A stretch of 64,000 bases of DNA, from assembly GCA_964507055.1 (NCBI GenBank), contig CAZDOJ010000002.1, positions 687-64,686 on the forward strand, in the 5' to 3' direction. The stretch comes from an uncultured Gammaproteobacteria bacterium. GTDB taxonomy: Bacteria > Patescibacteriota > Microgenomatia > Levybacterales > UBA12049. The notes beneath the pieces were generated by a model. That model was not told the origin of the DNA. It ran no database searches and was given only the letters and a program-made list of their open reading frames with translations. The position numbers and the translations under genes were made by a program. This document shows, in pieces, positions 1 to 64,000 of this stretch. Every line of letters starts with the position of its first letter. Positions within the stretch are counted from its first letter, which is position 1.

Positions 1-2424
1 TTTGGTACTACCTTTGACCGACTTGGAGCGGCAATATCTGTCCGTAATACCAATACATCCGATCAATATGTGGCTGAATACTTTGGACAAAACTCATCGT
101 ATGCAGGATTTTTGGTCGCAGCAGAAGCAAATAATGCAGTACCATTTATTCAATTTGCAGATAATGCAGGATCTTCTTGTTGTTCTGTTACTTCAGATTG
201 GACATTGACCAGTGAAAATGCACGGTTCAATTTCCGACCAGGGAACGCAGTGCAGGCTCCTATTTTCACTCTGACAAACAATGGTTCTGTTGGTATTAAT
301 GCTGTTTCACAACTTGCAACACTTGATGTTCGAGGTAATACAGGTACATCTCCAATAGCATCTTTCTCTGGAGCAACTACACATGCAAGCTTGGTTGTTG
401 ACCAGTCAGGAACCGGAGACATATTTACAGCAAGTAAGAGTGGAGCAACGAAGTTCGTTATCAATAATGCCGGTAATGTAGGCATCGGGACTTCCCAGCC
501 TAGTGCACTGCTACATCTTGCAGGAACAAACGCTGGAGGCACAACTGGTATTAGTGCAGCTCAAGTATTGCAAATGACAGGTGGTAATGGCGGTACGGGG
601 TCAAGCGGTTCATCAGGCGGTACCGGAGGTAATGGAAGTGCGTTCACTTTTGCAGGTGGAACCGGAGGTAATGGAGGAGCTGGAACTACTGTTTTGGGCG
701 GTACTGGAGGTAATGGAAGTGCATTTAACTTTACGGGTGGAGCTGGAGGAACGGGTGGAGCCGCAACAAGTGGTTTGGCTGGAGCTGGAGGTACAGGTAG
801 TAGCTTATTCCTTACTGGAGGTAACGGTGGAGCTGGTGGAAGTGCTGGCAGTGGAGCTGGTGGGAATGGAGGAACTGGTGGCTCAATCAATCTCCAAGGA
901 GGACTTGGAGGAGTGCTTGGTACAGGAAGTGGTGGAAATGGATCTGCAGGTTCTATCGGAAGCATTAATATGCAAGTGAGTGGAGGTAATGTAGGTATTG
1001 GAACAAATGCTCCAACATCATTGCTTGACCTTAGACTTGCAGGTACCAATAAAGGTGACATGATGCAATTTGGAAATATTACGGATGGTGTATATGGTCG
1101 AATTGGAACAAGTGGCGGGACTGGTTTTCCTTTCTACATTTTTGGATCAAGTGGAGATGATTTAGCACTCGGAGCAGATAATGTAGAGAAAGTACGTATT
1201 ACCGCAACTGGTGCAGTAGGTATAGGAACCATAACACCGCTTGCAACATTGGATGTACGAGGAACATCCGGAACAACGCCAATTGCATCATTCTCAGGTA
1301 CAACAGCACGGGCTGGTTTAATCGTCGATAATAATGGAGTTGGAGACTTATTTACAGCGTCAAAGAGTGGTGCTACCAAGTTCGCTGTCTTAAATAATGG
1401 TGATGTGAGAATTGCAAATCTTACCGCTGCTGGCGGAGTTCTCTATACAAATGGTACTGGAACAATTGCTCAGACTGCTCAAGGAGCATCAGGACAATGT
1501 CTCCAATCACAAGGTGTCGGCGGTGCTCCAGTATGGGGATCTTGTGATTCAGCAAGTAGTGTCGATGCATTCACTGTCGCAAATGGACTTGTATACAATG
1601 GCAACCAAACAACAGACTTCGCATTTGGAGGTACATCATCAGCAAGTGCGAAGTTCAAGATCAGTGTCAGTGGTACACAACCAACAGCATCTGTCGCAGG
1701 ACAGACTTCAAATGCAGCAATGATTGTAGATCAGAATGGCGTTGGTGATGTCTTCACAGCATCTAAATCTGGAAAGACATTCTTTACCGTTAAGAATAAT
1801 GGTGTTATCCAAATGGGTAATAACACTGATGGAATTACATTTGATTACCTTAATGGCGGACCAAATTATGTAGGAAAAGCACGTCCAACAAAGCAAATTA
1901 TCCTTTCACCTGAATATGCTGGTGGTATCATGACCGCTTCAGGATCGGCGACAACTGATGGAGATATGACTGCTGATGCATCTGCTTCGGCATCGACATT
2001 GATTACATTAAATGGTGTTGCAAACAACTATCTCACATACTACGAATGGTCATCAGATGAAACATCATTCCAAGATTACACTGTTGGAGTTCGTGTCACA
2101 TTACCACCAGACTTCTCATCATGGGCTCCAGGAGGTTCATCAATTCAAGTCGTCTACAACACAGAATTGGGTACAAGTACTAGTAACAAGATGGATATGA
2201 TTATCTATCCATCAAGTAGCTCAACACCTACTGTCTATCGCCAAACACAAAATTCAGCTTCCAAGACTTGGACAACTATCGATGTCCCAGCGACAGATTT
2301 GAATGATGGAACACCTTGGAATGCTGCAAGTCAGTCAGCGATGTTGTACTTCAAGATGTCATCCAAAGACGGTAATCACGTCCAATTAGGTGACATTATC
2401 TTGAACTACCTCAGTAAGTTCTAG
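1..2424 (+). CDS. Gly-rich fibre-like repeat surface protein. 5' end is truncated by the window edge; the frame is open back to nt 1 and the annotated GTG at 70 is not the true start.
   Basis: Frame 1 has no stop from nt 1. A ~80-aa unit (LATLDVRG(N/T)(T/S)GT(S/T)PIASFSG(A/T)T..A.L(V/I)VD(Q/N)(S/N)G(T/V)GD(I/L)FTASKSGATKF(V/A)(I/V)(N/L)N) occurs at ~310-480 and ~1240-1410, with a shorter third copy at ~1690-1800. A long GGTGGNG/GAGG poly-Gly tract spans ~580-960. Recurrent GNVGIGT..P..LL.L motifs resemble tail-fibre / chlorovirus-glycoprotein-type repeats. Confidence 0.6.
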   Translation, partial: FGTTFDRLGAAISVRNTNTSDQYVAEYFGQNSSYAGFLVAAEANNAVPFIQFADNAGSSCCSVTSDWTLTSENARFNFRPGNAVQAPIFTLTNNGSVGINAVSQLATLDVRGNTGTSPIASFSGATTHASLVVDQSGTGDIFTASKSGATKFVINNAGNVGIGTSQPSALLHLAGTNAGGTTGISAAQVLQMTGGNGGTGSSGSSGGTGGNGSAFTFAGGTGGNGGAGTTVLGGTGGNGSAFNFTGGAGGTGGAATSGLAGAGGTGSSLFLTGGNGGAGGSAGSGAGGNGGTGGSINLQGGLGGVLGTGSGGNGSAGSIGSINMQVSGGNVGIGTNAPTSLLDLRLAGTNKGDMMQFGNITDGVYGRIGTSGGTGFPFYIFGSSGDDLALGADNVEKVRITATGAVGIGTITPLATLDVRGTSGTTPIASFSGTTARAGLIVDNNGVGDLFTASKSGATKFAVLNNGDVRIANLTAAGGVLYTNGTGTIAQTAQGASGQCLQSQGVGGAPVWGSCDSASSVDAFTVANGLVYNGNQTTDFAFGGTSSASAKFKISVSGTQPTASVAGQTSNAAMIVDQNGVGDVFTASKSGKTFFTVKNNGVIQMGNNTDGITFDYLNGGPNYVGKARPTKQIILSPEYAGGIMTASGSATTDGDMTADASASASTLITLNGVANNYLTYYEWSSDETSFQDYTVGVRVTLPPDFSSWAPGGSSIQVVYNTELGTSTSNKMDMIIYPSSSSTPTVYRQTQNSASKTWTTIDVPATDLNDGTPWNAASQSAMLYFKMSSKDGNHVQLGDIILNYLSKF

Positions 2425-2436
2425 GGGAATTGACCA

Positions 2437-5400
2437 GTGTCCAGCAGATTGGATACACTAATATTTATGTCGAAATTAACACTAACGATCACACTTTATA
2501 TCCTCAATACCATCGCATTTCGACAAGTTCCTGCGTATCATCTCACAGCAAAAAGAGCGGTAGCAATCAGACGCGGTGTCATCAGTATTCTGATTGCACT
2601 CATGGCTATAGAAAATATTATCGTTCCACTTGCTCATGCGGAACAATTGAATCCATCACCAAAAACACAAAAAGAAGCATTCAAAACATTAATAACAGAT
2701 ACAAATCTTGAAGGTGTCGATCCGTATGTCGGAGAGGGACGAGGCGTCAAATCTCTTATCCCAGCGATCACGGATTTAAGTGTTTCCAACAATTCAGCAA
2801 ATGTTGTTGTCCCGGCAAGAGTTCATAAATTGGCAAAAGAAAATTATCGACCAAATGAGGAAATAAAAGTTGTTATCGAAAATGGGTTGCATAAAGAATT
2901 CAAAACAGAACTTATCGATGCAGTTGGTGGCAAAGTCGCACTAGAAACAACTGAAACAGAAACCGGTGCTGCAAAAGTTATTACCATCAATCAGCCAAGT
3001 AGTTTTCGTCCTGGAAAATATACACTTCGAATCTCTGATGGAAAAGGTGGAGTTTCAGAGCAAGACTTCAGTTGGGGAGTACTCGCGATAAATCCAGACA
3101 AATCTATTTATTCCCCAAATGAGACTGCGGATCTTGCAATTGGTGTGTTGGATGAAGGCGGAAATATGGTTTGTGATGCACAAGTTGAATTGCAGATCAC
3201 CGATCCAAGCGGCAAGGTTACTTCACTTTCAACAGATAATGGAAAAGTCATTATTAATCCAGAATGTAAGTCACATAACTTTACCTTAAAACCCGATTAT
3301 GAGACGAACTACCACGTTGGTGGAGCCGGAAAATACAACATGAACTTGAAAGCACAAACAAAGAATGGTGAATACAGCATCTCTGATTCATTTGAAGTAC
3401 AAAATGCTGCAGCATTTGATGTCAAAAGAATTACAGCAACTCGTATTTACCCACCAAATACCTATCCCGTAACAATGGAAATCACTGCCAATCAAGATTT
3501 CGAAGGAACAGTTACTGAATCCGTGCCAGCAAGTTTCCGAATCGCAAAACCTGGTAGTCAAGTCCTCACTGAAGCACAACAGGTTGATAAGGATGTGAAT
3601 GCCTCTGATTCCGGAATCCTTGCCCCAGAACCACAATTACCAAATGCTCCTGAAGTTGCAGGTATTCAGACAACTGCTATTCTGCCATTTAATACTGTCA
3701 ATAATTTGGCTGATACAACGGGTGGAGAGCGAGCAGTCTTTGGTGTCACAATTCCAGGACTTGGTATGCCGTTTACTGGACCATTCCCAGTCACACAGGA
3801 ATTTGGAGAAAATTTGGTGCATATGGATGATGCAGGATTGTATGAAACATTTGGAATGCATGGACATGATGGCATCGATTTCGGAATGCCAATTGGCACT
3901 GCTATTCAAGCAGTCGATGGAGGGACAGTTGTCCAAGCAGGTCCTGGAGATTATGGAACCACTGTTATCGTACAGCATGCATGGGGTAAAAGTTATTACG
4001 GCCATTTGAGTGAAGTCAAAGTAAAAGTTGGGGATCAGGTCATCCGTGGAAGTGGATTGGCATTATCAGGAAACTCCGGTATCACAACTGGTCCTCATTT
4101 GCATTTCAGTGTTAAACCGGACAAGAATGATAACGACAATGGATATTATGGCAAAGTAGATCCTGCATATTATTTAGGTTTGAAACAATCAGCTGGAGTT
4201 GTTCTTGCTGCAGCTACCAAATTGCAACCAGAGACATATACAACTCCTGTTTCAACAGATATTCAAGTTCTCACCTGGAAGATTAATGTCAAAAAAGGTG
4301 ACAAGATAAAGATAGGCTACAACTACCTCGCACCAAGAATCAGTCCACAATTTTACACACTTGGTCCAGCAACATTTACTGATACAAATGGCCGTGAAGT
4401 ATTCCATGAAATTCGTAAATGGCAAATCGCATCCGATGCGTTGGAATATAAATTTAAGCGGGGATCATTCATTAAAGCAGATTGTACTGCTCCATGTAGT
4501 CAGGCTGTTAGTGGTGTTGGATTTCGAGGGAAAGCAGTTATATTTGAATGGACAAAACAAACAACAGAAGCAGCCGTTCAGGATCAGCATATGGGTGTAG
4601 GTTTTGCAACATCATCTTCCCAACAACGAGCAGTGTCATTCTGGGCGGATGATGGTGATGCGACTTCTGATACTGGAAGACTAAGATCGGATACAAAAGC
4701 GATTGTTGTCCAGACCAATGGAGGTACTATTGCTGCTCAGGCAGAGTTTGCTTCATTCGATGATGATGGTTTTACTCTCAATTGGACTACCAATAATTCG
4801 AGTGGGTATATACTTCATTACACAGTTCTGGGTGGAGCTGATGTCAGTAACGCAAAAGCAGGAACATTCACACTTACTACTGGTACAGGCTCTCTCGGTG
4901 TAACAGACCCTGGGTTCAAACCTGACTTTCTTATGGTAGCTGGAACAGCAAACGACACTGTCAATACAAATGTTGCACATGCCGCAATGAATATAGGCTA
5001 TGCAGCTGGTTCTTCTGAAGAAGGTGCGATAACTATCAACTCTGAATCAACCAGAACGACATCAGACACTTGGGGGCAACAACGCACAGACGCAACAGTT
5101 CTTCTCCTTACTCCAACGACCGGAGCACAAGATGCAATTGCCGACTTTACGAGCTTTGATACTAATGGCTTTACCTTAAACAAAAGTGATGCACCAGCTG
5201 CTAATACAGATATCTTTTATCTGGCAGTCCAAGGTGGGCAATATGATGTAGGAGCTTTGACACAACCAAGTACAGAAGGTGAATCAACTATATCAACCAA
5301 TTTCAGACCCGTTGGTGTCAGTCTTGCAAGCGAAAATGGAACCGCAAACACAGGTATCACAGCACATAGTTCTTTGTCTCTCGGTGGGGCTTCAAAAGAT

Positions 5401-8400
5401 ACTTCTAATCCATGGTGTAAGGATACGACAGGTGTTACTTGTATTGCACCAGATGGTACTTCAAGTGGTTGGTCAGAGAGAATTAAAATCTCAATAAATA
5501 ATGATGATTCTGATGAAACACTTACTGATTTCCCATTACTCGTAAAACTCAATTCCAGTAGGGTCGATTACAATAAAACACAAAATAGTGGACAGGATAT
5601 TCGTTTTGTCGACCCCGCAAATCCTAGTGTCGTTCTTTCTCATGAAATTGAAGTATGGAATGAGTCTGGAGATTCCTATGTTTGGGTAAAAATACCACAA
5701 TTACGGCCTGGAAACAATGATGTTATCTGGATGTATTACAACAATCCTTCAGCCGCAGATGGACAAGATGCAGCAAATGTTTGGAGCAATAATTACAAAG
5801 CTGTCTATCACATGGATGAACAGAGTGGCACAACCAATGCAGATTCGACAGCTAACACAAATGCTGGTTCAAAGAAATCCGCAACCGAACCAAACCCTAC
5901 AACATCTGGACCAATTGATGGGGCACAGGATTTTGATGGGACGGACGATTATGTCCGAGCAAATGATAGTAATTCATTGGACCTCGGTGCAACAGGAACG
6001 ATGAGTGTCTGGTTTAACCGAGATGGTATAGGTACATGGGATGCTTTGATTGCAAAAGGTAATGCAAATAATAGTGATATTCATAATTACGCCATGACGA
6101 TTAATACAAGTAATCAGCTTGCTGTGTATTGGGGAAATGGGTCTACTACAGAAACAATACAGACACCCACAACACTCACTAGCACTACAAATAATTACTA
6201 TGCTGCGAGTACATGGACAGGTAGTAATTACTTCCTTTATGTAAATGGAGCACAAAGCCAGACAGGAACCCAATCTATCACACCTGCCGCAAATACATCT
6301 CAATTGCGGATAGGTGAATTTGGTGGTAATGTCGACTACTTTAATGGTCTTATCGATGAAGTCAGAATTTCTTCAGTTCCTCGTTCTCAGAGTTGGATTG
6401 AAGCAGAATATTGGAGTGGTACTGATGCGATGAATACATTTAGTTCTGCTGAAAGTTATGCATCTCTTGGACAATCAATCTATCAAAGTACTCTTTGGTC
6501 AAGTGATACAGATAATCTTTCTGTTGAAGAGAATTCAAATGAGTCCACTTCAACAAATGATGTTCTAGAGTTGTTTACTAGTCCAACAGGTGTAAATCCA
6601 CCAGCAGCAGTTGCTGGTTCAGCAGAAATAACCTCATTTAATTCCAATGGGTTTAATATTAACTGGACGACAACGGATGGAACAGCACGTGAAGTTTTGT
6701 ATTGGACAGTAGGAAGTGTAACGGCATCACAAGAGGATTATCGGTGGTATAAAAATGCCAATTCGATAACGCCTGGAGTTGCTCTTGAAGATGAAAACTC
6801 TTCTACAATCATTGCTAAGAATAAGCCAACTGCTCGATTGCGTGCCAGTATGTCTGTTGGAGGAAATGGCTTGAATGCTTCATCACAAGGCTTTAAATTG
6901 CAATACGCAGCAGCAGGTGCAGAGTCGGCAGTCGGTGGTACTTCTGATTGGTGTAATGACACAACTGGTGTTACATGTATCGCTCCAGGACCACAAACAC
7001 AACAAACAGTGACTCAAACCGATTGGTGCAATGATGCGTCAGGTATTACCTGCGACACTAATTGGCAATATCGGCGTAAGATAACAATTAATAACTCAGC
7101 TTCAGGACAGACGTTAACTGATTTTCCATTACTTGTTAAGTTGGATAGTACAAGGATTGACTATTCCAAAACACAGAGTGATGGTGATGATCTCAGATTC
7201 GTTGCAGATGGTGCACCGACTGTTGTCCTCCCGCATGAAATTGAAGGAACATGGGCAAATAGTGGAACAAATTATGTTTGGGTCAAGGTCACACTAGCCT
7301 CTGGATCAACTACAGGTGCAATTTATATGTATTATGGCAATAACGGTGCTTCAAGTGGACAAGATGGCACAAATGTTTGGGATGGAAGTTATAAGGGAGT
7401 TTGGCATATGACAGAAGCTACAAGTACTGCAGGTGAAAATTACAAAGATAGTACAAGTACTAGTAATGATGGAACAGGTGGCGGCACTGGTCCTGGAGCA
7501 GGGACTGCAGGACGTAATCCAGCTCAAGCTACAGGCCAGATTGGCTATGGGCAGAGTTTTGATGGTGATAATGACGCCATCGGATTGCAAAGTAATACTC
7601 TTTATAATGCCAAAAATGCTTATACGATTGATGTTTGGATTAACCCAGACGATTGTGGAGATACCGCGACAAATGCAGCTACACTTTTTGAAAAACTTAC
7701 GGATATTTCAGAATTTTACATTTGTCGTACCAATGATAGAACATTAGCTTTATGGATTAATTCGACAGGATCCGATGCATATTCAAATACAAATGTAATT
7801 AGCTTTGGAGTATGGCAGCATATTGCAATAGTATATAACGGCTCCGGTACCGTTCAGATGTATGTAAATGGAGTTGCTGTTGGTATGACTGCTGCATCTT
7901 CAACTGAACCAACAAGTGATGGTGCAACCGCTACTGCCGTTATTGGTCAAGATGAAGCAGCAGGCGTATTAACAAGTTACAACTATGATGGACTTATGGA
8001 TGATATGCGTATCTCTGATACTGGACGTTCGGCCGATTGGTTGGAAGCAGAATATTTGACTGGAACTGATGCTATGAATTCATTTGGATCAGAGCAGACA
8101 TATCAAACGACAACTTCCACAAATGGGGGATGGGATATGCGAAAGAAGATTACTTTTAATAACGCAGATTCCACAGATAATCTTGCCAATTTCCCAGTTT
8201 TAATCAAGCTAGATTCTTCAAGAATCGATTACTCAAAGACGCAAAGTGCTGGACAAGATATCCGCTTTGTTGATCCATCCGATCCAACAACAGTTCTCCC
8301 ACATCAAATTGAAACTTGGAACGAAAGTGGGGCTTCGTATGTTTGGGTGAAAGTTCCACAGATCGATTCTGGTTCGGCTTCTGATTATATCTGGATGTAT

Positions 8401-10563
8401 TATGATAACCCGACAGTTTCGGATGGACAGGATGCAACCAATGTCTGGGATAGTAACTTCAAGATGGTCCAACATCTTAATCAAAATCCTGCAACAACTT
8501 GTGCAAGCACCTATGAATTCTGTGATTCGACCTCAAATGCAAACAATGGAGATAACAGTTCTAGTATGCCTTCAGGAGATCAAGTTGCCGGCAAAATTGG
8601 TGGTTCATTAAATATGGATAATGATTTTATAACAGTTCCAGATTCTGTTTCCCTAGACACACTCTCCGCAAATATGACTGTTTCTGTTTGGGTGAATGCA
8701 CAGGAGCTTGATGCAGTATACAGAAGAATCATTCAACGAAATCCACATCCAGCACAGCAGTGGTATATGGAAAGTGATGGTGGAGTGCCTGGTGCGATAT
8801 TGTGGGATAGTGGAAATAATAGTGGAAGTACGGCCGTGCTTACTACAAATAAGTGGTATTACCTTACCATGGTAACAACACCTACCTCAGGATCGTTTTA
8901 TATAAATGGAGTATTGGATGAAGCCCTTAGTGGCACAGGGGCTATTGGAACAACAGGTGATATTCATATCGGTGCATCAGATGATGGGAACTCAGATTGG
9001 CAAGGACGTATTGATGAAGTTCGCTTGAGTAGCTCTGCAAGGTCTGTTTCATGGATAAAAGCTTCTTACTTGAGTGAGAATGATTCTTTTGCCTCTTTTG
9101 GAGATGAATCACCGTATACTACTGGAGGTCAAGTAAGTTCTGGATGGACGGATGTTGCGGATATATGGTGTAACGATGCAAGTGGTGTAACGTGTAATAC
9201 AAGCTGGAGTACAAGAAAGAGGGTTACTATCAATAATCAAGCTTCTAGTACGAATTTAACCAATTTCCCTGTACTTATTAAATTAGATTCAACAAGAATC
9301 GACTACAGCAAAACACAAAACAGTGGCCAAGATATCCGCTTTGTTGATCCATCCGATCCTACAACTGCACTTCCTCATCAAATTGAAACTTGGGATGAGA
9401 ACGGCACATCATATGTTTGGGTGAAAGTTCCGCAACTTGATGGTAAATCAGCTTCTGATTCGATATGGATGTATTACGGAAATGCGTCAACGAGTGATGG
9501 TCAAGCATCTTCAAGTGTTTGGGATAGTAATTTCCGTATGGTGCAACATCTCAATCAAAATCCAGGTGGATCTGCTCCACAAATGACAGACAGTACTTCA
9601 GTTGGCCAGAATGGAACATCAAATGGAAGTATGACTTCCTCCAATCAAATAACAGGACAAATTGATGGAGCCTTAAGTTTTGATGGTATCAATGACAATA
9701 TCGATTTTGGTAATGTTACCTCCCTTGTGAGTGCGACCAATTTCACAATTTCAGCCTGGATGAAACGCCCCACAACTGCATCAGGTGGATGGGTAATTAA
9801 ATGTGACAACAGTTTTGCGAACTGTGTCGGGCTTGAATATAGCAGTACAGAAGTTAATTTTTTTGTTTCTCCAACTGGGTCCACGGCATATGGGACAATT
9901 GCTTTTACGGATACCAATTGGCATCTCTTAACGCTGCAATATGATGGCTCGCAGACAGGCAATGCAAATCGTTTGAAAGGATATATCGATGGTGTTCCTC
10001 AAACATTAAGCTTTACAGGAACTGTCCCATCATCTTCAACATCAAATACAAGTGCACTTAAGTTGGATCAGCAAGCTACGGCTTATTGGAATTCATCAAT
10101 TGATGAAGTGAGAGTTTCTAATACTACACGAACTTCAGATTGGATTAAGACTGATTATCTTTCACAATCAGATCAAATAAATACCTTTGGCAATGAGGAA
10201 ACACAGACATCGGCTGTCTGGAAGTTTAAAGATAATGCTTCAGTATCGGATGGCACTACGATCACATCAGCTGTTCTTGGAACTTCGACAAGTGGAAACC
10301 AAATGACCTATCAAGAATCAAATCCTTCATCGCTTATTCCGACAGCTTTGGCTGTAGGAGAGAAGCGAGAGTTTGATTTCTCACTGGATGGATCCCGTAC
10401 AAGCAACAGAAGAACGTATTATTTCAGAATCGTCAATGCTGATGGAACTCCAATGACAAACTATACTAAGTATCCGTCAATTACTGTTGGTGTGCCAAAT
10501 CAAAAATTGATGCGTAATGGGAAATGGTTTAACTATAAAAAAGAGCAAAGCGTTAGCTTCTGA
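2437..10563 (+). CDS. Giant (2708 aa) cell-surface protein: N-terminal hydrophobic anchor, M23 (LytM-type) metallopeptidase domain, then four tandem units each of a DUF2341-like domain plus a LamG/concanavalin-A-like lectin domain.
   Basis: M23 signature HDGIDFG ... GNSGITTGPHLHF at ~3780-4120. Four units begin W(S/Q/D/S)xR(K/I)x(I/V)(S/T)(I/F)NN...L(T/A)(D/N)FP(L/V)L(V/I)KL(N/D)S(S/T)R(V/I)DY(N/S)KTQ..G.D(I/L)RFVD...LPH(E/Q)IE.W...YVWVK(V/I)PQ, which is DUF2341-like. Each unit ends ...IDEVR(I/L/V)S...RS..WI(E/K)AEY, which is LamG_3-like. Confidence 0.75.
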   Translation: MSSRLDTLIFMSKLTLTITLYILNTIAFRQVPAYHLTAKRAVAIRRGVISILIALMAIENIIVPLAHAEQLNPSPKTQKEAFKTLITDTNLEGVDPYVGEGRGVKSLIPAITDLSVSNNSANVVVPARVHKLAKENYRPNEEIKVVIENGLHKEFKTELIDAVGGKVALETTETETGAAKVITINQPSSFRPGKYTLRISDGKGGVSEQDFSWGVLAINPDKSIYSPNETADLAIGVLDEGGNMVCDAQVELQITDPSGKVTSLSTDNGKVIINPECKSHNFTLKPDYETNYHVGGAGKYNMNLKAQTKNGEYSISDSFEVQNAAAFDVKRITATRIYPPNTYPVTMEITANQDFEGTVTESVPASFRIAKPGSQVLTEAQQVDKDVNASDSGILAPEPQLPNAPEVAGIQTTAILPFNTVNNLADTTGGERAVFGVTIPGLGMPFTGPFPVTQEFGENLVHMDDAGLYETFGMHGHDGIDFGMPIGTAIQAVDGGTVVQAGPGDYGTTVIVQHAWGKSYYGHLSEVKVKVGDQVIRGSGLALSGNSGITTGPHLHFSVKPDKNDNDNGYYGKVDPAYYLGLKQSAGVVLAAATKLQPETYTTPVSTDIQVLTWKINVKKGDKIKIGYNYLAPRISPQFYTLGPATFTDTNGREVFHEIRKWQIASDALEYKFKRGSFIKADCTAPCSQAVSGVGFRGKAVIFEWTKQTTEAAVQDQHMGVGFATSSSQQRAVSFWADDGDATSDTGRLRSDTKAIVVQTNGGTIAAQAEFASFDDDGFTLNWTTNNSSGYILHYTVLGGADVSNAKAGTFTLTTGTGSLGVTDPGFKPDFLMVAGTANDTVNTNVAHAAMNIGYAAGSSEEGAITINSESTRTTSDTWGQQRTDATVLLLTPTTGAQDAIADFTSFDTNGFTLNKSDAPAANTDIFYLAVQGGQYDVGALTQPSTEGESTISTNFRPVGVSLASENGTANTGITAHSSLSLGGASKDTSNPWCKDTTGVTCIAPDGTSSGWSERIKISINNDDSDETLTDFPLLVKLNSSRVDYNKTQNSGQDIRFVDPANPSVVLSHEIEVWNESGDSYVWVKIPQLRPGNNDVIWMYYNNPSAADGQDAANVWSNNYKAVYHMDEQSGTTNADSTANTNAGSKKSATEPNPTTSGPIDGAQDFDGTDDYVRANDSNSLDLGATGTMSVWFNRDGIGTWDALIAKGNANNSDIHNYAMTINTSNQLAVYWGNGSTTETIQTPTTLTSTTNNYYAASTWTGSNYFLYVNGAQSQTGTQSITPAANTSQLRIGEFGGNVDYFNGLIDEVRISSVPRSQSWIEAEYWSGTDAMNTFSSAESYASLGQSIYQSTLWSSDTDNLSVEENSNESTSTNDVLELFTSPTGVNPPAAVAGSAEITSFNSNGFNINWTTTDGTAREVLYWTVGSVTASQEDYRWYKNANSITPGVALEDENSSTIIAKNKPTARLRASMSVGGNGLNASSQGFKLQYAAAGAESAVGGTSDWCNDTTGVTCIAPGPQTQQTVTQTDWCNDASGITCDTNWQYRRKITINNSASGQTLTDFPLLVKLDSTRIDYSKTQSDGDDLRFVADGAPTVVLPHEIEGTWANSGTNYVWVKVTLASGSTTGAIYMYYGNNGASSGQDGTNVWDGSYKGVWHMTEATSTAGENYKDSTSTSNDGTGGGTGPGAGTAGRNPAQATGQIGYGQSFDGDNDAIGLQSNTLYNAKNAYTIDVWINPDDCGDTATNAATLFEKLTDISEFYICRTNDRTLALWINSTGSDAYSNTNVISFGVWQHIAIVYNGSGTVQMYVNGVAVGMTAASSTEPTSDGATATAVIGQDEAAGVLTSYNYDGLMDDMRISDTGRSADWLEAEYLTGTDAMNSFGSEQTYQTTTSTNGGWDMRKKITFNNADSTDNLANFPVLIKLDSSRIDYSKTQSAGQDIRFVDPSDPTTVLPHQIETWNESGASYVWVKVPQIDSGSASDYIWMYYDNPTVSDGQDATNVWDSNFKMVQHLNQNPATTCASTYEFCDSTSNANNGDNSSSMPSGDQVAGKIGGSLNMDNDFITVPDSVSLDTLSANMTVSVWVNAQELDAVYRRIIQRNPHPAQQWYMESDGGVPGAILWDSGNNSGSTAVLTTNKWYYLTMVTTPTSGSFYINGVLDEALSGTGAIGTTGDIHIGASDDGNSDWQGRIDEVRLSSSARSVSWIKASYLSENDSFASFGDESPYTTGGQVSSGWTDVADIWCNDASGVTCNTSWSTRKRVTINNQASSTNLTNFPVLIKLDSTRIDYSKTQNSGQDIRFVDPSDPTTALPHQIETWDENGTSYVWVKVPQLDGKSASDSIWMYYGNASTSDGQASSSVWDSNFRMVQHLNQNPGGSAPQMTDSTSVGQNGTSNGSMTSSNQITGQIDGALSFDGINDNIDFGNVTSLVSATNFTISAWMKRPTTASGGWVIKCDNSFANCVGLEYSSTEVNFFVSPTGSTAYGTIAFTDTNWHLLTLQYDGSQTGNANRLKGYIDGVPQTLSFTGTVPSSSTSNTSALKLDQQATAYWNSSIDEVRVSNTTRTSDWIKTDYLSQSDQINTFGNEETQTSAVWKFKDNASVSDGTTITSAVLGTSTSGNQMTYQESNPSSLIPTALAVGEKREFDFSLDGSRTSNRRTYYFRIVNADGTPMTNYTKYPSITVGVPNQKLMRNGKWFNYKKEQSVSF
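3780..4120 (+). other. M23 peptidase catalytic domain within the giant protein.
   Basis: HxxxD (HGHDGIDFG) and HxH (GPHLHF) zinc-ligand motifs with typical M23 spacing. Confidence 0.7.
5470..6410 (+). repeat. Intragenic repeat unit 1 (DUF2341-like plus LamG-like).
   Basis: WSERIKISINNDDSDETLTDFPLLVKLNSSRVDYNKTQNSGQDIRFVD ... IDEVRISSVPRSQSWIEAEY. Confidence 0.6.
7063..8055 (+). repeat. Intragenic repeat unit 2 (DUF2341-like plus LamG-like).
   Basis: WQYRRKITINNSASGQTLTDFPLLVKLDSTRIDYSKTQSDGDDLRFV ... MDDMRISDTGRSADWLEAEY. Confidence 0.6.
8133..9070 (+). repeat. Intragenic repeat unit 3 (DUF2341-like plus LamG-like).
   Basis: WDMRKKITFNNADSTDNLANFPVLIKLDSSRIDYSKTQSAGQDIRFVDPSDPTTVLPHQIETW ... 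IDEVRLSSSARSVSWIKASY. Confidence 0.6.
9205..10160 (+). repeat. Intragenic repeat unit 4 (DUF2341-like plus LamG-like). Near-identical at nucleotide level to unit 3 over ~80 nt (8254-8335 versus 9330-9410).
   Basis: WSTRKRVTINNQASSTNLTNFPVLIKLDSTRIDYSKTQNSGQDIRFVDPSDPTTALPHQIETW ... IDEVRVSNTTRTSDWIKTDY. The stretch caagatatccgctttgttgatccatccgatcc is shared verbatim with unit 3. Confidence 0.6.
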
Positions 10564-10574
10564 TAGGACTCGGA

Positions 10575-11138
10575 TTGCTAATAATGTATACTAAAGACAT
10601 GGCTGAAAATGTCTTTAATCCAGAACAATTAGCATATGTAGAGCCCACCAAAAAACCTCGAAAGTTCTCATTCCTAAAGCCGAATAAGAAAGCATTTGTG
10701 ATCTCTTTAATCTTTGTGTTTGGAATAGTTATGGGTGCTGGTGGAATCTTTGGGTACTTACAGTTGAAAAAAACGCCAGTTCCTGTAGAACAGTTGCAAG
10801 ACGATAAACCTCCACAAGAGGTGCTCGGTTTAATTGAGACAGTTGAAAAGAAAGTTCCGAATATTCCCAAAAATGAAATTCCTTCCGTTGCTACGGTAAA
10901 AGATCTCGCAGACTTATCTGACCAGGAATTCCTTGCAGGTGCAAAAGTAGGGGACCGAATTATGATTTATTCTGCTTCCAAGCGTGCGATTCTTTATAGA
11001 CCAAGTACGAATGAAGTCATTCGCCAAGGTCCAGTTGAGATTATTGGAGAAGAAACGGATGAAGCAGAGAAAGCTTCCTCCTCTGCTGTGCTTTCCGCCT
11101 CAGACTCCGCAGTTCCTGCTTTACGGATTAAATATTAA
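10575..11138 (+). CDS. Hypothetical single-pass membrane protein.
   Basis: ORF with one hydrophobic helix (VISLIFVFGIVMGAGGIFGYL). No recognisable family. Confidence 0.4.
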   Translation: MLIMYTKDMAENVFNPEQLAYVEPTKKPRKFSFLKPNKKAFVISLIFVFGIVMGAGGIFGYLQLKKTPVPVEQLQDDKPPQEVLGLIETVEKKVPNIPKNEIPSVATVKDLADLSDQEFLAGAKVGDRIMIYSASKRAILYRPSTNEVIRQGPVEIIGEETDEAEKASSSAVLSASDSAVPALRIKY

Positions 11139-11178
11139 GCTAAGCAGCAAAGGAGTATAATACAATCGTTTACGAATT

Positions 11179-11251
11179 GCCGATGTAGCTCAACGGATAG
11201 AGCAATCCCGTCCTAAGGGAGAGGTTGTGAGTTCGATTCTCACCATCGGTA
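11179..11251 (+). tRNA. tRNA-Arg (anticodon CCT).
   Basis: Cloverleaf: acceptor GCCGATG/CATCGGT, D-arm GCTC-AACGGAT-AGAGC, anticodon stem/loop with loop GTCCTAA (anticodon CCT), T-arm GTGAG-TTCGATT-CTCAC, discriminator A. CCA is not encoded. Confidence 0.8.
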
Positions 11252-11262
11252 CTCAGGCTTAT

Positions 11263-11318
11263 GAGGAGGCCACCTGCTTGACAGGGGTGGTTGGAGGTTC
11301 GATTCCTCTCGACGGTAC
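11263..11318 (+). pseudogene. tRNA-like 3' fragment (T-arm plus acceptor 3' strand) with no matching 5' half. Possible tRNA remnant or integration scar.
   Basis: GGAGG-TTCGATT-CCTCT T-arm followed by CGACGGTAC. The upstream sequence does not supply a complementary acceptor 5' strand or a D-arm. Confidence 0.3.
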
Positions 11319-11486
11319 TTTATTCAGTTTTTATTATTTGGAATGCTTCACAGTATACTTTCTAAGCCCCTGAAATCTGTTCTAATAGCTCTATACCCTC
11401 TGAAACGGACATTTAGCTAACTCATCCATTTGTCAGGATTGTCATCAAACTCAGCGGCTTATATTGTATAGTGCTATTGGGAGGAG

Positions 11487-11756
11487 GTGATGAATATGGC
11501 AGAATTTGAAAGGCGGAGGCCAAGAACTCCGGACATGTCCCCAAATGCAGGCTTAGCCGGGGAATTGCGTAGGGCATTTACTGAACCTGCTCAAACGGAA
11601 GTTCCTGTGGACGTTATTGGCAAAGCAAAAGCTATCTTTTCAATGACCCAAACACGTGATCGTGTTGGCGAATTAGATATTTTACGCACCGAGATTGGGG
11701 ACAGAGCTGCTGATGCTCTTGATCCGCAGGTTACAATCTCTAAAGAAGTGAAGTAA
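11487..11756 (+). CDS. Hypothetical small protein (89 aa).
   Basis: ORF only. No recognisable motifs. Confidence 0.3.
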   Translation: MMNMAEFERRRPRTPDMSPNAGLAGELRRAFTEPAQTEVPVDVIGKAKAIFSMTQTRDRVGELDILRTEIGDRAADALDPQVTISKEVK

Positions 11757-11773
11757 TACTGTATAATCCACCC

Positions 11774-12517
11774 ATGACACGGAATGAGGCGATCAAGTTT
11801 ATTGTACTTAGAAGTCTGGGTAATTTTTTAGTGCTATTTAGTTTGTATGGTGTTGGAGCAACTTTTGGTCCAGCACTCACAGAACAAATAAAGTATGCAG
11901 TTATTCAAATGCGTGGAATAGAGTTTACTGTCCAGGCGGACAATACTTCAGTAAGTCAACCAAGTTTCACTCAATCATCTTCAGAATCAACTCCACAAGT
12001 CCCTCAGGATTCTATCGGACGAGATCTTGGATTTGCAGATGTACTTGCAGGGAGTAAAGAGCAAGTATTGATGCCGAAAGACCCACTGTTTAGTATATTG
12101 ATACCTAAAATAGGGGCATCTTCTAAAGTCTATCCAAATATTGATCCAGAGAATCGTGATGAATTTCTTCCGGTACTCCAACATGGTGTTGCCCATGCTA
12201 AAGGAAGCGTTTTTCCGGGCTATCCAGGCAATACCTATCTCTTTGCCCATTCAGCTGACAATTGGTGGGATGTAGGGCGTTACAACGCCGTATTCTATAC
12301 ACTCAATAACCTTTCCGATAATGATGAGATAGTCATCTTCTTTGAAAATCGAAGATATGATTATGTCATAAAGCAGAAAATTGTTGCGGATCCCAATGAT
12401 GTTACTTATCTAACCAATAAGCATGAAGGGCCACATAAGTTAATCTTGCAAACATGTTGGCCTCCAGGAACAACCTGGAAACGGTTGTATATCGTAGCTG
12501 AACCGAAGGCTACTTAA
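11774..12517 (+). CDS. Sortase-family transpeptidase.
   Basis: N-terminal membrane anchor. Conserved His region YLFAHS. Catalytic Cys in LILQTCWPP (the sortase TLxTC motif), followed by the conserved Arg (WKRLYIV). Confidence 0.6.
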   Translation: MTRNEAIKFIVLRSLGNFLVLFSLYGVGATFGPALTEQIKYAVIQMRGIEFTVQADNTSVSQPSFTQSSSESTPQVPQDSIGRDLGFADVLAGSKEQVLMPKDPLFSILIPKIGASSKVYPNIDPENRDEFLPVLQHGVAHAKGSVFPGYPGNTYLFAHSADNWWDVGRYNAVFYTLNNLSDNDEIVIFFENRRYDYVIKQKIVADPNDVTYLTNKHEGPHKLILQTCWPPGTTWKRLYIVAEPKAT

Positions 12518-13832
12518 GGCCAATTGAGTAGAGAGTAGGTGCGATACCTTGGTTATTAAAGTTCGTAAGCATAACAAGCTTTGAACCATCTGGCCAAGGG
12601 TAGACATAATCTTCAACAAATGGTCCTGCATACAGAGTAGTTAGATTGGATCCGTCATGCTCAATTACTTGGATCTGTTTGTTATTTACATAGAGCAAAT
12701 GCAGAGAATCTGGGAACCATGTGAGTGGTGATGGACATTTTCCGAAGACTTCGCACGTACAATCTTCAGATGTCAGCGTACACAGTTTATCTGTCTTTTC
12801 AAGCACTCTTGTATTCACATCTTCTTTGATGTTGTAGACATAAATTGCACCTTCTTCAATGTCACGTCGCTCGTACAGTAAGTTATTTCCAATTAGCCTT
12901 GGTCTCTTGAATATAGGCATCTCAGCTGAGGCTGATGCTTGATAGAGGAATTTATTATCATCTGGTGACCATGAAAGGATTCTCATGTTTTTCTGGGAGA
13001 ACTTTTGTATGTCTGATTTGAGTGATTTTAGCTGAGCAAGTTCTTTGTCCGATCGTTGCTGTTCCCAAAGTTCAAGAGTTGAAGTATATGTTGCTGTTAT
13101 GTCTTGTGGTGCTTCATTCATGCGATCTGCAGCAAGAAGATAATATGAAGTTAAACCATCTGGTGTTGCTGAAATACTTGCCATGATTTGTTTGCCATCA
13201 GGAGACCATGCAAGTTGAGCCTGAGAAAAGACATCTACAGTATCGTCGGCAATCTGTGTTGCAGAACTTTGTCCTGCTAAGACAGGGAAGTTCCGTGCAG
13301 TCATATCAAAGACATAGACACCATTTCTTCGTGCAGAATTGGAAGCTATATTGAATGCGAGTTTGGTTCCTGTAGGATCGATAAATGTCGATTGGATACC
13401 AAATGTAGAAATGCTTTGCAAAGTTGGAGCCTTTGGAAAGAGTGTCGCATCTGCACTATCTACAACTTCTTTCTGGATCTCAAAATCTTTTTGCCAGTCA
13501 TGGTAGCCTTCTTTAGCAATTTTGATTTTGTATTTTCCAGGAGTTAAGTTTAATTTATCGTTAGTTGAAGTTGTGGGGTTTGGACGATCATTGACGAAGA
13601 CTTGTGCACCAGTGGGGTTACTATTGAGATTCAAAATACCGGTTTTAGACAGCTGAGGATTTCCTTCTTGAACAAAAAGTCGATAGCCTTTGCCGTATAA
13701 AATTACTCCAGCAGTTGCAGTAAGAAGAAAAAGAAAAACCAATAACGAAACGAGAAATTGTCTTTTTGCTGAGTGCTGTGGGTGGTCATCCGGAACGGAT
13801 GGCTTCTTGATTTTGAGAAGCGATTTCTTCAT
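12510..13832 (-). CDS. Membrane-anchored PEGA-domain plus TolB-like beta-propeller protein.
   Basis: N-terminal TM. PEGA signature PGKYKIKIAKEGYHDWQKDFEI. Downstream SPDGK / SWSPDDNKFLY WD40/TolB-like repeats. Confidence 0.55.
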   Translation of the reverse strand: MKKSLLKIKKPSVPDDHPQHSAKRQFLVSLLVFLFLLTATAGVILYGKGYRLFVQEGNPQLSKTGILNLNSNPTGAQVFVNDRPNPTTSTNDKLNLTPGKYKIKIAKEGYHDWQKDFEIQKEVVDSADATLFPKAPTLQSISTFGIQSTFIDPTGTKLAFNIASNSARRNGVYVFDMTARNFPVLAGQSSATQIADDTVDVFSQAQLAWSPDGKQIMASISATPDGLTSYYLLAADRMNEAPQDITATYTSTLELWEQQRSDKELAQLKSLKSDIQKFSQKNMRILSWSPDDNKFLYQASASAEMPIFKRPRLIGNNLLYERRDIEEGAIYVYNIKEDVNTRVLEKTDKLCTLTSEDCTCEVFGKCPSPLTWFPDSLHLLYVNNKQIQVIEHDGSNLTTLYAGPFVEDYVYPWPDGSKLVMLTNFNNQGIAPTLYSIGLK

Positions 13833-14002
13833 ACGTCTATTAAATCAGATTATAATCCCATAAACTAGTCCTTGCAACTAAAAAACACGTTGTTATAATC
13901 GATTTATTGTTGCATATCGCACAAATGATATGGATGATGTATATTTTGATATATTAAGAATTTGCATTTTTTGTCTATAACTTTTATTATCACTAGAGTC
14001 TT

Positions 14003-15037
14003 ATGTTTTCACTTTCATTTCCTTCAAGTAAGAGAATCGGTATCGATTTAGGTACAGCCAATACACTCGTTTATGTTGTTGGAGAAGGAATTGTCCTCAA
14101 TGAACCTACCGTAGTCGCAGTCACTGCAGAAGAGAATCGTGTTGTTGCGGTTGGAAAAGAAGCCAAGGAAATGCTTGGCCGAACTCCAGGAAACGTAACT
14201 GCTTTACGGCCGCTTCGAGATGGAGTTGTAGCTGATTACACTATTACAGAAGCCATGCTTTCATACTTTATTGACAAGGTTTGTGGCAAAACTCGCTTTA
14301 TTAAACCTGAAGTTATGGTTTGTATCCCCTCCGGTGTTACACAGGTTGAGCGGCGTGCTGTTCTTGATGCCACCATGTCAGCTGGTGCGAAGGTTGCATA
14401 TCTGATTGATGAACCTTTAGCTGCTGCTATTGGTGCAAAGATTCCAATTGCTCAAGCTGCGGGACATATGATTGTTAACATTGGGGGAGGTTCCACTGAA
14501 TCTGCTGTTATTTCTTTGGGTGGTGTTGTTGTCCATAGTTCTGTTAGGGTTGCAGGTAATAAGATTGATGAGGCAATTGGTTCGTATATCAAAAAGAAGT
14601 TTAACTTACTTGTAGGAGAAACGACGGCGGAGACGATTAAGATTCAGATAGGTAATGCTGTTCCTGAAACTGAAGGCAAAAAGGATAGTAAAACGATGGA
14701 AGTTCGTGGCCGCGATACAATTACTGGATTGCCTCGAACAGTTATTCTTGATGAAGTGCAGATAAATGAGGCGATCAAGCCTGCATTGCTTGAAATTGTG
14801 AAAGGTGTTAAAGAAGTTCTTGAGCAGTGTCCTCCAGAGCTTGCTTCAGATATTATCGATAAAGGGATTGTCATGTCAGGGGGAACGTCGCTTCTTACCA
14901 ACTTCGATAAGCTTATGACGCAGATGACAGGTGTTCCTTGTCATATTGCCGAGGATGCGTTGCTATGTGTTGCAAGGGGAACCGGCGTAGCAATGGAGAA
15001 TATCGAACTGTATAAGCGTTCAATTAATAGAAGATAA
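14003..15037 (+). CDS. mreB: Rod-shape-determining protein MreB.
   Basis: IGIDLGTANTLVYV phosphate-1 motif, VCIPSGVTQVERRAV, IVNIGGGSTE. Actin-fold ATPase, 344 aa. Confidence 0.9.
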   Translation: MFSLSFPSSKRIGIDLGTANTLVYVVGEGIVLNEPTVVAVTAEENRVVAVGKEAKEMLGRTPGNVTALRPLRDGVVADYTITEAMLSYFIDKVCGKTRFIKPEVMVCIPSGVTQVERRAVLDATMSAGAKVAYLIDEPLAAAIGAKIPIAQAAGHMIVNIGGGSTESAVISLGGVVVHSSVRVAGNKIDEAIGSYIKKKFNLLVGETTAETIKIQIGNAVPETEGKKDSKTMEVRGRDTITGLPRTVILDEVQINEAIKPALLEIVKGVKEVLEQCPPELASDIIDKGIVMSGGTSLLTNFDKLMTQMTGVPCHIAEDALLCVARGTGVAMENIELYKRSINRR

Positions 15038-15268
15038 TATCCTGTAAGTATCAGTTATTTATAAAAAAAAGACTCTATGGAAACTTTAAAAGAAAATATT
15101 TTCACACTTAAAAGAGTAGTATAATAATTTAATTGAATTACTGACATAGAAATATCTATTTCAGGTTTAAATAAAAATTTATCCATACTTAAATATAGAG
15201 TAGTATTCTTGTACAACATGATGTATGAAGAACATTTTGTATTATATTTTTTAGATCTATAGTCGTCT

Positions 15269-15991
15269 GTGAAAATGCTTAAAAAACAATTAATATTAGG
15301 AGTAGGTATCACTGTCGCTCCGACTGCCGCTATCCTAGAGAATATTCTCATGCTTTTGTCTGAAGGGCAAAAAAAGTTTTTTATTGTTACTCCAAACCCT
15401 GAAATCCTTGTTTATGCACAATCACATTTAGACTACAAAGATAGGCTAAACAGTGCTGAGGTGTCTTTGGCTGATGGAGTGGGTGTGCTTATCGCAAGTA
15501 AGATTCTGGGGTTAGGGATAACAGAAAGGACTACAGGCGTGGATTTCATTGAAGAGCTGTGTAAAGCGTCTCGTGAAAAGCCTTTATCCATAGGATTTCT
15601 GGGTGGTAGAGGTGGCGTAGCAGAGAAGACTGCTGAGTGCTTGAAGCAGAAGTACCCCTGGATTAATGTAGTTTTCACAGGAGAGACATGGCTAGATCAA
15701 GGCGTGAAAAGTAAAAAGAAGATGGATATGCTTTTTGTTGCTTATGGTTTTCCTAAGCAAGAAAACTGGATTGTTGAAAATTTAGATAGACTTCCTGTGA
15801 CAGCAGCTATGGGAGTGGGAGGAGCATTCGATTATATAAGTGGTTCTGTCCCACGTGCACCTAAGATCATGAGAGTGGTTGGACTTGAATGGTTTTTTCG
15901 TCTTATCGTCCAACCTTGGCGACTCCGACGTCAATTAGCACTAGTGACATTTTTACAACTTACTCTAAAAGAAAAATTCTCTAGCCGTTAA
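15269..15991 (+). CDS. WecB/TagA/CpsF-family glycosyltransferase.
   Basis: FIVTPNPEILVYA, FVAYGFPKQENWI, AAMGVGGAFDYISG. Family-typical motifs and size (~240 aa). Confidence 0.7.
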   Translation: MKMLKKQLILGVGITVAPTAAILENILMLLSEGQKKFFIVTPNPEILVYAQSHLDYKDRLNSAEVSLADGVGVLIASKILGLGITERTTGVDFIEELCKASREKPLSIGFLGGRGGVAEKTAECLKQKYPWINVVFTGETWLDQGVKSKKKMDMLFVAYGFPKQENWIVENLDRLPVTAAMGVGGAFDYISGSVPRAPKIMRVVGLEWFFRLIVQPWRLRRQLALVTFLQLTLKEKFSSR

Positions 15992-16087
15992 TCTACTATA
16001 GACTGAACAATAATTCTTGCTGATCTATGAAAGTAGATCTACAGGATTATAGAGAAATTTTAATGCATCATACTAAATAGAGGCAAT

Positions 16088-17632
16088 TTGGTAACAAGTC
16101 AAAATGGCGAGTTGTACTTTGTGGTGGGAGTAGATGATTGGGGCAATGATGCAAATGCAACAGCAGGGAGTGGTTATATGATTCAAGATCAGCAAGCAGA
16201 TGTTGATACACATGAACGATTCTATACAGAAGCAAAAGTCGCAAATTCAGGAACACACGCAACCAATTTCACCATAGGGTCTGCTTCTAAGTGGGCTGTG
16301 ATCGGAGCATCATTCAAGCCAGCAGTGATAGCAAGTGGTTCAGGAACAGCTTCAGGATCTGCAACATTTACTTATGATTTAAATGGAAATATGGCGAGTG
16401 ATGGTGCGAAGTTGTATCAGTATAACGAAGCAAATCAGCTAAAGACAGTGAAGCTCGCAAGTAACAGTGCGACTATTGCAGAATATGTCTATGATTACAA
16501 AGGTCAAAGAATGGTTAAGAAAAATTACAACAATGGCACGCTTGCAAATACAGTCATCTCATGGAGTGATAGTTTTGAAACAAAAGCGATTGTAGGTGGG
16601 GGAACTGAAACGACAAACTACTATTTTGCAAATAATGAGTTGGTAGCGAAGAAAGATAACAGTGGCAATAAAGTCTACTTCCACAATGATCATCTGGGAT
16701 CGAATTCCATAACGACCAATCAAGCTGGATCACAGGTAGAAAATGTGACATATGACCCATGGGGTAAGGTCCTGGGAGCTGCGACACAGAGTAAGTATCT
16801 GTACACAGGACAAGAATACGACGGAGAGACAGGACTCAATTATTACGATGCTCGATACTACAATGCAGACATTAGAAGGTTTACCCAGCCAGATCCTATT
16901 GTTCAAGATGTCTATGATCCACAATCGCTTAATAGATATTCTTATGCCAGAAATAATCCACTAAGATATACTGATCCGACAGGTCATGCAATCTGGGATA
17001 CAATTGTAAATTCTGTTAAGCAAGCAGTAAGTGCTGTTCAATCGTTCTTCTCACCACCAAAGGCTCCTCCTGTTTATTCATCTTTGCCAGCATCGTCAAT
17101 TCCTTATCGAGGACCAATTAATACTCCTTCAGCCGGAAGGTCAAGTGGAAGTAGTAGCTCAAGTAGTAGTAATGGTGGCGGAAGTGGCGGAAATGGTAAT
17201 TTAGGAGGAGGCTCAGGTGGCAATTCAGGGCAAGGGAGCAATTATAATGGCTCTTCTCCAGTGGTTAAGAAAATAGTAGATAAAACTTCTTTTCCTTTGA
17301 ACTTAGCAGTTTCCGCATACTATGCTTATAGCATTCGTAACGATGTGCGAAAGGAGGCTCAAAATAGACCTGGTGGAGCAGACGATGGCACAGAGGGAGA
17401 TGCTTGGCGACATGCGCGTATTATGGAAATCTTGGTTAAAGATACTGGACCTGAGAATGCATTAATGATAGGTGTAGCACATGAAGTCCAAGGATTAACT
17501 AGCAAGAATTGGACCGCACAGGATAGCTTTATGGATATGCATAACAATGTTGTGTCTGTTTATGGAGTAAGTAATGGCTTAACACCAAATCAGTTGGTCG
17601 AAAAAAATATGCTATATTACTACAAGAAATGA
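16088..17632 (+). CDS. Short RHS/YD-repeat protein: a few YD repeats, the RHS repeat-associated core, then a ~230-aa C-terminal polymorphic-toxin-like domain. It starts at TTG and looks N-terminally truncated (orphan CT cassette).
   Basis: YD repeats (FTYDLNGNM, YVYDYKGQRM, YYFANNELVAKKD). Core motif YTGQEYDGETGLNYYDARYYNADIRRFTQPDPI ... NPLRYTDPTGH. A G/S-rich linker precedes a unique C-terminal domain. A stop lies immediately upstream in frame, and no ATG start is present. Confidence 0.7.
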   Translation: MVTSQNGELYFVVGVDDWGNDANATAGSGYMIQDQQADVDTHERFYTEAKVANSGTHATNFTIGSASKWAVIGASFKPAVIASGSGTASGSATFTYDLNGNMASDGAKLYQYNEANQLKTVKLASNSATIAEYVYDYKGQRMVKKNYNNGTLANTVISWSDSFETKAIVGGGTETTNYYFANNELVAKKDNSGNKVYFHNDHLGSNSITTNQAGSQVENVTYDPWGKVLGAATQSKYLYTGQEYDGETGLNYYDARYYNADIRRFTQPDPIVQDVYDPQSLNRYSYARNNPLRYTDPTGHAIWDTIVNSVKQAVSAVQSFFSPPKAPPVYSSLPASSIPYRGPINTPSAGRSSGSSSSSSSNGGGSGGNGNLGGGSGGNSGQGSNYNGSSPVVKKIVDKTSFPLNLAVSAYYAYSIRNDVRKEAQNRPGGADDGTEGDAWRHARIMEILVKDTGPENALMIGVAHEVQGLTSKNWTAQDSFMDMHNNVVSVYGVSNGLTPNQLVEKNMLYYYKK

Positions 17633-17653
17633 TAGAATATACGTGGAATATTT

Positions 17654-18289
17654 ATGAAAAATAAAAAAGGAAGTAATTTGGTTAATGATCTAGCTTTAAA
17701 AGGATTGCTTTTAGCATTAATCATTGTATTTGGAGTGTACTTATATATAGATTTAAATTCAGTTTTGTCCCAATCTCATAACTCTTCATCTATTGTTAAA
17801 GATAATCCTAGTAATAACTCAAAATCATATCAGAATACTTCCGACGGCTTTAACTTTGAATATCCAGCGAGCTATAATTTAGACGAAAAAAAGCAGGAGG
17901 GTAATACGTTACTTGATCTTGAAAAAGATAGTAAATTAGATCAAGATGGCTATTATTTGGTAAAGGGATCTTGGATCAGGATTACTTTTAAGAAAGACTT
18001 AAAGTCATTTATTCAGTATGTTCAGGAAGAAAATAAAAGAGTAGTAGAAAAAAATGAAGCAGGAATTGAAGAAAGAAATATTAACGGAATAGAAGCTTTA
18101 GAAGTTAATTATCATAATACCTATAGCCACCCTTTAAAGATTGCGGGCATAAAAAAAGTCTATTTAAAAAATAATAATGATGTTTTAGAGTTGTCATTAC
18201 AAGTTGGAAGAGAAACTACAAAAGTTGAATATGAAACATATATAAAAGAGTTTGATTCAGTTGTTAATAGCGTAAAGTTTGGTAATTAG
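17654..18289 (+). CDS. Putative immunity protein for the upstream RHS C-terminal toxin. Membrane-anchored, 211 aa.
   Basis: The gene starts 22 nt after the RHS stop on the same strand. N-terminal TM, no known family. The call rests on position only. Confidence 0.35.
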   Translation: MKNKKGSNLVNDLALKGLLLALIIVFGVYLYIDLNSVLSQSHNSSSIVKDNPSNNSKSYQNTSDGFNFEYPASYNLDEKKQEGNTLLDLEKDSKLDQDGYYLVKGSWIRITFKKDLKSFIQYVQEENKRVVEKNEAGIEERNINGIEALEVNYHNTYSHPLKIAGIKKVYLKNNNDVLELSLQVGRETTKVEYETYIKEFDSVVNSVKFGN

Positions 18290-18402
18290 TTATAACTTCG
18301 TAAACTTTCCGATGTAGTATCTTTCCATTCCTCATGTATAATATTTATAATGTTTAAGAAGAAGATTCTTGCTCTGCTTCCATATGGTATTGTTGCAATG
18401 CA

Positions 18403-18738
18403 GTGGTTACGAATCTCCCCAAAGATGCCTCTGTCGTGTCACAGAATAACATTACGCCGCATATAAGTCAGCGAAATGAGGTATTTACCCTCTTTCCTGA
18501 AAAGAAGGATTTTGTAAAGAATTCTCCATGCGGACAGAAGAGTTGTAATTGGTTCCGTTGGTCTGGCAATCCGCAATTTTTGATAGTGGATACATCAGGG
18601 GACTGGGATGCTAGAGGCTTATTAAGTGACCGAGAAAGCTTTGTAGATGGTCTGGAGAATTTAGAGAAAGCCAAGGTAATTCAAAAGGCTCACGAAAAAG
18701 GAGACGCCGTACTTTACAAGATTGTAAAACAGCCGTAA
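18403..18738 (+). CDS. Hypothetical protein (111 aa).
   Basis: ORF only. Confidence 0.3.
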   Translation: MVTNLPKDASVVSQNNITPHISQRNEVFTLFPEKKDFVKNSPCGQKSCNWFRWSGNPQFLIVDTSGDWDARGLLSDRESFVDGLENLEKAKVIQKAHEKGDAVLYKIVKQP

Positions 18739-18765
18739 AGAGGTTTGTGTGCAAATGCATCATTA

Positions 18766-20745
18766 TTATTTAGATCGCTTTAACGTCAGCAAATAAAGGC
18801 ATAGTAAGAAGAACGGAGAGAGCAATAGCGTAACATATCTTGCTTCTTTATTATCAAAAATATTTTGTATTTTATTTGCAATAAACTCTCCAAATTGACC
18901 TGGATTTGAGAGGAGGGCTTTTTTATCTACTTTTACCACATTTGTCAAAATTGTATCTGAAGAATTAATAATAACATCCTTATTTGCACGAGGGTCAGTA
19001 ATACTTAATTCAACAGTGTAGTTCTTATCTTTCGCATCTGGTATCGGTGGAAATCCCAATGGATATTTATTATTTTTTAAGCGTCCATCTAAATCGTATG
19101 TATTTACTGCATACCAATCTTTTGCTCCTTGTTCTTTAATCTTGAAAATGAAAGTTTGTTTTGTAGGTTTTCCAGTAGTCATTTGCTCATGCATATTAAC
19201 TGTCAGAATTTGCAGATTGGCATCTTGAGATGTGAAGTAGATCGTCACTTTTTCAGACTGCTTCATAGAAATCTTTGTGCTATTTCTCAATTCTACCGGT
19301 GAATATATGGTTGATTTTGCGATAGGGTATTCTTTGGAAAAGAAGTTGAAATTTGATTGATAGGAGCTTAATATTGCTACCACAAGTATCACACATGTTG
19401 CAATCAATGGTATAGAAACGCTCCTCGTAGAGAGTTTCTGTGGCACTTTCTTTAAAGAGACATTATTCGTACTAGTGCTACGGTTAAAATATGGCTTTTC
19501 AAGTAAATAGTACAATATCATCGAAGTAACGATAGTCAAACCAAAATGGAGTAGGATAGAAAGAAAATTACTCAATGGATCGGTTGGCTTATACAGCTCT
19601 TTCGCGATGAGTCCTACAGGAATGTGGCTAAGATATATAGAAAAGCTAATTGTTCCGAGAAAGACCAAAATCTTTGATGATAAAAGCTTTGACAGCATCG
19701 ATATATTTGATAGCGCCAAAGCTATGACAAATCCAAAAGGTATCGTCCAGAGGACATGAATCCATGGATCTAGGTTGACATTATCGGAATTGAAAAAAAG
19801 TGTTTTGCTAAAGATAGCTATGAAGAACAAGAGCACTGCAATAAATTGAAGTTTGCCCGAGAAAAATTTGCCCAAAGATTTAAAGATATATATGTTATTC
19901 CGATAAAGATGTGCCAAAACCATACCGCATATAAAGTAGTAGAAAAGTTGAAACTGCAAAATACCTAACCCATAAACTTTTTGAGACAGTATTTGGAGTC
20001 CTACGAAAAATGGTATAAGAGCAAGGAGGGTAATGACTTTCATAAAACGCTTTCTTTGTATCATAAATCCAATTAAAGGTACGCAAATCACCGGGTAAAC
20101 AATATAAAAAAGAACTTCTGAAGTAAGACTCCAGTAGACTCCATCAATCTGTGGGATATAGTTTCCAAATGGTAATGTAAGTGTTGCATTTACCATCCAA
20201 AGAATTGCATTGCGAACGTATTCGGGCAATTGTTGATTCAAAACGATTGGAGGTTGCCTCATAATCCAGAACATATAGAATAATGCAGAAAAGATTTGGA
20301 ACGCTAGAAATGAAAATAGAAGTGTTTTGTTAAGTACAATTGAAGAAATTTTCTTAATGCCGTAAACCCAAATAATATGGGAAATAAGTGCTAATCCAAA
20401 TATAAGACTTGTTTTCAAATACCAAGCCATATCTGGAGCGATGCGGTATAACACCATAACAGTACACATAGTAAGGAAAAGAGGAAAAATTCTGGTATAT
20501 CTCTTTTGAAGGAATTGTGTATAACTTGGAGGATTTGGATAAATATATGCCATTAAGAAACCGGAAAGAATAAACAGAAGCGTTACACCTGTTACACCAT
20601 TTGAAAATAATATCTGGGTAAAAAGGGGAGACCAATTTTGTGTAAGCGAGGTGAGTTCTACATGATTAAGAAATACCAAAATAATAGCAATTCCGCGGAT
20701 TCCATCTAGCACTTGTAATCTTTTAACATTTTTATCTTTTTCCAT
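18766..20745 (-). CDS. Acyltransferase-3 (OafA/YrhL-like) family membrane protein with a C-terminal extracytoplasmic domain.
   Basis: N-terminus LDGIRGIAIILVFLNH, typical of PF01757. About 10 TM helices, then a soluble C-terminal domain. Confidence 0.7.
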   Translation of the reverse strand: MEKDKNVKRLQVLDGIRGIAIILVFLNHVELTSLTQNWSPLFTQILFSNGVTGVTLLFILSGFLMAYIYPNPPSYTQFLQKRYTRIFPLFLTMCTVMVLYRIAPDMAWYLKTSLIFGLALISHIIWVYGIKKISSIVLNKTLLFSFLAFQIFSALFYMFWIMRQPPIVLNQQLPEYVRNAILWMVNATLTLPFGNYIPQIDGVYWSLTSEVLFYIVYPVICVPLIGFMIQRKRFMKVITLLALIPFFVGLQILSQKVYGLGILQFQLFYYFICGMVLAHLYRNNIYIFKSLGKFFSGKLQFIAVLLFFIAIFSKTLFFNSDNVNLDPWIHVLWTIPFGFVIALALSNISMLSKLLSSKILVFLGTISFSIYLSHIPVGLIAKELYKPTDPLSNFLSILLHFGLTIVTSMILYYLLEKPYFNRSTSTNNVSLKKVPQKLSTRSVSIPLIATCVILVVAILSSYQSNFNFFSKEYPIAKSTIYSPVELRNSTKISMKQSEKVTIYFTSQDANLQILTVNMHEQMTTGKPTKQTFIFKIKEQGAKDWYAVNTYDLDGRLKNNKYPLGFPPIPDAKDKNYTVELSITDPRANKDVIINSSDTILTNVVKVDKKALLSNPGQFGEFIANKIQNIFDNKEARYVTLLLSPFFLLCLYLLTLKRSK

Positions 20746-20881
20746 ATATTATCAGTTTAGTTTATTCTATAATTTCCGCCATTCAGGTGCAATAATCTAG
20801 AAATGCAGAAGTAATCCTGACGTCTAATTAAAAAGGAGGGGCTGTTCTTTACAAGATTATAAACAGCAGTAACTCTAAAAA

Positions 20882-22456
20882 TCAGTCAAGATTAGCTGCT
20901 TTAGGAAGTGAATAATTAAGAGTTTTGATATCGTTTATTTGTTGCTCCGTAAGCTCAGAAACTTTTGATTTCTTCATGTATAAACAAGTCTTTTGGGTAC
21001 CGTTTATTAACTGGATGTACGTATCCTTGGCAGTAGGAGGGATTAATTTGGTTGATGTTTGTTTACCACAATCAATGTAGTAAAAATCTGGTGGATGTTG
21101 TGCAAACATAGTTGTCCTTTCCTGAGCATATTCAGGAACACTACTTGTGACAGGATAATAAAAAGCGTATTTATAGGAAGAATCCCTTTTTGTTTGCCAA
21201 TAGATTAAACTATCCCAGTAGTCAATAAAAACTGTATCGTCTGCTTCAGATAAGATGTTCATGATAATGCCGTTTGTGTAGTACTTACTGTAGTTAATGG
21301 TAAATGCTTCCTCGCGATTTACATTTTCCCAAAGATATGTTTTGGGATAGACCAAAAGAGAAAGAAATAAAAGTGCGATAGGGATAAGGAGTAGCTTCGC
21401 AGCCTTTTTATTTATTTGGTAGATTTCCTTTACAAAAATAAATAAAGTAAAACAAAACATTCCAAACCAAACAATTGCATGATAGGCTACATAAAAATTG
21501 ACAGTGGAACCAACCCATCGAATATTTCCCAATCCAAGCAAGACCAGAAATAGGACTATTTTCCAAGGAGTATATTTTTTGTAGATCAGATATCCAATAG
21601 CCAAAAGAAATGTTATATCGAGTCCGATCAGTATAGTTCTGTAGAAATTCCAGCCTGATTCAAAAAGGATATATATCGGATAGAAAAAAGAAATCAATCC
21701 AGAATCAATTTTGCCATTGCTAGTAACTTCTACTGGTACAACGTATGTTGCGTTAACCGTAATTACTTGGTAAATAAAATCTTTCAGTGAAACAGTACAA
21801 AGGATGAGAAAAGTCAAAAGGAGAAAGGTGCTGATTGGAGCTACGTTCTTTATAAGAGGTCTGTTCCGCCAGAGGAGAATGGCGTACATAATTGCGACGA
21901 GTGGAATAAAAGGCTCACGCATAAAAACCACAAACCATGTGCAAATTGAGGCAAGGATAAGCTCAAACATGTGAATCTTCTTTTTTGAAAAACTTTCCCA
22001 GACCAGACCCAATAAGTAAATAATTGGATAGATGATAAATGATTCTGCGAGAAAGAGATTTCCGAAAAGGTAATACTTTAATGGTTCAAAAAACAAAGCA
22101 AAACCAATCCCTACGTACCGAAAACGATAAATCAGCAGAAGATTCGCAATGAAAGCAAAGGCAATAACAATAAGTCTATGATGAACAATCAATTCGTATA
22201 AAGAATTAGGATGGACGAAAAGTTGATACACATAACTGATGTATGGCATAAGCATTTGATGATGGAAGAAGATATCAGTGTAAAGTCTTCTCCCATGGTC
22301 CATAAAATAAGCTGCTACCATATTGGTATACTCGTCGACAAAATGGAATGTTGTTGCATGCTTAAAATATGTGAACGAGGTAAAAATAAGAAATGCGACT
22401 GTCAGAGTACTACTTATATAAAATAATTTTTTGGGATGTATTTGTTTTATTTTCAT
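20882..22456 (-). CDS. Polytopic membrane protein, possibly a GT-C-type glycosyltransferase or polymerase.
   Basis: More than 10 predicted TM helices. Located between an acyltransferase and two GT4 genes. No specific motif recognised. Confidence 0.35.
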   Translation of the reverse strand: MKIKQIHPKKLFYISSTLTVAFLIFTSFTYFKHATTFHFVDEYTNMVAAYFMDHGRRLYTDIFFHHQMLMPYISYVYQLFVHPNSLYELIVHHRLIVIAFAFIANLLLIYRFRYVGIGFALFFEPLKYYLFGNLFLAESFIIYPIIYLLGLVWESFSKKKIHMFELILASICTWFVVFMREPFIPLVAIMYAILLWRNRPLIKNVAPISTFLLLTFLILCTVSLKDFIYQVITVNATYVVPVEVTSNGKIDSGLISFFYPIYILFESGWNFYRTILIGLDITFLLAIGYLIYKKYTPWKIVLFLVLLGLGNIRWVGSTVNFYVAYHAIVWFGMFCFTLFIFVKEIYQINKKAAKLLLIPIALLFLSLLVYPKTYLWENVNREEAFTINYSKYYTNGIIMNILSEADDTVFIDYWDSLIYWQTKRDSSYKYAFYYPVTSSVPEYAQERTTMFAQHPPDFYYIDCGKQTSTKLIPPTAKDTYIQLINGTQKTCLYMKKSKVSELTEQQINDIKTLNYSLPKAANLD

Positions 22457-22558
22457 GGTATTAAGAGGAAGCTGAACTTTATTTTATATAGTTTATTATA
22501 CATACTTTAGGAGCAGTTTGGTCGATATCCTTTTGCTCAACCACATAGCCTTGAGATC

Positions 22559-23890
22559 ATGGCTAGAAGCTCTTCTATGCTCTTACCTTATCCTTACGCA
22601 AAACCACGGAAAAAGTTTACACAACAACACGATAATGAATCATGTTGTCTCAACAATAATCGTATGAAAATTCTTTACCTATTTAATTTTCCACTTTACG
22701 GGAACGGCAGTGCAAGTTTTCTTCGAGAACTTAGTGCTCAATTGAAAGATAAGCATGAAATTGCAATACTTTCTCCCGATAAAAGAAAGCTCGATGGCGT
22801 CAAACATTTCGTGGTCAGAGCACCACAAGATGGCGTGTTTGTCGGACATCCTGAGTTGCCAGGTGCTAAAAAATTCCAAGATATGGATGGTCGCGAAATT
22901 GGCGAGATCTATACCACATATTTGTGGTCAACGATCCAAGCAGTCAATGAATTCAAACCTGACGTTATTCACGTGTTCCACACAGCATATCTCCCAAGTA
23001 TCGCTCGTCTGATTAAATCTTTCTATGGAACTAAGTACATTATCACAACTCACGGAAGTGATTTAAGTTACTTTGAGCAAGATAAACGGTTTGCAGGACT
23101 CATGCGAGATGCCAATCGTGAAGCACGATTTATTACTGCCTGCAGTGATTTTACGAAGAAATGGTATACAAGAATGTTCGGCGAAGCATTAAAGAGAAAA
23201 ACCTCAACAATAGTTGGAGGAGTAAATCTTGATCATTACAAAAAAGATCCTGAGCAGATTGCAAAGATTAATGACATGTTTGGTCTTCACGGTAAAAAAG
23301 TTGTCTTATTCACCGGTCGCTTAACAAAGCATAAAGGAGTAGCTTATCTTATACGAGCTGCAAAGAGTATTAATGGGACAGTTTTGGTGGTAGGAGATGG
23401 TCCTGAACGACCTAACCTTGAGGCAGAAATCAAAAAGCATAAGCTTACCAACGTGATTATGGCGGGATATGTGGCTAATAAAGAACCATATTATCATGCT
23501 TTTTATGAAAGAGCAGATGTGTATGTTGCTCCAAGTACATGGGATGAGCCTTTGGGCTTGACCATTATTGAGGCTATGGCAGCTCATACTCCAGTTGTTG
23601 CGACCAAAAAAGGTGGAATTTTGTCAATCATTAATGACAAAGTAAATGGCTATCTTATTCCTTCAAGAAACGCGAGTGCGATTGCCGAGAACGTCAATAT
23701 GCTTTTAGAAAATGATAATTTACGAGCTGAAATAGGTGCACGAGCATATGCAACTGTGGAGGAGAAATTTAGTTGGAAAAAGATTGCTAAGAAGTTTGAA
23801 AGACAGTATGAAGAGCTAGTGGGGAAGAATTGGAAGAGGGAAGTACTGCCAATCGAAAAATTCTTCAACTGGGTCTTTGCAAGGAATTGA
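22559..23890 (+). CDS. Glycosyltransferase family 4 (GT-B).
   Basis: EPLGLTIIEAMAAHTPVVATKKGG, the E-x7-E GT4 motif. Confidence 0.8.
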   Translation: MARSSSMLLPYPYAKPRKKFTQQHDNESCCLNNNRMKILYLFNFPLYGNGSASFLRELSAQLKDKHEIAILSPDKRKLDGVKHFVVRAPQDGVFVGHPELPGAKKFQDMDGREIGEIYTTYLWSTIQAVNEFKPDVIHVFHTAYLPSIARLIKSFYGTKYIITTHGSDLSYFEQDKRFAGLMRDANREARFITACSDFTKKWYTRMFGEALKRKTSTIVGGVNLDHYKKDPEQIAKINDMFGLHGKKVVLFTGRLTKHKGVAYLIRAAKSINGTVLVVGDGPERPNLEAEIKKHKLTNVIMAGYVANKEPYYHAFYERADVYVAPSTWDEPLGLTIIEAMAAHTPVVATKKGGILSIINDKVNGYLIPSRNASAIAENVNMLLENDNLRAEIGARAYATVEEKFSWKKIAKKFERQYEELVGKNWKREVLPIEKFFNWVFARN

Positions 23891-24278
23891 TATTGACCTA
23901 TATGTACCCCATACTTTATAGTTTGATATACTAAGATAGTGAAAGAAAGACTTCCACTACTAGTTTATGGCCAAGGCCCTGTATTGAGCGAACAGCCCCG
24001 CTAAATTGTAAAAATGACTGATAGCCCATCCTATTTAACTCGAACTGATCGGCCTCAGACCGACTTAACTCCGTTCGATGGCAGAATGAACCGATGGGAA
24101 CAGGGAATAGGGTGGCCAGAAGAAGTAGAAGTGAAATTCCAACAGACTTTATATCCTCAAGCAGCGTAATTAGCAGCAGATATACATCAAGCGATAGCCT
24201 CAATTGAGTGCTCTTCTTATATAATTCTTACCTTATTTCTATATACTTCTTATTGCTGAGCTTTAGAATTGATGAGCT

Positions 24279-25367
24279 ATGAAAATATTACTAGTCTCTT
24301 TATTAAAACGAAATATATCTCCTGACCAAACTGCTTCAAGGCCAAGAATGATCTATGAACTTGGGAAAGGCTTACTTAATCGTGGTCATGAAGTGACAGT
24401 TCTTGGTACCGAAGATAGTGTTTTGCCTGGAGCAAAAATTATAGGCGTTATTCCAAAAGCGTTTAATGAACTTCCTAGCTTCGAAAATCCCTTTTATGCA
24501 GAGACAAGTTACTTACTACAGCTTGAAAAAAAGCTTGAAGAAATCGCACCTGAGTTTGATATGATCCATAATCATACATATCCAGAGTTTCTCAACCTTA
24601 TGGCCACGGATTCTATAAAAACTCCGATGCTTACCACGGTTCATGCTCAAGCAACTCCAGAGTTTGATGACGCATTAAGTCTTTTTCCGAAAGCAAATTT
24701 GGTTTCAATTTCTAAAGCTCATCAAAAAGGATTTGTAAAATCCAAACCATCACAAGTTATTTATAATGGCATTGACACATCCCTGTATAAATTTTCACAA
24801 CAAAAAGAAGATTATATGCTATGGATAGGCAGATTAAGTAAGTCGCAGAATTCAGATGGATCATATATAGATCCTAAAGGTATTCGTCACGCAATTCAAT
24901 TGGCCCGCGAAACCAATCAAAATTTAAAGCTTTCAGGAAATATTGAAGATATAAATTTTTTCAAAAAAGATGTTGAGCCGTTTTTAAATGACAAAATTCA
25001 GTGGATTGGTAAAAAATCATCTGAACAACCATTATCTAAAGATGAAGTCGTGCAACTTATGCAATCAGCAAAGGTTTTTCTGATGACAATTAACTGGAAT
25101 GAACCTTTTGGGCTTGTAGTTGCGGAAGCGATGAGTTGTGGAACTCCAGTGATTGGATTCAAAAGAGGTGCAATTCCTGAGCTTATAGCAGATGGAAAAA
25201 CCGGTTTTACAGTCGATCCTGAGGCTGGAATTGATGGTTTAAAAGAAGCTTTATCAAAAATTGATTCTATTAATCCGATTGATTGTCGTCGCCATGTTGA
25301 AGAAAATTTTAGTATTCAAAAAATGATTGATAATTATGAAAATGCCTACAAAAGTCTCCAAATTTGA
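24279..25367 (+). CDS. Glycosyltransferase family 4 (GT-B).
   Basis: EPFGLVVAEAMSCGTPVIGFKRGAIPELI. Confidence 0.8.
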   Translation: MKILLVSLLKRNISPDQTASRPRMIYELGKGLLNRGHEVTVLGTEDSVLPGAKIIGVIPKAFNELPSFENPFYAETSYLLQLEKKLEEIAPEFDMIHNHTYPEFLNLMATDSIKTPMLTTVHAQATPEFDDALSLFPKANLVSISKAHQKGFVKSKPSQVIYNGIDTSLYKFSQQKEDYMLWIGRLSKSQNSDGSYIDPKGIRHAIQLARETNQNLKLSGNIEDINFFKKDVEPFLNDKIQWIGKKSSEQPLSKDEVVQLMQSAKVFLMTINWNEPFGLVVAEAMSCGTPVIGFKRGAIPELIADGKTGFTVDPEAGIDGLKEALSKIDSINPIDCRRHVEENFSIQKMIDNYENAYKSLQI

Positions 25368-26068
25368 CAGTAATTTTTCTGAAATCGCATGTTTTTAAAT
25401 TTTATTTCTCTCAAAAATCTACTTGGATAAATTAATCATTGTTATCAAAAAATAAATTTTAGTTTAGGATTTTTAATATTTTCTAAAATATTTTTCCATG
25501 GATTATAGCAATAATTATTGCTTAATTATTTGATTTCATAATGCTTCAAAATCATCATTCATGTTCGGCGAAAATTTACGATAGATTACGGCGTGTAGAT
25601 GTTCAAAATGGTATTTTATAGCCAGTAATTTAGTCAATTATATCAAAGCAAATATCATATTATGTATACATAAGTCATATCTATAAGGAGTTGCAAAAAA
25701 CTGAAAAGTTGCACAAGGCTTACATGACAATTTCTCAAGTATCGATGGTTTTCGAGCTGCGGCTTAAGCTATCAAAAAAAACTTGAAATTATGGTTGAGA
25801 TTGATTATGATTTTTTTACATATTATTTTTTCCGGATTTTTTCTGCCCGGCTAGGTCTTTGCGGCTTAAAAATACCTCTAGCCACAAAGTGAAAAATGAG
25901 AAAAACATTCAAGCAGTAAACTGTTTACTTAGTTTTTTTTATTCAAAGGCCTTCTAGGCGATTCTATGACAATTAAGGCTAAATATTGAAAAAATTTGAG
26001 GCTAACCCTCCATAATGCGATAATCTTACAAGTATTTTTAAAAACTGAGGTATACTTTTTTACTAACT

Positions 26069-26668
26069 ATGAAAAATTCTATTAAAAATAAACCATCTAC
26101 CATTTTGTTTGCTATGCGACATGGACCAACTACGTGGAATCTTGAGAAACGCATTCAAGGGAATGTTGAAACTGATATCGTCAAGGATGCCATAAAGCCC
26201 TACTTTCAACGAATCAAAGCTGCAAAAATCTCTCAGCCTGATGTCATTATCGTTTCAGGTCTAAAAAGAACGACCCAAACTGCAAAGGAGCTTATCAAAT
26301 ATAATAATTGGACTGATATAGCAATCTTCATTGATAAGGATTTTAATGAAAGAAAATGGGGAATCTTTGAAGGATTATCAATAGAAGCTGCACAGGATAG
26401 ATTTTTCAGTGATCCTGCAATCAAAAAGGATTTTCCAAATGCAAAAGATTGGGATGATGGGACATTTAAAGTTGCAAATGGTGAATCGATGAATGAAGTC
26501 GCCCAAAGAGTAAAGCCCGCATTACTGAGAGCATTGAAAAAGTATCGAGGAAAGACAATTCTTCTTGTTCTTCATGCTGGAGTTCTTGTCTCGCTGGGAT
26601 TAGATTTCCAAAAAATAAGCAGGATGGACTTTACATATGAAGGTAAAATGACTGTTAAAACAGTCTAA
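26069..26668 (+). CDS. Histidine phosphatase superfamily (phosphoglycerate-mutase-like) protein.
   Basis: RHG catalytic motif (FAMRHGPTTWN). LVLHAGVL near the C-terminus. Confidence 0.65.
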   Translation: MKNSIKNKPSTILFAMRHGPTTWNLEKRIQGNVETDIVKDAIKPYFQRIKAAKISQPDVIIVSGLKRTTQTAKELIKYNNWTDIAIFIDKDFNERKWGIFEGLSIEAAQDRFFSDPAIKKDFPNAKDWDDGTFKVANGESMNEVAQRVKPALLRALKKYRGKTILLVLHAGVLVSLGLDFQKISRMDFTYEGKMTVKTV

Positions 26669-26696
26669 TCCAAGAAATAATCTCATCTTAGAATCA

Positions 26697-27971
26697 ATGG
26701 CTCAGCTTGACATATACTTTATAAGGTATATAAAAGATAGTGTAGTAGTTTTTTTTGAGGCTACAACGAAGTTATTTTCGTTAAAGGAGGTTTTATCAGC
26801 ATTTATGCAGTCTGTCCAAGAAGCTGATTCTGAAGAGGAATCCGCTCAAATAACAACTAGTAAGCAATCATTTTCTTTTGATACAGTCATCGTTTTTGGC
26901 CAAGGACCAGTAAAGCCGGTCCTGCTCGAAAATGAGTTAACTCCAAAACAACTTCAAAAATGGCAGGCATATAAAAATGATCCTACCCATGCTCCCGAAC
27001 CTGAATTCTGGCTTATGCAGCAACCAAGAAGTCTTGCAGAAATTGAGAAAATTTATGCTGACAAATACCTAACCACCGATCAAAAATCCCAACAAGTCGA
27101 ACTTATCCGTCAACGATGGCAGCGTACCGGTTGGTTTGCAATGAAGCATTGGTGTCGACAAAATGCTCTCGCAGCAGGTTTAGCTCTTTATAAAGGTATG
27201 GCAAGACGCATAATTCTCTCTGGTGGAAAAACAATAAGAAAGGATTTCAAAGCAAAATTGCCTCCTGAACGAATCGTACATTGGCCTTCTGAAGCTCAAT
27301 TAATGGCAGAGGTTATCCGATCTACATATGGGGATTTATATCTAAAGAAGTATGGGCAAAGTATTGACGAGAAAATTCTCATCGAAGATGCTTCAACAAA
27401 TACGCTTGAGAATTTTGCATGTACAGTAAATAAGTATCCTGAACTGCTCAATGTAGAACGCAAAGTTGGATTTCTAGCTGTGGAGCATCACTTAGATCGT
27501 GTCGCGATGTTTGGAAAATTATTCTCTATTCAAGGTGATAAGCTCTGTGCTCAAAAGATGCTAAAATCGATGTCGATTGATTCTGAGATTAGTACACAAG
27601 AAACAAAAACATATATCCAAGAAGCTGATAAATTTGTTGAAGATGTTGAGATAGTAAGCCAAGAAAAACGATGGAGAAAGGGAATTCAAGAACCAGAATA
27701 TGTGAAATACTGGCTTGGTTATGTAGCTTTGGTGAAGCATCCAAAGATTATGCATAATGTAATGAAGCGGTTGCAAACGCCTGACTGGCTGAACCATGCA
27801 GATAAAGCATTTACAGAAGTTGGACTTGATATGAAGGATTATAAAGAGAAGGATTTAGAAGAGCTCGCAAAGACTGATGCAGTTAAATTTAATTACTTAA
27901 TGCAAAAACTTCAGGAACTTCGAAAACCTGAATATAGAATTCTTCCTCCACAATTAAATACAGAACAATAA
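26697..27971 (+). CDS. DUF218 (YdcF/SanA-like) domain protein.
   Basis: RIILSGGKT plus DASTNTLENF, matching DUF218 conserved blocks. Confidence 0.45.
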   Translation: MAQLDIYFIRYIKDSVVVFFEATTKLFSLKEVLSAFMQSVQEADSEEESAQITTSKQSFSFDTVIVFGQGPVKPVLLENELTPKQLQKWQAYKNDPTHAPEPEFWLMQQPRSLAEIEKIYADKYLTTDQKSQQVELIRQRWQRTGWFAMKHWCRQNALAAGLALYKGMARRIILSGGKTIRKDFKAKLPPERIVHWPSEAQLMAEVIRSTYGDLYLKKYGQSIDEKILIEDASTNTLENFACTVNKYPELLNVERKVGFLAVEHHLDRVAMFGKLFSIQGDKLCAQKMLKSMSIDSEISTQETKTYIQEADKFVEDVEIVSQEKRWRKGIQEPEYVKYWLGYVALVKHPKIMHNVMKRLQTPDWLNHADKAFTEVGLDMKDYKEKDLEELAKTDAVKFNYLMQKLQELRKPEYRILPPQLNTEQ

Positions 27972-28017
27972 TAGTTTCCTCATTGACACAGGCACGGAAC
28001 TGCATTAAACTCATCGT

Positions 28018-29073
28018 ATGACTGAGACAAAAAAGTCCGCTAAACCAACCAAAAGAAAAACCACAGCTTCTGCCTCTAAAACAAGTACTGTAAAAACTAC
28101 TAAAAGAACAACAAAATCTAATTCTCGAACTACCACAAGAAAAAGTTCAAAGCCCGTTCAAACAGAAACAGTCGTCACGGTTTCAAAAAGTCAGAAAACA
28201 CTGACACCTTTCAAGGAACATTTACAAAATACTTGGACGCTTTTTAAGGCAAGTTTTACATCGTATTTAAAAATACTTGGAGTAGGAATTCTTTTGCTGA
28301 TAGGTTTGGGAATTGCTGGAGTATTATTGGGACTACCGCTTATTTTCACCGGATCAACAGATATTTTTAGATCACCATCGCCAGTACAGATTATTTCAGG
28401 AATTGTATTTATTCTTTATGGGCTAGCTGCATTAGTCGTTTCATATATATTCTTTTTGCTGATGCCAATTGCAAGTATTTTCATCCTTGATAGTGAAAAG
28501 AAGCTTGATCTTAAGTCACTTTTTGATAAGAGTGTGCCTTTCTTATTACCATTTTTTATTGTAAGTTTACTCGTCGGATTTCTTGTAACTGGCGGTTGGA
28601 TTGTATTTGTTTTGCCTGGAATACTTTTTGGTTTATTGTTTAGTTTTGTCGCATATGTTGTTATTCTTGAAGGCAAAAGGGGGAGGAGTGCACTTAAGCG
28701 AAGTTATGCACTTGTAAAGTCTCACTTCCGGGAAGTAATTCTTCGTTTACTTGCTTTACAAATAACTGTGTTCTTTATCTCATATATCTTTGATGATCTC
28801 TCTGAAGAAGCTGATATCTTCTCCTTACTTTCATTCATTTTTTCAGTACTAGCTGGATGGTTTTCTCAAGTTTATGTATATCTTCTTTACAGAGATCTCA
28901 AAGCAATATCTCCTGCAAGTTCGGTGGTTTCGTTAAAATGGATATGGATAGTTTCTCTCATTGGATGGGTATTAATACTTGCTGTCGTTATCGCTGCAGC
29001 TGTTGGCGTTATGCATCTTCCTTCATGGCAAGATAGTCTTGAAATGATGGTGCCTCCTCCTGATAGTGCTTAA
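28018..29073 (+). CDS. Hypothetical multi-pass membrane protein with a Lys/Thr-rich N-terminal tail.
   Basis: KTTKRTTKSNSRTTTRKSSK low-complexity N-terminus, followed by several TM helices. Confidence 0.4.
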   Translation: MTETKKSAKPTKRKTTASASKTSTVKTTKRTTKSNSRTTTRKSSKPVQTETVVTVSKSQKTLTPFKEHLQNTWTLFKASFTSYLKILGVGILLLIGLGIAGVLLGLPLIFTGSTDIFRSPSPVQIISGIVFILYGLAALVVSYIFFLLMPIASIFILDSEKKLDLKSLFDKSVPFLLPFFIVSLLVGFLVTGGWIVFVLPGILFGLLFSFVAYVVILEGKRGRSALKRSYALVKSHFREVILRLLALQITVFFISYIFDDLSEEADIFSLLSFIFSVLAGWFSQVYVYLLYRDLKAISPASSVVSLKWIWIVSLIGWVLILAVVIAAAVGVMHLPSWQDSLEMMVPPPDSA

Positions 29074-29076
29074 TTA

Positions 29077-30492
29077 TTGACTCCGCACCATCGCTTCATT
29101 ACGATTAGGTTAATGGTAAATTCACACCGCTTTTTATTTTTGATTTCATTTATAGTGTTTTCTATTGTTTTTGCTTCTATAATCCCCAAAACTTATGCAG
29201 CAAATACACAATTGTCTGTTACTGTTTTTCTTCATGGGATAGGCAAAGGAGGAGATAGTGCCAATGCAAATAGTGGTGGGAATACTTCTCCCAAGAGTCA
29301 GCAAAAAGATGTATCAATTGGAGTATTTAATGCTCAGAATGTTTTAGTTTCAAGCAGCCGAGTTACAGCGACGTACTCTGCAACAGATGGTAATTATAAA
29401 GCCACGGTAGATTTAGGATCACTTGCATCAGGTTCGTACAATGTAGCAATACGCAGTGATAAGTATTTACAAAAGACTGCTGCTGGTATTCAGAACATTA
29501 CGTCAGGTAAGTCCAACACAATTGCTCCAGTTCGTTTAATAGCTGGAGATATCCTCATCGACAATATGATCAATATTCAGGATTTTAATATGCTGATGAA
29601 CTGTTATGCAGATTTAACTCCAGCAAAGGCTTGTACAACTGCCCAAAGCTCTCTGGCGGATTTAACTGATGATGGAAATGTAAATCAGTTAGATTACAAT
29701 TTATTCATTCGGGAGATAGGTAATAGAAGTGGTGAAGCAAATCCTACCAGCACTATTACATCTGCTCCAACAGTTAATCCTACAACGACAAAGTCTCCAA
29801 CTCCAAATCCATCTGGAAGTAATGCTTCTCTCCCTGCTCAAATACTAAATTTGACTAATTGGAAACTTCAGCTTCCGTCAGGTCAAGCAGAAAGTCCGAC
29901 GGAGATCAAACAGCCCGCACTTGCTACATATAAAAATGATCCATATTTTGTAACGTCAAATGGAGGTGTTCGATTTCGTGCTCCTGTTAATGGGGTAACG
30001 ACAAGTGGTTCTGATTATCCTCGTTCTGAACTCCGTGAGATGACCAGTAACGGTACAGCTCAAGCGAGTTGGTCTACTTCTTCAGGAACGCATACAATGC
30101 TTCTCGATGAGGCAATCACAGCGGTTCCTGTAACAAAGAAACATGTAGTCGCGGGGCAAATACATGATGGTGAGAATGATGTCATTGTTATTCGTTTGGA
30201 AATGCCAAAGTTGTTTATCGATATTGGGGGAACTGCTGGCCCGACACTTGATACAAATTATACTTTGGGTAAGCGATTTACAGTTAAGTTTGAGGTTACA
30301 GGTGGCAAAACAAATATTTATTACAATGGCAGTACAACTCCTACTTATACGATGGCAAATAATTATGCAAATGCATATTTTAAGGCTGGTGCATATACGC
30401 AATCTAATTGTACGAAGGAACCTTCAAATTTATGTAATGCGAATAACTTTGGTGAAGTAATTATTTACAAGACTGAAGTGGTACACAAATAG
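29077..30492 (+). CDS. Secreted polysaccharide lyase family 7 (alginate-lyase-2 fold) protein with a dockerin-like Ca-binding repeat and a Thr/Pro linker.
   Basis: PL7 blocks: NWKLQLPSG, YPRSELREM, GQIHDGEND, YFKAGAYTQSN. Dockerin-like segment DLTDDGNVNQLDYNLFI. Confidence 0.65.
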   Translation: MTPHHRFITIRLMVNSHRFLFLISFIVFSIVFASIIPKTYAANTQLSVTVFLHGIGKGGDSANANSGGNTSPKSQQKDVSIGVFNAQNVLVSSSRVTATYSATDGNYKATVDLGSLASGSYNVAIRSDKYLQKTAAGIQNITSGKSNTIAPVRLIAGDILIDNMINIQDFNMLMNCYADLTPAKACTTAQSSLADLTDDGNVNQLDYNLFIREIGNRSGEANPTSTITSAPTVNPTTTKSPTPNPSGSNASLPAQILNLTNWKLQLPSGQAESPTEIKQPALATYKNDPYFVTSNGGVRFRAPVNGVTTSGSDYPRSELREMTSNGTAQASWSTSSGTHTMLLDEAITAVPVTKKHVVAGQIHDGENDVIVIRLEMPKLFIDIGGTAGPTLDTNYTLGKRFTVKFEVTGGKTNIYYNGSTTPTYTMANNYANAYFKAGAYTQSNCTKEPSNLCNANNFGEVIIYKTEVVHK

Positions 30493-30515
30493 GATTTTAA
30501 GTTACGTTAGGTAGG

Positions 30516-30725
30516 TTATTCAGTCTTTGCCTGAATTCCGAGGAGCCAAAGAACGGCTTCTTTCTTGTATCGACGATCACCACGTGAATTGATGCGGATT
30601 GCAGGGAGTTTACCTCTTTTACCCCAGCGTTTGATAGTCAATGGAGATACTCGTAATACTTCAGCAACTTCACGGACAGTGAGTAAATCAGGTAATGATT
30701 CAATAGTGAGTTTCTGGTTGGTCAT
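30516..30725 (-). CDS. Excisionase/MerR-type helix-turn-helix DNA-binding protein (69 aa).
   Basis: LTVREVAEVLRVSPLTIKRWGKRGKLPAIRI, an HTH_17/excisionase-family signature. Confidence 0.6.
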   Translation of the reverse strand: MTNQKLTIESLPDLLTVREVAEVLRVSPLTIKRWGKRGKLPAIRINSRGDRRYKKEAVLWLLGIQAKTE

Positions 30726-30840
30726 AGATGCAGTATGACTATATTGATTAACATCAATTTAGTCTCTATCTATATATACTGTAACAATCTGTAACAAGGT
30801 TGTCAATACTGAAGTTTATACCGTAATTCTAAGGGAAAAA

Positions 30841-32691
30841 TTATCGACAAGCCATCTCTTTTTCATCGTAGGTAGTTTGGCAGCCTTTATCTCGAACACA
30901 TTGGTTGAATAAATCGCCACTTCTGCCATTTCGACAGAAGTTATAACATGCTTGACTCTCTATAACGACTGGTTCCATACATGCACCGTAGGTATTTTTA
31001 TAACCTTTTTGTTTGGCCAAACAATCAAAGTCGCTCTTTTTATTCAAATCTCCAATACTACATGCTGGCTCAGGATCTGCAGGTGCAGGATTTACTGGTG
31101 CTGGATCCGCAGGGGCTGGATTATTTCCTTTGCAAACGCCTGCTGAAATTTCAGCTGGAGTACAGTCATTTGGATTAGTTTGTCTATCTGCTGGTGCTTT
31201 ATAGTTTGGCGGATAAATCTTATTGGTATCTCGAGGAATCTCTGACTCTCCTGGAAGAGGTTTTTTGCCCGCAGGAACCTGGCTTGGTTGGCAGTAACCA
31301 AATTTTTCTACAGTATCTTTTGCACATGGAACTCCGAATTTATTTCGATACTGTGCATTATCTCTTGTCGCAGGAGCTGAATGATAGACAAAACATCCTG
31401 GTTGGCAACATCCATTAATAAGAGGGAAGTCACTTGCACAGCATTGGCCACTTTCGTTTGCACGATGTGATGGGCAGGATGGTTTGTATCCTATTGAGCT
31501 TCGTGGGTCAACACCTGGTGCAGCTGGCTTTGGAGGGAATGGATTTGTCTTTGGCTTAGCAGGGGATGGTGCTTTACACAATCCACTTGGAGGATTTACT
31601 GAAAGATCTACATATCCACTACAACATCCAGCCACATTATCTCCACTTTGACCATTTGGGATACATGCTTCTGCTTTGACTCCTGCATCATTTTGAGCCC
31701 CAATTGCATTGGCAACAATTTTTGCTCCAGCCACAGAAGGCTCATTGGTACTTGCCATATATTTAGCCGGTTGCGGGAATACTTGTTTGCCATCCTTATC
31801 AAACCACAACATTTCTACCGGACAGATCTTTGCACCAATGGCTCGCTTACAAAAATCTTTACAAGCATCACTATCAGGGGATGCTTTACAGAGTTGCTCG
31901 AGAATATCTTGTTCCTTTTGATCTAAAACAATATACTCATCACATTGTTGGTTTTCGCGTGCTTCACCAAGAACTGGACCAGAACATTGTCCGCCTTTAA
32001 ATATTTCACAATACTGACGACTCGTACAAAGAATATTCTTAGGATCTTTACTACAAAGTGCCTGGATATTGCTTTTGTCATTTGCGGTAAGAGTTTTTAC
32101 GCGGAGAGCTGTGCAGGCTGAACTTACGCGAACATTTGTGGCTTCTGTAATAGGGAGAGGTTGGCCATCGGTATTTGTGATGCCCGGTCCTACAACCCAA
32201 CCTTCACTTGGATCACCAGATTTGAACATATACGATGATTCTTTGCTGGTAAGGGTATCACCAGGATTAAGCGTCTTAGCTCCTTCCAATGGTTCAAAAG
32301 TTGCGATGTAATACTTTTTAAGTGACCCTGCAGCTATACCGTAATTTGCTATGTTAATTGGTAAATCTCCAATATTTTTATAGGTAAATGATCCTGAGAG
32401 GGTATCATTATAATAAATATTTTGCCCTACAAATTTTTGTCCATTCACCTTTATCAAACTTGCACCTTCTTGTCCCATACGGGTCCCACACAGTGTTGGA
32501 TCTGCTTCTCCTGTATGTAGACAACCAAAAATCGGGGGAGCATTAAATCCCTCTGCAAATTGCATGATACGCTGTGGCTGGAGGAGCGTAAAGACAGTCA
32601 ATGCCAGAATCGGCAACATGACGAAAAAGAAAAGCAAATTTCTTTTTTTATTCTTTACTTGTCTTGTATTCTTTTTTCTTAATTTAGCCAT
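30841..32691 (-). CDS. Secreted or membrane-anchored Cys-rich protein with a Pro/Ala repeat tract.
   Basis: N-terminal signal anchor. More than 40 Cys. PAPADPAPVNPAPADPEPA repeat. Confidence 0.4.
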   Translation of the reverse strand: MAKLRKKNTRQVKNKKRNLLFFFVMLPILALTVFTLLQPQRIMQFAEGFNAPPIFGCLHTGEADPTLCGTRMGQEGASLIKVNGQKFVGQNIYYNDTLSGSFTYKNIGDLPINIANYGIAAGSLKKYYIATFEPLEGAKTLNPGDTLTSKESSYMFKSGDPSEGWVVGPGITNTDGQPLPITEATNVRVSSACTALRVKTLTANDKSNIQALCSKDPKNILCTSRQYCEIFKGGQCSGPVLGEARENQQCDEYIVLDQKEQDILEQLCKASPDSDACKDFCKRAIGAKICPVEMLWFDKDGKQVFPQPAKYMASTNEPSVAGAKIVANAIGAQNDAGVKAEACIPNGQSGDNVAGCCSGYVDLSVNPPSGLCKAPSPAKPKTNPFPPKPAAPGVDPRSSIGYKPSCPSHRANESGQCCASDFPLINGCCQPGCFVYHSAPATRDNAQYRNKFGVPCAKDTVEKFGYCQPSQVPAGKKPLPGESEIPRDTNKIYPPNYKAPADRQTNPNDCTPAEISAGVCKGNNPAPADPAPVNPAPADPEPACSIGDLNKKSDFDCLAKQKGYKNTYGACMEPVVIESQACYNFCRNGRSGDLFNQCVRDKGCQTTYDEKEMACR

Positions 32692-32693
32692 AG

Positions 32694-33254
32694 CTACTGC
32701 AACATAGATGTTGGTATTAATGCATTGGTCATAATATGGATTACTCCGTTTTTGGTGTCTATATCATAAGTCTCAAAGTACGAATATCCATTGATGTTCC
32801 AATAGCCATTTGTTTTATTAAAGACTAATTTATCGCCTTGTATTGTTGTAAGTTCTAAGCCTTCTTTCAGGTCAGAAAAGTGATATTCGCCTTTAACAAT
32901 ATGAAACAAAAGGAACTCGCGTAATAAACCCTCTTGGTTTGGGTCACGAAGTCTTCCTGTTAAATCAGTAGAAAGCTTTCCAAAAGCCTGATCAGATGGA
33001 ACAAATACTGTATATGGTCCATTCTGATGAAGGAACGTATCAAAACCAGCAAGTCGTATAAGTGTATTAAATTGACGGGTTTTTTCGGAATAGGTTAAGT
33101 TGTCAGCGATATCGGATGAAGGACGCATTTGAATGCCATCGTATTCAATGATTGAGGTATTATGGTAAATCCAAATAAGTGCAGCAGGGATGAGTATCGC
33201 TAAAAGAATAACGATTATATAGACTGGTTTCTTTTTTACCTTTACTGTCATCAC
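32694..33254 (-). CDS. Fasciclin (FAS1) domain protein, membrane-anchored.
   Basis: GPYTVFVPSDQAFGKL and NGVIHIMTNALIP FAS1 motifs. Confidence 0.7.
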   Translation of the reverse strand: MMTVKVKKKPVYIIVILLAILIPAALIWIYHNTSIIEYDGIQMRPSSDIADNLTYSEKTRQFNTLIRLAGFDTFLHQNGPYTVFVPSDQAFGKLSTDLTGRLRDPNQEGLLREFLLFHIVKGEYHFSDLKEGLELTTIQGDKLVFNKTNGYWNINGYSYFETYDIDTKNGVIHIMTNALIPTSMLQ

Positions 33255-33315
33255 TTTATCTTATCTTAAGAAAAATAGAGAGTCAACGAGCTTCACCATA
33301 GTTGTGACCAATCCA

Positions 33316-33948
33316 TTATGGAGTTGGTTGGGCTGATGTTACTGCTGCCGTTGGGAAAGTCGTTGGAATACTGGTCGGAGATTTGTAGTTCGGTGGCATG
33401 ATCCCTGCTGTAGGTGCAGCTGTTGGAGCACCTGTCGGTACACCTGTAGGCGTACAAAATCCACCAATGACGAGCATTATATCCTTTGCACAACTGACCT
33501 TAAAGGCGTTCTTAAAGGGGGAGTTCTCACGAGTGAGGGGAGTTTGAATATATTTCGGTGTAGGTGTAGGCATATTAACTGGTCCTGAAGTGATTTTTCG
33601 GGCAGGAGCTTTTGTTGGAACTGGTGCTTTTGCAGCAGGGGCAAGATTAATAACGGGATTTGCTGGGGCCGCCGGTCCGGGTGCTCCTCCAGCACAATAA
33701 CCAGCACGGCCCGCTCCGTATGGAACACATGGTCCTGTCCCAACACATTGGTTATTTCCAGCCATATCACATCCTTGAGCCACGACTCTATTTACCTCTA
33801 GAGCATCTTTCTCTGCAGCAAACTGTCGTAGTATTTGTGATTGACTCAATGTAAATATAGTCAAGGCCAGAATAGGCAACATAATAAAAAAGAAAAGTAT
33901 ATTTTCTTTTTGTCTTTTAATAGTCTTTTTCTTTTTTATTTTGGCCAT
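33316..33948 (-). CDS. Secreted Pro/Ala/Thr-rich protein. Its N-terminal ~50 aa are paralogous to 30841-32691.
   Basis: The leader MAKIKKKKTIKRQKENILFFFIMLPILALTIFTL aligns with MAKLRKKNTRQVKNKKRNLLFFFVMLPILALTVFTL. Confidence 0.4.
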   Translation of the reverse strand: MAKIKKKKTIKRQKENILFFFIMLPILALTIFTLSQSQILRQFAAEKDALEVNRVVAQGCDMAGNNQCVGTGPCVPYGAGRAGYCAGGAPGPAAPANPVINLAPAAKAPVPTKAPARKITSGPVNMPTPTPKYIQTPLTRENSPFKNAFKVSCAKDIMLVIGGFCTPTGVPTGAPTAAPTAGIMPPNYKSPTSIPTTFPTAAVTSAQPTP

Positions 33949-33949
33949 A

Positions 33950-34501
33950 TTATTTAAGTTGACTTGGAGGTTTCATGAAGCTGGTAACTGTATGAATTAC
34001 ACCATTTTTACTTTCGACATTGTAAGTTTCAATGTATGAATAGCCGTTAATTATCCAATAATCTTTTGCTTTATTAAATTTGAGTTTCTCACCTTGGATA
34101 GTGGTTAATTCCATTCCATTTGTAATATCTTCAGCAAGATATCGTCCTCGAACTATATGATAGAGAAGCATTTGTCTGAGTGTTCCTTCTTGATCTGGAA
34201 GTTTCAAAGACTCGGTAAATTCATCAGAAAGGTTATTATACGCAGTATTTGTTGGTGCAAAGACTGTAAACGGACCAGGTTCATGAAGAATATCATCATA
34301 GCCAACTGATTCTAAAAGCGAGCCAAAACGATTTGTTTCTGGAGAATAGGAGAGGTTATCTGCAATATCCATAGAGGGACGCATATGCAGACCTTCATAT
34401 TCAATGGTCGATGGATTTGCATAAATAGTATATGCACCTACAGGAATAAAAATGAGAGGTAAAAGAATGATGATAATGAGTATTTTTGTTCGTAATTTCA
34501 T
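33950..34501 (-). CDS. Fasciclin (FAS1) domain protein, membrane-anchored. Paralog of 32694-33254.
   Basis: GPFTVFAPTNTAYNNL and NGVIHTVTSFMKPP. Confidence 0.7.
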   Translation of the reverse strand: MKLRTKILIIIILLPLIFIPVGAYTIYANPSTIEYEGLHMRPSMDIADNLSYSPETNRFGSLLESVGYDDILHEPGPFTVFAPTNTAYNNLSDEFTESLKLPDQEGTLRQMLLYHIVRGRYLAEDITNGMELTTIQGEKLKFNKAKDYWIINGYSYIETYNVESKNGVIHTVTSFMKPPSQLK

Positions 34502-34630
34502 ATATTCATATTAAGAATATATGAAGCAAAACACTGCTGTCAAATACATACAAAAATAGTATCTAGTATTACATTTCTTTCTGAGAAATAAATATAACAA
34601 CTAGATACTATTTCGTTTAAGACCGAAGTC

Positions 34631-35020
34631 TTATTTCAACTCGACAGTAGCTCCTGCTGCTGTAAGTTTTTCTTTTGCTTCGTCAGCTGTTTTTTTGTTA
34701 ACTTGGTTCAAAACTTCTTTTGGTGCCGCATCAACTAAGTCTTTCGCTTCTTTAAGACCCAATGCTGGGTTTAATTCACGAAGTGCTTTAATAACAGCGA
34801 TCTTTTGAGCTCCTGAGCTCGCAATGATAACGTCGAATGAAGTCTTTTCTTCTGCAGGTTCTGCATCAGCTGAGGCTCCAGCTGCAGGTGCAGCGGCGAC
34901 CATAGTAGCGGCAGCAGAAACTCCGAACTTCTCTTCAAGAGCTTTTACTAAATCTGAAAGCTCGAGAACTGACATCTCTTCAATTGCTTGCATTAATTCG
35001 TCTTTACTTAATTTTGCCAT
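34631..35020 (-). CDS. rplL: 50S ribosomal protein L7/L12.
   Basis: [34 protein letters not shown] ... [24 protein letters not shown]. Confidence 0.9.
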
Positions 35021-35069
35021 CTATAATCACCTCCTTTATGTTAGGGGACTAGATACTTGGGATTAAATC

Positions 35070-35618
35070 CTAAGCACTAGCTCCTTTCTTTTCTTTAATT
35101 GCATTAAGTGTCATTACAAAATTTTGGATGTTCCAACTAAGTGCTCGATGCAAACCTTGTACAGGTGCATTCATCTGGCCAAGAAGTCGTGCTCGAAGTA
35201 CTGGCAATGGTGGGAGCGTTGCGATCTTTACAACTTCTTTATCTGTTACGATACTACCTTCAATAAGTCCAAATTTGATTGTTGGAAGTTTGAAATCTTT
35301 GATAGTCTTTGAAAGAAGTTTTAATGGTTCAACGATATCGCCATAGATAAAGAGTGCTGCTGTTGGTTGTGTAAATTTATTTTTTTCAGCTTCTGTATCA
35401 ATTTTATCTGTAAGTGCTCGGAGTAAAAGCGTGTTCTTCGCTGCTACAAATTCTGCATCAACTTTCTTCAAACCCTTTTTCAAACCCTCAAGTTGTTGAT
35501 GAGTAAGACCTTGGTAGTTTGCAAAAACAATACCATTTGCTTTACCGACCTTTTCGATAAGTTCTGCAGCAATTGCTTCTTTTTTTAATCTGTTTTGCGA
35601 TGTATTTACGTCTGCCAT
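35070..35618 (-). CDS. rplJ: 50S ribosomal protein L10.
   Basis: L10-family sequence, located immediately upstream of rplL. Confidence 0.8.
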   Translation of the reverse strand: MADVNTSQNRLKKEAIAAELIEKVGKANGIVFANYQGLTHQQLEGLKKGLKKVDAEFVAAKNTLLLRALTDKIDTEAEKNKFTQPTAALFIYGDIVEPLKLLSKTIKDFKLPTIKFGLIEGSIVTDKEVVKIATLPPLPVLRARLLGQMNAPVQGLHRALSWNIQNFVMTLNAIKEKKGASA

Positions 35619-35775
35619 ATTGATAAAAAAAAGACACTCTCGAGGAGTGCCGTGAAGTTCAAATAAACTAATGTGGCTCCTCGGTTGGGCTTACTTTTAC
35701 GCCAACTGTCTTTGGAATAATTAGTATTATAGCAGGGAAGGGGAAAAGTGTAAAGGGTAGTAAGGTTTTAAATTC

Positions 35776-38148
35776 TTACTGGGATCCAAGTGCTTGTTGG
35801 ATTGCACTTTTATATGCATCAGATCTAGCTTGATTCACAGTGCCACTTTCAGTAATAAAGCCTAAGTAATCACGTCCAGAATAGCCGTTCATAGTAAACA
35901 TATGTATCTCTTTAACCCATGGTCTATCCTTTGCAATTTTAACAAACTCTGGCATTGCACTGATATATTCTTGTTCAGAAGATGCTCGTTGATCTGTTAA
36001 ATTCATTTCAGTAATAATGAATGGTTTGCCATTTCCTCCCGGTTTGGACCACGCCCAAGCCTTTTTTTCATCAAGAACACTTGCCATTTCACTTGGTGTA
36101 AAGTAGAGATGGATTTCAAATCCATCAGCTAATTCGTATAGGTCAGGTACAGCGGCAAGGACTTGTTCTTGCCAGGTATTACTATCTGGATCAAGTGCTA
36201 CATATATTTTTGCATTTGGATTTGCAGCATGCCCGGCGATAATTGCATCCTTCATAATTCGTCCATAGGAAGCAGGGTCAATATCTCCTCCACGGAACCA
36301 ATTTCCATATGGTTCATTCATCCCTGAAAATGATTCGACTGCATATTGTGCTTGGTCTGGCTTGTTAGCAAAGTATGTTCCTCCTGGTCCATATTTTTTC
36401 ACTGCTTCTGCCATCTTGTTGGCATAATCTTGTCGATGTTTATCGAGGGAGGATAATCCTTCACCATCATTGACACAAAGCGATAAGTGCATTCCTTGAG
36501 CAGCTAGGGCCGGCAAGCCACCATTTGCGTCTTCAATGTTCACTTCACCCAGACAATCACGTGTTCCATTAACACCAAGAAGTGATTTAGCTCTTGCAGC
36601 AGCTCCATATCCGACTACTCCTGTTGCTCCATAAATCTTTTGCCCTGCTGTAGGAGCTGTCGATGGATTTGTACTTGGAGTTGGGGAAGTCCCAAAGAGC
36701 GTAGGAGTTGGATCCTGTGTAGGTTGTGCTCCAGTTGTAGGCACAGTTGTTGGCTCCACAGCATTGGTTGGTTCAGGGCATGGTGAAGGATTGCCCGGAT
36801 CTGTTGGGAGTGGGACATTGCCCCCACGAAGGATGTATTCGATAAGCCAGATCAGGAACTTCATAAACCGTTCGATGAAACCACCACCACGACCATGCTT
36901 GTGTTTTTTATGTTTTTTCTTGTTATGCATGACACTGCTTGTGCTTTCTTGACACGGGTTTATTGAAGGATACGGTGTACTTGCTCCACCTGAGGGATTA
37001 ACACCACCGCTAGGGACTGTTGATGGGTTTGTAGCACCACCACTCGGTGCGGCAGAGGTCGAAGGATTAATTGGTGCACAAGGAGGTTCTCCCACGCCAC
37101 CGACACAATAAATGGTTGGCGTAATAAGTGAAGGAGCTGTAGTAATCTGCGTTCCTGTCGAAGGTTGAACTCCTCCTGCAACTGGTGTGTAGCTGTTCCA
37201 CTCTTTTAACACTCGAAGTTTCTCCCACGGAATACCATTCATTTGATAGTAATCGCTGGTAAATCCTACGCTTGGATAAGGATCAGGTTTATCCATTGGA
37301 TGTTCAAATTGGAATGCCATACCTGCACCGCCACAGTCGATAACATATGCACCGTATTTTTGTAGTGCTTTTGCTACTGTTTTTTCACCTGCCGACATAG
37401 AGAGAGAATCAACATTTACAGATGGATCAAGCTGAATACGTGCACCTTCGGGGATTGCTCCAGCTCCACTATACTTTCCATCAGTTTTAACTGCAGGGAA
37501 GCGAATTTCATCAACGGCACAATAACTAGACGAGAATACTAAAGCATGCTCAATATTTCCTTGTTGCATTTCGTATGTTCTGACAATTCCAGCCAAACGT
37601 GAAGTTCCAGCTCCAATTGCTGAATTTTCAGGGGACCCTCGTCCGTCACCATCAAGGGGCAGAATTCCTCCCCAATTAGTCGTGGCTTTATCGTTTTTAT
37701 AAACCCAGAATTCATAACTTTTTCTTGAAGATAAATCAACAATCACCATTTGTCCGTCTGAGCCGGGAGCTTGCTTCGCATCGTCTGGGATTGGGACTTG
37801 TTCTGTCGAAATACCACAAGTACCCCAACTCTCAGTACAATTTATGTTATATTTGGGTGTATTTGCATCAGCGAAATATATAGGAGTACCGAACTCATAC
37901 AGGTCCGCAACCTTATCTCCACCGGCTAATGTTTGAACCATCTCAGCACTTTTCGGATCCAGTTGTACATTTGTGCCAATAGGCTGGTTCCATGCACTAT
38001 CATCTGCAAAAGGTCTTCCAGCATTTGGAGTCATATTTGTCGAAGCTTTACTGCGGTTATCTTGTTGTTGAAATACTGAGAAAATAGTGAGAGGAATTGC
38101 TAATGCAATTAATAGAGTAGGTATCAGGATATTAGGTTTTCTTCCCAT
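35776..38148 (-). CDS. Secreted modular protein: QQQDNRSKA leader, unknown N-terminal domain, shared cassette, and a C-terminal clan GH-A (GH5-like) TIM-barrel glycoside hydrolase.
   Basis: Leader FSVFQQQDNRSKAS. Putative acid/base GMNEPYG and nucleophile FIITEMN motifs, with FEIHLYF between them. Confidence 0.55.
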   Translation of the reverse strand: MGRKPNILIPTLLIALAIPLTIFSVFQQQDNRSKASTNMTPNAGRPFADDSAWNQPIGTNVQLDPKSAEMVQTLAGGDKVADLYEFGTPIYFADANTPKYNINCTESWGTCGISTEQVPIPDDAKQAPGSDGQMVIVDLSSRKSYEFWVYKNDKATTNWGGILPLDGDGRGSPENSAIGAGTSRLAGIVRTYEMQQGNIEHALVFSSSYCAVDEIRFPAVKTDGKYSGAGAIPEGARIQLDPSVNVDSLSMSAGEKTVAKALQKYGAYVIDCGGAGMAFQFEHPMDKPDPYPSVGFTSDYYQMNGIPWEKLRVLKEWNSYTPVAGGVQPSTGTQITTAPSLITPTIYCVGGVGEPPCAPINPSTSAAPSGGATNPSTVPSGGVNPSGGASTPYPSINPCQESTSSVMHNKKKHKKHKHGRGGGFIERFMKFLIWLIEYILRGGNVPLPTDPGNPSPCPEPTNAVEPTTVPTTGAQPTQDPTPTLFGTSPTPSTNPSTAPTAGQKIYGATGVVGYGAAARAKSLLGVNGTRDCLGEVNIEDANGGLPALAAQGMHLSLCVNDGEGLSSLDKHRQDYANKMAEAVKKYGPGGTYFANKPDQAQYAVESFSGMNEPYGNWFRGGDIDPASYGRIMKDAIIAGHAANPNAKIYVALDPDSNTWQEQVLAAVPDLYELADGFEIHLYFTPSEMASVLDEKKAWAWSKPGGNGKPFIITEMNLTDQRASSEQEYISAMPEFVKIAKDRPWVKEIHMFTMNGYSGRDYLGFITESGTVNQARSDAYKSAIQQALGSQ
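36690..37130 (-). repeat. Copy 1 of the shared ~140-aa Cys/polybasic/hydrophobic cassette (conserved at nucleotide level).
   Basis: LITPTIYCVGGVGEPPCAPI ... PYPSINPCQESTSSVMHNKKKHKKHKHGRGGGFIERFMKFLIWLIEYILRGGNVPLPTDPGNPSPCPEPT. Confidence 0.8.
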
Positions 38149-38201
38149 AGATAATAAGTAGTTCTAGTTTATATAAAAAATGGGGGTAAATACAAGTGTA
38201 A

Positions 38202-40205
38202 CTAGCGGCCAAGTGTGTTTATGAGAGAAGTATAAGCAGGTTTGGGTTGGAAATTAGAATCAAACATCAACGGATTTTGTCCCGAAAGCCATGTGTGTCC
38301 ATCGTAAAGTCCCCACGTTGTTATACCTGTGCATCCATTCTGTTTGCAAGCTGTCCCAAGTTCTGCATATCTACCGGCTTGATCGTCAATATTGATAACA
38401 TCAAGTTCAGTGATTTCAGCTTTTACTCCAGCTTCAGTAAGTCGTTTGATATTTGCACCGATTTCTGTACCAGTTCCTGGATAATCTCCCGCTGAATGCG
38501 TTTGGAGGCCGACTCCATTAATTGGGATCCCACGTGCCTTAAAGTCTTTTACCATATTGTAGACTGCATCAGATTTTGCTTTTTTATTCCCACCGCGATC
38601 GGCGATTCCTTCAGTCCCATAATCGTTATAGAATAACTCTGCATTTGGATCTGCTTCATGTGCCCATTGGAACGCTTTTGCAATGTAATCATCTCCAAGT
38701 TTTTGTTTCCAGACAGTATCTCTTAATGAACCATCATCATTAAATGCTTCGTTCACCACATCCCATTGTGCAACTTTTCCTTTATATCTTGTGACGACAG
38801 TTTGTATATGGTTTTTTAGTGCTGTTTCAGCTTCCGCATTACTTAATCCATCAACCCAGCCTGGTACTTCAATATGCCAAACGAGTGTATGGCCCCGAAC
38901 TCGCATATTATTTGCTTGTGCATAGTTCACTATTTTATCTGCACCGTCCCAATTAAACTGCCCTTGAGTTGGTTCAAGGGGACCAAACTTCATTGCATTT
39001 TCAGGGGTGAGGGAATCGAATTTATAGGTTTTTAATGTGTTAGTAAATGTTGCATTGTCGAGTTGGTCTGGTTCTATGGCTGCTCCCAAACGTACAGTCC
39101 CTGTTGAGGGGGCTGTTGTTGGGATTGTTCCAAAGAGCGTAGGGGTCGGATCCTGTGTAGGCTGTGCTCCCGTTGTCGGAACAATTGTTGGCTCCACGGC
39201 ATTGGTTGGTTCAGGACAAGGTGAAGGATTTCCTGGATCTGTTGGGAGTGGAACATTGCCACCACGAAGGATGTATTCGATTAACCAAATGAGGAATTTC
39301 ATAAACCTTTCGATGAAACCACCGCCACGACCGTGCTTATGTTTTTTATGTTTTTTCTTGTTATGCATGACACTACTTGTACTTTCTTGGCATGGGTCGA
39401 TTGAAGGATACGGCGTACTTGCTCCACCTGAAGGTGTAACACCACCAGTGACACCTGGCGTTCCATTGCCAGGAGTACCTCCACCAGTACTCGGAGTTGT
39501 TGTTCCAATCGGAGCACAAGGAGGTTCGCCAACACCACCGACACAATAGATTGTTGGTGTGATGAGTGTGGGAACAGGCTGTGTGGGTTGCACTGTTGTA
39601 GTTGTTGCAGGAATTGATTGCAAACAAGTCTTGGATTGGGGATCAAATACATTACCAGAAAACACTTCACGTCCTGCAGGAGGATTTACTTCAACTGCTG
39701 TTGTTTCTTTCGTCCACTGATTCTCACACTGAATGACACTATCTCCGGAATTGGTATCGCTGGTCATCCATATATCGATATGATATTTCTGACCGCTAGA
39801 CCAATCTGATATACATTGGGCACAGGTATCTTCCATGACGCCGTATTTTTTGAGAAAAGGAATATATACTTTTGTGCCAGCAGGAAATTCATTTGGATCG
39901 GTCGCAAATGTGACAGGATCTTCAAATGTTCCTACACCTCCTGCGGATTGATGAATTCCGGGAAGGGCAATATTTGCACTTGGAGGATCATTGTCTGGCC
40001 AGCCATAGAATGTTACCTGCATGTCTATTGTTTCAGTGGCTACTGTCTTTGCTGCCAGTGTTGATTCTTTTGGATTATCTTGTTGGCTATTTCGTTGCTG
40101 TAAATCTGCGTTATACTGTTGCGTTAGAGAATGAAGTGTAATGACTGGAACTATGACAATAGTGGCGAAAAGTATAAGTAATAAATGAGTCTTTTTCATA
40201 GTCAA
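38202..40205 (-). CDS. Secreted modular protein: N-terminal DPBB-fold (RlpA/3D/expansin-like) domain, shared cassette, and a C-terminal GH10 endo-1,4-beta-xylanase domain.
   Basis: GH10 blocks GHTLVWH, WDVVNEAFNDDGSLR, ITELDV, ITTWGLYDGHTW. N-terminal VTFYGWPDNDPP ... TKVYIPF. Confidence 0.75.
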   Translation of the reverse strand: MTMKKTHLLLILFATIVIVPVITLHSLTQQYNADLQQRNSQQDNPKESTLAAKTVATETIDMQVTFYGWPDNDPPSANIALPGIHQSAGGVGTFEDPVTFATDPNEFPAGTKVYIPFLKKYGVMEDTCAQCISDWSSGQKYHIDIWMTSDTNSGDSVIQCENQWTKETTAVEVNPPAGREVFSGNVFDPQSKTCLQSIPATTTTVQPTQPVPTLITPTIYCVGGVGEPPCAPIGTTTPSTGGGTPGNGTPGVTGGVTPSGGASTPYPSIDPCQESTSSVMHNKKKHKKHKHGRGGGFIERFMKFLIWLIEYILRGGNVPLPTDPGNPSPCPEPTNAVEPTIVPTTGAQPTQDPTPTLFGTIPTTAPSTGTVRLGAAIEPDQLDNATFTNTLKTYKFDSLTPENAMKFGPLEPTQGQFNWDGADKIVNYAQANNMRVRGHTLVWHIEVPGWVDGLSNAEAETALKNHIQTVVTRYKGKVAQWDVVNEAFNDDGSLRDTVWKQKLGDDYIAKAFQWAHEADPNAELFYNDYGTEGIADRGGNKKAKSDAVYNMVKDFKARGIPINGVGLQTHSAGDYPGTGTEIGANIKRLTEAGVKAEITELDVINIDDQAGRYAELGTACKQNGCTGITTWGLYDGHTWLSGQNPLMFDSNFQPKPAYTSLINTLGR
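39140..39570 (-). repeat. Copy 2 of the shared cassette.
   Basis: Identical polybasic-hydrophobic core to copy 1. Confidence 0.8.
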
Positions 40206-40237
40206 TTTGAAAATAATGTATCTACAAAGAAATTAAA

Positions 40238-41329
40238 CTAATTCTTTGGAGACATGCATGTTCCCGTAGCTTGATTCCAAATAGGATTTGGATCTACTGC
40301 AAGGTTTGCTGGAGGGTCGATAATAATTTGTTCATTACCAGATGGGGTGAGTGATTCTTCACATTGTATAACTGATTCACTATCTGAAGGATTTCCTACG
40401 TAGAGATCAACCATAGTTACTGCACCACATCCATCAGGAGCTGTCCATGAAACAGCACATTCGTCTTCACGAATAAAGTATTTTTGGACACGAGGGACAT
40501 AGATTTTCTGTCCAAATGCATATTCACCAGGACCAGCAGGGGAGGCAAATGTAAGTGGGTCTTCATATGATCCTGTCCCTCCAGCCTCTTGATGGATAAC
40601 TGGATTTGCAATTGCCTTTGAACCCTTTGGATCATTATCATATGAACCATAAAATGTAATCTTTACAGTTGCCTGAGTTCCACTACCTGTAGAAGGGGAC
40701 ACAGATGGAGAAACTGTTGGAGCCGTAGTTGTCCCAAATGTAGTTGGTGTTGGATCTTGTGTCGGTTGAGCTCCACCTGTTGGTTGGGTTGTAGGTTGTG
40801 GTTCTGTTGTTGGCTCAGGGCAAGGATTTGGAGTTCCTGGATCTGTTGGTGCAGGTACGCTACCGCCTCGAAGAATATATTGAATGAACCAAAATATAAA
40901 TTTAAAGAATCGTTCGAAGAATCCACCACCTCGACCTTGCTTGAACTTCTTTTTCTTTTTGTTATGCATGACACTGTTTGAACTGTCAGTATTACATGGA
41001 TCGACTGAAGGATATGGAGTACTTGCTCCACCTGTTGGATTTGTTACACCGGTAGGAGGAGCTGTAGAAGGTGAAGTACTTGCTCCGTTTGTCGGTGCTG
41101 TCGTTGAGGTTGGTGCCATGGTCGCACATGGAGCGGATCCTACGCCTCCAACACAATAAATTGTTGGTGTGATAAGGGTAGGAGCCATTGCTTGCAAAAC
41201 TGCTGTTTGTTGATTCTCACTAGCAGCTGCTTTACTGCGGTTGTCTTGGTTTTGCGATACAGAAAAAATAGTGAAAGGGAGGGCGAATAATAAAAAGAGG
41301 GTAGAAAGTAATAAGAATTTTTTCTGCAT
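40238..41329 (-). CDS. Secreted protein: QNQDNRSKA leader, a diverged copy of the shared cassette, and a C-terminal DPBB-fold domain.
   Basis: Leader FSVSQNQDNRSKAAA. Cassette SVMHNKKKKKFKQGRGGGFFERFFKFIFWFIQYILRGGSVPAPTDPG. C-terminal VKITFYGSYDNDPKG ... QKIYVPRVQKY. Confidence 0.6.
   Translation of the reverse strand: MQKKFLLLSTLFLLFALPFTIFSVSQNQDNRSKAAASENQQTAVLQAMAPTLITPTIYCVGGVGSAPCATMAPTSTTAPTNGASTSPSTAPPTGVTNPTGGASTPYPSVDPCNTDSSNSVMHNKKKKKFKQGRGGGFFERFFKFIFWFIQYILRGGSVPAPTDPGTPNPCPEPTTEPQPTTQPTGGAQPTQDPTPTTFGTTTAPTVSPSVSPSTGSGTQATVKITFYGSYDNDPKGSKAIANPVIHQEAGGTGSYEDPLTFASPAGPGEYAFGQKIYVPRVQKYFIREDECAVSWTAPDGCGAVTMVDLYVGNPSDSESVIQCEESLTPSGNEQIIIDPPANLAVDPNPIWNQATGTCMSPKN
40759..41185 (-). 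repeat. Copy 3 of the shared cassette (most diverged).
   Basis: See the parent CDS. Confidence 0.7.
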
Positions 41330-41401
41330 CTTACTTATATCGTATCCAAATTAAGGCGGCGTTACAATAGTTGCTTACAAAATAAATTGTACTTGTGAAA
41401 T

Positions 41402-43846
41402 TTATTTCTTGTACATGTGGACCCAATCTACTTCCATCTTACCTTCTTTAACTGGAGTTTGACCGGTGAGATTATCAAGTTGAATTGTTTGGTGCATTGA
41501 AACATTTGGATTTGATCCTTGGCCATCGGTTGAATAGATTTCTTGGCCATCAACATATCCTTTGAACCCAGCAGCTGTCCATTCAAAACCATAGACATGC
41601 CATTGAGAAATATCTACATCTTCTTCATGACTGAAACAATTTTGTGAAGCATTGCCAACACAATGGAGGAATACACCCATACCACTTCCAATATTTGACT
41701 CAAAGTAATCTAATTCACCGTCATTCCAAACATCAGTGTCTGGCCAAAGAATTAATACAGGGTGAGGTGCTGATCCACTCGTTCCTGTAGAATATGCTCG
41801 CATTCTGACTTCCCAGTATCCATATTTTTGTGCAAAGTCAGAAGACATACCACATGTTGATCCATCCGCGAGTTGTGTTTGCGTCAACATACCGTTACCA
41901 AATGTACATTGTGAAGATTTACGTCCACCGCCAACTACGGTATCACCACCGCCGCCGTCATACGCTGTCCATCCTGAAGGCATACTTGTACCATTAAAAT
42001 CTTCGCATTTACTTATCGTATATCCGGTGACTGGGGCATTTGGTGTAGCAGCTGATCCGCCACATGTTGTTGCCGTTGGATCTCCAGTTCCGCCTCCGGT
42101 TGAAGGAACAGGGGAAGCAGCTGTAGAAATAGTTGGAACCGCTGTTGTTCCGAATGTTGTAGGCGTTGGATCTTGTGTTGGCTCAGCTCCTCCTGTTGGT
42201 TCAGTTGTAGGCTGTGGCTCTGTTGTTGGTTCAGGACAAGGGTTATTCGGATCAGTTGGAAGTGGGACATTCCCGCCACGAAGGATATATTCAATTAACC
42301 AGATCAGGAACTTGATGAATCGTTCGATAAAGCCACCACCACGACCATGTTTGTGCTTTTTATGCTTTTTCTTATTATGCATGACACTATTTGTACTTTC
42401 TTGGCATGGTTCAACAGTGGAAGGGTATGGTGTGCTTGCACCACCAGAGGGGTTTACTCCACCAGTAACACCAGGAGTTCCTGAACCTGGAGATCCACCA
42501 CCTGCACCTGGAGTAGTTGTTCCATTAATCGGAGCACAAGGAGGTTCACCAACGCCACCGACACAATAAATTGTTGGTGTAATTAGGGATGGGGATGCAC
42601 TGATTGATGGATTTGCTCCACCGGTTGCACCAAATTCATATGCACCCATATCAATGCCACTGCCAGCAGGTCGAGCTTTATTCTCTTTATCAAATGTTGG
42701 AGCACCGTTAGCATCACCTTTATCAATAGCAGGGGAGCCTGCTGCAAGATGGTAGTCGCCATTACCTACGAAACCTGTCGTCGTAACAAGATTATTACCC
42801 ATTTGCAGGCCATTACCACTTGGATTACTCGTAAAGATGTTATTAAAGACAGGATTCGATCCACTTGGAGCTTCGACTACATTAATTGGCTTATCCTCAT
42901 CAATAGTATTGTTATAAACGCGGATATCTGACAATGTTCCTCCAGATTCTACCCAGAATGTTATACCGCCTCCAGCATTACCGTAGATAACATTATTAAA
43001 GATATCAATATTTCCAGCTTTTTTTGGATTCTCACTTCCTCCATAGGATGTTTCAGCAGCAATCATGATGCCGGCTTTACTTCCTTCGGTTGTGCCATAG
43101 GAAGTATTATTGTAGATTTTAATGCCACTTGAGCCATCGACATAAATGTTTGGACCGCGATTACCAAAGACTACATTGTCGTGAATAGTTCCGTTAACTT
43201 CACCTGCACCATTGTATTTAGCATCAATTCCTTCTTCGCCATTGTCATGAACTTGGCAATTCTTGATCTCAAAGCCTGTTGAGCCGCCAGTAATACTCAA
43301 AGCTTCGCCGTCAGCACCTGTACCTTCAGCATTTGTTCCGTGGATATTACAACCATCAACAACGACGTTTTTACTGCCAGATATTATCAATCCACCATCT
43401 TGTGAGCCATCAATCTCAAAGTCTTTTAGTACTAAACCATCTGCACCGTTGACTTGTGCACCAAAGCTGCTTGAGCCTTTTACTGTAATCCCGATGAGCG
43501 TAACACTCTGACCAGAGATTTTCATTGTGCCATTGGTTATTACGCGTCCTCCAGTTGCTTGAACTGTGACATTGCTTGCAGATATATCAAGTGTTTCATT
43601 ATATGTGCCTGCTGCGACATTGACAGTACCTCCTGATCCTGCTGATTGGATTGCAGAATTGATTGAGCCTCCGGGTTGAACGTCAACTGTTACTCTTGCG
43701 GATGCAGCTTTACTACGATTATCCTGTTGTTGGAGTGCTGCAATGACCGTAATAGGTAGAACGAACATTGTAACGAGAATAGCAAAAAGAACTTTACGAT
43801 TTTTCATCCGTATCTTTATGTTATATACAAAACTCGTGTAATACAA
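41402..43846 (-). CDS. Secreted modular protein: QQQDNRSKA leader, right-handed parallel beta-helix (pectate-lyase-like) domain, shared cassette, and a C-terminal GH16 beta-glucanase domain.
   Basis: Leader IAALQQQDNRSKAAS. PbH1-like repeats (NCQVHDNGEEGID, IHDNVVFGN, IFNNVIYGNAGGG). GH16 catalytic motif WNDGELDYFESN (ExDxxE). Confidence 0.7.
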   Translation of the reverse strand: MYYTSFVYNIKIRMKNRKVLFAILVTMFVLPITVIAALQQQDNRSKAASARVTVDVQPGGSINSAIQSAGSGGTVNVAAGTYNETLDISASNVTVQATGGRVITNGTMKISGQSVTLIGITVKGSSSFGAQVNGADGLVLKDFEIDGSQDGGLIISGSKNVVVDGCNIHGTNAEGTGADGEALSITGGSTGFEIKNCQVHDNGEEGIDAKYNGAGEVNGTIHDNVVFGNRGPNIYVDGSSGIKIYNNTSYGTTEGSKAGIMIAAETSYGGSENPKKAGNIDIFNNVIYGNAGGGITFWVESGGTLSDIRVYNNTIDEDKPINVVEAPSGSNPVFNNIFTSNPSGNGLQMGNNLVTTTGFVGNGDYHLAAGSPAIDKGDANGAPTFDKENKARPAGSGIDMGAYEFGATGGANPSISASPSLITPTIYCVGGVGEPPCAPINGTTTPGAGGGSPGSGTPGVTGGVNPSGGASTPYPSTVEPCQESTNSVMHNKKKHKKHKHGRGGGFIERFIKFLIWLIEYILRGGNVPLPTDPNNPCPEPTTEPQPTTEPTGGAEPTQDPTPTTFGTTAVPTISTAASPVPSTGGGTGDPTATTCGGSAATPNAPVTGYTISKCEDFNGTSMPSGWTAYDGGGGDTVVGGGRKSSQCTFGNGMLTQTQLADGSTCGMSSDFAQKYGYWEVRMRAYSTGTSGSAPHPVLILWPDTDVWNDGELDYFESNIGSGMGVFLHCVGNASQNCFSHEEDVDISQWHVYGFEWTAAGFKGYVDGQEIYSTDGQGSNPNVSMHQTIQLDNLTGQTPVKEGKMEVDWVHMYKK
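42166..42586 (-). repeat. Copy 4 of the shared cassette.
   Basis: SVMHNKKKHKKHKHGRGGGFIERFIKFLIWLIEYILRGGNVPLPTDPNNPCPEPT. Confidence 0.8.
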
Positions 43847-43877
43847 GTATTATTTTAGACTTTCTTTATCTTTAAGA

Positions 43878-44015
43878 TCATCTCGGTTCAATAAGAAATG
43901 GCTCCACGGTTTGTGCCTTGGTTCTATTATCTTGTCCTTGAAGTGCCATAAATACGGCGAATGGAATGACCAGAAGAGAAAGTAAAAGAAGAATAAGAAT
44001 TTCTTTGCGTTTCAT
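43878..44015 (-). CDS. Leader-only mini-ORF (45 aa): signal-anchor helix plus QGQDNRTKA motif, then stop.
   Basis: Manual translation of the minus strand: MKRKEILILLLLSLLVIPFAVFMALQGQDNRTKAQTVEPFLIEPR*. It is below the 60-aa cut-off of the ORF track. Confidence 0.4.
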   Translation of the reverse strand: MKRKEILILLLLSLLVIPFAVFMALQGQDNRTKAQTVEPFLIEPR

Positions 44016-44068
44016 GAACTATAACTATCGTAGCTGAAGAAATCTAGTCTTTCAAGAGAAGGGGAGTA

Positions 44069-44899
44069 TTACAAAGAAGCTGTTTCTATCTTTAGTCCTG
44101 GTGACATTGTGGATTTCAAGGTTACATTCTTAATATTCTTTACTTTAACTGCACTTACAGCTGTTTTGATGTTATCAGCTAATTTTTTATCACCAAATGA
44201 AACTTTACCTACTGCCATATGAAGAATAGGGAATTTAGCTTCAGTTTTGAAATTAATTTGTCCACCAGCAAACTTCTTTGCTGCTTCCTCAGGTTTTGGA
44301 GTCACTGTTCCATTTTTTGGATTTGGCATAAGTCCTCGTGGTCCAAGCACACGTGCAACTCGTGCAAGTTTTGGCATAGAATCAGGTGTCGCGATCAACA
44401 CATCAAAATCTACTTTTCCAGCTTCAATTGCTTTAATTAATTCTTCAACAGCTTTTGGATCTTCAGAAGCATTTGCAACTACAACTCGTGTCTCTTTACC
44501 AGTTCCATGAGGCAATACGACATTTCCATTGATTCCTTTTTCATTTGTATTAATGTGAAGTTCGACCGTTTCATCAAACTTTGCTCTTTGGAGCTTTGGA
44601 AGTAATTCGAGTGCTTCCGCTAAAGCGTATTTTTTATTCTTATCAACTTCAGATGAAACTTTATTGTAACTCTTTGAGTGTTTTACTTTCTTTTCAGCAG
44701 TTTGCTTTACGTAGTTTTTCCCTTTTTCAGGTTTTGATTCCGGAGATTCAGTTACTTCAGCTGTTGCTACTTTTTCATCAGCAGCTTTTGCCGCTGCTTC
44801 TAATCCAGCTTTTTTTGCTTCAGCCTTTTTCTCAGCTCGTAGCTTTTCTTTATTTTCTTGTTCTTCGTCTCCGACTGTTTTGACTCTAATTTTTCCCAT
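44069..44899 (-). CDS. rplA: 50S ribosomal protein L1 with a ~95-aa Lys/Glu/Ala-rich N-terminal extension.
   Basis: L1 core GKVDFDVLIATPDSMPKLARVARVLGPRGLMPNPKNGTVT. N-terminus KEKLRAEKKAEAKKAGLEAAAKAADEK. Confidence 0.85.
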   Translation of the reverse strand: MGKIRVKTVGDEEQENKEKLRAEKKAEAKKAGLEAAAKAADEKVATAEVTESPESKPEKGKNYVKQTAEKKVKHSKSYNKVSSEVDKNKKYALAEALELLPKLQRAKFDETVELHINTNEKGINGNVVLPHGTGKETRVVVANASEDPKAVEELIKAIEAGKVDFDVLIATPDSMPKLARVARVLGPRGLMPNPKNGTVTPKPEEAAKKFAGGQINFKTEAKFPILHMAVGKVSFGDKKLADNIKTAVSAVKVKNIKNVTLKSTMSPGLKIETASL

Positions 44900-44910
44900 A
44901 ATATCCTTTC

Positions 44911-45333
44911 TTATTCTACTGCGATACCCATTGATCGTGCAGTTCCTGCTACGATTCGAGCACCCATTTCGACATCATCTGTATTCAAATCTTCAAGTTT
45001 TGTCTCAGCAATTTCTTTTGCTTGAGCCATTGTTAATGTTGCATGCTTTTCTCGTCCTGGTTTTTGGCCACCTTTATCTTTACCGATTGCCTTTTTGATC
45101 ATTTCAGCAACTGGTGGTTTTTTCGTAATGAAATCAAATGTACGATCTTCGTATACTGTGATAACAACAGGGATAACATTTCCCTTAAGTTCAGCTGTCT
45201 TATCGTTATACGCTTTAACGAACTCCATGATATTCAAACCATGAGGTCCAAGTGCTGTACCAACAGGTGGTGCTGGTGTTGCTGCTCCTGCTGGAAGAGC
45301 AATTTTAATTAATGTTTTAATTTTCTTTGCCAT
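44911..45333 (-). CDS. rplK: 50S ribosomal protein L11.
   Basis: [32 protein letters not shown]. Confidence 0.9.
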
Positions 45334-45340
45334 AGTGTTA

Positions 45341-46009
45341 TTAGATCTTCTTAACTTGTAAGAAGTCGAGTTCTACTGGAGTTTCACGTCCAAAGATACT
45401 TACGAGAACTTTAACTTTACCTCGAGCGTCATCAATGGATTCGATTGTACCTAAGAATTCACTGAAAGGACCGTCTGTAATCTTCACAGCTTCACCAACA
45501 ACAAATTGTACTTTGTACATTGGTTCCTCGAGTTGCATAAACTTCTGGATTGCTTCAACTTCTTTTTCAGAGATTGGAGTTGGTTTGTTACCAGCACCAA
45601 TGAATGAAGTAACACCTTGTGTACTTCTGACCATGAACCAAGTTTCATCGTCAAGCTTCATCTTTACCAAAACATATCCTGGAAAGATCTTTTCTTTAAC
45701 GGTTTCTTTTTTGCCTTGTGAAACTTTAATTGTATTTCGTGTAGGAACGATGATATCAAAAACTCGATCTGTGAACTTCATCGCTTCAACACGCTGTTTA
45801 AGTGATCGCTCTACTTTGTTTTCGTGTCCAGCGTAGGTATGAATGATGTACCATCGTGCACCTTCTGAAGCTTTTGCTCGTGCATCAGCATCTTCTTGTG
45901 CTTTCTTTGCAGCATCATCTGCGATTACATCTTCGACAGGAGTTTCTTCCTGTACTTCAGTAGCCTCTACTTCTTGTTCGTCTTTAACTGTTTGTTTTGT
46001 GTGATCCAT
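45341..46009 (-). CDS. nusG: Transcription termination/antitermination factor NusG with an acidic N-terminal extension.
   Basis: [25 protein letters not shown] (NGN domain). C-terminal KOW ([25 protein letters not shown]). Confidence 0.85.
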
Positions 46010-46015
46010 AATATT

Positions 46016-46198
46016 TTATCTTAGTAATGTTTCGACAGCAGTGGTGAAGACATAATCTAAACCTCCAATGTACAAGCCCATTATAACACTTAATATGATA
46101 ACAATTGTGGTCAATCGAAAAACTTCTTTCCGTGTCGGCCAAACTACAAGTTTGAGTTCATCCCATATCTGGCGGAAAAATATTATCGGTGCTGTCAT
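46016..46198 (-). CDS. secE: Preprotein translocase subunit SecE.
   Basis: 60 aa, VVWPTRKEVFRLTTIVIILSVIMGLYIGGLD. Canonical position upstream of nusG. Confidence 0.8.
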   Translation of the reverse strand: MTAPIIFFRQIWDELKLVVWPTRKEVFRLTTIVIILSVIMGLYIGGLDYVFTTAVETLLR

Positions 46199-46301
46199 GT
46201 TAACAAATACAAAAGCTCCACGTCGTGGAGTTTGGGCTTGAAGTATTTTATCAGATCAGATAATGCTTGACAAGTGGTAGTAGATCATTCATGCTGAGTT
46301 T

Positions 46302-46970
46302 ATGATAAGTGAAGAGGTAATTTCCTATATAAGAAAAGCACATAGCCTAAAGGTTTCAGACCAGCAAATCACAACAGATCTTCAAAGAAGTGGCTGGACG
46401 CTTAATGATATTCAACAAGGATTTGCACAAGAGTCGGGGAAAGTTATAACAGAAGATCTTACACCGCCAATGAAACCAGCAGCGGTAAATGCCCATGGAA
46501 TGTGGGATGCTTTTGAGCACATTCTCCTTTTTATTAGTCTCTATGTTATGGCAACATCTATCGCTGTTATCTTATATTTTCTAGTTGATAAGTGGAGCCC
46601 AAGCTCACTTGCTGCTGTAAGTTCTAATGCTTACATTAACGATACAGCAGAAATTATTGTGAGAGGCTTTTTGGCAGCTCTTATCGTCTCTCTTCCGCTT
46701 TTTATTTTCTTTTATTTAGATATAACAAAAAGAACACTTAAAGATGCAACAATGCGTAATATCCGTGCAAGGAAAATATTAATCTATATTACTTTGGTTA
46801 CAACTTTCCTTACGATGCTGGGGCATATCATCGGAGTGATTTTTTCTTTATTGAGTGGGAGTGTCGATCTTAATTCAGTGCTTCATTTACTTGTTACTCT
46901 TCTTATAAACGGTATTATCTTTGCATATTACTTATTACAGGTAAAAGAGGATAGGAGTATTCATGCGTAG
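46302..46970 (+). CDS. Hypothetical multi-pass membrane protein.
   Basis: Soluble N-terminal ~60 aa, then 4 TM helices. Confidence 0.35.
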   Translation: MISEEVISYIRKAHSLKVSDQQITTDLQRSGWTLNDIQQGFAQESGKVITEDLTPPMKPAAVNAHGMWDAFEHILLFISLYVMATSIAVILYFLVDKWSPSSLAAVSSNAYINDTAEIIVRGFLAALIVSLPLFIFFYLDITKRTLKDATMRNIRARKILIYITLVTTFLTMLGHIIGVIFSLLSGSVDLNSVLHLLVTLLINGIIFAYYLLQVKEDRSIHA

Positions 46971-47826
46971 TTATTACCTTTTTTCAGCTGTACTAGGACT
47001 TTTAGGTTTAGCATTGATTATTACTACATTTGGAATAATAGGTTCGCCTCTCGACCAAAAAGCAAAACAGTTTGATGCACAGAGACTAAATGATTTTTCT
47101 GCAATTGCAAGTACAATGGATACCTATTTATACGACAAAAAAGAACTTCCTAAAAAACTTTCTGATCTGAAAGACAATGGGACCACTAGTAGTCAGTTGT
47201 CATTTACAGATCCTGAAACGAAAAAAGAATATGCTTATACAGTAGTTAATACTCATTCATATCAATTATGTACTGATTTCTCCTCGGATATGGTTTCCGA
47301 TGAAGTTAAAAATTATAGTAGTGGTACGTATGTAGATACGTACTACCTTAATCGATATGCCAAAGATAAGAATTTTAAGCATAAAAAAGGCTACGATTGT
47401 TTAACATTTGAACATCCTGAACCAGAGAATACTATGCAATATAATACGAATAGCTATACATATCCACAAATATCCTCTACAATTTCAAAATCCTCAACTC
47501 CATCAGCTAAGTTGCTTAGTGTTAAAAAAACAGGGGATTGTGAATGGGTGGCAACGCTTCAGCTTGAAGGATTTTCTCCAAATACAACATTTTATGCAAA
47601 ATCAGAAGGGACAATAACTGAAGGATGCGATACTGCTAACACACATCCATATAGTTGGATGGCAGGACCAGGTGGACAAGCTGACGCGAATGGGAATACA
47701 GTTTTTGATTACACACAGCGTGATTATGGTAACTATACATATACCTTTACTGACACACAAGGGAAATCAGCAGCAGTGAGTTTCAAATATTCACTTACAA
47801 CAACTCCCACACCAAGTGCCAACTAG
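46963..47826 (+). CDS. Hypothetical secreted or anchored protein.
   Basis: N-terminal TM. No recognisable family. Confidence 0.35.
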   Translation: MRSYYLFSAVLGLLGLALIITTFGIIGSPLDQKAKQFDAQRLNDFSAIASTMDTYLYDKKELPKKLSDLKDNGTTSSQLSFTDPETKKEYAYTVVNTHSYQLCTDFSSDMVSDEVKNYSSGTYVDTYYLNRYAKDKNFKHKKGYDCLTFEHPEPENTMQYNTNSYTYPQISSTISKSSTPSAKLLSVKKTGDCEWVATLQLEGFSPNTTFYAKSEGTITEGCDTANTHPYSWMAGPGGQADANGNTVFDYTQRDYGNYTYTFTDTQGKSAAVSFKYSLTTTPTPSAN

Positions 47827-47833
47827 AATAGCT

Positions 47834-49609
47834 CTATTTTACTGTCACACTTTTGGCTAAATTACGTGGCTTATCCGGATCTTCTATGTTTCGTTCCAAG
47901 GCTAAATAGTAAGCAAAAAGTTGTGCAATAACAATTTGAGGAATCATTGTTGCTTCTTTTATATCAGCTGTTTCTATAAAAGTATCAAAAACACCATTGT
48001 TCTTTGGACCAATTCCGATTACATATGCTCCGCGTGCTTTTACTTCTTGTGCATTTGAGATGATTGCATCATACGTCTCATCATTTGGAGCGTAAATGAT
48101 ACAAGGAGTGCCTTTCTCAATTAATGCCATAACGCCATGTTTTAATTCGCCTCCTGCAAAACCCTCAGCATGGACATAGCTTGTTTCTTTGATTTTGAGA
48201 GTAGCCTCCATCGCTGTTGCATATGATAAACCCCGTCCCAAAATATAATAGTGTTCTTTGTCTTTGAGTTTTTTTGCTAGTTCCTTAATTTGTTTGATCG
48301 TATTTTCTTTTAATAATTCTTGTACATTTTTTGCAGCAGCGAGGAGTAGGGAAGATGCTTCATTCGGTCTTCCTGCCAAAGTATATGCAGTTAAGATAAG
48401 TGTCGAAACCATTGCCATAAAGCTTTTAGTTGCTACAACAGCTTTTTCTTGCCCCGCACCGAGGACGATATTATAATCAGCTTGGCGATAGAGCGTCGAT
48501 CCAATCACATTTACGAGAGCGGCGATAGTAACACCTTTCTCTTTCGCTTTGCCGACAGGTTCTGTCACATCTACAGTTTCACCACTTTGTGAGATAGGGA
48601 TTAATAATGTTTTATCTGTCAGATAATCTTCAAGGTATTCAAATTCAGATCCAATTGAGAAGTTAACATGCTTTTTTGCAATAGATGAGAAAAGATATAC
48701 ACCAGCAAGTGCAGCATATGATGCTGTTCCACAGCCGACCATAAATGTTCCAAAAGCTTTATGGATTCGTTCGGCGAGCTCTTTTGTTTGCTCATGATAG
48801 GTTAACGCAATATTCTCAATTACTCGTGGTTGTTCGTGAATTTCTTTTAAAAGAAAATGTGGGAAATCACCTTTTGTTGTATTTTCAAATTCCCAAGTTA
48901 ATTTACTTATTTCAGGTTCAACTTCTTTTCCATCAGGGAGTTGCAGTAATTTCATTGTTTTTCCAAGAATTACCATTTGATGATCTGCGAGAAAGACAAC
49001 ATTTCTTGTATAAGGTGCAATCCCTGAAGCATCTGAAGCTACATAATAATCATCTCCATCGATCCCGACAATAAGAGGGGAGCCTGATTTTGCAGCAATG
49101 ATCTCTTTTGAAGGTGCATATGCGACCACAATTGCATTCATTCCCTGCAGTGCATTAAATGCATCTCGTGTTGCTGTCGCAAAACCTTTTGTTTTTAAAT
49201 TCTCCTCGATCAGGTGTGCAATAACTTCAGTATCTGTTTCAGAAATAAATGCGTGTCCTTGGTTTCGAAGCGTTTCTTTGAGTTCTTGGAAGTTTTCGAT
49301 GATGCCATTGTGGACGACTGCAATATTTTTTTGACAATCTACGTGAGGATGAGCGTTGCTTTCTGTTACTCCTCCATGTGTCGCCCAACGTGTATGTCCG
49401 ATTGCCAGTTGGGTTTCAAGTTTGGCGAAGTCTGTGTTGAGTGAGAGGTTCCCGATCTTTCCAACATGCTTCTCTGTTGTGATCGTTTTGCCTGATTTAA
49501 TTGCGATTCCCCATGAATCGTAACCACGATATTCGAGCGTCTTGAGTCCTTCAAAGACTGTTTTCGAGGCATTTGTTTTGGTTCCGATATAACCGTAAAT
49601 TCCGCACAT
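47834..49609 (-). CDS. glmS: Glutamine--fructose-6-phosphate aminotransferase (isomerising).
   Basis: N-terminal MCGIYGYIG (Ntn Cys). Two SIS domains. 591 aa. Confidence 0.9.
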   Translation of the reverse strand: MCGIYGYIGTKTNASKTVFEGLKTLEYRGYDSWGIAIKSGKTITTEKHVGKIGNLSLNTDFAKLETQLAIGHTRWATHGGVTESNAHPHVDCQKNIAVVHNGIIENFQELKETLRNQGHAFISETDTEVIAHLIEENLKTKGFATATRDAFNALQGMNAIVVAYAPSKEIIAAKSGSPLIVGIDGDDYYVASDASGIAPYTRNVVFLADHQMVILGKTMKLLQLPDGKEVEPEISKLTWEFENTTKGDFPHFLLKEIHEQPRVIENIALTYHEQTKELAERIHKAFGTFMVGCGTASYAALAGVYLFSSIAKKHVNFSIGSEFEYLEDYLTDKTLLIPISQSGETVDVTEPVGKAKEKGVTIAALVNVIGSTLYRQADYNIVLGAGQEKAVVATKSFMAMVSTLILTAYTLAGRPNEASSLLLAAAKNVQELLKENTIKQIKELAKKLKDKEHYYILGRGLSYATAMEATLKIKETSYVHAEGFAGGELKHGVMALIEKGTPCIIYAPNDETYDAIISNAQEVKARGAYVIGIGPKNNGVFDTFIETADIKEATMIPQIVIAQLFAYYLALERNIEDPDKPRNLAKSVTVK

Positions 49610-49677
49610 AGAACCTGTTCAGTGTAGTTACTGAGATAATCCTTGTCAAGCCAAACTTCATCGAGTATAATCATGGC

Positions 49678-50568
49678 ATGGCTCAGAAAAAAATCCGTAA
49701 AGCAGTGATCCCCGCAGCAGGGTTCGGTACTCGTTTTCTCCCTCAAACAAAAGCTATGCCAAAAGAAATGCTTCCTGTCGTTGATAAGCCAGTTATTCAA
49801 TACGTCGTTGAAGAAGCAGTCCAATCAGGAATTCGTGATGTTATCATAGTAACTGGAGCTTTAAAGCGTGCGATTGAAGATCATTTCGATTTCCCAAATG
49901 CAGATCTTATCCAAAATCTTGAAGCTGGCGGTAAAACAGAACTTCTCAAGCAAACTCGTGCGATCTCAGAAATGGCAAACTTTATTTATATTCGACAAAA
50001 AGGAATGTACGGAAATGGAACACCAGTTTTGTCAGCAGAACCAGTCATTGAAGATGAATTCTTTGCTGTACTTTGGGGAGATGAATTTATTTATAGTAAT
50101 CCACCAAGACTCGCACAAATGATGGCTGTGCACGAAAAGCATGGTGGTGCAGTTATCTCAGGTGTCCGTATCAAAAATAAAGCAGACCTTAAGCGATATG
50201 GTATCGCAGAGGTTGAAAGTATGGGTGGCAATATTCACAGAATTAAAAAGATTGTTGAGAAACCAAATCCAGAAGATGCCCCTTCAGATCTTGCAACACA
50301 CGGTGCATATATTTTGCCTCCAGATATCTTTGGAATATTGCGTGATCAAAAACCAGGAACAGGTGGAGAAATTTACCTTCCAGAGGCTATTGATCAATTA
50401 ATCAAGACTGGATATCCTGTTTATGCATGTGAAGTCGAAAATGGTCGCTACTATGATACTGGAAATAAGCTTGAATACTTAAAGACCGTGATCGAATTTG
50501 CACTACAACATCCTGATATCAAAGACAGTTTTGTTGAATACCTCAAGACGCTTGAATTGAAGAAATAG
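49678..50568 (+). CDS. galU: UTP--glucose-1-phosphate uridylyltransferase.
   Basis: KAVIPAAGFGTRFLPQTKAMPKEMLPVVDKPVIQYVVEEA. Confidence 0.85.
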   Translation: MAQKKIRKAVIPAAGFGTRFLPQTKAMPKEMLPVVDKPVIQYVVEEAVQSGIRDVIIVTGALKRAIEDHFDFPNADLIQNLEAGGKTELLKQTRAISEMANFIYIRQKGMYGNGTPVLSAEPVIEDEFFAVLWGDEFIYSNPPRLAQMMAVHEKHGGAVISGVRIKNKADLKRYGIAEVESMGGNIHRIKKIVEKPNPEDAPSDLATHGAYILPPDIFGILRDQKPGTGGEIYLPEAIDQLIKTGYPVYACEVENGRYYDTGNKLEYLKTVIEFALQHPDIKDSFVEYLKTLELKK

Positions 50569-50762
50569 TTCTTTCTTGTACTTTGTGCCGACAAAGTACC
50601 AAAGCTCTCCGTCAAATACTGTGCTCACTAAAAAGTTTATTCCATTCGCTAACACCCGGACTGCACTTCGTTCCGCCTTGCTGGTTTTCCGCTTTCAGCG
50701 GACGCTCATTCCATAAACTTTTCTTAACGTGTGCTCGTAACTGATGGATTTGGAGTTTAGAG

Positions 50763-52133
50763 TTATTCAACGAGGCTGCAGGCGATTTTGATGCCTTCAG
50801 AATAGGTAGGGTAGGCGTGGATCATATCAGCAAGCTCATCTGCAGTTACGCGGCATTTCATAGCCAATGCTATCTCATGGATCATTTCACCGGCTCTTGG
50901 GGCAACGATTGAACCACCGATGATGACACCTTTTTTATCTGTAATTACTTTGACAAAACCATCAAATTCATTTTCGGTATTCGCACGTCCAAGCATGCCA
51001 AGTGCCATGATGCCTTTTTTGATTTTAATCTTCTTTTCGTTTGCTTCGACCTCACTGATACCAACTGATGCAACTTCAGGACTGACGAAAACACATCGTG
51101 GGACGACAGTGTAATCAGGCTCTACTTGGTCGCGGGAGAACATATTTTGTGCTGCGATATAGCTTTGGAATGAGCTTGTGTGGGTAAATAGGTATGGACC
51201 GACTAAATCTCCAGCAGCATAAATGTGGGGGACACTCGTTTGCAAATTCTTTTTAACGACGAGCTTATGATCTTTGATCTTAAGTCCAGCCTTTTCTGGA
51301 GCAAAACTCATCACTGGAACTTTTCCTAATGCACAAAGGATTTCTTCGTATTCGTGTGAAAATGATTCATTACCTGATTTGAAATAGACAGCTTTATGTC
51401 CATTTCTTTTCTCAACTTTTTCGACATTTGTATTCGTGAGAACTTTGATTCCTGCATTTTCAAAGAGGGCTTCGACCAATTCACTGACTTCAAGATCTTC
51501 TTTACTCAGGATTCTTTCTGATCGGTTTACAAGCGTTACTTTGGTACCAAAGCTTGAAAAGATTTGAGCAAATTCGCAGGCAATTGCACCACCACCGTAA
51601 ATTAACATTGATTTTGGTGGGTGATCGAGGTCAATTGCTTCACGGAATGTTATGTATCCAGTCTCTTCCAATCCCTCGACATGAGGCACAAAGGTTTTTG
51701 ATCCGGTTGCCAAAAGGATTTTCGCGGCAGAATATGTTTTGCCATTAGCTTCGACTTCATGGGGTGAAACAAATTCTGCCTTATGTTGAATTAAGGTAAT
51801 GCCTTCTTTCTTAAATGAGGCTTCCCCATGAGCTGCACCTGTTCTTGAAACAACCAAGTCTTTCCAGCGTTTTACTGCATGGTAATTGACTGAAGTCTTT
51901 TCGTTTTCTGTACCAAAAAGCTTTGAGCCAAGTGTGGTTTGATAAACATGACCTGCATGCAAAAGAGCCTTTGTAGGAACGCATGCATAGTTTGGACATT
52001 CACCACCGACAGCAGATGCTTCAAATATTGCAACTTTTTTACCAAGTGAATCTGCATAATGTGCCGCGACACTTCCACCAGAACCACTTCCTATAATGAT
52101 TAAATCGTAATCGTATTTTTTCTTGCTAAACAT
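50763..52133 (-). CDS. FAD-dependent pyridine nucleotide-disulfide oxidoreductase (dihydrolipoyl-dehydrogenase family).
   Basis: GSGSGG FAD motif. Redox-active GGECPNYACVPTK. Second Rossmann fold GGGAIACEFA. C-terminal dimerisation HAYPTYSE. Confidence 0.75.
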   Translation of the reverse strand: MFSKKKYDYDLIIIGSGSGGSVAAHYADSLGKKVAIFEASAVGGECPNYACVPTKALLHAGHVYQTTLGSKLFGTENEKTSVNYHAVKRWKDLVVSRTGAAHGEASFKKEGITLIQHKAEFVSPHEVEANGKTYSAAKILLATGSKTFVPHVEGLEETGYITFREAIDLDHPPKSMLIYGGGAIACEFAQIFSSFGTKVTLVNRSERILSKEDLEVSELVEALFENAGIKVLTNTNVEKVEKRNGHKAVYFKSGNESFSHEYEEILCALGKVPVMSFAPEKAGLKIKDHKLVVKKNLQTSVPHIYAAGDLVGPYLFTHTSSFQSYIAAQNMFSRDQVEPDYTVVPRCVFVSPEVASVGISEVEANEKKIKIKKGIMALGMLGRANTENEFDGFVKVITDKKGVIIGGSIVAPRAGEMIHEIALAMKCRVTADELADMIHAYPTYSEGIKIACSLVE

Positions 52134-52165
52134 AATATTTTCGGGGAAAGGGTTTAACTTTACCC

Positions 52166-52459
52166 TTATGAAAGATCTTTGTGTGTTTGATATAAGTATG
52201 CAGCATCAGGATGATACTTCTTCAAACTCTTCGTCGCTGACTTTTGTAATGCATCCGAAGTAATCTCTTTGGTATCTTTCAATTCCGTTTTTACTTCCTC
52301 TGTCACCATATGTGAAATGGTTTCTGCTTCCTCATCAGACATCCTCAAACTCAAAAGTGATGCATACACACTCGCATATAACTTGCGTTCATCGAATGCT
52401 TCTTTGTGACCTTTGCGTTTAACTATATGATTCATATTATCCAAAATTGATTGTGCCAT
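52166..52459 (-). CDS. Hypothetical small protein.
   Basis: ORF only. Confidence 0.3.
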   Translation of the reverse strand: MAQSILDNMNHIVKRKGHKEAFDERKLYASVYASLLSLRMSDEEAETISHMVTEEVKTELKDTKEITSDALQKSATKSLKKYHPDAAYLYQTHKDLS

Positions 52460-53141
52460 TTGCGATAAGGATCAATAACCAACCAAGTCCGATCAGCATG
52501 AAACCGATTGCAAATCGCATATAGCCTTTGTTTGCTTGCTTCCATTTCTTGATTTTACTAACTTTTGTTCCACCTGCAACTAAGAGCAAGATAACGATTA
52601 ATGGTAAGACGAAGATGAAGTTATACAATACTAATAATCCAAATGCATAGATATCAAAGTTTAGAGAAAGCAATGTTATGATGGCCAAGTATGGAGCTCC
52701 AGTACAAGGCAATTCTACTGCTGATATAAACGCTCCAAGGAGAATAACACCAGGTACAGTTACATTCTGAGAATATTTATGGATCATGGCTGCAAAGACT
52801 GGAGGAATTTGTAATGAAAAACCTTTGCCATACCAATAATAATCTTTGATTTCCAGGACACCAGCCATGATAACGAATGTTCCAACGATTAAAGCTAGGT
52901 ACTCAGCCACAAATAGGGGAACTGCTGACAAGAAGTACACTAGTCCAAGTCCAGCAACCAAGTAAGTGATAAAGATAGCCCCTATGTACAATCCACCAAG
53001 CATGAGAAGTCGTCGCACAGATCCTTTACCACTAAGGATAACTGAAACCATAAGGATCAATACACCGATCGCACATGGATTAATGGAATCAACTGCTGCG
53101 GATAAAATAACTATAGATAATGTTGGGACATCAATGACCAT
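52437..53141 (-). CDS. CcdA/DsbD-family thiol:disulfide electron-transfer membrane protein.
   Basis: Two TM-embedded Cys (SINPCAIGVL and ELPCTGAPY) in a 6-TM protein. Confidence 0.7.
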   Translation of the reverse strand: MVIDVPTLSIVILSAAVDSINPCAIGVLILMVSVILSGKGSVRRLLMLGGLYIGAIFITYLVAGLGLVYFLSAVPLFVAEYLALIVGTFVIMAGVLEIKDYYWYGKGFSLQIPPVFAAMIHKYSQNVTVPGVILLGAFISAVELPCTGAPYLAIITLLSLNFDIYAFGLLVLYNFIFVLPLIVILLLVAGGTKVSKIKKWKQANKGYMRFAIGFMLIGLGWLLILIANGTINFG

Positions 53142-53866
53142 TATTGTCTTTCTCCTTTCAGTTTATCAATTTCTTCTGCAACTTTATAGCTTCTGCAGAG
53201 TTTGTCTGTTTTATCTTTGTTCGGACCAAACTCAACGATGATGCAATCTCCAGGTGGTACTTGAGAATGAGGAGAGATAAGATATGATGCAGGATCATCT
53301 AGTTTCTTTTGTGTGTAGTAGAGATCATCACTTGTTTGATACACGAATACTTGCATTTGGCCTTCAGACCCATCTGCACACATGCTGCCATTGGTATATG
53401 GAACAGGACCATTATTTGTTGGAACGATTACAGAATCACTCTTTAAGTCTCCGCCAATAACTTGGAAGAATTTGCCAAGACTTGCATCTTCAGGATGAAC
53501 GACGACACCTTCTAAATGAATTCTTTTATCATTATGCTCGTGAAGTGTTGCTGTACCGATTTTATTACTAAGAAATCCTGTTGGATCTTGCAATTCAACT
53601 TCTTTACCACAAGCCCAGATTTCGATATCCGCGTGCCAATGGACTGGACCTTTACTCACTGAAACCGTATTGAGATATACGGTTGAGACAATCATATAAA
53701 GAGTTGGGATTGCAATGACAAGGCAAATTGAGAAGAAGAGGAATTTCTTCAGTTTTTCATTAAGATACTTTTCGTGCAGAGAAATACCTACGAGGACAGC
53801 AAGGACGACAGTAGCTCCTATAAGGATATTGACCGAGTTTCTAGCAATTGATTCTTCTAATCCCAT
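53141..53866 (-). CDS. Hypothetical membrane protein with His/Cys-containing extracytoplasmic domain.
   Basis: 2 TM helices, then HWHADIEIWACGKEVE ... TLHEHNDKRIHLEG. Confidence 0.3.
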   Translation of the reverse strand: MGLEESIARNSVNILIGATVVLAVLVGISLHEKYLNEKLKKFLFFSICLVIAIPTLYMIVSTVYLNTVSVSKGPVHWHADIEIWACGKEVELQDPTGFLSNKIGTATLHEHNDKRIHLEGVVVHPEDASLGKFFQVIGGDLKSDSVIVPTNNGPVPYTNGSMCADGSEGQMQVFVYQTSDDLYYTQKKLDDPASYLISPHSQVPPGDCIIVEFGPNKDKTDKLCRSYKVAEEIDKLKGERQ

Positions 53867-53937
53867 TTGGTTTATAAAACCTGCCTATATTTACAGTACA
53901 GTATTTGCGATATCGAATGCAAGTAGTTTTCTTAAGT

Positions 53938-56643
53938 TTACTTGCTTTCTCGAAAAGCTGGGATTGCGTCGAGGGCTATTCTCATTAATTGGAATGCAAA
54001 ATAAAGCCAGATGCTTGCAAGGATCATAAAAATCCAATCATTTGTTTGAAGAGGTACGATACCAAAGAGGGTATTAAAGAATGGCGTGTAGACAATAACA
54101 AGTTGTAATGCCATTGTTGCCACGATAGAGATGAGTAACCATTTATTTGAGAAGAAGGAAACTTTGTATCCTGATCGAATTAAATAAATACTAACCAATT
54201 CAAATACAACCAAACTTGTAAAGGCGGCACTTTGTGCGGCCTGCATACCATTTGCGAGATTAAGCATGTATGAACCGAGGACAAAAACACTTAAGAAAAT
54301 ACCAAAGATTATCATTTCTACCCACAATCGTGTGCTGACAATTTGAGTTTGGAAGACACGAGGGGAGTATCTCATGATTCCTTTTTCAGCCGGATCAAGT
54401 CCAAGAGCGACAGCAGGGATACCATCAGTGACAACATTAATCCAAAGCAGCATTGTTGCTGTCAGTACAAGGTCCTGCAAAATGATGACGCCAAAGAAAA
54501 CGATTAATACTTCAGCCAAGTTACAAGAGAGAAGATAGATAACGAATTTACGAATGTTATGGAAGATACCACGACCTTCTTCAATTGCATTAATAATTGT
54601 TGAGAATTTATCATCCAAAAGAACCATGTCCGATGCTTCTTTGGCTACATCGGTTCCTGTGATACCCATTGCAATACCAATATCTGCTTTCTTCAATGCT
54701 GGAGCGTCATTAACGCCATCTCCGGTCATTGCTACGATATGTCCATTCTTTTGAAGGGCTGCGACAATTCGGAGTTTAGTATCTGGATTGACCCGTGCAT
54801 AGACGCTAATTGTTTCAACGGCTTTTGCCAAGGCTTTATCATCCATTCTGCTCAATGCATCACCGGTTAGTGCATCACCTTTGATACCTATTTCCCCAGC
54901 AATTGCTTTTGCTGTTTCGGGATGATCACCAGTGATCATAATGACACGGATACCGGATTCATTGCATTGTGCGATAAGTGGAGTAACTTCAGTTCGTGGG
55001 GGATCGATCATCGCTTGAATACCTAAAAAGGTGAGTCCTTTTTCAAGTTGTTTTTCATCAGATTTGAGTTTTTCAAATTCTGCTTTGGTCATTACTTTAT
55101 ATGCGAATCCTAAATTACGAAGTGCAGCAGTAGAAAGTTTATGGTTGATATCCAGAATATCTTTTTTATCTTTTGTAACAATTGGATCTTCTTTCGAAGT
55201 TTGCATGATGCGATAGCAGTGATCGAGGATTACCTCCGGTGCACCCTTTGCGTACAGAACATACTTATCGTCTTTCTTCACAACGACTGACATCATTTTC
55301 CGTTCACTACTGAAAGGAATTTCGATGACTCGTTCTGCTGCAATTTTATCCAAGTTTGCTTTTGCAGCACTTACTATCAACGCAGCTTCCGTAGGATCAC
55401 CAAGTACTTTGCCATCGTTAATTTTGGCATTATTACAATAGACCCCAGCCTCAAGCATGACGTTAAATGGATACTTGGTAATTTCTTTTCCTTCATCTGT
55501 AAATTTACCTTCTGTCGCATATCCTGTTCCAGTGACTTCATATAAATGATTTGCATAGTAGACTTTAGTCACTGTCATTTCACCTTTTGTGAGCGTTCCT
55601 GTTTTATCAGAACAGATAGTATCTGTTGATCCAAGTGTTTCGACAGAATTTAATTTGCGGACCAATGCATTCTTCTTCAGCATACGTTGTGTACCAAGTG
55701 CCAAAGAAATGGTCACAACTGCAGGGAGTCCTTCAGGGATTGCCGCGACAGCCAAAGCTACTGCAGCAATGAACGAATGAATGACTCGTTGCATCAATGG
55801 TTGATCAACAAATTCCTTTGCAAAGAACATAATAAAAACAAAAACAACTGCACAAATGCCCAAGATTACATAGCCAATCATTTTGCCAATTTCATCCAAA
55901 CGCTTCTGAATTGGTGTTTCTTCATCTTCAGTTTCAGCGACACTTTGTGCAATTTTACCAATTTCTGTAAGATCACCGGTTCGGACAACAATACCAACTG
56001 CTCGGCCTGAAGCAATTGCTGTCCCTGAAAAGGCCATATTTTTTTGATCGCCAAGTTGCTTATTGCCTTCAAGATCTGCTGGATTTTTACTTGCTGGGAC
56101 GGATTCTCCTGTCAATGATGCTTCATTGACACTTAAACTGTAGACTTCAAGGAGTCTCATATCAGCTGGGATCTTCGTTCCTTCTTCCAATATGACAATG
56201 TCCCCAGGGACCAATTCAGCTACGGGAATTTCTTTCTCTTTCCCATTACGGCGGACTTTGGCATTAAACGCCAATAGTTTTTTGAGTGATTCAATAGCTT
56301 TTTCAGCCTTATACTCCTGAATAAAGCCGAGGATCGTGATCATAAAGACGATTGCTAAAATAAGTCCAGCTTCAATTAGATCTGACTGATCTTTCTCACC
56401 AAAGTTGTAGATGAACAAAATGAGAAATGCAGCAATGATTAAAATAATAGTTAGTGTATTTTTGAATTGACTGAAGTACATGCTCCATGGAGAGATTTTC
56501 TTTTTAACTGTGAGAGCATTTCGACCATATGTTTCTAAACGCTTTGCTGCTTCAGCATCTGAAAGGCCATCATTACTTGTTTGGAGTTTCGAGAATATAT
56601 CAGCTTTTGATAATGAATAATAAGACAATTTTTCTTCGGACAT
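53938..56643 (-). CDS. Cation-transporting P-type ATPase (type IIA, Ca2+-ATPase-like).
   Basis: DKTGTLT phosphorylation site, [16 protein letters not shown] hinge, N-terminal cation-ATPase-N domain, 10 TM helices. 901 aa. Confidence 0.85.
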
Positions 56644-56880
56644 TACATTAACTATAAAAGAAAACTTCAGCTATTGACAATACCTCAGAATTTATTTTAC
56701 CATAGATATATGGCAATATTCGGATTATTCAGTAGTGATAAAAAAGCTCCTAAAAAGGAAGCTGCAAAGAAGCTTGCAAGTAAAGTTTCAAAAGCAAAAA
56801 AAGGCAAAAAGAAAGCTAAAGGCTGCGAATTCTGCTAATTTTACTCTCTCCATGATGCACTTGTTGTTTTATTTTATCGA

Positions 56881-57444
56881 TTATTTCAGGATTATTACTG
56901 TGGCAATAGAGAAGTAGATCAACAAACTCAATAAGTCTTGCAATACTGTTGTAAAAGGACCAGAACCCACAGCAGGATCTTTATGTTCTTTCCGAATTAA
57001 CTCGGGAATTATTAATGCAAGCACAGGTGCTGTTGCCATTGTCGCAAACATCGCCAAACCAATTGTGAGACTTGTATCAACAACTCCAAACCAGATATAT
57101 GAAACTAGCCCGATAATTGCTCCAAATAAAAGTCCTAAAAGAACTCCTAAAAGTAATTCCTTAAATATATACTTACGGAAAAGCTCTTTACGCTTTCCCA
57201 TATTTCGGACATACACGGTTTGGGTTTGTGTACCTATTGCATCTGCCATGTATACAATGATTGGGATGAAGAAAGCTAGTTGAATATTCTTTGAAATAAG
57301 TTCTTCGAAATGTGCAGAAAGAATTGTCGCGACGATACCACCAATCAATCCTATTACAAGCCAAGGAAGGCGATGCTCGATGAGCAGCACTTCTTTTTCT
57401 TTTGCGTCATCCTCAAATTCTGATTCTTTTACGGAATTTGCCAT
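56881..57444 (-). CDS. MgtE-like divalent-cation transporter, transmembrane domain only.
   Basis: DPAVGSGPFTTVLQDLLSLLIYFSIA resembles the MgtE TM-domain signature. 187 aa, with no CBS or N-terminal domain. Confidence 0.45.
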   Translation of the reverse strand: MANSVKESEFEDDAKEKEVLLIEHRLPWLVIGLIGGIVATILSAHFEELISKNIQLAFFIPIIVYMADAIGTQTQTVYVRNMGKRKELFRKYIFKELLLGVLLGLLFGAIIGLVSYIWFGVVDTSLTIGLAMFATMATAPVLALIIPELIRKEHKDPAVGSGPFTTVLQDLLSLLIYFSIATVIILK

Positions 57445-57502
57445 AATTAATTTGTAGCATATTTCATTTGCTACATGCTAGGGCATTCTTTATAATAGAG
57501 AG

Positions 57503-58198
57503 ATGCCCGCGAGACAAATATACTTATTAGTAGGATCATTCTTCTTTATTCAATTTGTACTCTTTTCTTATTTGGTCCACGAAAATTTATTTACGACATT
57601 TGACTTCAATACAACAGTACGATTGCAGGATAAAATAGGAATGAATTGGACAAATGAATTCTCTTTTTTGAGTGAAGTAGGGAAGTTTGAAATAACTACA
57701 GTAGTTCTTATCGTAATACTTCTTTTAACAAGAAAAGTTATGGCAGGTCTTATTGCCTTTAGTTTATATGTAGGGTTTCACGTTATTGAAGTTTTTGGTA
57801 AGTTCTTTGTCGATCATCCACCACCACCAGAATTTATGTTGCGTACGGAACAACTTTTTAATATGCCTCAATTTCATGTGCGGTCAGAGTTCTCGTATCC
57901 GTCTGGACATTCCGGAAGAACAATTTTTATTTCAATAATTCTGGTAACATTACTTTGGCAAAGTAAACGATTGCCACTTCTTATCAAGCTAATCTTGTCA
58001 GGACTGATTGTCGGTTTTGATATTGCAATGTTAGTTTCTCGGGTAACATTGGGTGAACATTGGACAACAGATGTTATTGGTGGGTCACTCTTGGGAGCAT
58101 CATTAGCCTTTATTGCAGGAATGTTTTTTGTGAATGCGAAATGGAATAAGAAATCATTTTTGCCTAAATATAGACTCGAATTAAAGAAGGTCGAATAA
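57503..58198 (+). CDS. PAP2-family phosphatase (membrane).
   Basis: SYPSGHS and SRVTLGEHWTTDVIGG (PAP2 motifs 2 and 3). Confidence 0.65.
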   Translation: MPARQIYLLVGSFFFIQFVLFSYLVHENLFTTFDFNTTVRLQDKIGMNWTNEFSFLSEVGKFEITTVVLIVILLLTRKVMAGLIAFSLYVGFHVIEVFGKFFVDHPPPPEFMLRTEQLFNMPQFHVRSEFSYPSGHSGRTIFISIILVTLLWQSKRLPLLIKLILSGLIVGFDIAMLVSRVTLGEHWTTDVIGGSLLGASLAFIAGMFFVNAKWNKKSFLPKYRLELKKVE

Positions 58199-58888
58199 TT
58201 ATTTCGTAAAAGCAAAGGTTTTCAGTACTTCCTCAATTTGTTCTCTGTCATCAAATCCGCTCGCAAAGATTACTAATGCATTGGTTGTTTCAACCATCGT
58301 TCCAAGCTCAGGTTCTTGATTATCGGGATTTGGGGATGGTACAGATGTATAATCAATTGCCCGAAGTCCATTAACTTCTCTGTTGCGTATTTTTGTAAAA
58401 CTTTCAGCTCCATTATCTTGTCCAAAGGGACTTTTAATGGTCTTTGAAGATTTATCGGCCATAGTATAGTACGAATCGAAGTCTTGTCCAATTGCTTTTG
58501 CGATTGTTTTTGGCACTGTTAATATTTGCACATCGGGTGCATAAGCGGGGTCATTGTTGTCATCGCTCCGTAGTTCGACAGTATTTACTCCAAATCCATA
58601 GGAAGATTCTTTTATCGTGAGTTCTTCCGGGTAGTTGAGCGAATATTTTTGTTCTGTATTCTGATAGGTTTTAAATCCACTTGGTGCTGGAACAGCTGTT
58701 GGTGTTACTGTAGTAGTTGAAGGAACCGATGCTGGTGTTTTGATAACGGTAGTTTTTATAAAGTAAACAATGAAAAAACCAACGATAGCAATTGCTACAT
58801 AAATTAAAACTATAGCTGCTACCGCTAGATATTTTTTTCGTCGAGTCATGCACTTATTGTAGCAGAGAATATCTCTTCTTTCATTCAT
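58199..58888 (-). CDS. Hypothetical membrane-anchored protein.
   Basis: N-terminal TM plus Thr/Pro linker. Confidence 0.3.
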   Translation of the reverse strand: MNERRDILCYNKCMTRRKKYLAVAAIVLIYVAIAIVGFFIVYFIKTTVIKTPASVPSTTTVTPTAVPAPSGFKTYQNTEQKYSLNYPEELTIKESSYGFGVNTVELRSDDNNDPAYAPDVQILTVPKTIAKAIGQDFDSYYTMADKSSKTIKSPFGQDNGAESFTKIRNREVNGLRAIDYTSVPSPNPDNQEPELGTMVETTNALVIFASGFDDREQIEEVLKTFAFTK

Positions 58889-58921
58889 TTTATTGCAGAC
58901 AAATGGGGACTACAATGATAA

Positions 58922-59884
58922 CTATATCTTTGTTACTTTTACCTCTTGAGTGACTCTTGTGTCAGGAGTAGTATTAATTTCGTATTCAATGGTTGTAGCA
59001 TCTTTCCAACCTTTTACCAAACCTCGAGCTGGTAGTAATTCCATTCTTTCAGTCCCTAAATCAATTGCAACAATAAATGTTGCTGCATCAATCGGTCCAG
59101 TATTAAATGTATTTCCATAACTAAGAGCAACTTTTCTTCCATCAGGAGATGGCATCATCTGACTTATTGTCGCGGTTTTTTGTATTTGAAGTGCCGGCAA
59201 TGTGCGTTTGATATCAGCCAATGTAATATCTTTTACAACTTTTTTCTGTGGTATGGAATAGATGATGACATTTTGGTAATCAGTTTTACTGCCGCCTGCG
59301 AATATTACTTGAGAGAAATCCTTTGAAAAGAATGCAGAGTCTCCATATGCAGAATCATATGTATATCCAATAACTCTTACCTCGGTTGTCCGTGCATTAA
59401 CCAATTGTACTTCATTAAGCAAATCCCAGTCTTCACGCTTAAACAAACGTATTCTTAGGTCATTTTGCTTACCATTTGCTGTAAAAAACGGTCCAGGAAG
59501 GGGAGTTGGAGTAGGCGTTACAGGTTTTGTTGGCAAAAGTGAATTAATATCAACTGTTGGTTCAGGGATATATTCATATTGAGGAGTTGCTCCTCCAATT
59601 GGTGTGGGTGTTCGATACGGCTTTGTCGTAATCATTCCTGAACCTCCGGTTATTTGAGCATCTGCTTCATTTGTTGGGATTGGTGTCCCTTGTTCATTAA
59701 CGACCACTGAATTTTGTGGAGTGAGCGTTCCGTTTTTATGGGTACCTGGAGCAAAGAATCCGGCAATAAGTGCTGCAACCACTGCTACAGCTAAGCCTCC
59801 CAGTGAAATAAAAAGTATTTTCTTTTTTTTTGATCCGCCAGTATCTGATGTGGGGAACTCAGATTGTTGATTGAATAATGCCAT
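58922..59884 (-). CDS. Hypothetical membrane-anchored protein.
   Basis: N-terminal TM plus Pro/Thr-rich linker. Confidence 0.3.
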   Translation of the reverse strand: MALFNQQSEFPTSDTGGSKKKKILFISLGGLAVAVVAALIAGFFAPGTHKNGTLTPQNSVVVNEQGTPIPTNEADAQITGGSGMITTKPYRTPTPIGGATPQYEYIPEPTVDINSLLPTKPVTPTPTPLPGPFFTANGKQNDLRIRLFKREDWDLLNEVQLVNARTTEVRVIGYTYDSAYGDSAFFSKDFSQVIFAGGSKTDYQNVIIYSIPQKKVVKDITLADIKRTLPALQIQKTATISQMMPSPDGRKVALSYGNTFNTGPIDAATFIVAIDLGTERMELLPARGLVKGWKDATTIEYEINTTPDTRVTQEVKVTKI

Positions 59885-59971
59885 GTACTCTATAGTATTC
59901 CAGCTATCGCAAGATAATTCAAGTCAAAATGCTATTTACGATTCAAATGTGTTTCTGTACAATAGCGTTGC

Positions 59972-60544
59972 ATGGCAAAACTCTTTATTCCAATCCTTCT
60001 TGGTACAGTCCGTCAGAAACGTGAATCAATAAAAGCTGCAAAATTGGTAGAAAAAGTTGGAAAGACAATCAAAGATATTGAAGTAGAACTTGTTGATCCG
60101 AATGATTATCATTTTCCATATGATGGAAATGATCCTGAAGGGAAAGACCCGAGATACACAGCCTTAACGCAACGTGCCGACGCATTCTTTATCGTTACTC
60201 CCGAATATAATCATAGTTTTCCAGGTACTTTAAAAAGAATGCTTGATAGTGAATTGCAAAATTATATCCATAAACCTGTTGCTTTCGCAGGAGTTTCAAA
60301 TGGTATTTTTGGTGGAGCACGTGCAATTGAATCACTGGTAAATGCAGTTCGTGAAATGGGGATGGTTGCAACTTTTGCTGATGTGTACTTTCCGCAAGTA
60401 CAAAATTTATTTGATGAAAAAGGTGAGATTATTGATGAAGGTTATATTCGTCGAATAGAGCATGGATATAAAGAACTTATCTGGATGGCAAAATCTTTAC
60501 AATGGGGGAGAGAGCATGTAGAAAGTATTTATCACAAAAAATAG
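59972..60544 (+). CDS. NADPH-dependent FMN reductase family flavoprotein.
   Basis: FIVTPEYNHSFPGTLKRMLD (PF03358 motif). Confidence 0.65.
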   Translation: MAKLFIPILLGTVRQKRESIKAAKLVEKVGKTIKDIEVELVDPNDYHFPYDGNDPEGKDPRYTALTQRADAFFIVTPEYNHSFPGTLKRMLDSELQNYIHKPVAFAGVSNGIFGGARAIESLVNAVREMGMVATFADVYFPQVQNLFDEKGEIIDEGYIRRIEHGYKELIWMAKSLQWGREHVESIYHKK

Positions 60545-60546
60545 TA

Positions 60547-61698
60547 CTAGTTTACTGGCAAAGAGAATGCAAATGTTGATCCTTTCCCTAAAATACTTTT
60601 AACCCAAATCTTTCCACCATGTTGTTTAATAATTTCAGAAACAAGGTACAAACCTAATCCCAAACCTTCTATCTTATTTTCAGTTTTTCCTTTCACTCTA
60701 AAGAATCTTTCAAATACTTTCTTTTGCTCTTCTTTTGATATTCCAAAACCAAAATCCTTCACACTTATAATAACTTCTTTTGGCTTTTGAATCATTTTAA
60801 TAACTACTTTATTCCCATGGGGAGAGTACTTAATCGCATTGATAATAAGATTGATAAGAACTTCATGAATACGTTCTTTGTCAGCTGGAATTTCTTTTTC
60901 AATCTCACCTTTGATAAGTAGGTCATGCGTTGATGTCGTATATTGAAATGCTTCGACTACTTCATGAACCAATTTAGAAATATTTACTTGTTGTTTATGG
61001 ATTTCGATTTTACCAGTTTGTGCTTTGTAAACATTTGCGAAAGAGTTTAATAGTCCTGTAAGTCTCTCCATTTGATTGGCAATTTTTGCTAGAAGAAATT
61101 GCGATTTTTTATCACCAGTTTTTGCGTGGTATCCTTGCATAATCTGAATAAAAGCTGTGACCGTTGTTATTGGAGTTTTCAACTCATGTGTTACATATCC
61201 GATGAAATCATCTTTTTGTTGTTCAATAAGTTTTCTTTTTGTTATATCTTCGATTTCAAGTAATATAAACTCAGTTGCGAGTTTACCCAATAAAATCCTT
61301 CTTGCATTAAGTACTAAAGTTCGTACCCCAACTTTCTCAAATCTATATGAAATCTCGACTTCATCAAAAGACGTATTCTTTGTCGAGAGTTCTTTTAGTT
61401 TTTCAACCAAATCTTTTACTTCATGGTCTTGTGCAGCAATCTCAACAAGATTCGTCCCAAGAGTTTGTTTTTTCATTAATTTAAATGTCTTATAAAATGT
61501 TTTATTTGCTGATCTAATAGTGAGGGATTTATCGAGGATAAGAATTGGTTCATGCACCGCTTCTACAATTGCTTCAGCATAAGCGTATGGATCCATAGTA
61601 TCTAATACTTTGCTTGGTGGGGAGTTGGTTGTGGCAGTACGAAACAACAAGTTTTGCAACCCGGATAGTGACTTTCTCCTGAGCCTATTGCTTTTCAT
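60547..61698 (-). CDS. Sensor histidine kinase (PAS plus HisKA plus HATPase_c).
   Basis: H-box HELKTPIT. N, G1 and G2 boxes (GLGLGLYLV). Confidence 0.8.
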   Translation of the reverse strand: MKSNRLRRKSLSGLQNLLFRTATTNSPPSKVLDTMDPYAYAEAIVEAVHEPILILDKSLTIRSANKTFYKTFKLMKKQTLGTNLVEIAAQDHEVKDLVEKLKELSTKNTSFDEVEISYRFEKVGVRTLVLNARRILLGKLATEFILLEIEDITKRKLIEQQKDDFIGYVTHELKTPITTVTAFIQIMQGYHAKTGDKKSQFLLAKIANQMERLTGLLNSFANVYKAQTGKIEIHKQQVNISKLVHEVVEAFQYTTSTHDLLIKGEIEKEIPADKERIHEVLINLIINAIKYSPHGNKVVIKMIQKPKEVIISVKDFGFGISKEEQKKVFERFFRVKGKTENKIEGLGLGLYLVSEIIKQHGGKIWVKSILGKGSTFAFSLPVN

Positions 61699-61756
61699 AA
61701 TTCCGCCTAAGAATTAATCATGATATATCACAAAACAAGCGTAAATTCAATATGTA

Positions 61757-62545
61757 TTATGTAAAGAATATTGGTAAGAGTTGGGGGTGATGAAGGTAGA
61801 TAAGAGCGAGATAAAGGATCAAATCAGCCGTAAGATGGATGGCAATAACATACAAAAGTGATTCAGTCTTCTTAAAAACATAACCTTGAAGTAGTGCAAA
61901 GAGGAATATAATTACAAATATCCATCCCCGAAATCCTAGCTCAAAAAGAAATGATGTAAAAAGGATACTTTGTATAAGGTTCGCAATTGGAAAAGAGAGA
62001 TGCTTTCTTAGGATCCCCAAAACAGTATTTACGAAAAATAATTCATCCCAGATACCCAAGGCATTTGTTCCAAGAAAAAGGATGAAAAGGTTTATAGCAC
62101 CAAGTTCTACGGTCCAATTCAAATAAGATCCGGTTTCTCTCAACATAAAAGGGAAGAGCAAATATGAAATAACTGCTGTAAGTAAAATATATCCAATTTC
62201 AGTTTTTGTCCATTTACGTCTATGATGAAATGTGAATCTGACTAAATGATCTTTATATATATACCGTGAAATAGCGTAGGGAATAGCGATGGCAAGTGTT
62301 AAAAGTGCACCCATTTGTAATATATGCGAAATGCTTATATCTGTTGTGATAGGTGTTACACCAAGTAATGCCAAACTTATATAAACGAGTAGTAAGTCTT
62401 TACGTAATTGTCTGGTACAGAAAAAGAGAGTTAGAACTCCAGCAATAAATATGTACCATCCAAATGGTTTCATTTGTAATGCAATAAGACAAATTGCAGT
62501 AGTGGGAAGGAGAAGGAATGTTACTAGTTTAAAAACTTTTTGCAT
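61757..62545 (-). CDS. CPBP (CAAX protease / Abi) family intramembrane protease-like protein.
   Basis: Multi-TM. DELFFVN (degenerate EExxxR) and a later HLTADL motif. Confidence 0.4.
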   Translation of the reverse strand: MQKVFKLVTFLLLPTTAICLIALQMKPFGWYIFIAGVLTLFFCTRQLRKDLLLVYISLALLGVTPITTDISISHILQMGALLTLAIAIPYAISRYIYKDHLVRFTFHHRRKWTKTEIGYILLTAVISYLLFPFMLRETGSYLNWTVELGAINLFILFLGTNALGIWDELFFVNTVLGILRKHLSFPIANLIQSILFTSFLFELGFRGWIFVIIFLFALLQGYVFKKTESLLYVIAIHLTADLILYLALIYLHHPQLLPIFFT

Positions 62546-62548
62546 AGT

Positions 62549-64000
62549 TTATTCCCATTCCATTGTTGCGGGAGGTTTTGTCGTAATGTCATAAACAACT
62601 CTAGAAACATGCGGAACTTCGTTAACAATTCTTGATGCAATTGCTTGTAAAACGGTATAAGGAACATCAGCGACACTGGATGTCATAACGTCCACCGATT
62701 CATATGCTCTGATTGCTACTACTTCAGCAAATACTCTTGCATCACCTTTAACAGCAGTACTAAATGCACCAGACATGATCGCAAAGCACTGGAAAACGCG
62801 ATTGTAAATATCAGCATTCATAAATTCTTCAAGTACAATTTCATCAGCTATCTTCACTTGTTCCAGACGTTCCTTTGTAACTTCACCGCGAATCCTTACC
62901 GCATATCCTGGACCTGGGAAAGGATGAAGCATTATAACTTCCTCAGGTAATCCTGCAAGTCTTCCGATTTCTCGTACTTCATCTTTATAAAAGTTTCGTA
63001 CCGGTTCAAGTAATTTGAGTTTCATATTCTTTGGGAGTCCACCAACATTATGGTGTGATTTAATGTGTGATGCATGTTTGGAGCCTTTTGATTCTATAAC
63101 GTCGGAATATATTGTTCCTTGCCCAAGGAAGGCTGCTTCAGAATGTTTTTTTGCTACATTGTCAAAAATATCGACATACATTTTGCCAATGATTTTTCTT
63201 TTCTGTTCAGGATCTGTAATACCTTTTAATGCTTTGAGAAATTGTTTGCGTGCATCGATGATAACTAAATCAGATTTTACGAGTTTAGAAAAAATATATT
63301 TCACTCGTTCTTCTGTATCATTTCTCATCAAACCACTTTCGACATACACGGGTATGAGGTTCTTGCCAATAGCTTTTCCGATAAGGAATGCAGCAACAGT
63401 TGAATCAACACCTCCGGAAACAGCACAAATAACTTTTTGTCGCCCAACAGTTTCTTTAATTTCTTCAATGAGTTTTTTTGGATCAAGAGAAAGTATTTCC
63501 AAGGTTTCATTACAAATCATTGCAAAGTTTCGAAGGACTTCCAAACCGTTTTCTGTATGATGTACCTCTGGATGGAATTGCACGCCATAAAGTTTTTTTG
63601 CAGTGTTTTCAACAGCGGTAAATGCAACTGTTTTCGTGGATGCAGTTGCCTCAAAACCTTTTGGTAAAGTAATAACTGAATCCCCATGAGAGACATATAC
63701 TTGAAATGGTTTCTTGGGAAGTTTATCCAAAACACCAATTGCATTGTTGATTGTTATTTTTTCTGGACCATATTCTTTACTCGTGTTTTTGACTTTTCCA
63801 CCAAGTAGTTTTGCCATTATCTGCCAACCATAACAAATACCAAGAATAGGAAGATTTTGTTCAAAAATCTCTTTGGTTATCATTGGAGCATCTTTGTCAT
63901 ACACAGATGCTGGGCCACCAGAAAGGATAATGCCATTGGGTTTTAGCTTGATTGCTTGTTCTACTGCGTCTTCAGGATGGACATATTCTACTTTGACACC
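62549..64000 (-). CDS. guaA: GMP synthase (glutamine-hydrolysing). The N-terminus extends beyond the window end.
   Basis: PP-loop ICAVSGGVDSTVAA. C-terminal PPATMEWE. GATase motif GIILSGGPASV, read upstream of the annotated GTG. Confidence 0.85.
   Translation of the reverse strand, partial: GVKVEYVHPEDAVEQAIKLKPNGIILSGGPASVYDKDAPMITKEIFEQNLPILGICYGWQIMAKLLGGKVKNTSKEYGPEKITINNAIGVLDKLPKKPFQVYVSHGDSVITLPKGFEATASTKTVAFTAVENTAKKLYGVQFHPEVHHTENGLEVLRNFAMICNETLEILSLDPKKLIEEIKETVGRQKVICAVSGGVDSTVAAFLIGKAIGKNLIPVYVESGLMRNDTEERVKYIFSKLVKSDLVIIDARKQFLKALKGITDPEQKRKIIGKMYVDIFDNVAKKHSEAAFLGQGTIYSDVIESKGSKHASHIKSHHNVGGLPKNMKLKLLEPVRNFYKDEVREIGRLAGLPEEVIMLHPFPGPGYAVRIRGEVTKERLEQVKIADEIVLEEFMNADIYNRVFQCFAIMSGAFSTAVKGDARVFAEVVAIRAYESVDVMTSSVADVPYTVLQAIASRIVNEVPHVSRVVYDITTKPPATMEWE

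Follow-up and report, generated by a model that had tools for sequence, protein, structure and literature searches.

A giant Patescibacteria protein with an M23 peptidase domain and four DUF2341-LamG units, encoded in a putative three-gene surface cassette

In zoocin A and lysostaphin, a catalytic domain is paired with a wall-targeting domain, and many secretion and pilus systems include a lytic enzyme dedicated to the wall of the producing cell itself. CPR genomes are known to encode M23 peptidases as well as large surface proteins that bear lectin domains (PMC5220378, PMC9530719, PMC11809585). DUF2341 has been noted in proteins longer than 4000 aa from Patescibacteria (PMC11809585) and in archaea, where it is part of large proteins encoded in type IV pilus loci and an adhesin-like role was proposed for it (PMC4858521). 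A preprint on the CPR Pam pilus describes a "tail fibre-like protein" co-localised with the pilus and makes no mention of an M23 protein (bioRxiv 10.64898/2026.03.03.709456). Here I report on a 64,000-nucleotide stretch of DNA (hereafter the window) encoding a giant protein in which an M23 domain is combined with four DUF2341 plus LamG units. Since both components are known in CPR genomes, such a protein is, taken alone, not very surprising. What a preliminary description of the same DNA overlooked is the head-plus-tail family to which the giant belongs, the conserved cassette of three genes, and the LamG modules as the variable part.

The gene and the head-plus-tail family

As the preliminary description had stated, positions 2437 to 10563 of the forward strand, on which all features given below lie, are one ORF without interruption. 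It has 2708 codons from the GTG at 2437, with the stop codon at 10561-10563. The true start is probably the ATG at 2467, yielding 2698 aa; an identical protein of 2698 aa from this ATG exists in NCBI-derived data (P0001). Two full-length orthologues were found, with 62% (P0002) and 50% (P0003) identity. The gene is real and conserved. All four units are kept in both orthologues, one of which is on a chromosome recorded as a single 1.61-Mb sequence; there, and in a Logan assembly made independently, the order of the units is unchanged. Almost all relatives of the giant belong to the Microgenomates group of Patescibacteria, in agreement with the small-genome lineage that had been suggested. The source organism is a tiny-celled Microgenomatia (Levybacteria-like) Patescibacterium.

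The N-terminus (2467-2640) resembles a signal peptide when read from the sequence: a basic n-region is followed by a hydrophobic stretch, GVISILIALMAIENIIVPL, and by AHA before EQ, where the peptide is presumably cleaved. The giant contains 18 Cys residues, all in nine local pairs. Because of these two features it is predicted to be extracytoplasmic, which agrees with the surface location claimed earlier. Anchoring as a sortase substrate was considered and rejected; although a sortase gene lies at 11774-12517, the ORF has no LPxT[GAS] motif and its C-terminus is hydrophilic (...KKEQSVSF). The sortase neighbour is kept only in close relatives.

The C-terminal end consists of a conserved beta domain (10204-10476; 91% identity to P0002) and a tail motif, KLMRNGKWFNYKKEQSVSF (10477-10560), whose family consensus is PTLxQLMRHGKWFxSxGxxQPFTF-COOH. 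The beta domain also occurs internally in other Patescibacteria giants (P0015, P0047, P0051, and P0065 by phmmer). A profile search with the tail motif retrieved 377 cluster representatives; of 132 new matches, 106 have a motif that begins 16-17 residues before the C-terminus. From these data I defined an MG-M23 head plus MRHGKWF-tail family, for which there is no curated counterpart, by a WGVLAxN...WQIAxD head with an inserted M23 domain and a tail motif 16-17 residues before the C-terminus. To this family belong 374 genomic matches and the 377 tail representatives. In the window giant the corresponding elements are WGVLAIN at aa 213, M23 at 476-564, WQIASD at 662, and LMRNGKWF at 2691-2698 of 2708. 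Thus, the giant is an expanded member, composed of a signal peptide, three macroglobulin (MG) sandwiches, the M23 domain, a closing domain, a variable payload, and the strictly C-terminal tail. Minimal members of about 900-1100 aa have the M23 domain without any lectin array, and M23 is present in nine of nine mid-size tail proteins. Some MG heads lack M23 (P0025, P0029, and P0036; loci L069 and L072), and M23 is thus not essential to the cassette. Some genomes have several head-tail paralogues, with three in Levyibacteriota MAG_784 and two in OZ246394.1.

Domains of the giant

The first part of the head (2773-3756) consists of three MG/Ig-like beta-sandwich domains with the WGVLAIN motif and a Cys246-Cys277 pair. 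The Pfam MG2 model scored 37.6 bits on the head fragment and 27.6 bits on the whole protein, the latter below the cutoff of 32.8. An AF2 model of this region has a pLDDT mostly of 80-97, and a Foldseek search with the region matched the MG arrays of complement C3, A2M, and TEP1. The identity to P0002 is 87-92%. The head sandwiches thus match the MG domains of alpha-2-macroglobulin and complement C3 both by Pfam MG2 and by fold. In contrast to alpha-2-macroglobulin, the giant lacks a thioester domain, a bait region, and a CUB domain, and the whole protein gave no A2M, thioester, or receptor-binding domain match. Since only the generic MG fold is common, the giant is not an A2M-family protease inhibitor. 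An identity as a WxL-interacting protein was also rejected, the WxLIP_HBD match on the head fragment being at E = 0.0054 and 17.1 bits against a cutoff of 28.9.

The M23 catalytic domain lies at 3862-4206. Peptidase_M23 (PF01551) was matched at aa 476-564 with 82.1 bits in the whole protein and 86.7 bits in the fragment (cutoff 28.7). The preliminary description was right about the domain and only loosely right in placing it near the N-terminus; it lies at 18-21% of the protein length, after about 400 aa of beta-sandwich domains. The zinc ligands (HxxxD and the second His of HxH) and the two catalytic His residues are all present as H477, D481, H523, H554, and H556; these residues are invariant in 19 homologues and align to those of zoocin A and StM23. 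In a search of PDB sequences, the domain matched zoocin A (1e-18), lysostaphin, LytM, and ShyA. The AF2 model of the domain matched the lysostaphin catalytic domain (4qpb, TMt 0.79, rmsd 3.1 A) by Foldseek, as well as EnpA and DipM. Judging from these residues, the domain is catalytically complete and apparently an active peptidoglycan endopeptidase. The giant shares with zoocin A, lysostaphin, and LytM the HxxxD and HxH motifs, the catalytic His residues, the fold, and the common logic of a catalytic domain with separate binding module(s). In contrast, it is ten to twenty times larger, its M23 domain interrupts an array of macroglobulin-like domains, and binding would be mediated by DUF2341 and LamG rather than by an SH3b or zoocin-type target-recognition domain. 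The conserved C-terminal tail and the three-gene cassette are also features of its own. The head ends with a closing beta domain (4234-4452; VLTWKINVKKGD...SPQFYTLGP...RKWQIASDA), which is 92% identical to that of P0002 and is kept in all head-bearing homologues, including those without M23.

The middle part begins with X1 and X2 (4453-5406), two beta-rich repeats of about 155 aa each with the motif SFDxxGFTLN. They had no match in Pfam, PDB sequences, or PHROGs, and outside the window giant they were found only in P0002-P0005. Their AF2 model is confident and all-beta; the matches of a multi-domain X-containing model in Foldseek came mostly from the LamG domain. Unit 1 (5407-6456) carries a WCxDxxGxTC motif, DUF2341 at 5590-5838, and LamG at 5935-6399. 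In comparison with P0004 and P0005, it is an insertion between X2 and X3, the third X-repeat copy (6457-6756), which phmmer with X1X2 recognised both in the orthologues and in the window protein (i-E-values between 3e-4 and 2e-6). Then follow a small "QEDYRWYKN" beta domain and two WCNDxxGxTC cysteine motifs (6757-7062), modelled by AF2 at low confidence. Unit 2 (7063-8100) has DUF2341 at 7180-7380 and LamG at 7561-8037; Unit 3 (8131-9114) has them at 8251-8451 and 8620-9057. Unit 4 (9205-10203), preceded by a fourth WCNDxxGxTC motif, has them at 9325-9519 and 9685-10146.

All four copies of DUF2341 (PF10102; 41.5-52.7 bits per unit, cutoff 23.4) and of Laminin_G_3 (PF13385; 47.1-79.6 bits per unit, cutoff 27.6) were matched in Pfam, and each unit exceeds the gathering score when scanned singly. 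With the M23 match, the architecture in the preliminary description stands above the curated cut-offs throughout. A Nudix_hydro match at aa 2304-2333 (E = 1e-6) was ignored, since no stretch passes alone and the match lies inside the Unit 4 DUF2341. The Unit 1 model (pLDDT mostly 85-97), with its LamG jelly roll, resembles AbnA domain 4 (TMt 0.73) and CBM40 (0.70-0.72). It also matches trans-sialidase lectin domains, neurexin LNS, laminin LG, and phage LamG adhesin or structural proteins. The likeness of the modelled fold to carbohydrate-binding modules makes glycan binding plausible.

Similar repeated units are found in the DUF2341 plus LamG giants of Patescibacteria and of Asgard and other archaea (for example, P0010, P0030, and P0043, with 27-29% identity). 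In contrast, those giants have neither the MG-M23 head nor the MRHGKWF tail. M23, DUF2341, and LamG occur together in eight of 86 clusters among the matches listed (P0001-P0005, P0007, P0008, and P0023).

Uneven conservation and the age of the units

The giant is unevenly conserved along its length. Compared with P0002, the head is 87-97% identical and the C-terminal domain plus tail about 90%, whereas DUF2341 is 58-81% and LamG 29-54% identical. The neighbouring genes are also close to those of the P0002 locus (MreB 96%, PEGA 95%, and sortase 85%). Three of the four LamG modules have their best matches in more distant species. It seems that no other part of the giant evolves or is exchanged nearly as fast as the LamG modules. 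Since they are mosaic and only 29-54% identical against about 90% for head and tail, the sequence comparison suggests that they are specificity determinants.

The preliminary description had instead emphasised a near-identical DNA repeat of about 80 nt in Units 3 and 4, proposing a recent duplication with potential for repeat-number variation. The repeat at 8254-8335 has its partner at 9328-9409 rather than at 9330-9410 (offset 1074), and 68 of 82 nucleotides are identical (83%), so that the near-identity was overstated. The longest perfect run is 32 nt (8254-8285). Over 300 nt, the DNA of the two units is 72% identical, and the LamG halves are at the background level of about 25%. The share of same codons at identical residues is 56% between Units 3 and 4, within the 46-62% of cross-species and cross-unit pairs. 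Thus, the DNA similarity is what protein conservation alone gives, and recent duplication or gene conversion between these units was rejected.

Could the four units be a product of mis-assembly or of a very recent duplication? The 32-nt perfect repeat exists, and otherwise only the earlier impression of near-identity speaks for it. Against it, the units are just 35-46% identical as protein, their DNA reaches at most 83% over 82 nt and falls to background across the LamG halves, and synonymous-site identity within the gene is not above the between-species level. The same order of four units in the 1.61-Mb chromosome record and the Logan assembly also speaks against it. Since no perfect repeat exceeds 32 nt, collapse or expansion in assembly is implausible, and since the diverged units are kept in the 62% and 50% orthologues, both artefact and recent duplication are rejected; the chance that either is true is practically nil. 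The units are ancient, occupying the same positions in these orthologues without a signal of gene conversion, and the supposed potential for repeat-number variation is unsupported. Judged from the sequences compared, the LamG modules and not the repeat number appear to be the variable part of the giant.

The cassette and its possible functions

The upstream gene extends beyond the window start, so that the window contains its 3′ part (1-2424); its stop codon lies 12 nt 5′ of the GTG at 2437. It encodes another giant, Gly-rich and tail-fibre-like, whose C-terminal domain is conserved. It matched a PHROG tail fiber at 1e-5. For 34 of 45 tail-bearing genes, a homologue of the C-terminal domain of this fibre-like giant ends immediately upstream, compared with two of 17 others (p = 7e-6, a statistic that ignores phylogenetic non-independence). 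Downstream, ORF187 (10575-11138) starts 11 nt after the stop codon of the giant and encodes a small single-pass membrane protein; a tRNA-Arg gene lies 3′ of it at 11179. ORF187 homologues are found downstream of 26 of 46 tail-bearing genes compared with two of 17 others (p = 0.0016, likewise ignoring phylogenetic non-independence). By gene order, the giant is thus encoded by the middle gene of a conserved cassette, between the tail-fibre-like gene (cassette gene 1) and the membrane-protein gene (cassette gene 3). This three-gene surface cassette is previously unremarked.

In several related loci (L031, L042, L069, L072, L027, and L081), the DNA directly upstream encodes secreted Ig/fn3-like proteins together with proteins that have a signal peptide and a C-terminal TM segment; in L081, L031, L042, L069, and L072, the cassette is preceded by two of each kind. 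In architecture these proteins resemble the Pam pilins and the PamC/PamD chaperones of the CPR Pam pilus (bioRxiv 10.64898/2026.03.03.709456). The taxonomic range is also the same, Saccharimonadia and Microgenomatia, and the upstream gene of the window is, by its PHROG match, tail-fibre-related like one in Pam loci. The PamT model (NCBIfam CPR_pilus_PamT) scored 23-25 bits in related loci against a cutoff of 240, and the other Pam components were unmatched there; the neighbour proteins in these loci had no match among PDB sequences. No pam-like or pilus genes are visible in the 64-kb window, whose upstream gene runs off the edge, or in L001 and L025. Unlike Pam pilus proteins, the giant has no pilin-like C-terminal domain and no recognised donor strand. 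A likeness of the L081 neighbour proteins to WxL/WxLIP was not supported, as no WxL or DUF916 match was found in Pfam. A prophage or tailocin origin likewise gained no support, as the PHROG matches are just generic M23, LamG, and one weak tail-fibre match. With the mosaic adhesive trimer (MAT) fibres of Bdellovibrio the locus has in common the concept of a conserved anchor with swapped variable prey-recognition tips. The fibre gene of a related locus in another genome matched NCBIfam Bdello_MAT_N at E = 6e-4 and 19.6 bits (cutoff 60), while the giant itself has no similarity to MAT fibres.

The explanation that I prefer, although tentatively, is that the giant is a secreted surface adhesin-hydrolase. 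The LamG modules would bind glycans on a target surface, and M23 would then cut the peptide cross-links of peptidoglycan at the bound site, most likely in the wall of another bacterium serving as host. Through its conserved head and tail, the giant may dock to its partners in the cassette (the fibre, the membrane protein, or both), and the cassette is possibly linked to an adjacent pilus-like apparatus. The role in binding and wall cutting put forward in the preliminary description is plausible: the M23 residues are complete, the relatives are zoocin A, lysostaphin, and LytM, and LamG resembles carbohydrate-binding modules. The best solved M23 relatives are bacteriolytic cross-bridge endopeptidases.

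An M23 head of this kind might be directed to the cell's own wall, as an autolysin that opens the thick peptidoglycan for the fibre or a pilus-like appendage while the lectins hold the cell's own wall polysaccharide. The MG head with M23 is constant in members of about 900-1100 aa without lectin payload, which suit such housekeeping equally well as the adhesin-hydrolase. Its gene lies between the fibre and membrane-protein genes, after pilus-like genes in relatives, and genes for wall synthesis and glycosyl transfer (MreB, WecG, and GT4) are near the giant. However, a conserved self polymer would not predict LamG as the fastest-diverging, mosaic part, the cassette also occurs with M23-less heads (L069 and L072), and several head-tail paralogues per genome are more reminiscent of a diversified repertoire than of a single housekeeping enzyme; I regard self-directed remodelling as possible but doubtful. 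A bacteriocin-like lysin, diffusible or surface-bound, that kills competitors or frees nutrients and has no attachment or structural role would fit the closest solved M23 relatives, and variable targeting modules suit an arms race. Nevertheless, no known bacteriocin is similar in size to this 2,700-aa protein, the head and tail are conserved, the gaps to the fibre and membrane-protein genes are 11-12 nt, and no immunity gene is recognisable, so that this explanation is improbable.

The window also encodes a secreted PL7 alginate lyase, a GH10 xylanase, and a beta-helix plus GH16 protein, and the LamG modules could therefore bind environmental polysaccharide rather than a host. The array of LamG and DUF2341 would then be a scaffold that tethers the cell to plant, algal, or biofilm polymers degraded by the secreted glycanases, with M23 being secondary. 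AbnA domain 4 and CBM40 among the LamG fold neighbours are consistent with this. It leaves the intact, highly conserved M23 head and the cassette unexplained, however, and the glycanase genes are 18-33 kb away from the giant, outside the conserved neighbourhood; it is improbable as well. A broader view, speculative and rather unlikely, is that the fibre, the head-to-tail protein, and the membrane protein constitute an undescribed surface apparatus throughout Microgenomatia, as the working end or partner of a Pam-type pilus. The invariant tail would be a docking element or donor strand that fixes the giant to a cassette partner, and the exchangeable middle would set the target; elsewhere, beta-propellers, FG-GAP, or other repeats take the place of the lectin arrays of the window giant. 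The window giant may then be a lectin-armed version for finding and breaching the cell wall of a host.

To my knowledge, how Patescibacteria (CPR) recognise and exploit their partners is largely unknown beyond a few cultured Saccharibacteria, and the hosts of Microgenomatia are unknown. The locus offers testable pieces, an apparently active endopeptidase head and hypervariable lectin modules that resemble specificity determinants. The C-terminal signature and the two partner genes can be used to find hundreds of family members in metagenomes. If the LamG modules track the wall glycans of the host, their sequence could help to predict host range. If the tail is a docking signal, it would represent a new route of surface display in bacteria without an outer membrane.

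Domain layout, active site and repeat units

The giant protein is encoded by a single uninterrupted ORF on the + strand (2437..10563), with 2708 codons counted from GTG. Residue 1 is the GTG at 2437, and a residue is placed in the window at nucleotide 2437 + 3 × (aa − 1). An NCBI-derived entry on a 119-kb contig (P0001) is the same protein read from the ATG at 2467 (2698 aa), and the giant is already public as an unnamed hypothetical protein. A long signal-peptide-like N-terminus (aa 11-68, ending at AHA before EQ) is followed by three beta-sandwich domains (aa 113-440), the M23 domain (aa 476-590), and a closing beta domain (aa 600-672). Next come X1 and X2 (aa 673-990), which are copies of a beta-rich repeat of unassigned type, unit 1 of DUF2341 plus LamG (aa 991-1340; window 5407-6456), a third copy, X3 (aa 1341-1440), a small 'YRWY' domain (aa 1441-1502), two WCNDxxGxTC motifs (aa 1503-1542), units 2-4 (aa 1543-2589), a conserved C-terminal domain (aa 2590-2680), and the tail (aa 2681-2708; window 10477-10560). 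The four LamG modules lie at 5935-6399, 7561-8037, 8620-9057, and 9685-10146. The preliminary description had placed an M23 peptidase and four DUF2341 plus LamG units in this one ORF, and this was borne out by Pfam: Peptidase_M23 matches aa 476-564 with 82 bits (cutoff 28.7), and in scans of the single units each of the four DUF2341 and four Laminin_G_3 domains clears its threshold. A weaker match is MG2 (aa 221-266), while an NCBIfam scan gave the M23 domain only, far under any equivalog cutoff. The X repeats (about 155 aa each) are contiguous in the more distant relatives P0004 and P0005. Since X3 directly follows X2 there, unit 1, which splits X2 from X3 in the giant, is an insertion into the X array.

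All 18 cysteines fall into nine local pairs, as would be expected of an extracytoplasmic protein. A short disulfide-type motif, WCxDxxGxTC, occurs four times (aa 993, 1505, 1530, and 2244; nt about 5413, 6949, 7024, and 9166), each copy just ahead of a DUF2341 domain or linker. The giant was searched for an LPXTG motif and has none, despite a sortase gene 1.2 kb downstream.

Residues 113-673, modelled with AlphaFold2 (mean pLDDT 74, with the sandwich domains and M23 above that mean), resemble arrays of macroglobulin domains in complement C3, alpha-2-macroglobulin, and TEP1. The model likewise matched M23 enzymes, including the lysostaphin catalytic domain (TMt 0.79, rmsd 3.1 A, 29% identity). 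In a sequence search, the best-matching relatives of known structure for the M23 domain were zoocin A (1e-18), StM23, ShyA, lysostaphin, and LytM. The domain has both the HxxxD and HxH motifs as well as the catalytic His (H477, D481, H523, H554, and H556), all unchanged across 19 homologues, and it appears to be active, not degenerate. For aa 673-1560, the model (mean pLDDT 77) contains a confident DUF2341 sandwich and a LamG jelly roll. Its fold neighbours are carbohydrate-binding modules and lectin domains (AbnA domain 4, CBM40, the trans-sialidase lectin domain, neurexin, and laminin LG), as well as phage LamG structural or adhesin proteins. In the model, the X repeats come out with confidence as all-beta, and no fold match was found for them by structure comparison of the model, in PDB sequences, or in PHROGs.

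Are the units recent duplicates? About 80 nt of near-identical DNA had been reported for units 3 and 4 and read as a sign of recent duplication. The repeat exists, but the likeness was overstated: positions 8254-8335 and 9328-9409, in register at an offset of 1074, share 68 of 82 nt (83%), with a longest perfect run of 32 nt. DNA identity of the two units is 72% over 300 nt and about 25% across the LamG halves, and the four units share 35-46% protein identity among themselves. Where the DUF2341 cores of units 3 and 4 have the same residue, the codon is identical in 56% of cases. Since this lies inside the range of cross-species and cross-unit pairs (46-62%), there is no sign of recent duplication or of gene conversion between the two units. 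The similarity is of the degree that purifying selection on a conserved protein segment produces. An assembly artefact is excluded as the source of the four units, because all four, in unchanged order, are present in two full-length orthologues. P0002, with 62% identity, lies on the single 1.61-Mb chromosome record OZ246394.1; P0003, with 50%, comes from an independent Logan assembly. P0004 has two units and P0005 has one; therefore, unit number did change, but only across long evolutionary distances.

A family with conserved ends and variable LamG modules

In the database matches, the giant and most of its relatives have in common only the first ~670 and the last ~25 residues. The shared N-terminal module, or head, runs WGVLAxN ... 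TRIYP ... M23 ... WQIAxD; M23 is missing from it in P0025, P0029, and P0036, and lies ahead of it in P0027 and P0041. The tail has the strictly C-terminal consensus PTLxQLMRHGKWFxSxGxxQPFTF-COOH and contains no hydrophobic anchor. Searched with a tail profile of 41 positions, 1.84 billion representatives yielded 377 at E <= 1e-3. Of the 132 new matches, 106 have the start of the motif 16-17 residues before the C-terminus; the closing motif of the head was found in 72 of the 91 such proteins of >=700 aa, and M23 at about residues 400-500 in all nine mid-size members tested. The usual member has about 900-1,300 aa, and the giant is among the longest. The tail seems to be a so far undescribed signal of Microgenomatia surface proteins, of the sorting, docking, or donor-strand kind.

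Against GTDB species representatives, a profile of the N-terminal module gave 374 matching stretches. Almost all informatively titled matches are Microgenomates-group Patescibacteria (Levy-, Ames-, Gottesman-, Roizman-, Shapiro-, and Woesebacteria), with a few Morani- and Saccharibacteria; among titled records, a Levyibacteriota MAG (67%) is the nearest. Many records that carry this Patescibacteria-specific family (loci L003, L005, L006, L015, and others; OZ246394.1) are titled 'uncultured Gammaproteobacteria bacterium', which appears to be an untrustworthy placeholder taxonomy.

The modules have evolved unevenly. Compared with P0002, identity is 87-97% in the head and about 90% in the C-terminal domain and tail, 58-81% in the DUF2341 halves, and 29-54% in the LamG halves; the neighbouring genes share 76-96% with that locus. 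The DUF2341 halves of units 2-4 track species relationship. The LamG module of unit 2 is the sole one nearest to P0002, while the best database matches of units 1, 3, and 4 are in more distant species (P0004, P0003, and P0004, respectively). These comparisons point to mosaic or diversifying evolution, with either very fast divergence of the LamG modules or their exchange, a pattern that would be expected of specificity determinants.

I also found other giants with the same macroglobulin-like head (L054, L067, L077, L074, P0029, and P0038-P0042) whose C-terminus is '...TTIIYTITPQY'. They mostly have no M23, except for an L077 ORF with M23 motifs. Their ends resemble the C-termini of small pilin-like proteins of L081, and they adjoin chaperone-like genes with a signal and TM segment. 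They are candidates for giant pilus subunits or for adhesins at the tip.

Gene partners and neighbourhood

By gene order, the giant stands in the middle of a conserved cassette of three genes, which encode a tail fibre-like protein with a conserved C-domain, a head-tail protein, and a small membrane protein. The upstream ORF (1-2424, continuing beyond the window start) is Gly-rich, with a weak PHROG tail-fibre match, and ORF187 (10575-11138) encodes a single-pass membrane protein; the intergenic gaps are 12 nt upstream and 11 nt downstream of the giant, and a tRNA-Arg follows ORF187. Cassettes are found in L001, L025, L046/L081, L069, L072, and other related loci. By tBLASTn against 80 related loci, the C-terminal domain of the upstream protein has a homologue that stops shortly ahead of the head-tail gene in 34/45 tail-bearing versus 2/17 tail-less loci (Fisher p = 7e-6), and ORF187 homologues lie <=6 kb downstream in 26/46 versus 2/17 (p = 0.0016), both tests ignoring relatedness among loci. 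The association goes with the tail, not with M23: in L069 and L072, both partners accompany a tail-bearing protein that lacks M23. Sortase, PEGA, and MreB are neighbours in close relatives only.

OZ246394.1 has a second, smaller cassette (597, 1041, and 175 aa) immediately upstream of the main one. The fibre gene of the main cassette (L025 13906-21767, L001 1-9958) starts with a MerR/HTH_17-type helix-turn-helix and a membrane helix, and would encode about 6,950 aa if continuous over the 3-kb gap between the two loci. A cytoplasmic DNA-binding domain is odd on a giant surface fibre; HTH_17 was also seen in the giant matches P0071 and P0078.

Four genes lie directly ahead of the fibre gene in L081, L031, L042, L069, L072, and L027 (for example, L081 3094-9998 and L069 2874-9791). 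Two of them encode secreted Ig/fn3-like proteins, and the products of the other two have a signal peptide and a C-terminal membrane helix. This resembles the published layout of the CPR Pam operon, with pilins and membrane-anchored PamC/PamD chaperones; a 'tail fibre-like protein' is reported to co-localise with Pam genes, which are distributed in Saccharimonadia and Microgenomatia (2026 preprint, 10.64898/2026.03.03.709456). However, that preprint does not mention an M23 protein, and the likeness is seen in the relatives' loci; no Pam-like genes are visible within the 64-kb window. In the relatives, NCBIfam matched PamT alone (23-25 bits versus a cutoff of 240), and PDB sequence searches gave zero matches. 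The connection is a lead, not a finding.

Elsewhere in the window, a 514-aa protein with RHS repeat and DUF6973 matches (16088-17632) is followed by a PsbP_2-like protein (17654-18289); the two may be a polymorphic toxin and its partner. ARAGORN called overlapping tRNA-Arg(CCT) (11179-11252) and tRNA-Gln(TTG) (11242-11318) genes. Rfam backs the former only, and the latter may be a false call.

Possible role of the giant

Large surface proteins with lectin domains (PMC5220378) and M23 peptidases (PMC9530719) are known from CPR genomes, DUF2341 is known in giant Patescibacteria proteins (PMC11809585), and archaeal DUF2341 proteins were proposed to be pilus-associated adhesins (PMC4858521). In the searched literature, no description was found of the macroglobulin-like M23 head and MRHGKWF tail as a family, of its cassette with fibre-like and small membrane proteins, or of the mosaic LamG payload. 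M23, DUF2341, and LamG occur together in 8 of 86 clusters among the matches listed.

What would such a protein cut? The hypervariable binding modules and the multi-copy nature of the family make a host or prey wall the most likely substrate. The main rival role, a rather unlikely one, is that of a self-directed autolysin opening the producer's own wall for appendage assembly, which agrees with the minimal M23-only family members. A bacteriocin-like lysin is improbable, and a tether to environmental polysaccharides is, if anything, more so. The latter agrees with the PL7 alginate lyase domain (29077-30492), the 667-aa GH10 xylanase (38202-40205, − strand), and the beta-helix plus GH16 protein (41402-43846, − strand) encoded in the window. 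These genes adjoin several GT4 glycosyltransferase genes and bear on what the lectin modules might bind.

What the sequence shows is a multidomain protein, predicted to be secreted, whose M23 endopeptidase is apparently active and which has four lectin-fold modules, conserved termini, and conserved gene partners. It is tentatively proposed that the LamG modules would bind surface glycans of the target, that M23 would cut peptidoglycan cross-links where they bind, and that the head and tail would fasten the giant to the fibre and/or the small membrane protein, with the wall of a host or prey as the most likely substrate.

Follow-up and report, generated by a model that had tools for sequence, protein, structure and literature searches.

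The Lipocone active site is composed of a histidine (H2), a glutamate (H3) and an aspartate (H4) (PMC12419801). Among the Lipocone families, Min-Wnt domains form the C-terminal tips of polymorphic toxins, where they stand behind RHS or other delivery modules, and in their Gram-positive versions the domain follows a 'poorly structured linker' (PMC12419801). The Min-Wnt toxin BteO and its exported immunity protein BtiO comprise a type VI secretion system (T6SS) effector-immunity pair of Bacteroides fragilis GA3 (PDB 9UU0). The toxicity of BteO is restricted to the periplasm and is abolished by each of the substitutions R143A, H144A, H167A, E168A, D187A and D191A, and a non-enzymatic mechanism via binding to OmpA has been proposed for it (PMC12541434). 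TelC of Streptococcus intermedius, whose partner is TipC, is a lipid II phosphatase that cleaves lipid II only outside the cell (PMC12419801). The known and predicted immunity proteins of Lipocone toxins are all transmembrane (TM) proteins or lipoproteins, and those described for Min-Wnt toxins are BamE-like, jelly-roll, 4TM or Cys-rich domain proteins (PMC12419801).

Classical Rhs, WapA and TcC toxins are built from YD repeats, an RHS-associated core (TIGR03696) with a pair of aspartates, and a variable C-terminal tip whose immunity gene lies adjacent. Their RHS part comprises ~700-1000 residues or more, and a protective cage is thought to be central to the function of RHS repeats. Orphan rhs-CT/immunity modules reportedly lack the 5' end of the gene as well as translation or export signals.

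Here, we describe a toxin gene and its surroundings in a 64-kb stretch of DNA (the window) from a bacterium of the Candidate Phyla Radiation (CPR; Patescibacteria). The original prediction regarded the gene as a displaced RHS cassette with a candidate immunity gene and a C-terminal domain of no recognized toxin fold. The explanation that we favor, and consider fairly probable, is that the gene encodes a beheaded mini-RHS Min-Wnt toxin, probably undelivered, and is followed by a gene for a PsbP-like candidate immunity protein.

The mini-RHS module and its relatives

The toxin ORF (16088-17632, forward strand) and the ORF that follows it both proved to be real, as had been predicted. The toxin ORF encodes 514 amino acids in four parts: a 71-residue remnant of an N-terminal domain, a 208-residue RHS segment, a Ser/Gly/Pro-rich linker of ~90 residues, and a C-terminal domain. 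The 64-kb window contains no second ORF of the RHS or DUF6973 type, and PADLOC had no match at the locus.

The RHS segment (16364-16987, forward strand) consists of YD-repeat β-hairpins and ends in an RHS-associated core, which was detected by TIGR03696 on residues 222-300 (79.7 bits; cutoff 32.5). The predicted DPTGH terminus of this core is found at residues 296-300. RHS_repeat (PF05593, 23.8; cutoff 22) and YD_repeat_2x (TIGR01643, 22.6; cutoff 15.8) were also recognized, and NF041261 RHS_core, for which the cutoff is 2000, scored 24 bits. The segment was modelled by AF2 as an array of β-hairpins with ~15 β-strands (pLDDT 87), so the estimate of about three YD repeats in the original prediction was too low. 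In Foldseek, the model resembled Rhs cores, teneurins and TcC (E=2e-10, TMq 0.69, TMt 0.16-0.17), aligning to ~190 of the ~1020 residues of Rhs cores. With 208 residues and a TMt of 0.16, a closed cage is impossible for this module; the ~700-1000 residues or more of repeats, plus plugs, that make up a closed β-shell are not present in the segment, which amounts to about one-fifth of an RHS cage.

The residues required for self-processing of RHS proteins are retained. The two autoprotease aspartates are D269, in FTQPDP, and D296, in DPTGH, with a predicted cleavage site after H300, and D269, D296 and G299 are invariant across 111 homologues. Tse15, whose deposited 'toxin cleavage mutant' carries the pair D1369N/D1391N, is among the Rhs structural matches. 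Cleavage by the two aspartates after DPxGH would release the variable toxin tip.

Searches with the toxin ORF yielded 1079 homologues at E<=1e-3, with a median length of ~420 residues. Organism names are attached to only a few of these, namely Roizman-, Davies- and Paceibacteria, and all those named are CPR; the idea that an RHS gene is unexpected in a reduced genome can accordingly be set aside, and on this sampling of sequences the mini-RHS polymorphic toxin is a type common in Patescibacteria (CPR). The mini-RHS of the homologues has a median length of 208 residues and a maximum of 213. In the commonest layout, a Sec signal peptide is followed by a 208-residue mini-RHS and then by a variable toxin, and in at least 62 of 97 homologues the mini-RHS is immediately preceded by an N-terminus that resembles a signal peptide. 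Intact relatives would thus be exported by a Sec signal peptide, a route that differs from the PAAR, VgrG and other delivery domains of classical Rhs toxins, none of which is present in the toxin described here. Other mini-RHS relatives are tipped with nuclease and other toxin domains.

These proteins constitute a large RHS toxin family, apparently undescribed, that is far too short for the cage. The mini-RHS carrier is not described, and Patescibacteria are not named in the lineage table of Min-Wnt polymorphic toxins, in the survey of the superfamily (PMC12419801); a literature search combining CPR, RHS and polymorphic toxins returned nothing useful. A bolder reading, which we put forward only tentatively, is that the mini-RHS is a self-sufficient carrier and processing module, about one-fifth of a cage with an aspartyl autoprotease and usually behind a plain Sec signal peptide, that presents nuclease, RNase or Wnt-like tips. 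It would define an undescribed cage-less class of RHS toxins used by CPR bacteria against hosts or competitors, and the membrane-anchored PsbP-like protein would represent a new immunity family for Min-Wnt toxins.

The Min-Wnt domain at the C-terminus

The C-terminal region exists as predicted. Its size is 214 residues and not ~230, and it comprises a linker of ~90 residues followed by a folded domain of only ~115-125. The linker (16988-17263, forward strand) consists of a short helix and then ~70 residues of low-complexity sequence rich in Ser, Gly, Pro and Asn (S24, G17, P9 and N8 over 92 residues), as in the Gram-positive Min-Wnt versions with their poorly structured linker. Phmmer searches of PDB sequences with the C-terminal half or with the domain returned noise from GS linkers or nothing, the sole 'matches' of the C-terminal half being due to the linker.

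Several lines of evidence place the folded domain (17285-17629, forward strand) in Pfam DUF6973. Its score against PF22322 is just below the gathering cutoff (26.3 bits against 27). Among 1.84 billion representatives, seven non-self matches to the domain were found; all seven pass PF22322, and several of these DUF6973 relatives stand directly after the ends of RHS cores. The structure prediction that had been suggested for this region gave an all-α AF2 model of six helices (pLDDT 87, pTM 0.81), and BFVD gave, as the top structural matches of this model, two phage proteins of the DUF6973 family (TM 0.68 and 0.56, prob 1.0). Foldseek against the PDB found nothing at E<1 and did not retrieve 9UU0 by fold; a weak match was to serum amyloid A3, another member of the Lipocone superfamily.

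The published Min-Wnt sequences (PMC12419801) match both PF22322 and the toxin domain, the latter at E=1e-10 by BLASTP with one such sequence. By these matches DUF6973 and Min-Wnt are one family, and the toxin tip is assigned by profile, model and motif to the Min-Wnt/DUF6973 Lipocone domain, a known fold with a solved and characterized relative in BteO. A literature search for DUF6973 by that name found nothing useful. The relationship to BteO is visible at the profile level only: the profile of the toxin domain matches BteO (9uu0) at E=3e-15 and Wnt-5a at E=1e-4, hhalign against BteO gave 98.3%, and the pairwise similarity of the two proteins is not significant by phmmer.

The Min-Wnt motif residues are R441-H442, H465-E466, D479, D483 and N486-N487. 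The active-site pattern of the family is present (H442, E466, D483 and N486-N487) on three consecutive predicted helices, with two deviations, an Ile for the Trp of RHAxW and a Ser for the helix-capping Gly. R441, H442, H465, E466, D479 and D483 align with BteO R143, H144, H167, E168, D187 and D191, such that all six residues critical for BteO toxicity are conserved. A domain of 'unknown fold' therefore becomes a predicted Wnt-related Lipocone domain whose critical residues are known from BteO.

To our knowledge, BteO is the only characterized relative of the toxin domain. The two proteins differ in their delivery: BteO has an N-terminal TM helix and no RHS, and is delivered by a T6SS. They may also differ in their target. 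OmpA, the reported target of BteO, belongs to diderm bacteria, whereas the bacterium described here has no outer membrane and would not be expected to possess it; in this setting the OmpA-binding model cannot apply as such. We know of no Min-Wnt protein with a demonstrated enzymatic activity. By analogy with BteO and TelC, the Min-Wnt tip, on its long flexible linker, would attack the envelope from outside the cytoplasmic membrane. Its likeliest substrates would be polyprenyl (lipid II-type) carriers, whose phosphate-linked head group it would cut. TelC provides the template for this proposal at the level of the superfamily, as it is a member of the prok-TelC family, has an LXG domain and is delivered by a T7SS (PMC12419801). 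Alternatively, the tip might work as BteO is reported to, by binding a protein associated with peptidoglycan. The toxin tip is thus a useful case for deciding whether Min-Wnt domains act as enzymes on lipid II-type carriers or as binders.

The downstream PsbP-like protein

The ATG of the second ORF (17654-18289, forward strand) lies 21 nt 3' of the toxin stop on the same strand; the short spacing had been predicted correctly, at 22 nt rather than 21. The ORF encodes the small TM protein that had been anticipated, a polypeptide of 211 residues in which a Lys-rich N-terminus precedes a single N-terminal hydrophobic helix (residues ~14-32, mean Kyte-Doolittle 2.3). Over its full length it matches PF18933 (PsbP_2; 36 bits, cutoff 27), a family on which a literature search found nothing useful. 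The protein would consist of a signal-anchor helix and an extracytoplasmic PsbP-like domain, a topology that fits the compartment in which the toxin is proposed to act. On the outer side of the membrane it would intercept a toxin of this kind, and it could still guard the cell against the intact toxins of neighbors. In this topology it resembles the TM-anchored proteins and lipoproteins that are assigned as immunity proteins of other Min-Wnt toxins; it differs in fold from BtiO, which is OmpA-C-like, and PsbP-like proteins are not among the Min-Wnt immunity families described (PMC12419801).

By its position and topology, the PsbP-like protein is a plausible immunity protein and the leading candidate for that of the toxin. 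The closest RHS-Min-Wnt toxins (P0122, P0129 and P0140) all have homologous PEGA-like lipoproteins downstream, and since these toxins use a different lipoprotein family, an immunity role for the PsbP-like protein is putative. The fetched loci, a small sample of 811 kb, contain no PsbP_2 relative beside another Min-Wnt or mini-RHS gene. Lipoproteins or TM-anchored proteins are encoded 3' of five Min-Wnt genes other than that of the toxin, and soluble proteins 3' of mini-RHS toxins with other tips (L005 and L012). The GC content of the gene, 0.283, is markedly lower than that of the toxin gene, 0.41, and the full-length match to PF18933 makes the protein a member of a broader family. Moreover, PsbP/Mog1 proteins encoded 3' of RHS-CapCone-1 toxins have been interpreted as delivery adaptors and not as immunity proteins (PMC12419801). 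It is therefore possible, if somewhat unlikely in our judgment, that the toxin has been read correctly and the 211-residue protein is an unrelated envelope, accessory or adaptor protein, with the cognate immunity gene lost or located elsewhere. Against this, the gene is situated directly 3' of the toxin within the same island, and all known and predicted Lipocone immunity proteins share its topology, in which one signal-anchor holds the domain outside. The protein is a singleton cluster at 90% identity, and its close relatives were not found when GTDB genomes and JGI metagenomes were scanned by pattern; such isolation is typical of fast-evolving immunity genes. Finally, T6SS adaptors are cytoplasmic, and a T6SS is not expected here. 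We retain the PsbP-like protein as the candidate immunity protein.

The truncated 5' end and the variable island

The toxin ORF is opened by a non-ATG codon close behind an in-frame stop, as the original prediction noted: the TTG at 16088 is eight codons 3' of the stop at 16061-63. Tblastn and phmmer matches to P0002, a relative of 830 residues, begin at nt 16076, five codons 3' of the stop. The homologous span corresponds to P0002 residues 153-261, within which toxin residues 8-78 align to P0002 residues 164-234 with 59% identity. The first domain is complete in P0002, and only its last third is covered by this homology, leaving a remnant of the last ~71 residues in the toxin ORF (16076-16321, forward strand). 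The fragment has no homologue elsewhere in the 64-kb window and no relatives in a pattern scan of GTDB genomes and JGI metagenomes. Across the 514 residues the maximum 19-residue hydropathy is 1.0; by this measure there is no signal peptide, TM helix or other N-terminal secretion or delivery determinant. Because homology to P0002 continues to within five codons of the stop and no signal peptide is present, the toxin ORF is, on comparison with its relatives, a 5'-truncated, orphan-like copy of a mini-RHS toxin.

Like orphan modules, the ORF has lost its 5' end and retains part of the upstream region; unlike classical orphan arrays, it has no full-length rhs partner upstream. This agrees with the prediction that no full-length rhs gene is nearby, as the 64-kb window holds no full-length rhs gene downstream of which the ORF could lie as a recombination partner. 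The large neighboring gene (2437-10563) was considered as such a partner and rejected: its 2708-residue product is made up of LamG, DUF2341 and M23 domains without any RHS, and the N-terminal fragment of the toxin does not resemble it. The view that the cassette is displaced stands in so far as the 5' end is absent and an ORF occupies the immunity position. It does not stand as regards a lost shell of >1000 residues. Since the normal full length is ~420 residues, a missing shell is in itself no sign of displacement, and what is absent is a signal peptide or an N-terminal domain.

The toxin ORF lies at the edge of a strain-specific island of 6.6 kb (15923-22560), which was delimited by blastn against the closest genome (L014). 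Collinearity is found on both sides (window 11760-15922 with L014 6497-10654, and window 22561-24098 with L014 10747-12277), and in L014, which is without the island, the GT4 gene directly follows WecG. The island contains the toxin ORF, the PsbP-like ORF and a 111-residue ORF, along with an Acyl_transf_3 gene and a gene for a 524-residue membrane protein, both on the minus strand. Its GC content is 0.356, compared with 0.396 in the left flank, and no direct or inverted repeats flank its ends. The left edge falls within ~150 nt of the point where homology to P0002 ends, and it is at this edge that the export signal and most of the N-terminal domain would have been lost. The order WecG, toxin, PsbP-like ORF and 111-residue ORF is present, with identical sequence, in three independent assemblies (SRR14271336, SRR14271359 and SRR14271361), which rules out an assembly artifact at the junction.

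Given that no export signal is present, this copy of the toxin is probably not delivered, and, if made, it would be harmless inside the cell. It is nevertheless conceivable, though improbable, that the ORF is complete and working, with a functional short N-terminus and a Sec-free exit by lysis, vesicles or transfer on epibiotic contact. The frame is intact, all catalytic and autoprotease residues are kept, and the same sequence recurs in three samples. There are three candidate starts (TTG 16088, GTG 16121 and ATG 16178), and Shine-Dalgarno-like sequences precede two of them (AGAGG, 4 nt 5' of the TTG, and GGGAG, 7 nt 5' of the ATG). A signal peptide is also not evident in P0002, P0003, P0046 and P0113, of which P0002 and P0113 are long relatives; its absence from the toxin ORF is thus not proof of non-export. 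Nonetheless, most family members possess a classical signal peptide, the homology to P0002 is confined to the last third of a domain and ends at an in-frame stop, and this end adjoins the island edge. Additionally, the 96-nt gap 5' of the ORF has no σ70-like promoter, which is a weak test for this lineage. With a frame that stays open for 1.5 kb and ribosome-binding sites that are plausible, the ORF may still be expressed and used, but the truncated toxin is probably a silent or dead relic, and the importance of this particular copy is limited accordingly.

That the Lipocone domain is no weapon, and instead serves the cell's own envelope biosynthesis by acting on polyprenyl-linked intermediates from the neighboring WecG, GT4 and acyltransferase genes, is very improbable. 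The locus is indeed rich in envelope glycosylation genes, and housekeeping enzymes that act on lipid head groups make up many of the Lipocone families (PMC12419801). Nevertheless, a position behind an autoproteolytic RHS core is the hallmark of polymorphic toxin tips, the same mini-RHS carries nuclease and other toxin tips in relatives, the 'biological conflict' category is over-represented for Min-Wnt (listed p of 0.0; PMC12419801 source data), and the toxin gene is absent from the closest genome, in which the glycosylation genes are conserved. The beheaded toxin and its candidate immunity gene suggest that genome-reduced CPR bacteria keep polymorphic toxin/immunity cassettes in variable islets within envelope-glycosylation loci.

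The 111-residue ORF of the island (18403-18738, forward strand) is, tentatively, a 3' fragment of a gene for a DUF2079-type membrane protein, in view of a weak match to positions 371-400 of the 459 of DUF2079 (E=0.0095). Its last 62 nt recur in degenerate form at 20802-20863 (direct repeat D1).

The truncated toxin gene and its mini-RHS carrier

The toxin ORF (16088..17632, + strand, 514 aa) starts at a TTG codon behind an in-frame stop at 16061-63 and is followed, after a gap of 21 nt, by an ORF of 211 aa on the same strand (17654..18289, ATG start) whose product possesses a single N-terminal hydrophobic helix. These features bear out the original prediction that the cassette is orphan-like and encodes a toxin and a candidate immunity protein, including its non-ATG start just after a stop and its small TM protein immediately downstream. 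The RHS repeat-associated core occupies residues 222-300 (NCBIfam; 79.7 bits, cutoff 32.5), with the DPTGH motif at residues 296-300. As had also been stated, no full-length rhs gene is nearby: no other RHS ORF was found in the 64-kb window. Gene order at the locus is identical in three independent assemblies, demonstrating that the feature is real and ruling out an assembly artefact as its source.

The original prediction supposed that a large N-terminal shell had been lost and that an RHS cassette was unexpected in a reduced genome. Neither supposition held. A homology search retrieved 1079 proteins at E<=1e-3, and the few with organism names belong to Roizman-, Davies- and Paceibacteria. 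The best 120 of these have a median length of only ~420 aa. In the 97 of these 120 in which a first YD motif could be located, its spacing to the DPxGx motif is very constant (median 208 aa, maximum 213), and in at least 62 of the 97 it is directly preceded by a signal-peptide-like hydrophobic N-terminus, typically ...SSTxxPALA|A. Thus, a short RHS segment is the normal full-length state in this CPR lineage and not a sign of displacement. Median tip length is 187 aa, and the tips belong to a variety of known toxin domains, Tox-REase-7, HNH, GH-E, and a ribonuclease among them. Residues 85-310, modelled confidently by AF2 from 111 homologues (pLDDT 87), are predicted to form ~15 beta-strands. 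The model overlays T6SS Rhs cores, teneurin YD shells, and TcC proteins along ~190 residues (E=2e-10, TMq 0.69), no more than ~16% of such a shell (TMt 0.16). D269 and D296, a pair of aspartates conserved without exception in the family, match the two residues altered in the 'toxin cleavage mutant' of Tse15. The RHS part is a mini-RHS, consisting of a short arc of the cage and a predicted autoprotease. The literature searched appears to hold no description of a mini-RHS carrier equipped with a Sec signal, of how abundant it is in CPR bacteria, or of a PsbP-like immunity candidate such as the one below. Both the tip and the system in general are of known kinds. In a Roizmanbacteria genome (GCA_016215545.1; L005 1-5786), mini-RHS genes and gene fragments are interleaved with small soluble ORFs, the classical layout of a polymorphic-toxin array.

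This copy is truncated at its 5' end. Its product lacks the hydrophobic N-terminus, and its residues 8-78 align at 59% identity with residues 164-234 of P0002, an 830-aa relative with a complete N-terminal domain. Homology to P0002 begins at nt 16076, five codons past the in-frame stop (tblastn and phmmer), so that only the last third of the first P0002 domain is present; the second domain (235-412) is also absent. Neither a remnant of the missing N-terminal part nor a homologue of the N-terminal fragment was found elsewhere in the window. The reading frame is nevertheless intact, and Shine-Dalgarno-like sequences precede both TTG 16088 and ATG 16178. The copy in the window is probably a silent remnant. 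Two other mini-RHS ORFs, P0003 and P0046, likewise have no signal peptide and begin within the C-terminal end of a domain of the beta-sandwich type, so truncated or modular copies may be recurrent. At L004 664-1685 and 1875-4727, P0002 and its small TM ORF are preceded by an ORF of 221 aa whose C-terminal domain is related, accompanied by a related 113-aa TM ORF; these constitute a duplicated tip-and-immunity pair of the orphan type.

Identity and predicted action of the C-terminal domain

The C-terminal domain scores just below the cutoff for Pfam DUF6973 (PF22322; 26.3 bits, cutoff 27). When 1.84 billion representatives were searched exhaustively with phmmer, just seven relatives other than the protein itself reached E<=1e-3, and all seven are true DUF6973 proteins. 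Among these and additional matches of a profile search, several (P0122, P0123, P0129, P0131, P0139, P0140, and P0171) carry the end of an RHS core immediately upstream of DUF6973, establishing this domain as a recurrent RHS tip. The family alignment contains the motif DA(W/F/Y)RHA...A...HE...D...(M/I)DLHNN..G. The original prediction proposed structure prediction for this domain and recognised no toxin fold in it, but the fold is not an unknown one. The AF2 model (57 sequences) is an all-alpha bundle (pLDDT 87, pTM 0.81) whose two top BFVD matches are DUF6973 proteins (TM 0.68 and 0.56). Foldseek searches of the PDB copy with this model returned nothing significant; serum amyloid A3 ranked second, weakly. 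The alignment profile, searched against PDB sequences, matched 9uu0, an MBP fusion of the Bacteroides fragilis T6SS effector BteO, at E=3e-15, as well as Wnt-5a, Wnt-7a, and Wnt-8 (E=1e-4 to 0.8) through RHxxW and LHNNxxGR motifs.

These matches point to Min-Wnt, a family of the Lipocone superfamily described as a bacterial, catalytically intact relative of Wnt and as a toxin tip of polymorphic toxins (PMC12419801). Three Min-Wnt sequences from the source data of that study score 41-52 bits against PF22322, and one of the three aligns to the toxin ORF (E=1e-10); DUF6973 and Min-Wnt are therefore one family. The active site inferred for the Lipocone superfamily comprises a His (H2), a Glu (H3), and an Asp (H4), with a polar residue and a capping Gly (PMC12419801). 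The corresponding positions here are H442, E466, D483, and N486-N487, which fall on three predicted helices in succession. This protein departs from the family twice: the Trp of RHAxW is replaced by Ile, and the capping Gly by Ser. A different architecture is found at L011 4594-9614, where four tandem DUF6973/Min-Wnt genes (203-267 aa, no RHS) alternate with paralogous TM-anchored ORFs of 156-158 aa in what looks like a toxin/immunity array.

BteO kills only when sent to the periplasm, causing elongation, blebbing, and lysis, and is neutralised by periplasmic BtiO; its toxicity is abolished by each of R143A, H144A, H167A, E168A, D187A, and D191A (PMC12541434). These six residues align with R441, H442, H465, E466, D479, and D483 of the toxin ORF (hhalign, 98.3%). 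The authors of the BteO study detected neither peptidoglycan hydrolase nor amidase activity and suggest that BteO binds OmpA-family proteins non-enzymatically; the main text of their paper does not mention lipid II (PMC12541434). [quoted passage not shown] By analogy, it is well supported that the tip would act on the envelope from outside. Where cells lack an outer membrane, a Sec-exported toxin of the Min-Wnt kind would reach its target directly.

The downstream gene and the genomic island

Pfam PsbP_2 matches the 211-aa protein over its full length (36 bits, cutoff 27), and the predicted signal-anchor topology of the protein places the domain outside. On balance, a putative immunity protein is its best reading and more likely than not. 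Position, strand, and a shared island favour this role, and the topology fits the rule that Lipocone immunity proteins are all TM proteins or lipoproteins (PMC12419801). Genes following five other Min-Wnt loci also fit this rule; mini-RHS toxins with other tips are followed by genes for soluble proteins. Also counting for immunity, the protein is a singleton at 90% identity, with no close relatives in two large collections. Against it, the three nearest RHS-Min-Wnt toxins share another downstream family, no PsbP_2 relative was seen beside any other fetched toxin, and GC content is 0.28 in 17654-18289 versus 0.41 in the toxin gene (window, 39%). Additionally, PsbP/Mog1 proteins follow RHS-CapCone-1 toxins in 89 loci and are read there as T6SS adaptors (PMC12419801). 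The other downstream family consists of homologous PEGA-like small lipoproteins from unrelated samples (L053 2459-2779, L006 6584-6982, and L008 4677-5099) with the motif G.E(I/V)Y(I/V)D..(V/I)G.M, likely the immunity family of that toxin clade.

A search with the neighbouring WecG gene retrieved syntenic loci in MAGs of Patescibacteria and Levyibacteriota, which places the source of the window among CPR bacteria of the Microgenomates type. In OZ246394.1, the closest genome (MreB 96% identical in protein, flanks 80-84% in nucleotide sequence), the GT4 gene begins only 25 nt after WecG; in the window a 6.6-kb island (15923-22560), absent from OZ246394.1, separates the two. Besides the toxin ORF, which starts within ~150 nt of its left edge, the island contains the PsbP-like ORF, a 111-aa ORF, an Acyl_transf_3 gene, and a 524-aa membrane-protein gene, and it looks like a variable islet within an envelope-glycosylation locus. 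No RHS or DUF6973 gene lies within 10 kb in any of four syntenic relatives. The 111-aa ORF (18403-18738) weakly resembles DUF2079 membrane proteins in their C-terminal part (E=0.0095) and may be a second gene fragment. Its 3' end recurs across the acyltransferase gene in degenerate form, with stop codons, as a 62-nt direct repeat of 73% identity (18667-18728 and 20802-20863), which suggests successive insertions at this site.

Elsewhere in the window, a giant ORF of 2708 aa (2437-10563) with an M23 peptidase domain, four LamG_3 and four DUF2341 domains, and internal nucleotide repeats contains no RHS and is followed by a sortase gene (11774-12517). Finally, OZ246394.1 and CAYMJR010000001.1 are titled 'uncultured Gammaproteobacteria' yet are syntenic with the window and with the Patescibacteria/Levyibacteriota MAGs; given this synteny and MreB identities of 87-96%, both records are probably mislabelled.

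Follow-up and report, generated by a model that had tools for sequence, protein, structure and literature searches.

A probably native, lineage-typical accessory locus of module-bearing secreted-enzyme genes between rplA and rplJ in a Levyibacteria bacterium

Why should four genes for secreted enzymes stand between rplA and rplJ, where the canonical arrangement has rplA directly before the rplJ leader and rplJ itself? The question is raised by the genome of an ultrasmall Levyibacteria (CPR) bacterium, of which we analyzed one window, i.e., a whole stretch of 64 kb, with the ribosomal cluster, the island and their control sites all on the minus strand. The upstream unit begins with secE (46016-46198), a 60-aa ORF with 52 to 97% identity in the relatives and an ortholog in L036 that matches PF00584 SecE, and continues with nusG (45341-46009; Pfam NusG, E = 6e-30, and KOW), rplK (L11; 44911-45333; Pfam Ribosomal_L11_N and Ribosomal_L11) and rplA (L1; 44069-44899; 276 aa; Pfam Ribosomal_L1, E = 1e-36). 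These genes are adjoining and co-directional here, and their spacers are shorter than 400 nt in all relatives. The N-terminal extension of rplA is typical of the lineage, with homologs of 265 to 300 aa, some of them named Levyibacteriota. Downstream lie rplJ (L10; 35070-35618; Pfam Ribosomal_L10, E = 2.8e-19) and rplL (L7/L12; 34631-35020; Pfam). The interval between rplA and rplJ, 35619-44068, measures 8450 nt and contains four long minus-strand ORFs, and both Pfam and the ORF listing confirm the four-gene secreted-enzyme island that the initial annotation had described there. Its statement that fasciclin and Cys-rich genes take the place of rpoB behind rplL stands as well. The 3' side of rplL is occupied by genes for a fasciclin protein, a Cys-rich protein of 210 aa, a second fasciclin protein and a Cys-rich protein of 616 aa, with fasciclin as the only Pfam family downstream and no long co-directional ORF after rplL. 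The rpoB/rpoC motifs RHGNKG and NADFDGD were absent from the 64-kb window and from 26 related loci, in a search run without a positive control.

The island genes, C1 to C4 counted from rplA toward rplJ, all start with a signal peptide and share an internal module that is described below. C1 (41402-43807; 801 aa by an independent gene call) continues with a parallel beta-helix bearing a choice-of-anchor Q motif (Pfam Beta_helix, 1.8e-15, and NosD; NCBIfam choice_anch_Q, 7.8e-13), the module and a GH16 domain (PF00722, 32.1 bits against a cut-off of 22, profile positions 14-174 of 175), in agreement with the beta-helix/GH16 gene reported initially. The GH10 gene reported with it is C3 (38202-40199, with its start codon placed according to the independent gene call), in which a putative 3D/DPBB-like domain precedes the module and a xylanase-type GH10 domain follows it (PF00331, E = 1e-99, 334 bits, profile positions 9-309 of 311). 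C2 (40238-41329), without a Pfam match, consists of signal peptide, module and a putative 3D/DPBB-like domain that is 40% identical to the N-terminal domain of C3, and in L014 and P0153 its ortholog follows the beta-helix within one fused protein. A DPBB protein had been proposed at this position; for C2 and C3 the matches behind that call are weak (Pfam 3D, E = 0.034; NCBIfam SpsC/YuiC, E = 0.081), the AF2 model from a three-sequence alignment has a pLDDT of 30, and the domain profile found no match in PDB, so that we keep the label as putative. In C4 (35776-38148), an orphan domain of ~290 aa, the module and a clan GH-A TIM-barrel domain follow the signal peptide, and nothing in Pfam matches at E ≤ 0.001. 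The ~290-aa domain is distantly MltA/DPBB-like; a Foldseek search of its model against PDB gave nothing at E < 1, and PDB sequence searches with this domain, with the C-terminal domain of C4 and with the C2 domain gave no useful match. The C-terminal domain of C4 reaches 15.7 bits each with GH5 and Glyco_hydro_cc (E = 0.011), below the curated cut-offs, and has 261 HMMER homologs. Among the 60 of these that were scanned, 18 matched GH39, 18 Glyco_hydro_cc, 16 GH42 and 7 GH5, together with GH17 and GH10. In their alignment the acid/base NE is invariant and the nucleophile TE nearly so, with MNEPYG and ITEMN in C4 itself. The assignment to clan GH-A holds by transitive homology, and of the former GH5-like label the clan is retained and the specific family, at the curated threshold, is not. 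No dockerin or cohesin was found by Pfam in the island proteins; a separate alginate lyase (29077-30492) has a Dockerin_1 match just under threshold (22.6 bits against 22.9). Neither a transporter nor a regulator gene was linked to the enzymes between 30.8 and 47.8 kb by Pfam. In front of C1, a 44-codon ORF (43880-44014; MKRKEILILLLLSLLVIPFAVFMALQGQDNRTKAQ...) is similar to the signal peptides with which the island genes start, as judged against the N-termini of C1, C2 and C4, and is probably what remains of the 5' end of a fifth cassette gene, now lost; the signal-peptide regions of the island genes form a DNA repeat family of their own (D4). It should be noted that this relic, the N-terminal domain of C4, the putative DPBB domain of C3 and the shared module had not been part of the initial annotation.

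The module is a Cys/Pro-rich stretch of ~145 aa with conserved Cys pairs, a polybasic Lys/His-rich stretch and an amphipathic helix. The 64-kb window has exactly four matches to its HMM, every one within the island: 42206-42589 in C1 (179 bits; repeat families D1-D3), 40790-41179 in C2 (191 bits), 39186-39569 in C3 (189 bits) and 36748-37131 in C4 (194 bits). At the DNA level the copies of C3 and C4 are 89% identical over 300 nt. With dN/dS values of 0.07-0.14 at dS 0.7-2.1, the module is under purifying selection. No homologs were detectable in Pfam, NCBIfam or PDB. A profile run against a set of 5.8 billion proteins gave no match at E ≤ 1e-3, with probable compositional bias, a pattern from a tighter alignment gave 84 matches of which tblastn confirmed 0, and a degenerate DNA pattern gave none. 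From its polybasic stretch and an interfacial amphipathic helix, the module probably tethers the enzymes at the membrane or cell surface.

The rplA|rplJ boundary is open in most Levyibacteria genomes, with variable cargo. Among 26 genomes found through L1 similarity, which are not a systematic sample, the distance between the two genes exceeds 600 nt in 17 of the 20 loci having both (median 2.8 kb, maximum 7.5 kb), and splits at the four remaining junctions of the cluster were seen in 0/18, 0/21, 1/23 and 0/20 loci. Since rpoB is also unlinked from rplL in all 26 (by the same motif search, without a positive control), the lineage-specific remodelling that the initial annotation had offered as one of two readings is borne out. 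Relatives with 64-81% L1 identity have, at this very site, module-bearing genes homologous to those of the island, and the module HMM matches the gap genes of L010, L011, L012, L013, L014, L016 and L033. These closer relatives have, as here, co-directional arrays of secreted two-domain enzymes built around the module. The number of gap genes in this sub-clade goes from 1 to 5, and every one counted is co-directional with the ribosomal genes. In L036 each of four gap genes carries one module copy next to entirely different catalytic domains (GH5+GH16; Metallophos; GSDH+GH18; alginate lyase). The association with the site is not exclusive, as module genes are also found away from ribosomal genes in L037 and L040. 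Distant relatives have unrelated, functionally miscellaneous and partly opposite-strand cargo, or none, and in one of them the gap holds an IS200-type transposase. The synteny comparison proposed with the initial annotation had a split shared by relatives as its counter-case. The split is indeed lineage-wide, but its content is not a fixed ancestral one and turns over even between the closest relatives.

This turnover is best seen against the closest relative, L014, with which the flanks are colinear and the interior of the locus is mosaic. The blastn breakpoints fall at the module edges and at 35761, at the rplJ promoter, where homology resumes. C1 and C4 have orthologs of ~80% identity in L014; C3 and the GH16 cassette are missing there and the C-terminal domain of C4 has been replaced. 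The same domains change partners elsewhere too: five different C-terminal domains follow the module in orthologs of the C4 N-terminal domain, the partner of the beta-helix is GH16 here and the DPBB-like domain in L014 and P0153, and GH16 in L010 is joined to a signal peptide only. Because the differences map to the module edges and the rplJ promoter, and because the same domains have different partners, the comparison indicates that cassettes are probably shuffled by recombination at the module.

The initial annotation had described the island as interrupting the ribosomal operon, which overstates the case. The best-scoring site in a promoter scan of 17 kb, TTTACA-17-TGcTATAAT (35726-35754; 11/12 matches, with an extended -10), stands in front of rplJ, followed by an L10 leader with a terminator-like hairpin (35617-35733; GGCACTCCTCGAGAGTGTC then T8). 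The leader aligns with model positions 1-138 of 138 of RF00557 from 35733 to 35617, ending at the rplJ start codon. Its score (40.2 bits, E = 1.9e-5) is below the gathering threshold of 44 and similar hits are found in relatives (39 bits in L031, 37.8 bits in L014). It contains the AGACAG...CCGAGG stem and the terminator hairpin on the strand of rplJ and directly upstream of it. The leader is also directly 5' of rplJ in L014 and fills the short spacer of L031, in which rplA and rplJ are contiguous; the hairpin and its T-run are kept upstream of rplJ in most relatives. At gathering thresholds Rfam reported one tRNA only in the whole window. A search of the rplA-C1 and secE-rplA regions with Rfam found no leader or RNA element. 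With its own promoter-like site and a full-length L10 leader in front of rplJL, the island lies between two autonomous units and the operon is not broken. At the other end, a promoter-like site (TTGTCA-17-TAAAAT; 46273..46245) precedes secE. The totals of the promoter and terminator scans equal the shuffled expectation, and weak promoter-like sites inside the island occur at chance frequency, so that we relied on nothing from these scans but the top rplJ promoter and the hairpin of the leader. Neither the rplA-C1 spacer nor any intergenic spacer of the island contained a terminator-like site in the scan. As rplA has no terminator behind it and all genes point the same way, we infer that transcription of the island comes, at least in part, from read-through out of the strong secE/rplKA unit, while the terminator of the L10 leader and the promoter would insulate rplJL from it.

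We consider it likely that the interval is a native, lineage-typical accessory locus between two independently regulated ribosomal-protein units, with cassettes exchanged through the module repeats. The upstream unit would be secE-nusG-rplK-rplA and the downstream one rplJ-rplL, with its own promoter and L10 autoregulatory leader or attenuator. Gap genes of the sub-clade encode a signal peptide followed by domain A, the module and domain B. Homologous recombination of module (and signal-peptide) repeats with one another probably adds, removes and exchanges the catalytic cassettes, and whole arrays may be exchanged too, in which case the conserved flanks, rplA and rplJ, would be the homology arms. 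A recently acquired horizontal island, inserted into the ribosomal cluster of this genome only, is highly improbable, even if its total GC (0.43-0.44) exceeds that of the flanking ribosomal genes (0.37-0.39), its content differs from that of the closest relative and the transposase mentioned above sits in one distant gap. The excess comes from codon position 2, i.e., from Pro/Thr/Gly/Ser-rich sequence; GC3 (0.24-0.30, against 0.20-0.34 elsewhere in the window) and codon usage (a low RSCU distance, within the genome range) are native, the outcome of the comparison with the flanks that the initial annotation had suggested, and on these grounds the idea of a foreign island was rejected. By Pfam, the island proteins have neither an integrase nor a transposase domain, the only tRNAs of the window are at 11.2 kb and none is at the island, and no direct repeats flank it, the only repeats being the internal module and signal-peptide families. 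The one-off acquisition considered initially is also contradicted by homologous genes at the same site down to 64% L1 identity. An artefact of assembly or binning, whether a chimeric join at 35.6 or 44.0 kb (suggested earlier as a possible refutation) or a misresolved repeat, is extremely improbable. Four repeat copies of up to 89% identity over 300 nt do invite it, the short-read Logan contigs break exactly at the module copies of C3 and C4, and the segment from GH10 to the C4 N-terminal domain is in no independent contig. However, independent Logan assemblies span both the C terminus of C4 with rplJ and rplL and the stretch from nusG through rplK, rplA, C1 and C2 to the start of C3. With the outer junctions covered by assemblies from at least 5 runs, a chimeric join was rejected. 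The module copies of C1 and C2 are spanned too, and as only two direct repeats remain unspanned, the segment order is unambiguous. The same layout is found in the closed 1.61-Mb chromosome of L014, in L039 and in several other contigs.

Could the enzymes instead belong to an ancient fixed operon, stable in content and functionally integrated in the ribosomal cluster? Most relatives do have the site filled, the signal peptide and module family is common to the sub-clade, and C1 and C4 are well conserved in L014, but gene number and catalytic domains vary among relatives, L014 itself lacks parts of the array and has another C-terminal domain in C4, and the distant relatives have unrelated cargo or none, which makes a fixed operon quite improbable. 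Rather unlikely, in our view, is a neutral permissive site, at which two self-sufficient units tolerate insertions, nothing selects for a link to ribosomal expression and the module is only a linker. It accords with the autonomy of rplJL and with the miscellaneous, sometimes antisense cargo of distant relatives. The same boundary is the commonest split of the cluster in Proteobacteria (PMC4481853) and is also open in Bradyrhizobium, Actinomyces and Streptomyces. Against it, the gap genes counted in the module clade are all co-directional and of one family, the module is under strong purifying selection, and structural differences coincide with its edges. The native accessory locus could be taken further, tentatively and with doubt, to a dedicated site of diversification and expression: the module, not described before, would hold the enzymes to the surface of the cell or the host, and at the DNA level it would be the recombination joint through which catalytic domains come together in many pairings. 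Read-through from the ribosomal-protein promoter would tie the secreted enzymes of a symbiont to its growth rate, with no need for regulators of their own.

CPR organisms, whose genomes are minimal, are believed to rely on polymers from a host or the environment. The interest of the locus is that even the most conserved block of bacterial genes proves to have a defined weak point, used by one CPR lineage as a standing address for variable cargo. It also shows, in compact and natural form, how the domains of secreted enzymes are shuffled. Signal peptide and module are combined with GH5, GH10, GH16, GH18, GH26, GH114, polysaccharide lyases, peptidases and other domains. Two uncharacterised protein elements are flagged, the module and the ~290-aa domain without a solved structural relative, and the conserved rplA and rplJ flanks ease amplification or metagenome mining of the locus.

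The split itself is already known in other phyla, and the newer elements are the module and the structurally orphan domain of C4. In Mycobacterium tuberculosis, mmaA1-4/lipG lie between rplA and rplJ. Splits of the cluster are mostly at the rplKA|rplJL border (PMC4481853; bioRxiv 10.1101/2025.04.14.645983; Kuster et al. 1998, as cited elsewhere), with Streptomyces griseus (rplKA-orf31-rplJL), Bradyrhizobium diazoefficiens and Actinomyces israelii as examples. As in those cases, accessory genes sit here exactly at the border of the L11 and L10 units, and rplJL retains its own promoter and leader. Unlike them, the split is near-universal in the lineage (17/20) with highly variable size and content, is combined with a lost rplL-rpoB linkage, and in one sub-clade is devoted to a single family of modular secreted enzymes. 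Fixed addresses bounded by conserved genes, with a variable mosaic interior, are also familiar from surface-polysaccharide loci such as pneumococcal cps between dexB and aliA or the Escherichia coli O-antigen locus between galF and gnd. Exchange there, and by our reading probably here, would presumably proceed by homologous recombination in the flanks. In contrast to these loci, the cargo consists of secreted hydrolases, lyases and peptidases and not of biosynthetic genes, the flanks are ribosomal-protein genes, and the internal module repeats add a finer level of shuffling. Like polysaccharide utilisation loci, the island groups co-directional CAZymes (GH10, GH16, a clan GH-A domain and a beta-helix), but it has no transporter, SusC/D pair, sensor or regulator, and its specificities are mutually unrelated and change between relatives, extending to peptidases, GSDH and a phosphoesterase. 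With modular glycoside hydrolases and cellulosomal enzymes it shares catalytic and accessory domains joined by Pro/Thr-rich linkers in many pairings, and one non-catalytic module common to many enzymes. The module differs from cellulosomal ones in having no dockerin, cohesin or CBM signature, with no scaffoldin found, and in its position between two globular domains, with Cys pairs, a Lys/His-rich stretch and an amphipathic helix.

The genome belongs to Candidatus Levyibacteriota (CPR/Microgenomates), with best L1 matches of 265-300 aa, some of them labelled Levyibacteriota, and relatives whose genomes are recorded as MAGs of Levyibacteriota or Patescibacteria. By ORF listing and Pfam, the minus strand carries secE (46016-46198), nusG (45341-46009), rplK (44911-45333) and rplA (44069-44899), then four long ORFs (C1-C4), rplJ (35070-35618) and rplL (34631-35020), so the initial annotation was right about an rplA-rplJ interval at 35619-44068. 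It had also reported that rpoB is missing downstream of rplL, and RpoB/RpoC signatures are indeed absent from the whole window; rpoB does not follow rplL in any of the related loci either. Right after rplL come two tandem pairs of fasciclin and Cys-rich secreted protein genes (30841-34501, minus strand), an arrangement kept in the closest relative, L014, and in contig L039. The Cys-rich proteins (210 and 616 aa) have their N-terminal 45 residues in common and no family match. On the other side, a DUF5671 gene and a 287-aa gene lie on the opposite strand between glmS and secE (46302-47826, plus). This pair is missing from the corresponding position in L014, where glmS adjoins secE, and has homologs downstream of rplL in two other relatives (L012 and L015); it is a second rearrangement beside the ribosomal cluster. 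Elsewhere on the plus strand, a giant 2708-aa protein (2437-10563) with an M23 peptidase, four LamG-type (Laminin_G_3) and four DUF2341 domains is preceded by a 784-aa ORF without annotation, and a sortase gene is found nearby (11774-12517). ARAGORN predicted two tRNAs overlapping by 11 nt at 11179-11318, Arg-CCT (11179-11252) and Gln-TTG (11242-11318), and Rfam confirms Arg-CCT only.

We mapped the window proteins onto 26 related genomes obtained via L1, counting as split any junction wider than 600 nt. The rplA-rplJ junction was split in 17 of 20 loci (median 2.8 kb, maximum 7.5 kb), secE-nusG, nusG-rplK and rplJ-rplL in none (0/18, 0/21 and 0/20, respectively), and rplK-rplA in one of 23; the split is therefore a lineage-wide trait specific to one boundary. 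In one additional locus, rplJ was not within 10 kb of rplA, and three contigs end in nonribosomal genes after rplA. Only three loci have rplA and rplJ contiguous, with spacers of 240-340 nt. The sole split of another junction is found in a distant relative (L035 6288-10001, L1 39% identical), where 3.5 kb with three ORFs separate rplK from rplA. Lineage-specific remodelling, one of the two readings offered initially, is borne out by this synteny, but not as a fixed ancestral arrangement, since the content of the gap turns over.

The best sigma-70-like site of a 17-kb promoter and terminator scan (TTTACA-17-TGcTATAAT, 35754-35726) lies directly after C4, together with a match to the Rfam L10 leader over its full length (35733-35617; E=1.9e-5), whose 40.2 bits are below the gathering score of 44. 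Within the match are the AGACAG/CCGAGG stem and, adjoining the rplJ start codon, a hairpin followed by T8; this hairpin is kept upstream of rplJ in most relatives. The leader was also detected immediately upstream of rplJ in L014, and it fills the short spacer of L031, a locus with contiguous rplA and rplJ; the inserted genes therefore always follow the rplA stop codon and precede the promoter and leader of rplJ. Thus, the island does not interrupt the operon, as had been claimed, but sits at a constant location flanked by two ribosomal units that are each self-sufficient. This boundary would tolerate insertions because the promoter and leader travel with rplJ. The scan found no terminator-like sites after rplA or within the island spacers and the island genes are all codirectional, so read-through from the secE/rplKA unit is plausible, and the genes may gain from such transcription.

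The initial annotation had named a chimeric assembly at 35.6 or 44.0 kb as a possible refutation. This is ruled out by independent Logan assemblies of several runs, which span rplA-C1-C2 to the start of C3 and the end of C4 through rplJ to rplL, i.e., both island junctions. These contigs break only within the C3 and C4 module copies, and the segment order is unambiguous because just these two direct repeats are left unspanned. Its other reading, accessory gene acquisition, fared no better as a one-off event, since homologous genes are found at the same site in relatives and the composition is native. GC3 (0.24-0.30) and codon usage are like those of the rest of the window, and the higher total GC of the island sits at codon position 2, because of a Pro/Thr/Gly/Ser-rich sequence. 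Neither integrase, transposase, tRNA nor flanking repeats were found in the island, which together with the native GC3 and codon usage makes a recent foreign origin very unlikely.

The domain assignments proposed for the island were accurate for C1 (41402-43807), a beta-helix plus GH16 protein (Pfam) with a choice-of-anchor Q motif, and for C3 (38202-40199), a GH10 enzyme (E=1e-99). C2 (40238-41329) has no family match, but its C-terminal domain is 40% identical to the N-terminal domain of C3. The "DPBB protein" of the initial annotation keeps weak hints from Pfam 3D (E=0.034) and NCBIfam SpsC/YuiC (E=0.081) for this shared domain, but a PDB profile search gave no match and structure prediction no usable fold; a 3D/DPBB identity is plausible from the sequence. 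Neither domain of C4 (35776-38148) is annotated. The C-terminal one matches GH5 and Glyco_hydro_cc weakly (E=0.011 each), and an exhaustive HMMER search recovered 261 homologs. The earlier assignment to clan GH-A holds, with no family assignable, because the matches among 60 scanned homologs were to GH39 (18), Glyco_hydro_cc (18), GH42 (16) and GH5 (7), plus GH17 and GH10, and because NE is invariant and TE near-invariant in the alignment. The N-terminal domain of C4 has about 100 homologs, partnered with malectin, ricin, FN3, SLH or dockerin domains, and its structure model (pLDDT 95) found no PDB match by Foldseek. C1, C2 and C4 have mutually homologous signal peptides (...LP.TIFSV.QQQDNRSKA; DNA repeat family D4). 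Between rplA and C1, a 44-codon ORF (43880-44014, minus) stops after an island-type signal peptide alone (…IPFAVFMALQGQDNRTKAQ…) and probably remains from a cassette gene that has been lost. At its position, L014 and L039 have a 176-aa ORF, to which a cytidylyltransferase-like match among the gap ORFs may belong.

What the initial domain account overlooked is an internal segment of about 145 aa common to all four proteins (LITPTIYCVGGVGEPPC ... PC.ES..SVMHNKKKHKKHKHGRGGGFIERFMKFLIWLIEYILRGG ... PCPEPT ... DPTPTLFGT). This module corresponds to DNA repeat families D1-D3, with similarity beginning and ending sharply at its edges, and a profile search of the 64-kb window found exactly four copies, every one in the island (36748-37131, 39186-39569, 40790-41179 and 42206-42589, minus). 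Their dS values (0.74 for C3-C4, 1.2-2.1 for all remaining pairs) and dN/dS (0.07-0.14) are those of old paralogs under purifying selection. The module has no Pfam match and is also carried by many other Levyibacteria secreted enzymes, in which it may lie internally, at the N terminus behind the signal peptide or at the C terminus, or be tandemly duplicated (protein P0123). It has Cys motifs and a polybasic, Lys/His-rich stretch followed by an amphipathic helix (GGGFIERFMKFLIWLIEYIL) that, inspected by hand, places polar E3, R4, K7 and E14 on one face and W/Y at the edges. We infer from these features that the stretch and helix would tether the enzymes at a surface.

In distant relatives (L1 identity ≤62%), the gap genes are miscellaneous and sometimes on the opposite strand, including GH1, a GH63-like hydrolase, a dehydrogenase, glycosyltransferases, methyltransferases, a transporter, an IS200-type transposase and DUF11 proteins. 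In closer relatives (L1 identity ca. 64-81%), the genes after rplA are secreted, module bearing and codirectional, with polysaccharide lyase, ricin, beta-helix, GH16, GSDH and peptidase A4, BSP and M64 domains, i.e., within this subclade the site holds one gene family. Further contigs were reached via C4 homologs (L036-L040 and a JGI contig). L036 reads secE-nusG-rplK-rplA-[GH5+GH16]-[Metallophos]-[GSDH+GH18]-[alginate lyase]-rplJ, with one central module per gap gene; L038 has rplA-[GH26+module], and the JGI contig rplK-rplA-[C4-type N-domain+module+peptidase A4]. L037 and L040 carry module genes elsewhere in the genome, so the link with the gap is strong, not exclusive. L039 has a two-gene island of the L014 type and comes from the run series of the window's own Logan contigs. 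Two related populations are thus found in one series, L039 (SRR14271365) with two genes versus L001-L009 (SRR14271331-361) with the four described here.

Compared by blastn with the 1.61-Mb chromosome of L014 (L1 81% identical), the flanks are colinear at 77-84% and the interior is a mosaic with breakpoints at repeats. Missing from L014 are 42194-41041 (the GH16 domain together with the signal peptide of C2 and the opening part of its module) and the entire C3 (40245-38197); its equivalent of C1/C2 is one beta-helix-module-DPBB-like gene. A polysaccharide-lyase-like domain replaces the C-terminal domain of C4 (36769-35761), and homology restarts at 35761, at the rplJ promoter. After the C4-type N-domain and module, relatives have a GH-A domain, polysaccharide lyase, BSP peptidase plus ricin, peptidase A4 or GH114, and the GH16 cassette follows a beta-helix in the window and a signal peptide alone in L010. 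Judged from these alignments, the pattern is as expected from cassette exchange at module and signal-peptide repeats. Cassettes and arrays would be swapped by homologous recombination at these internal repeats, and possibly also through the conserved ribosomal flanks. Five kb downstream of rplL, a gene at 29077-30492 (plus) combines an alginate-lyase catalytic domain (PF08787) with a subthreshold dockerin-like segment. This domain closely resembles the C-terminal domain of P0220 (L036 10001-12034), which in that other Levyibacterium occupies the rplA-rplJ gap and is preceded by a module; it is therefore one cassette with a different partner and address.

The initial observation itself holds, and its interpretation is partly borne out: the island reflects lineage-specific remodelling with ongoing turnover, neither a one-off acquisition nor a break within an operon. 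In the literature found, there was no account of how pervasive and variable the rplA-rplJ split is in Levyibacteria or of a site dedicated to one modular enzyme family, and the module itself was not described. In Proteobacteria, the rplKA|rplJL border is where this cluster is most commonly split (PMC4481853). The mmaA genes of M. tuberculosis are found between rplA and rplJ, the same place as the island. In Streptomyces griseus, an rplKA-orf31-rplJL cluster has been reported. Bradyrhizobium diazoefficiens and Actinomyces israelii also have genes between rplKA and rplJL (bioRxiv 10.1101/2025.04.14.645983). A broad GH repertoire is known in Microgenomates (PMC5581439), and multigene insertions between operons have been documented in the larger ribosomal cluster (PMC8046335).
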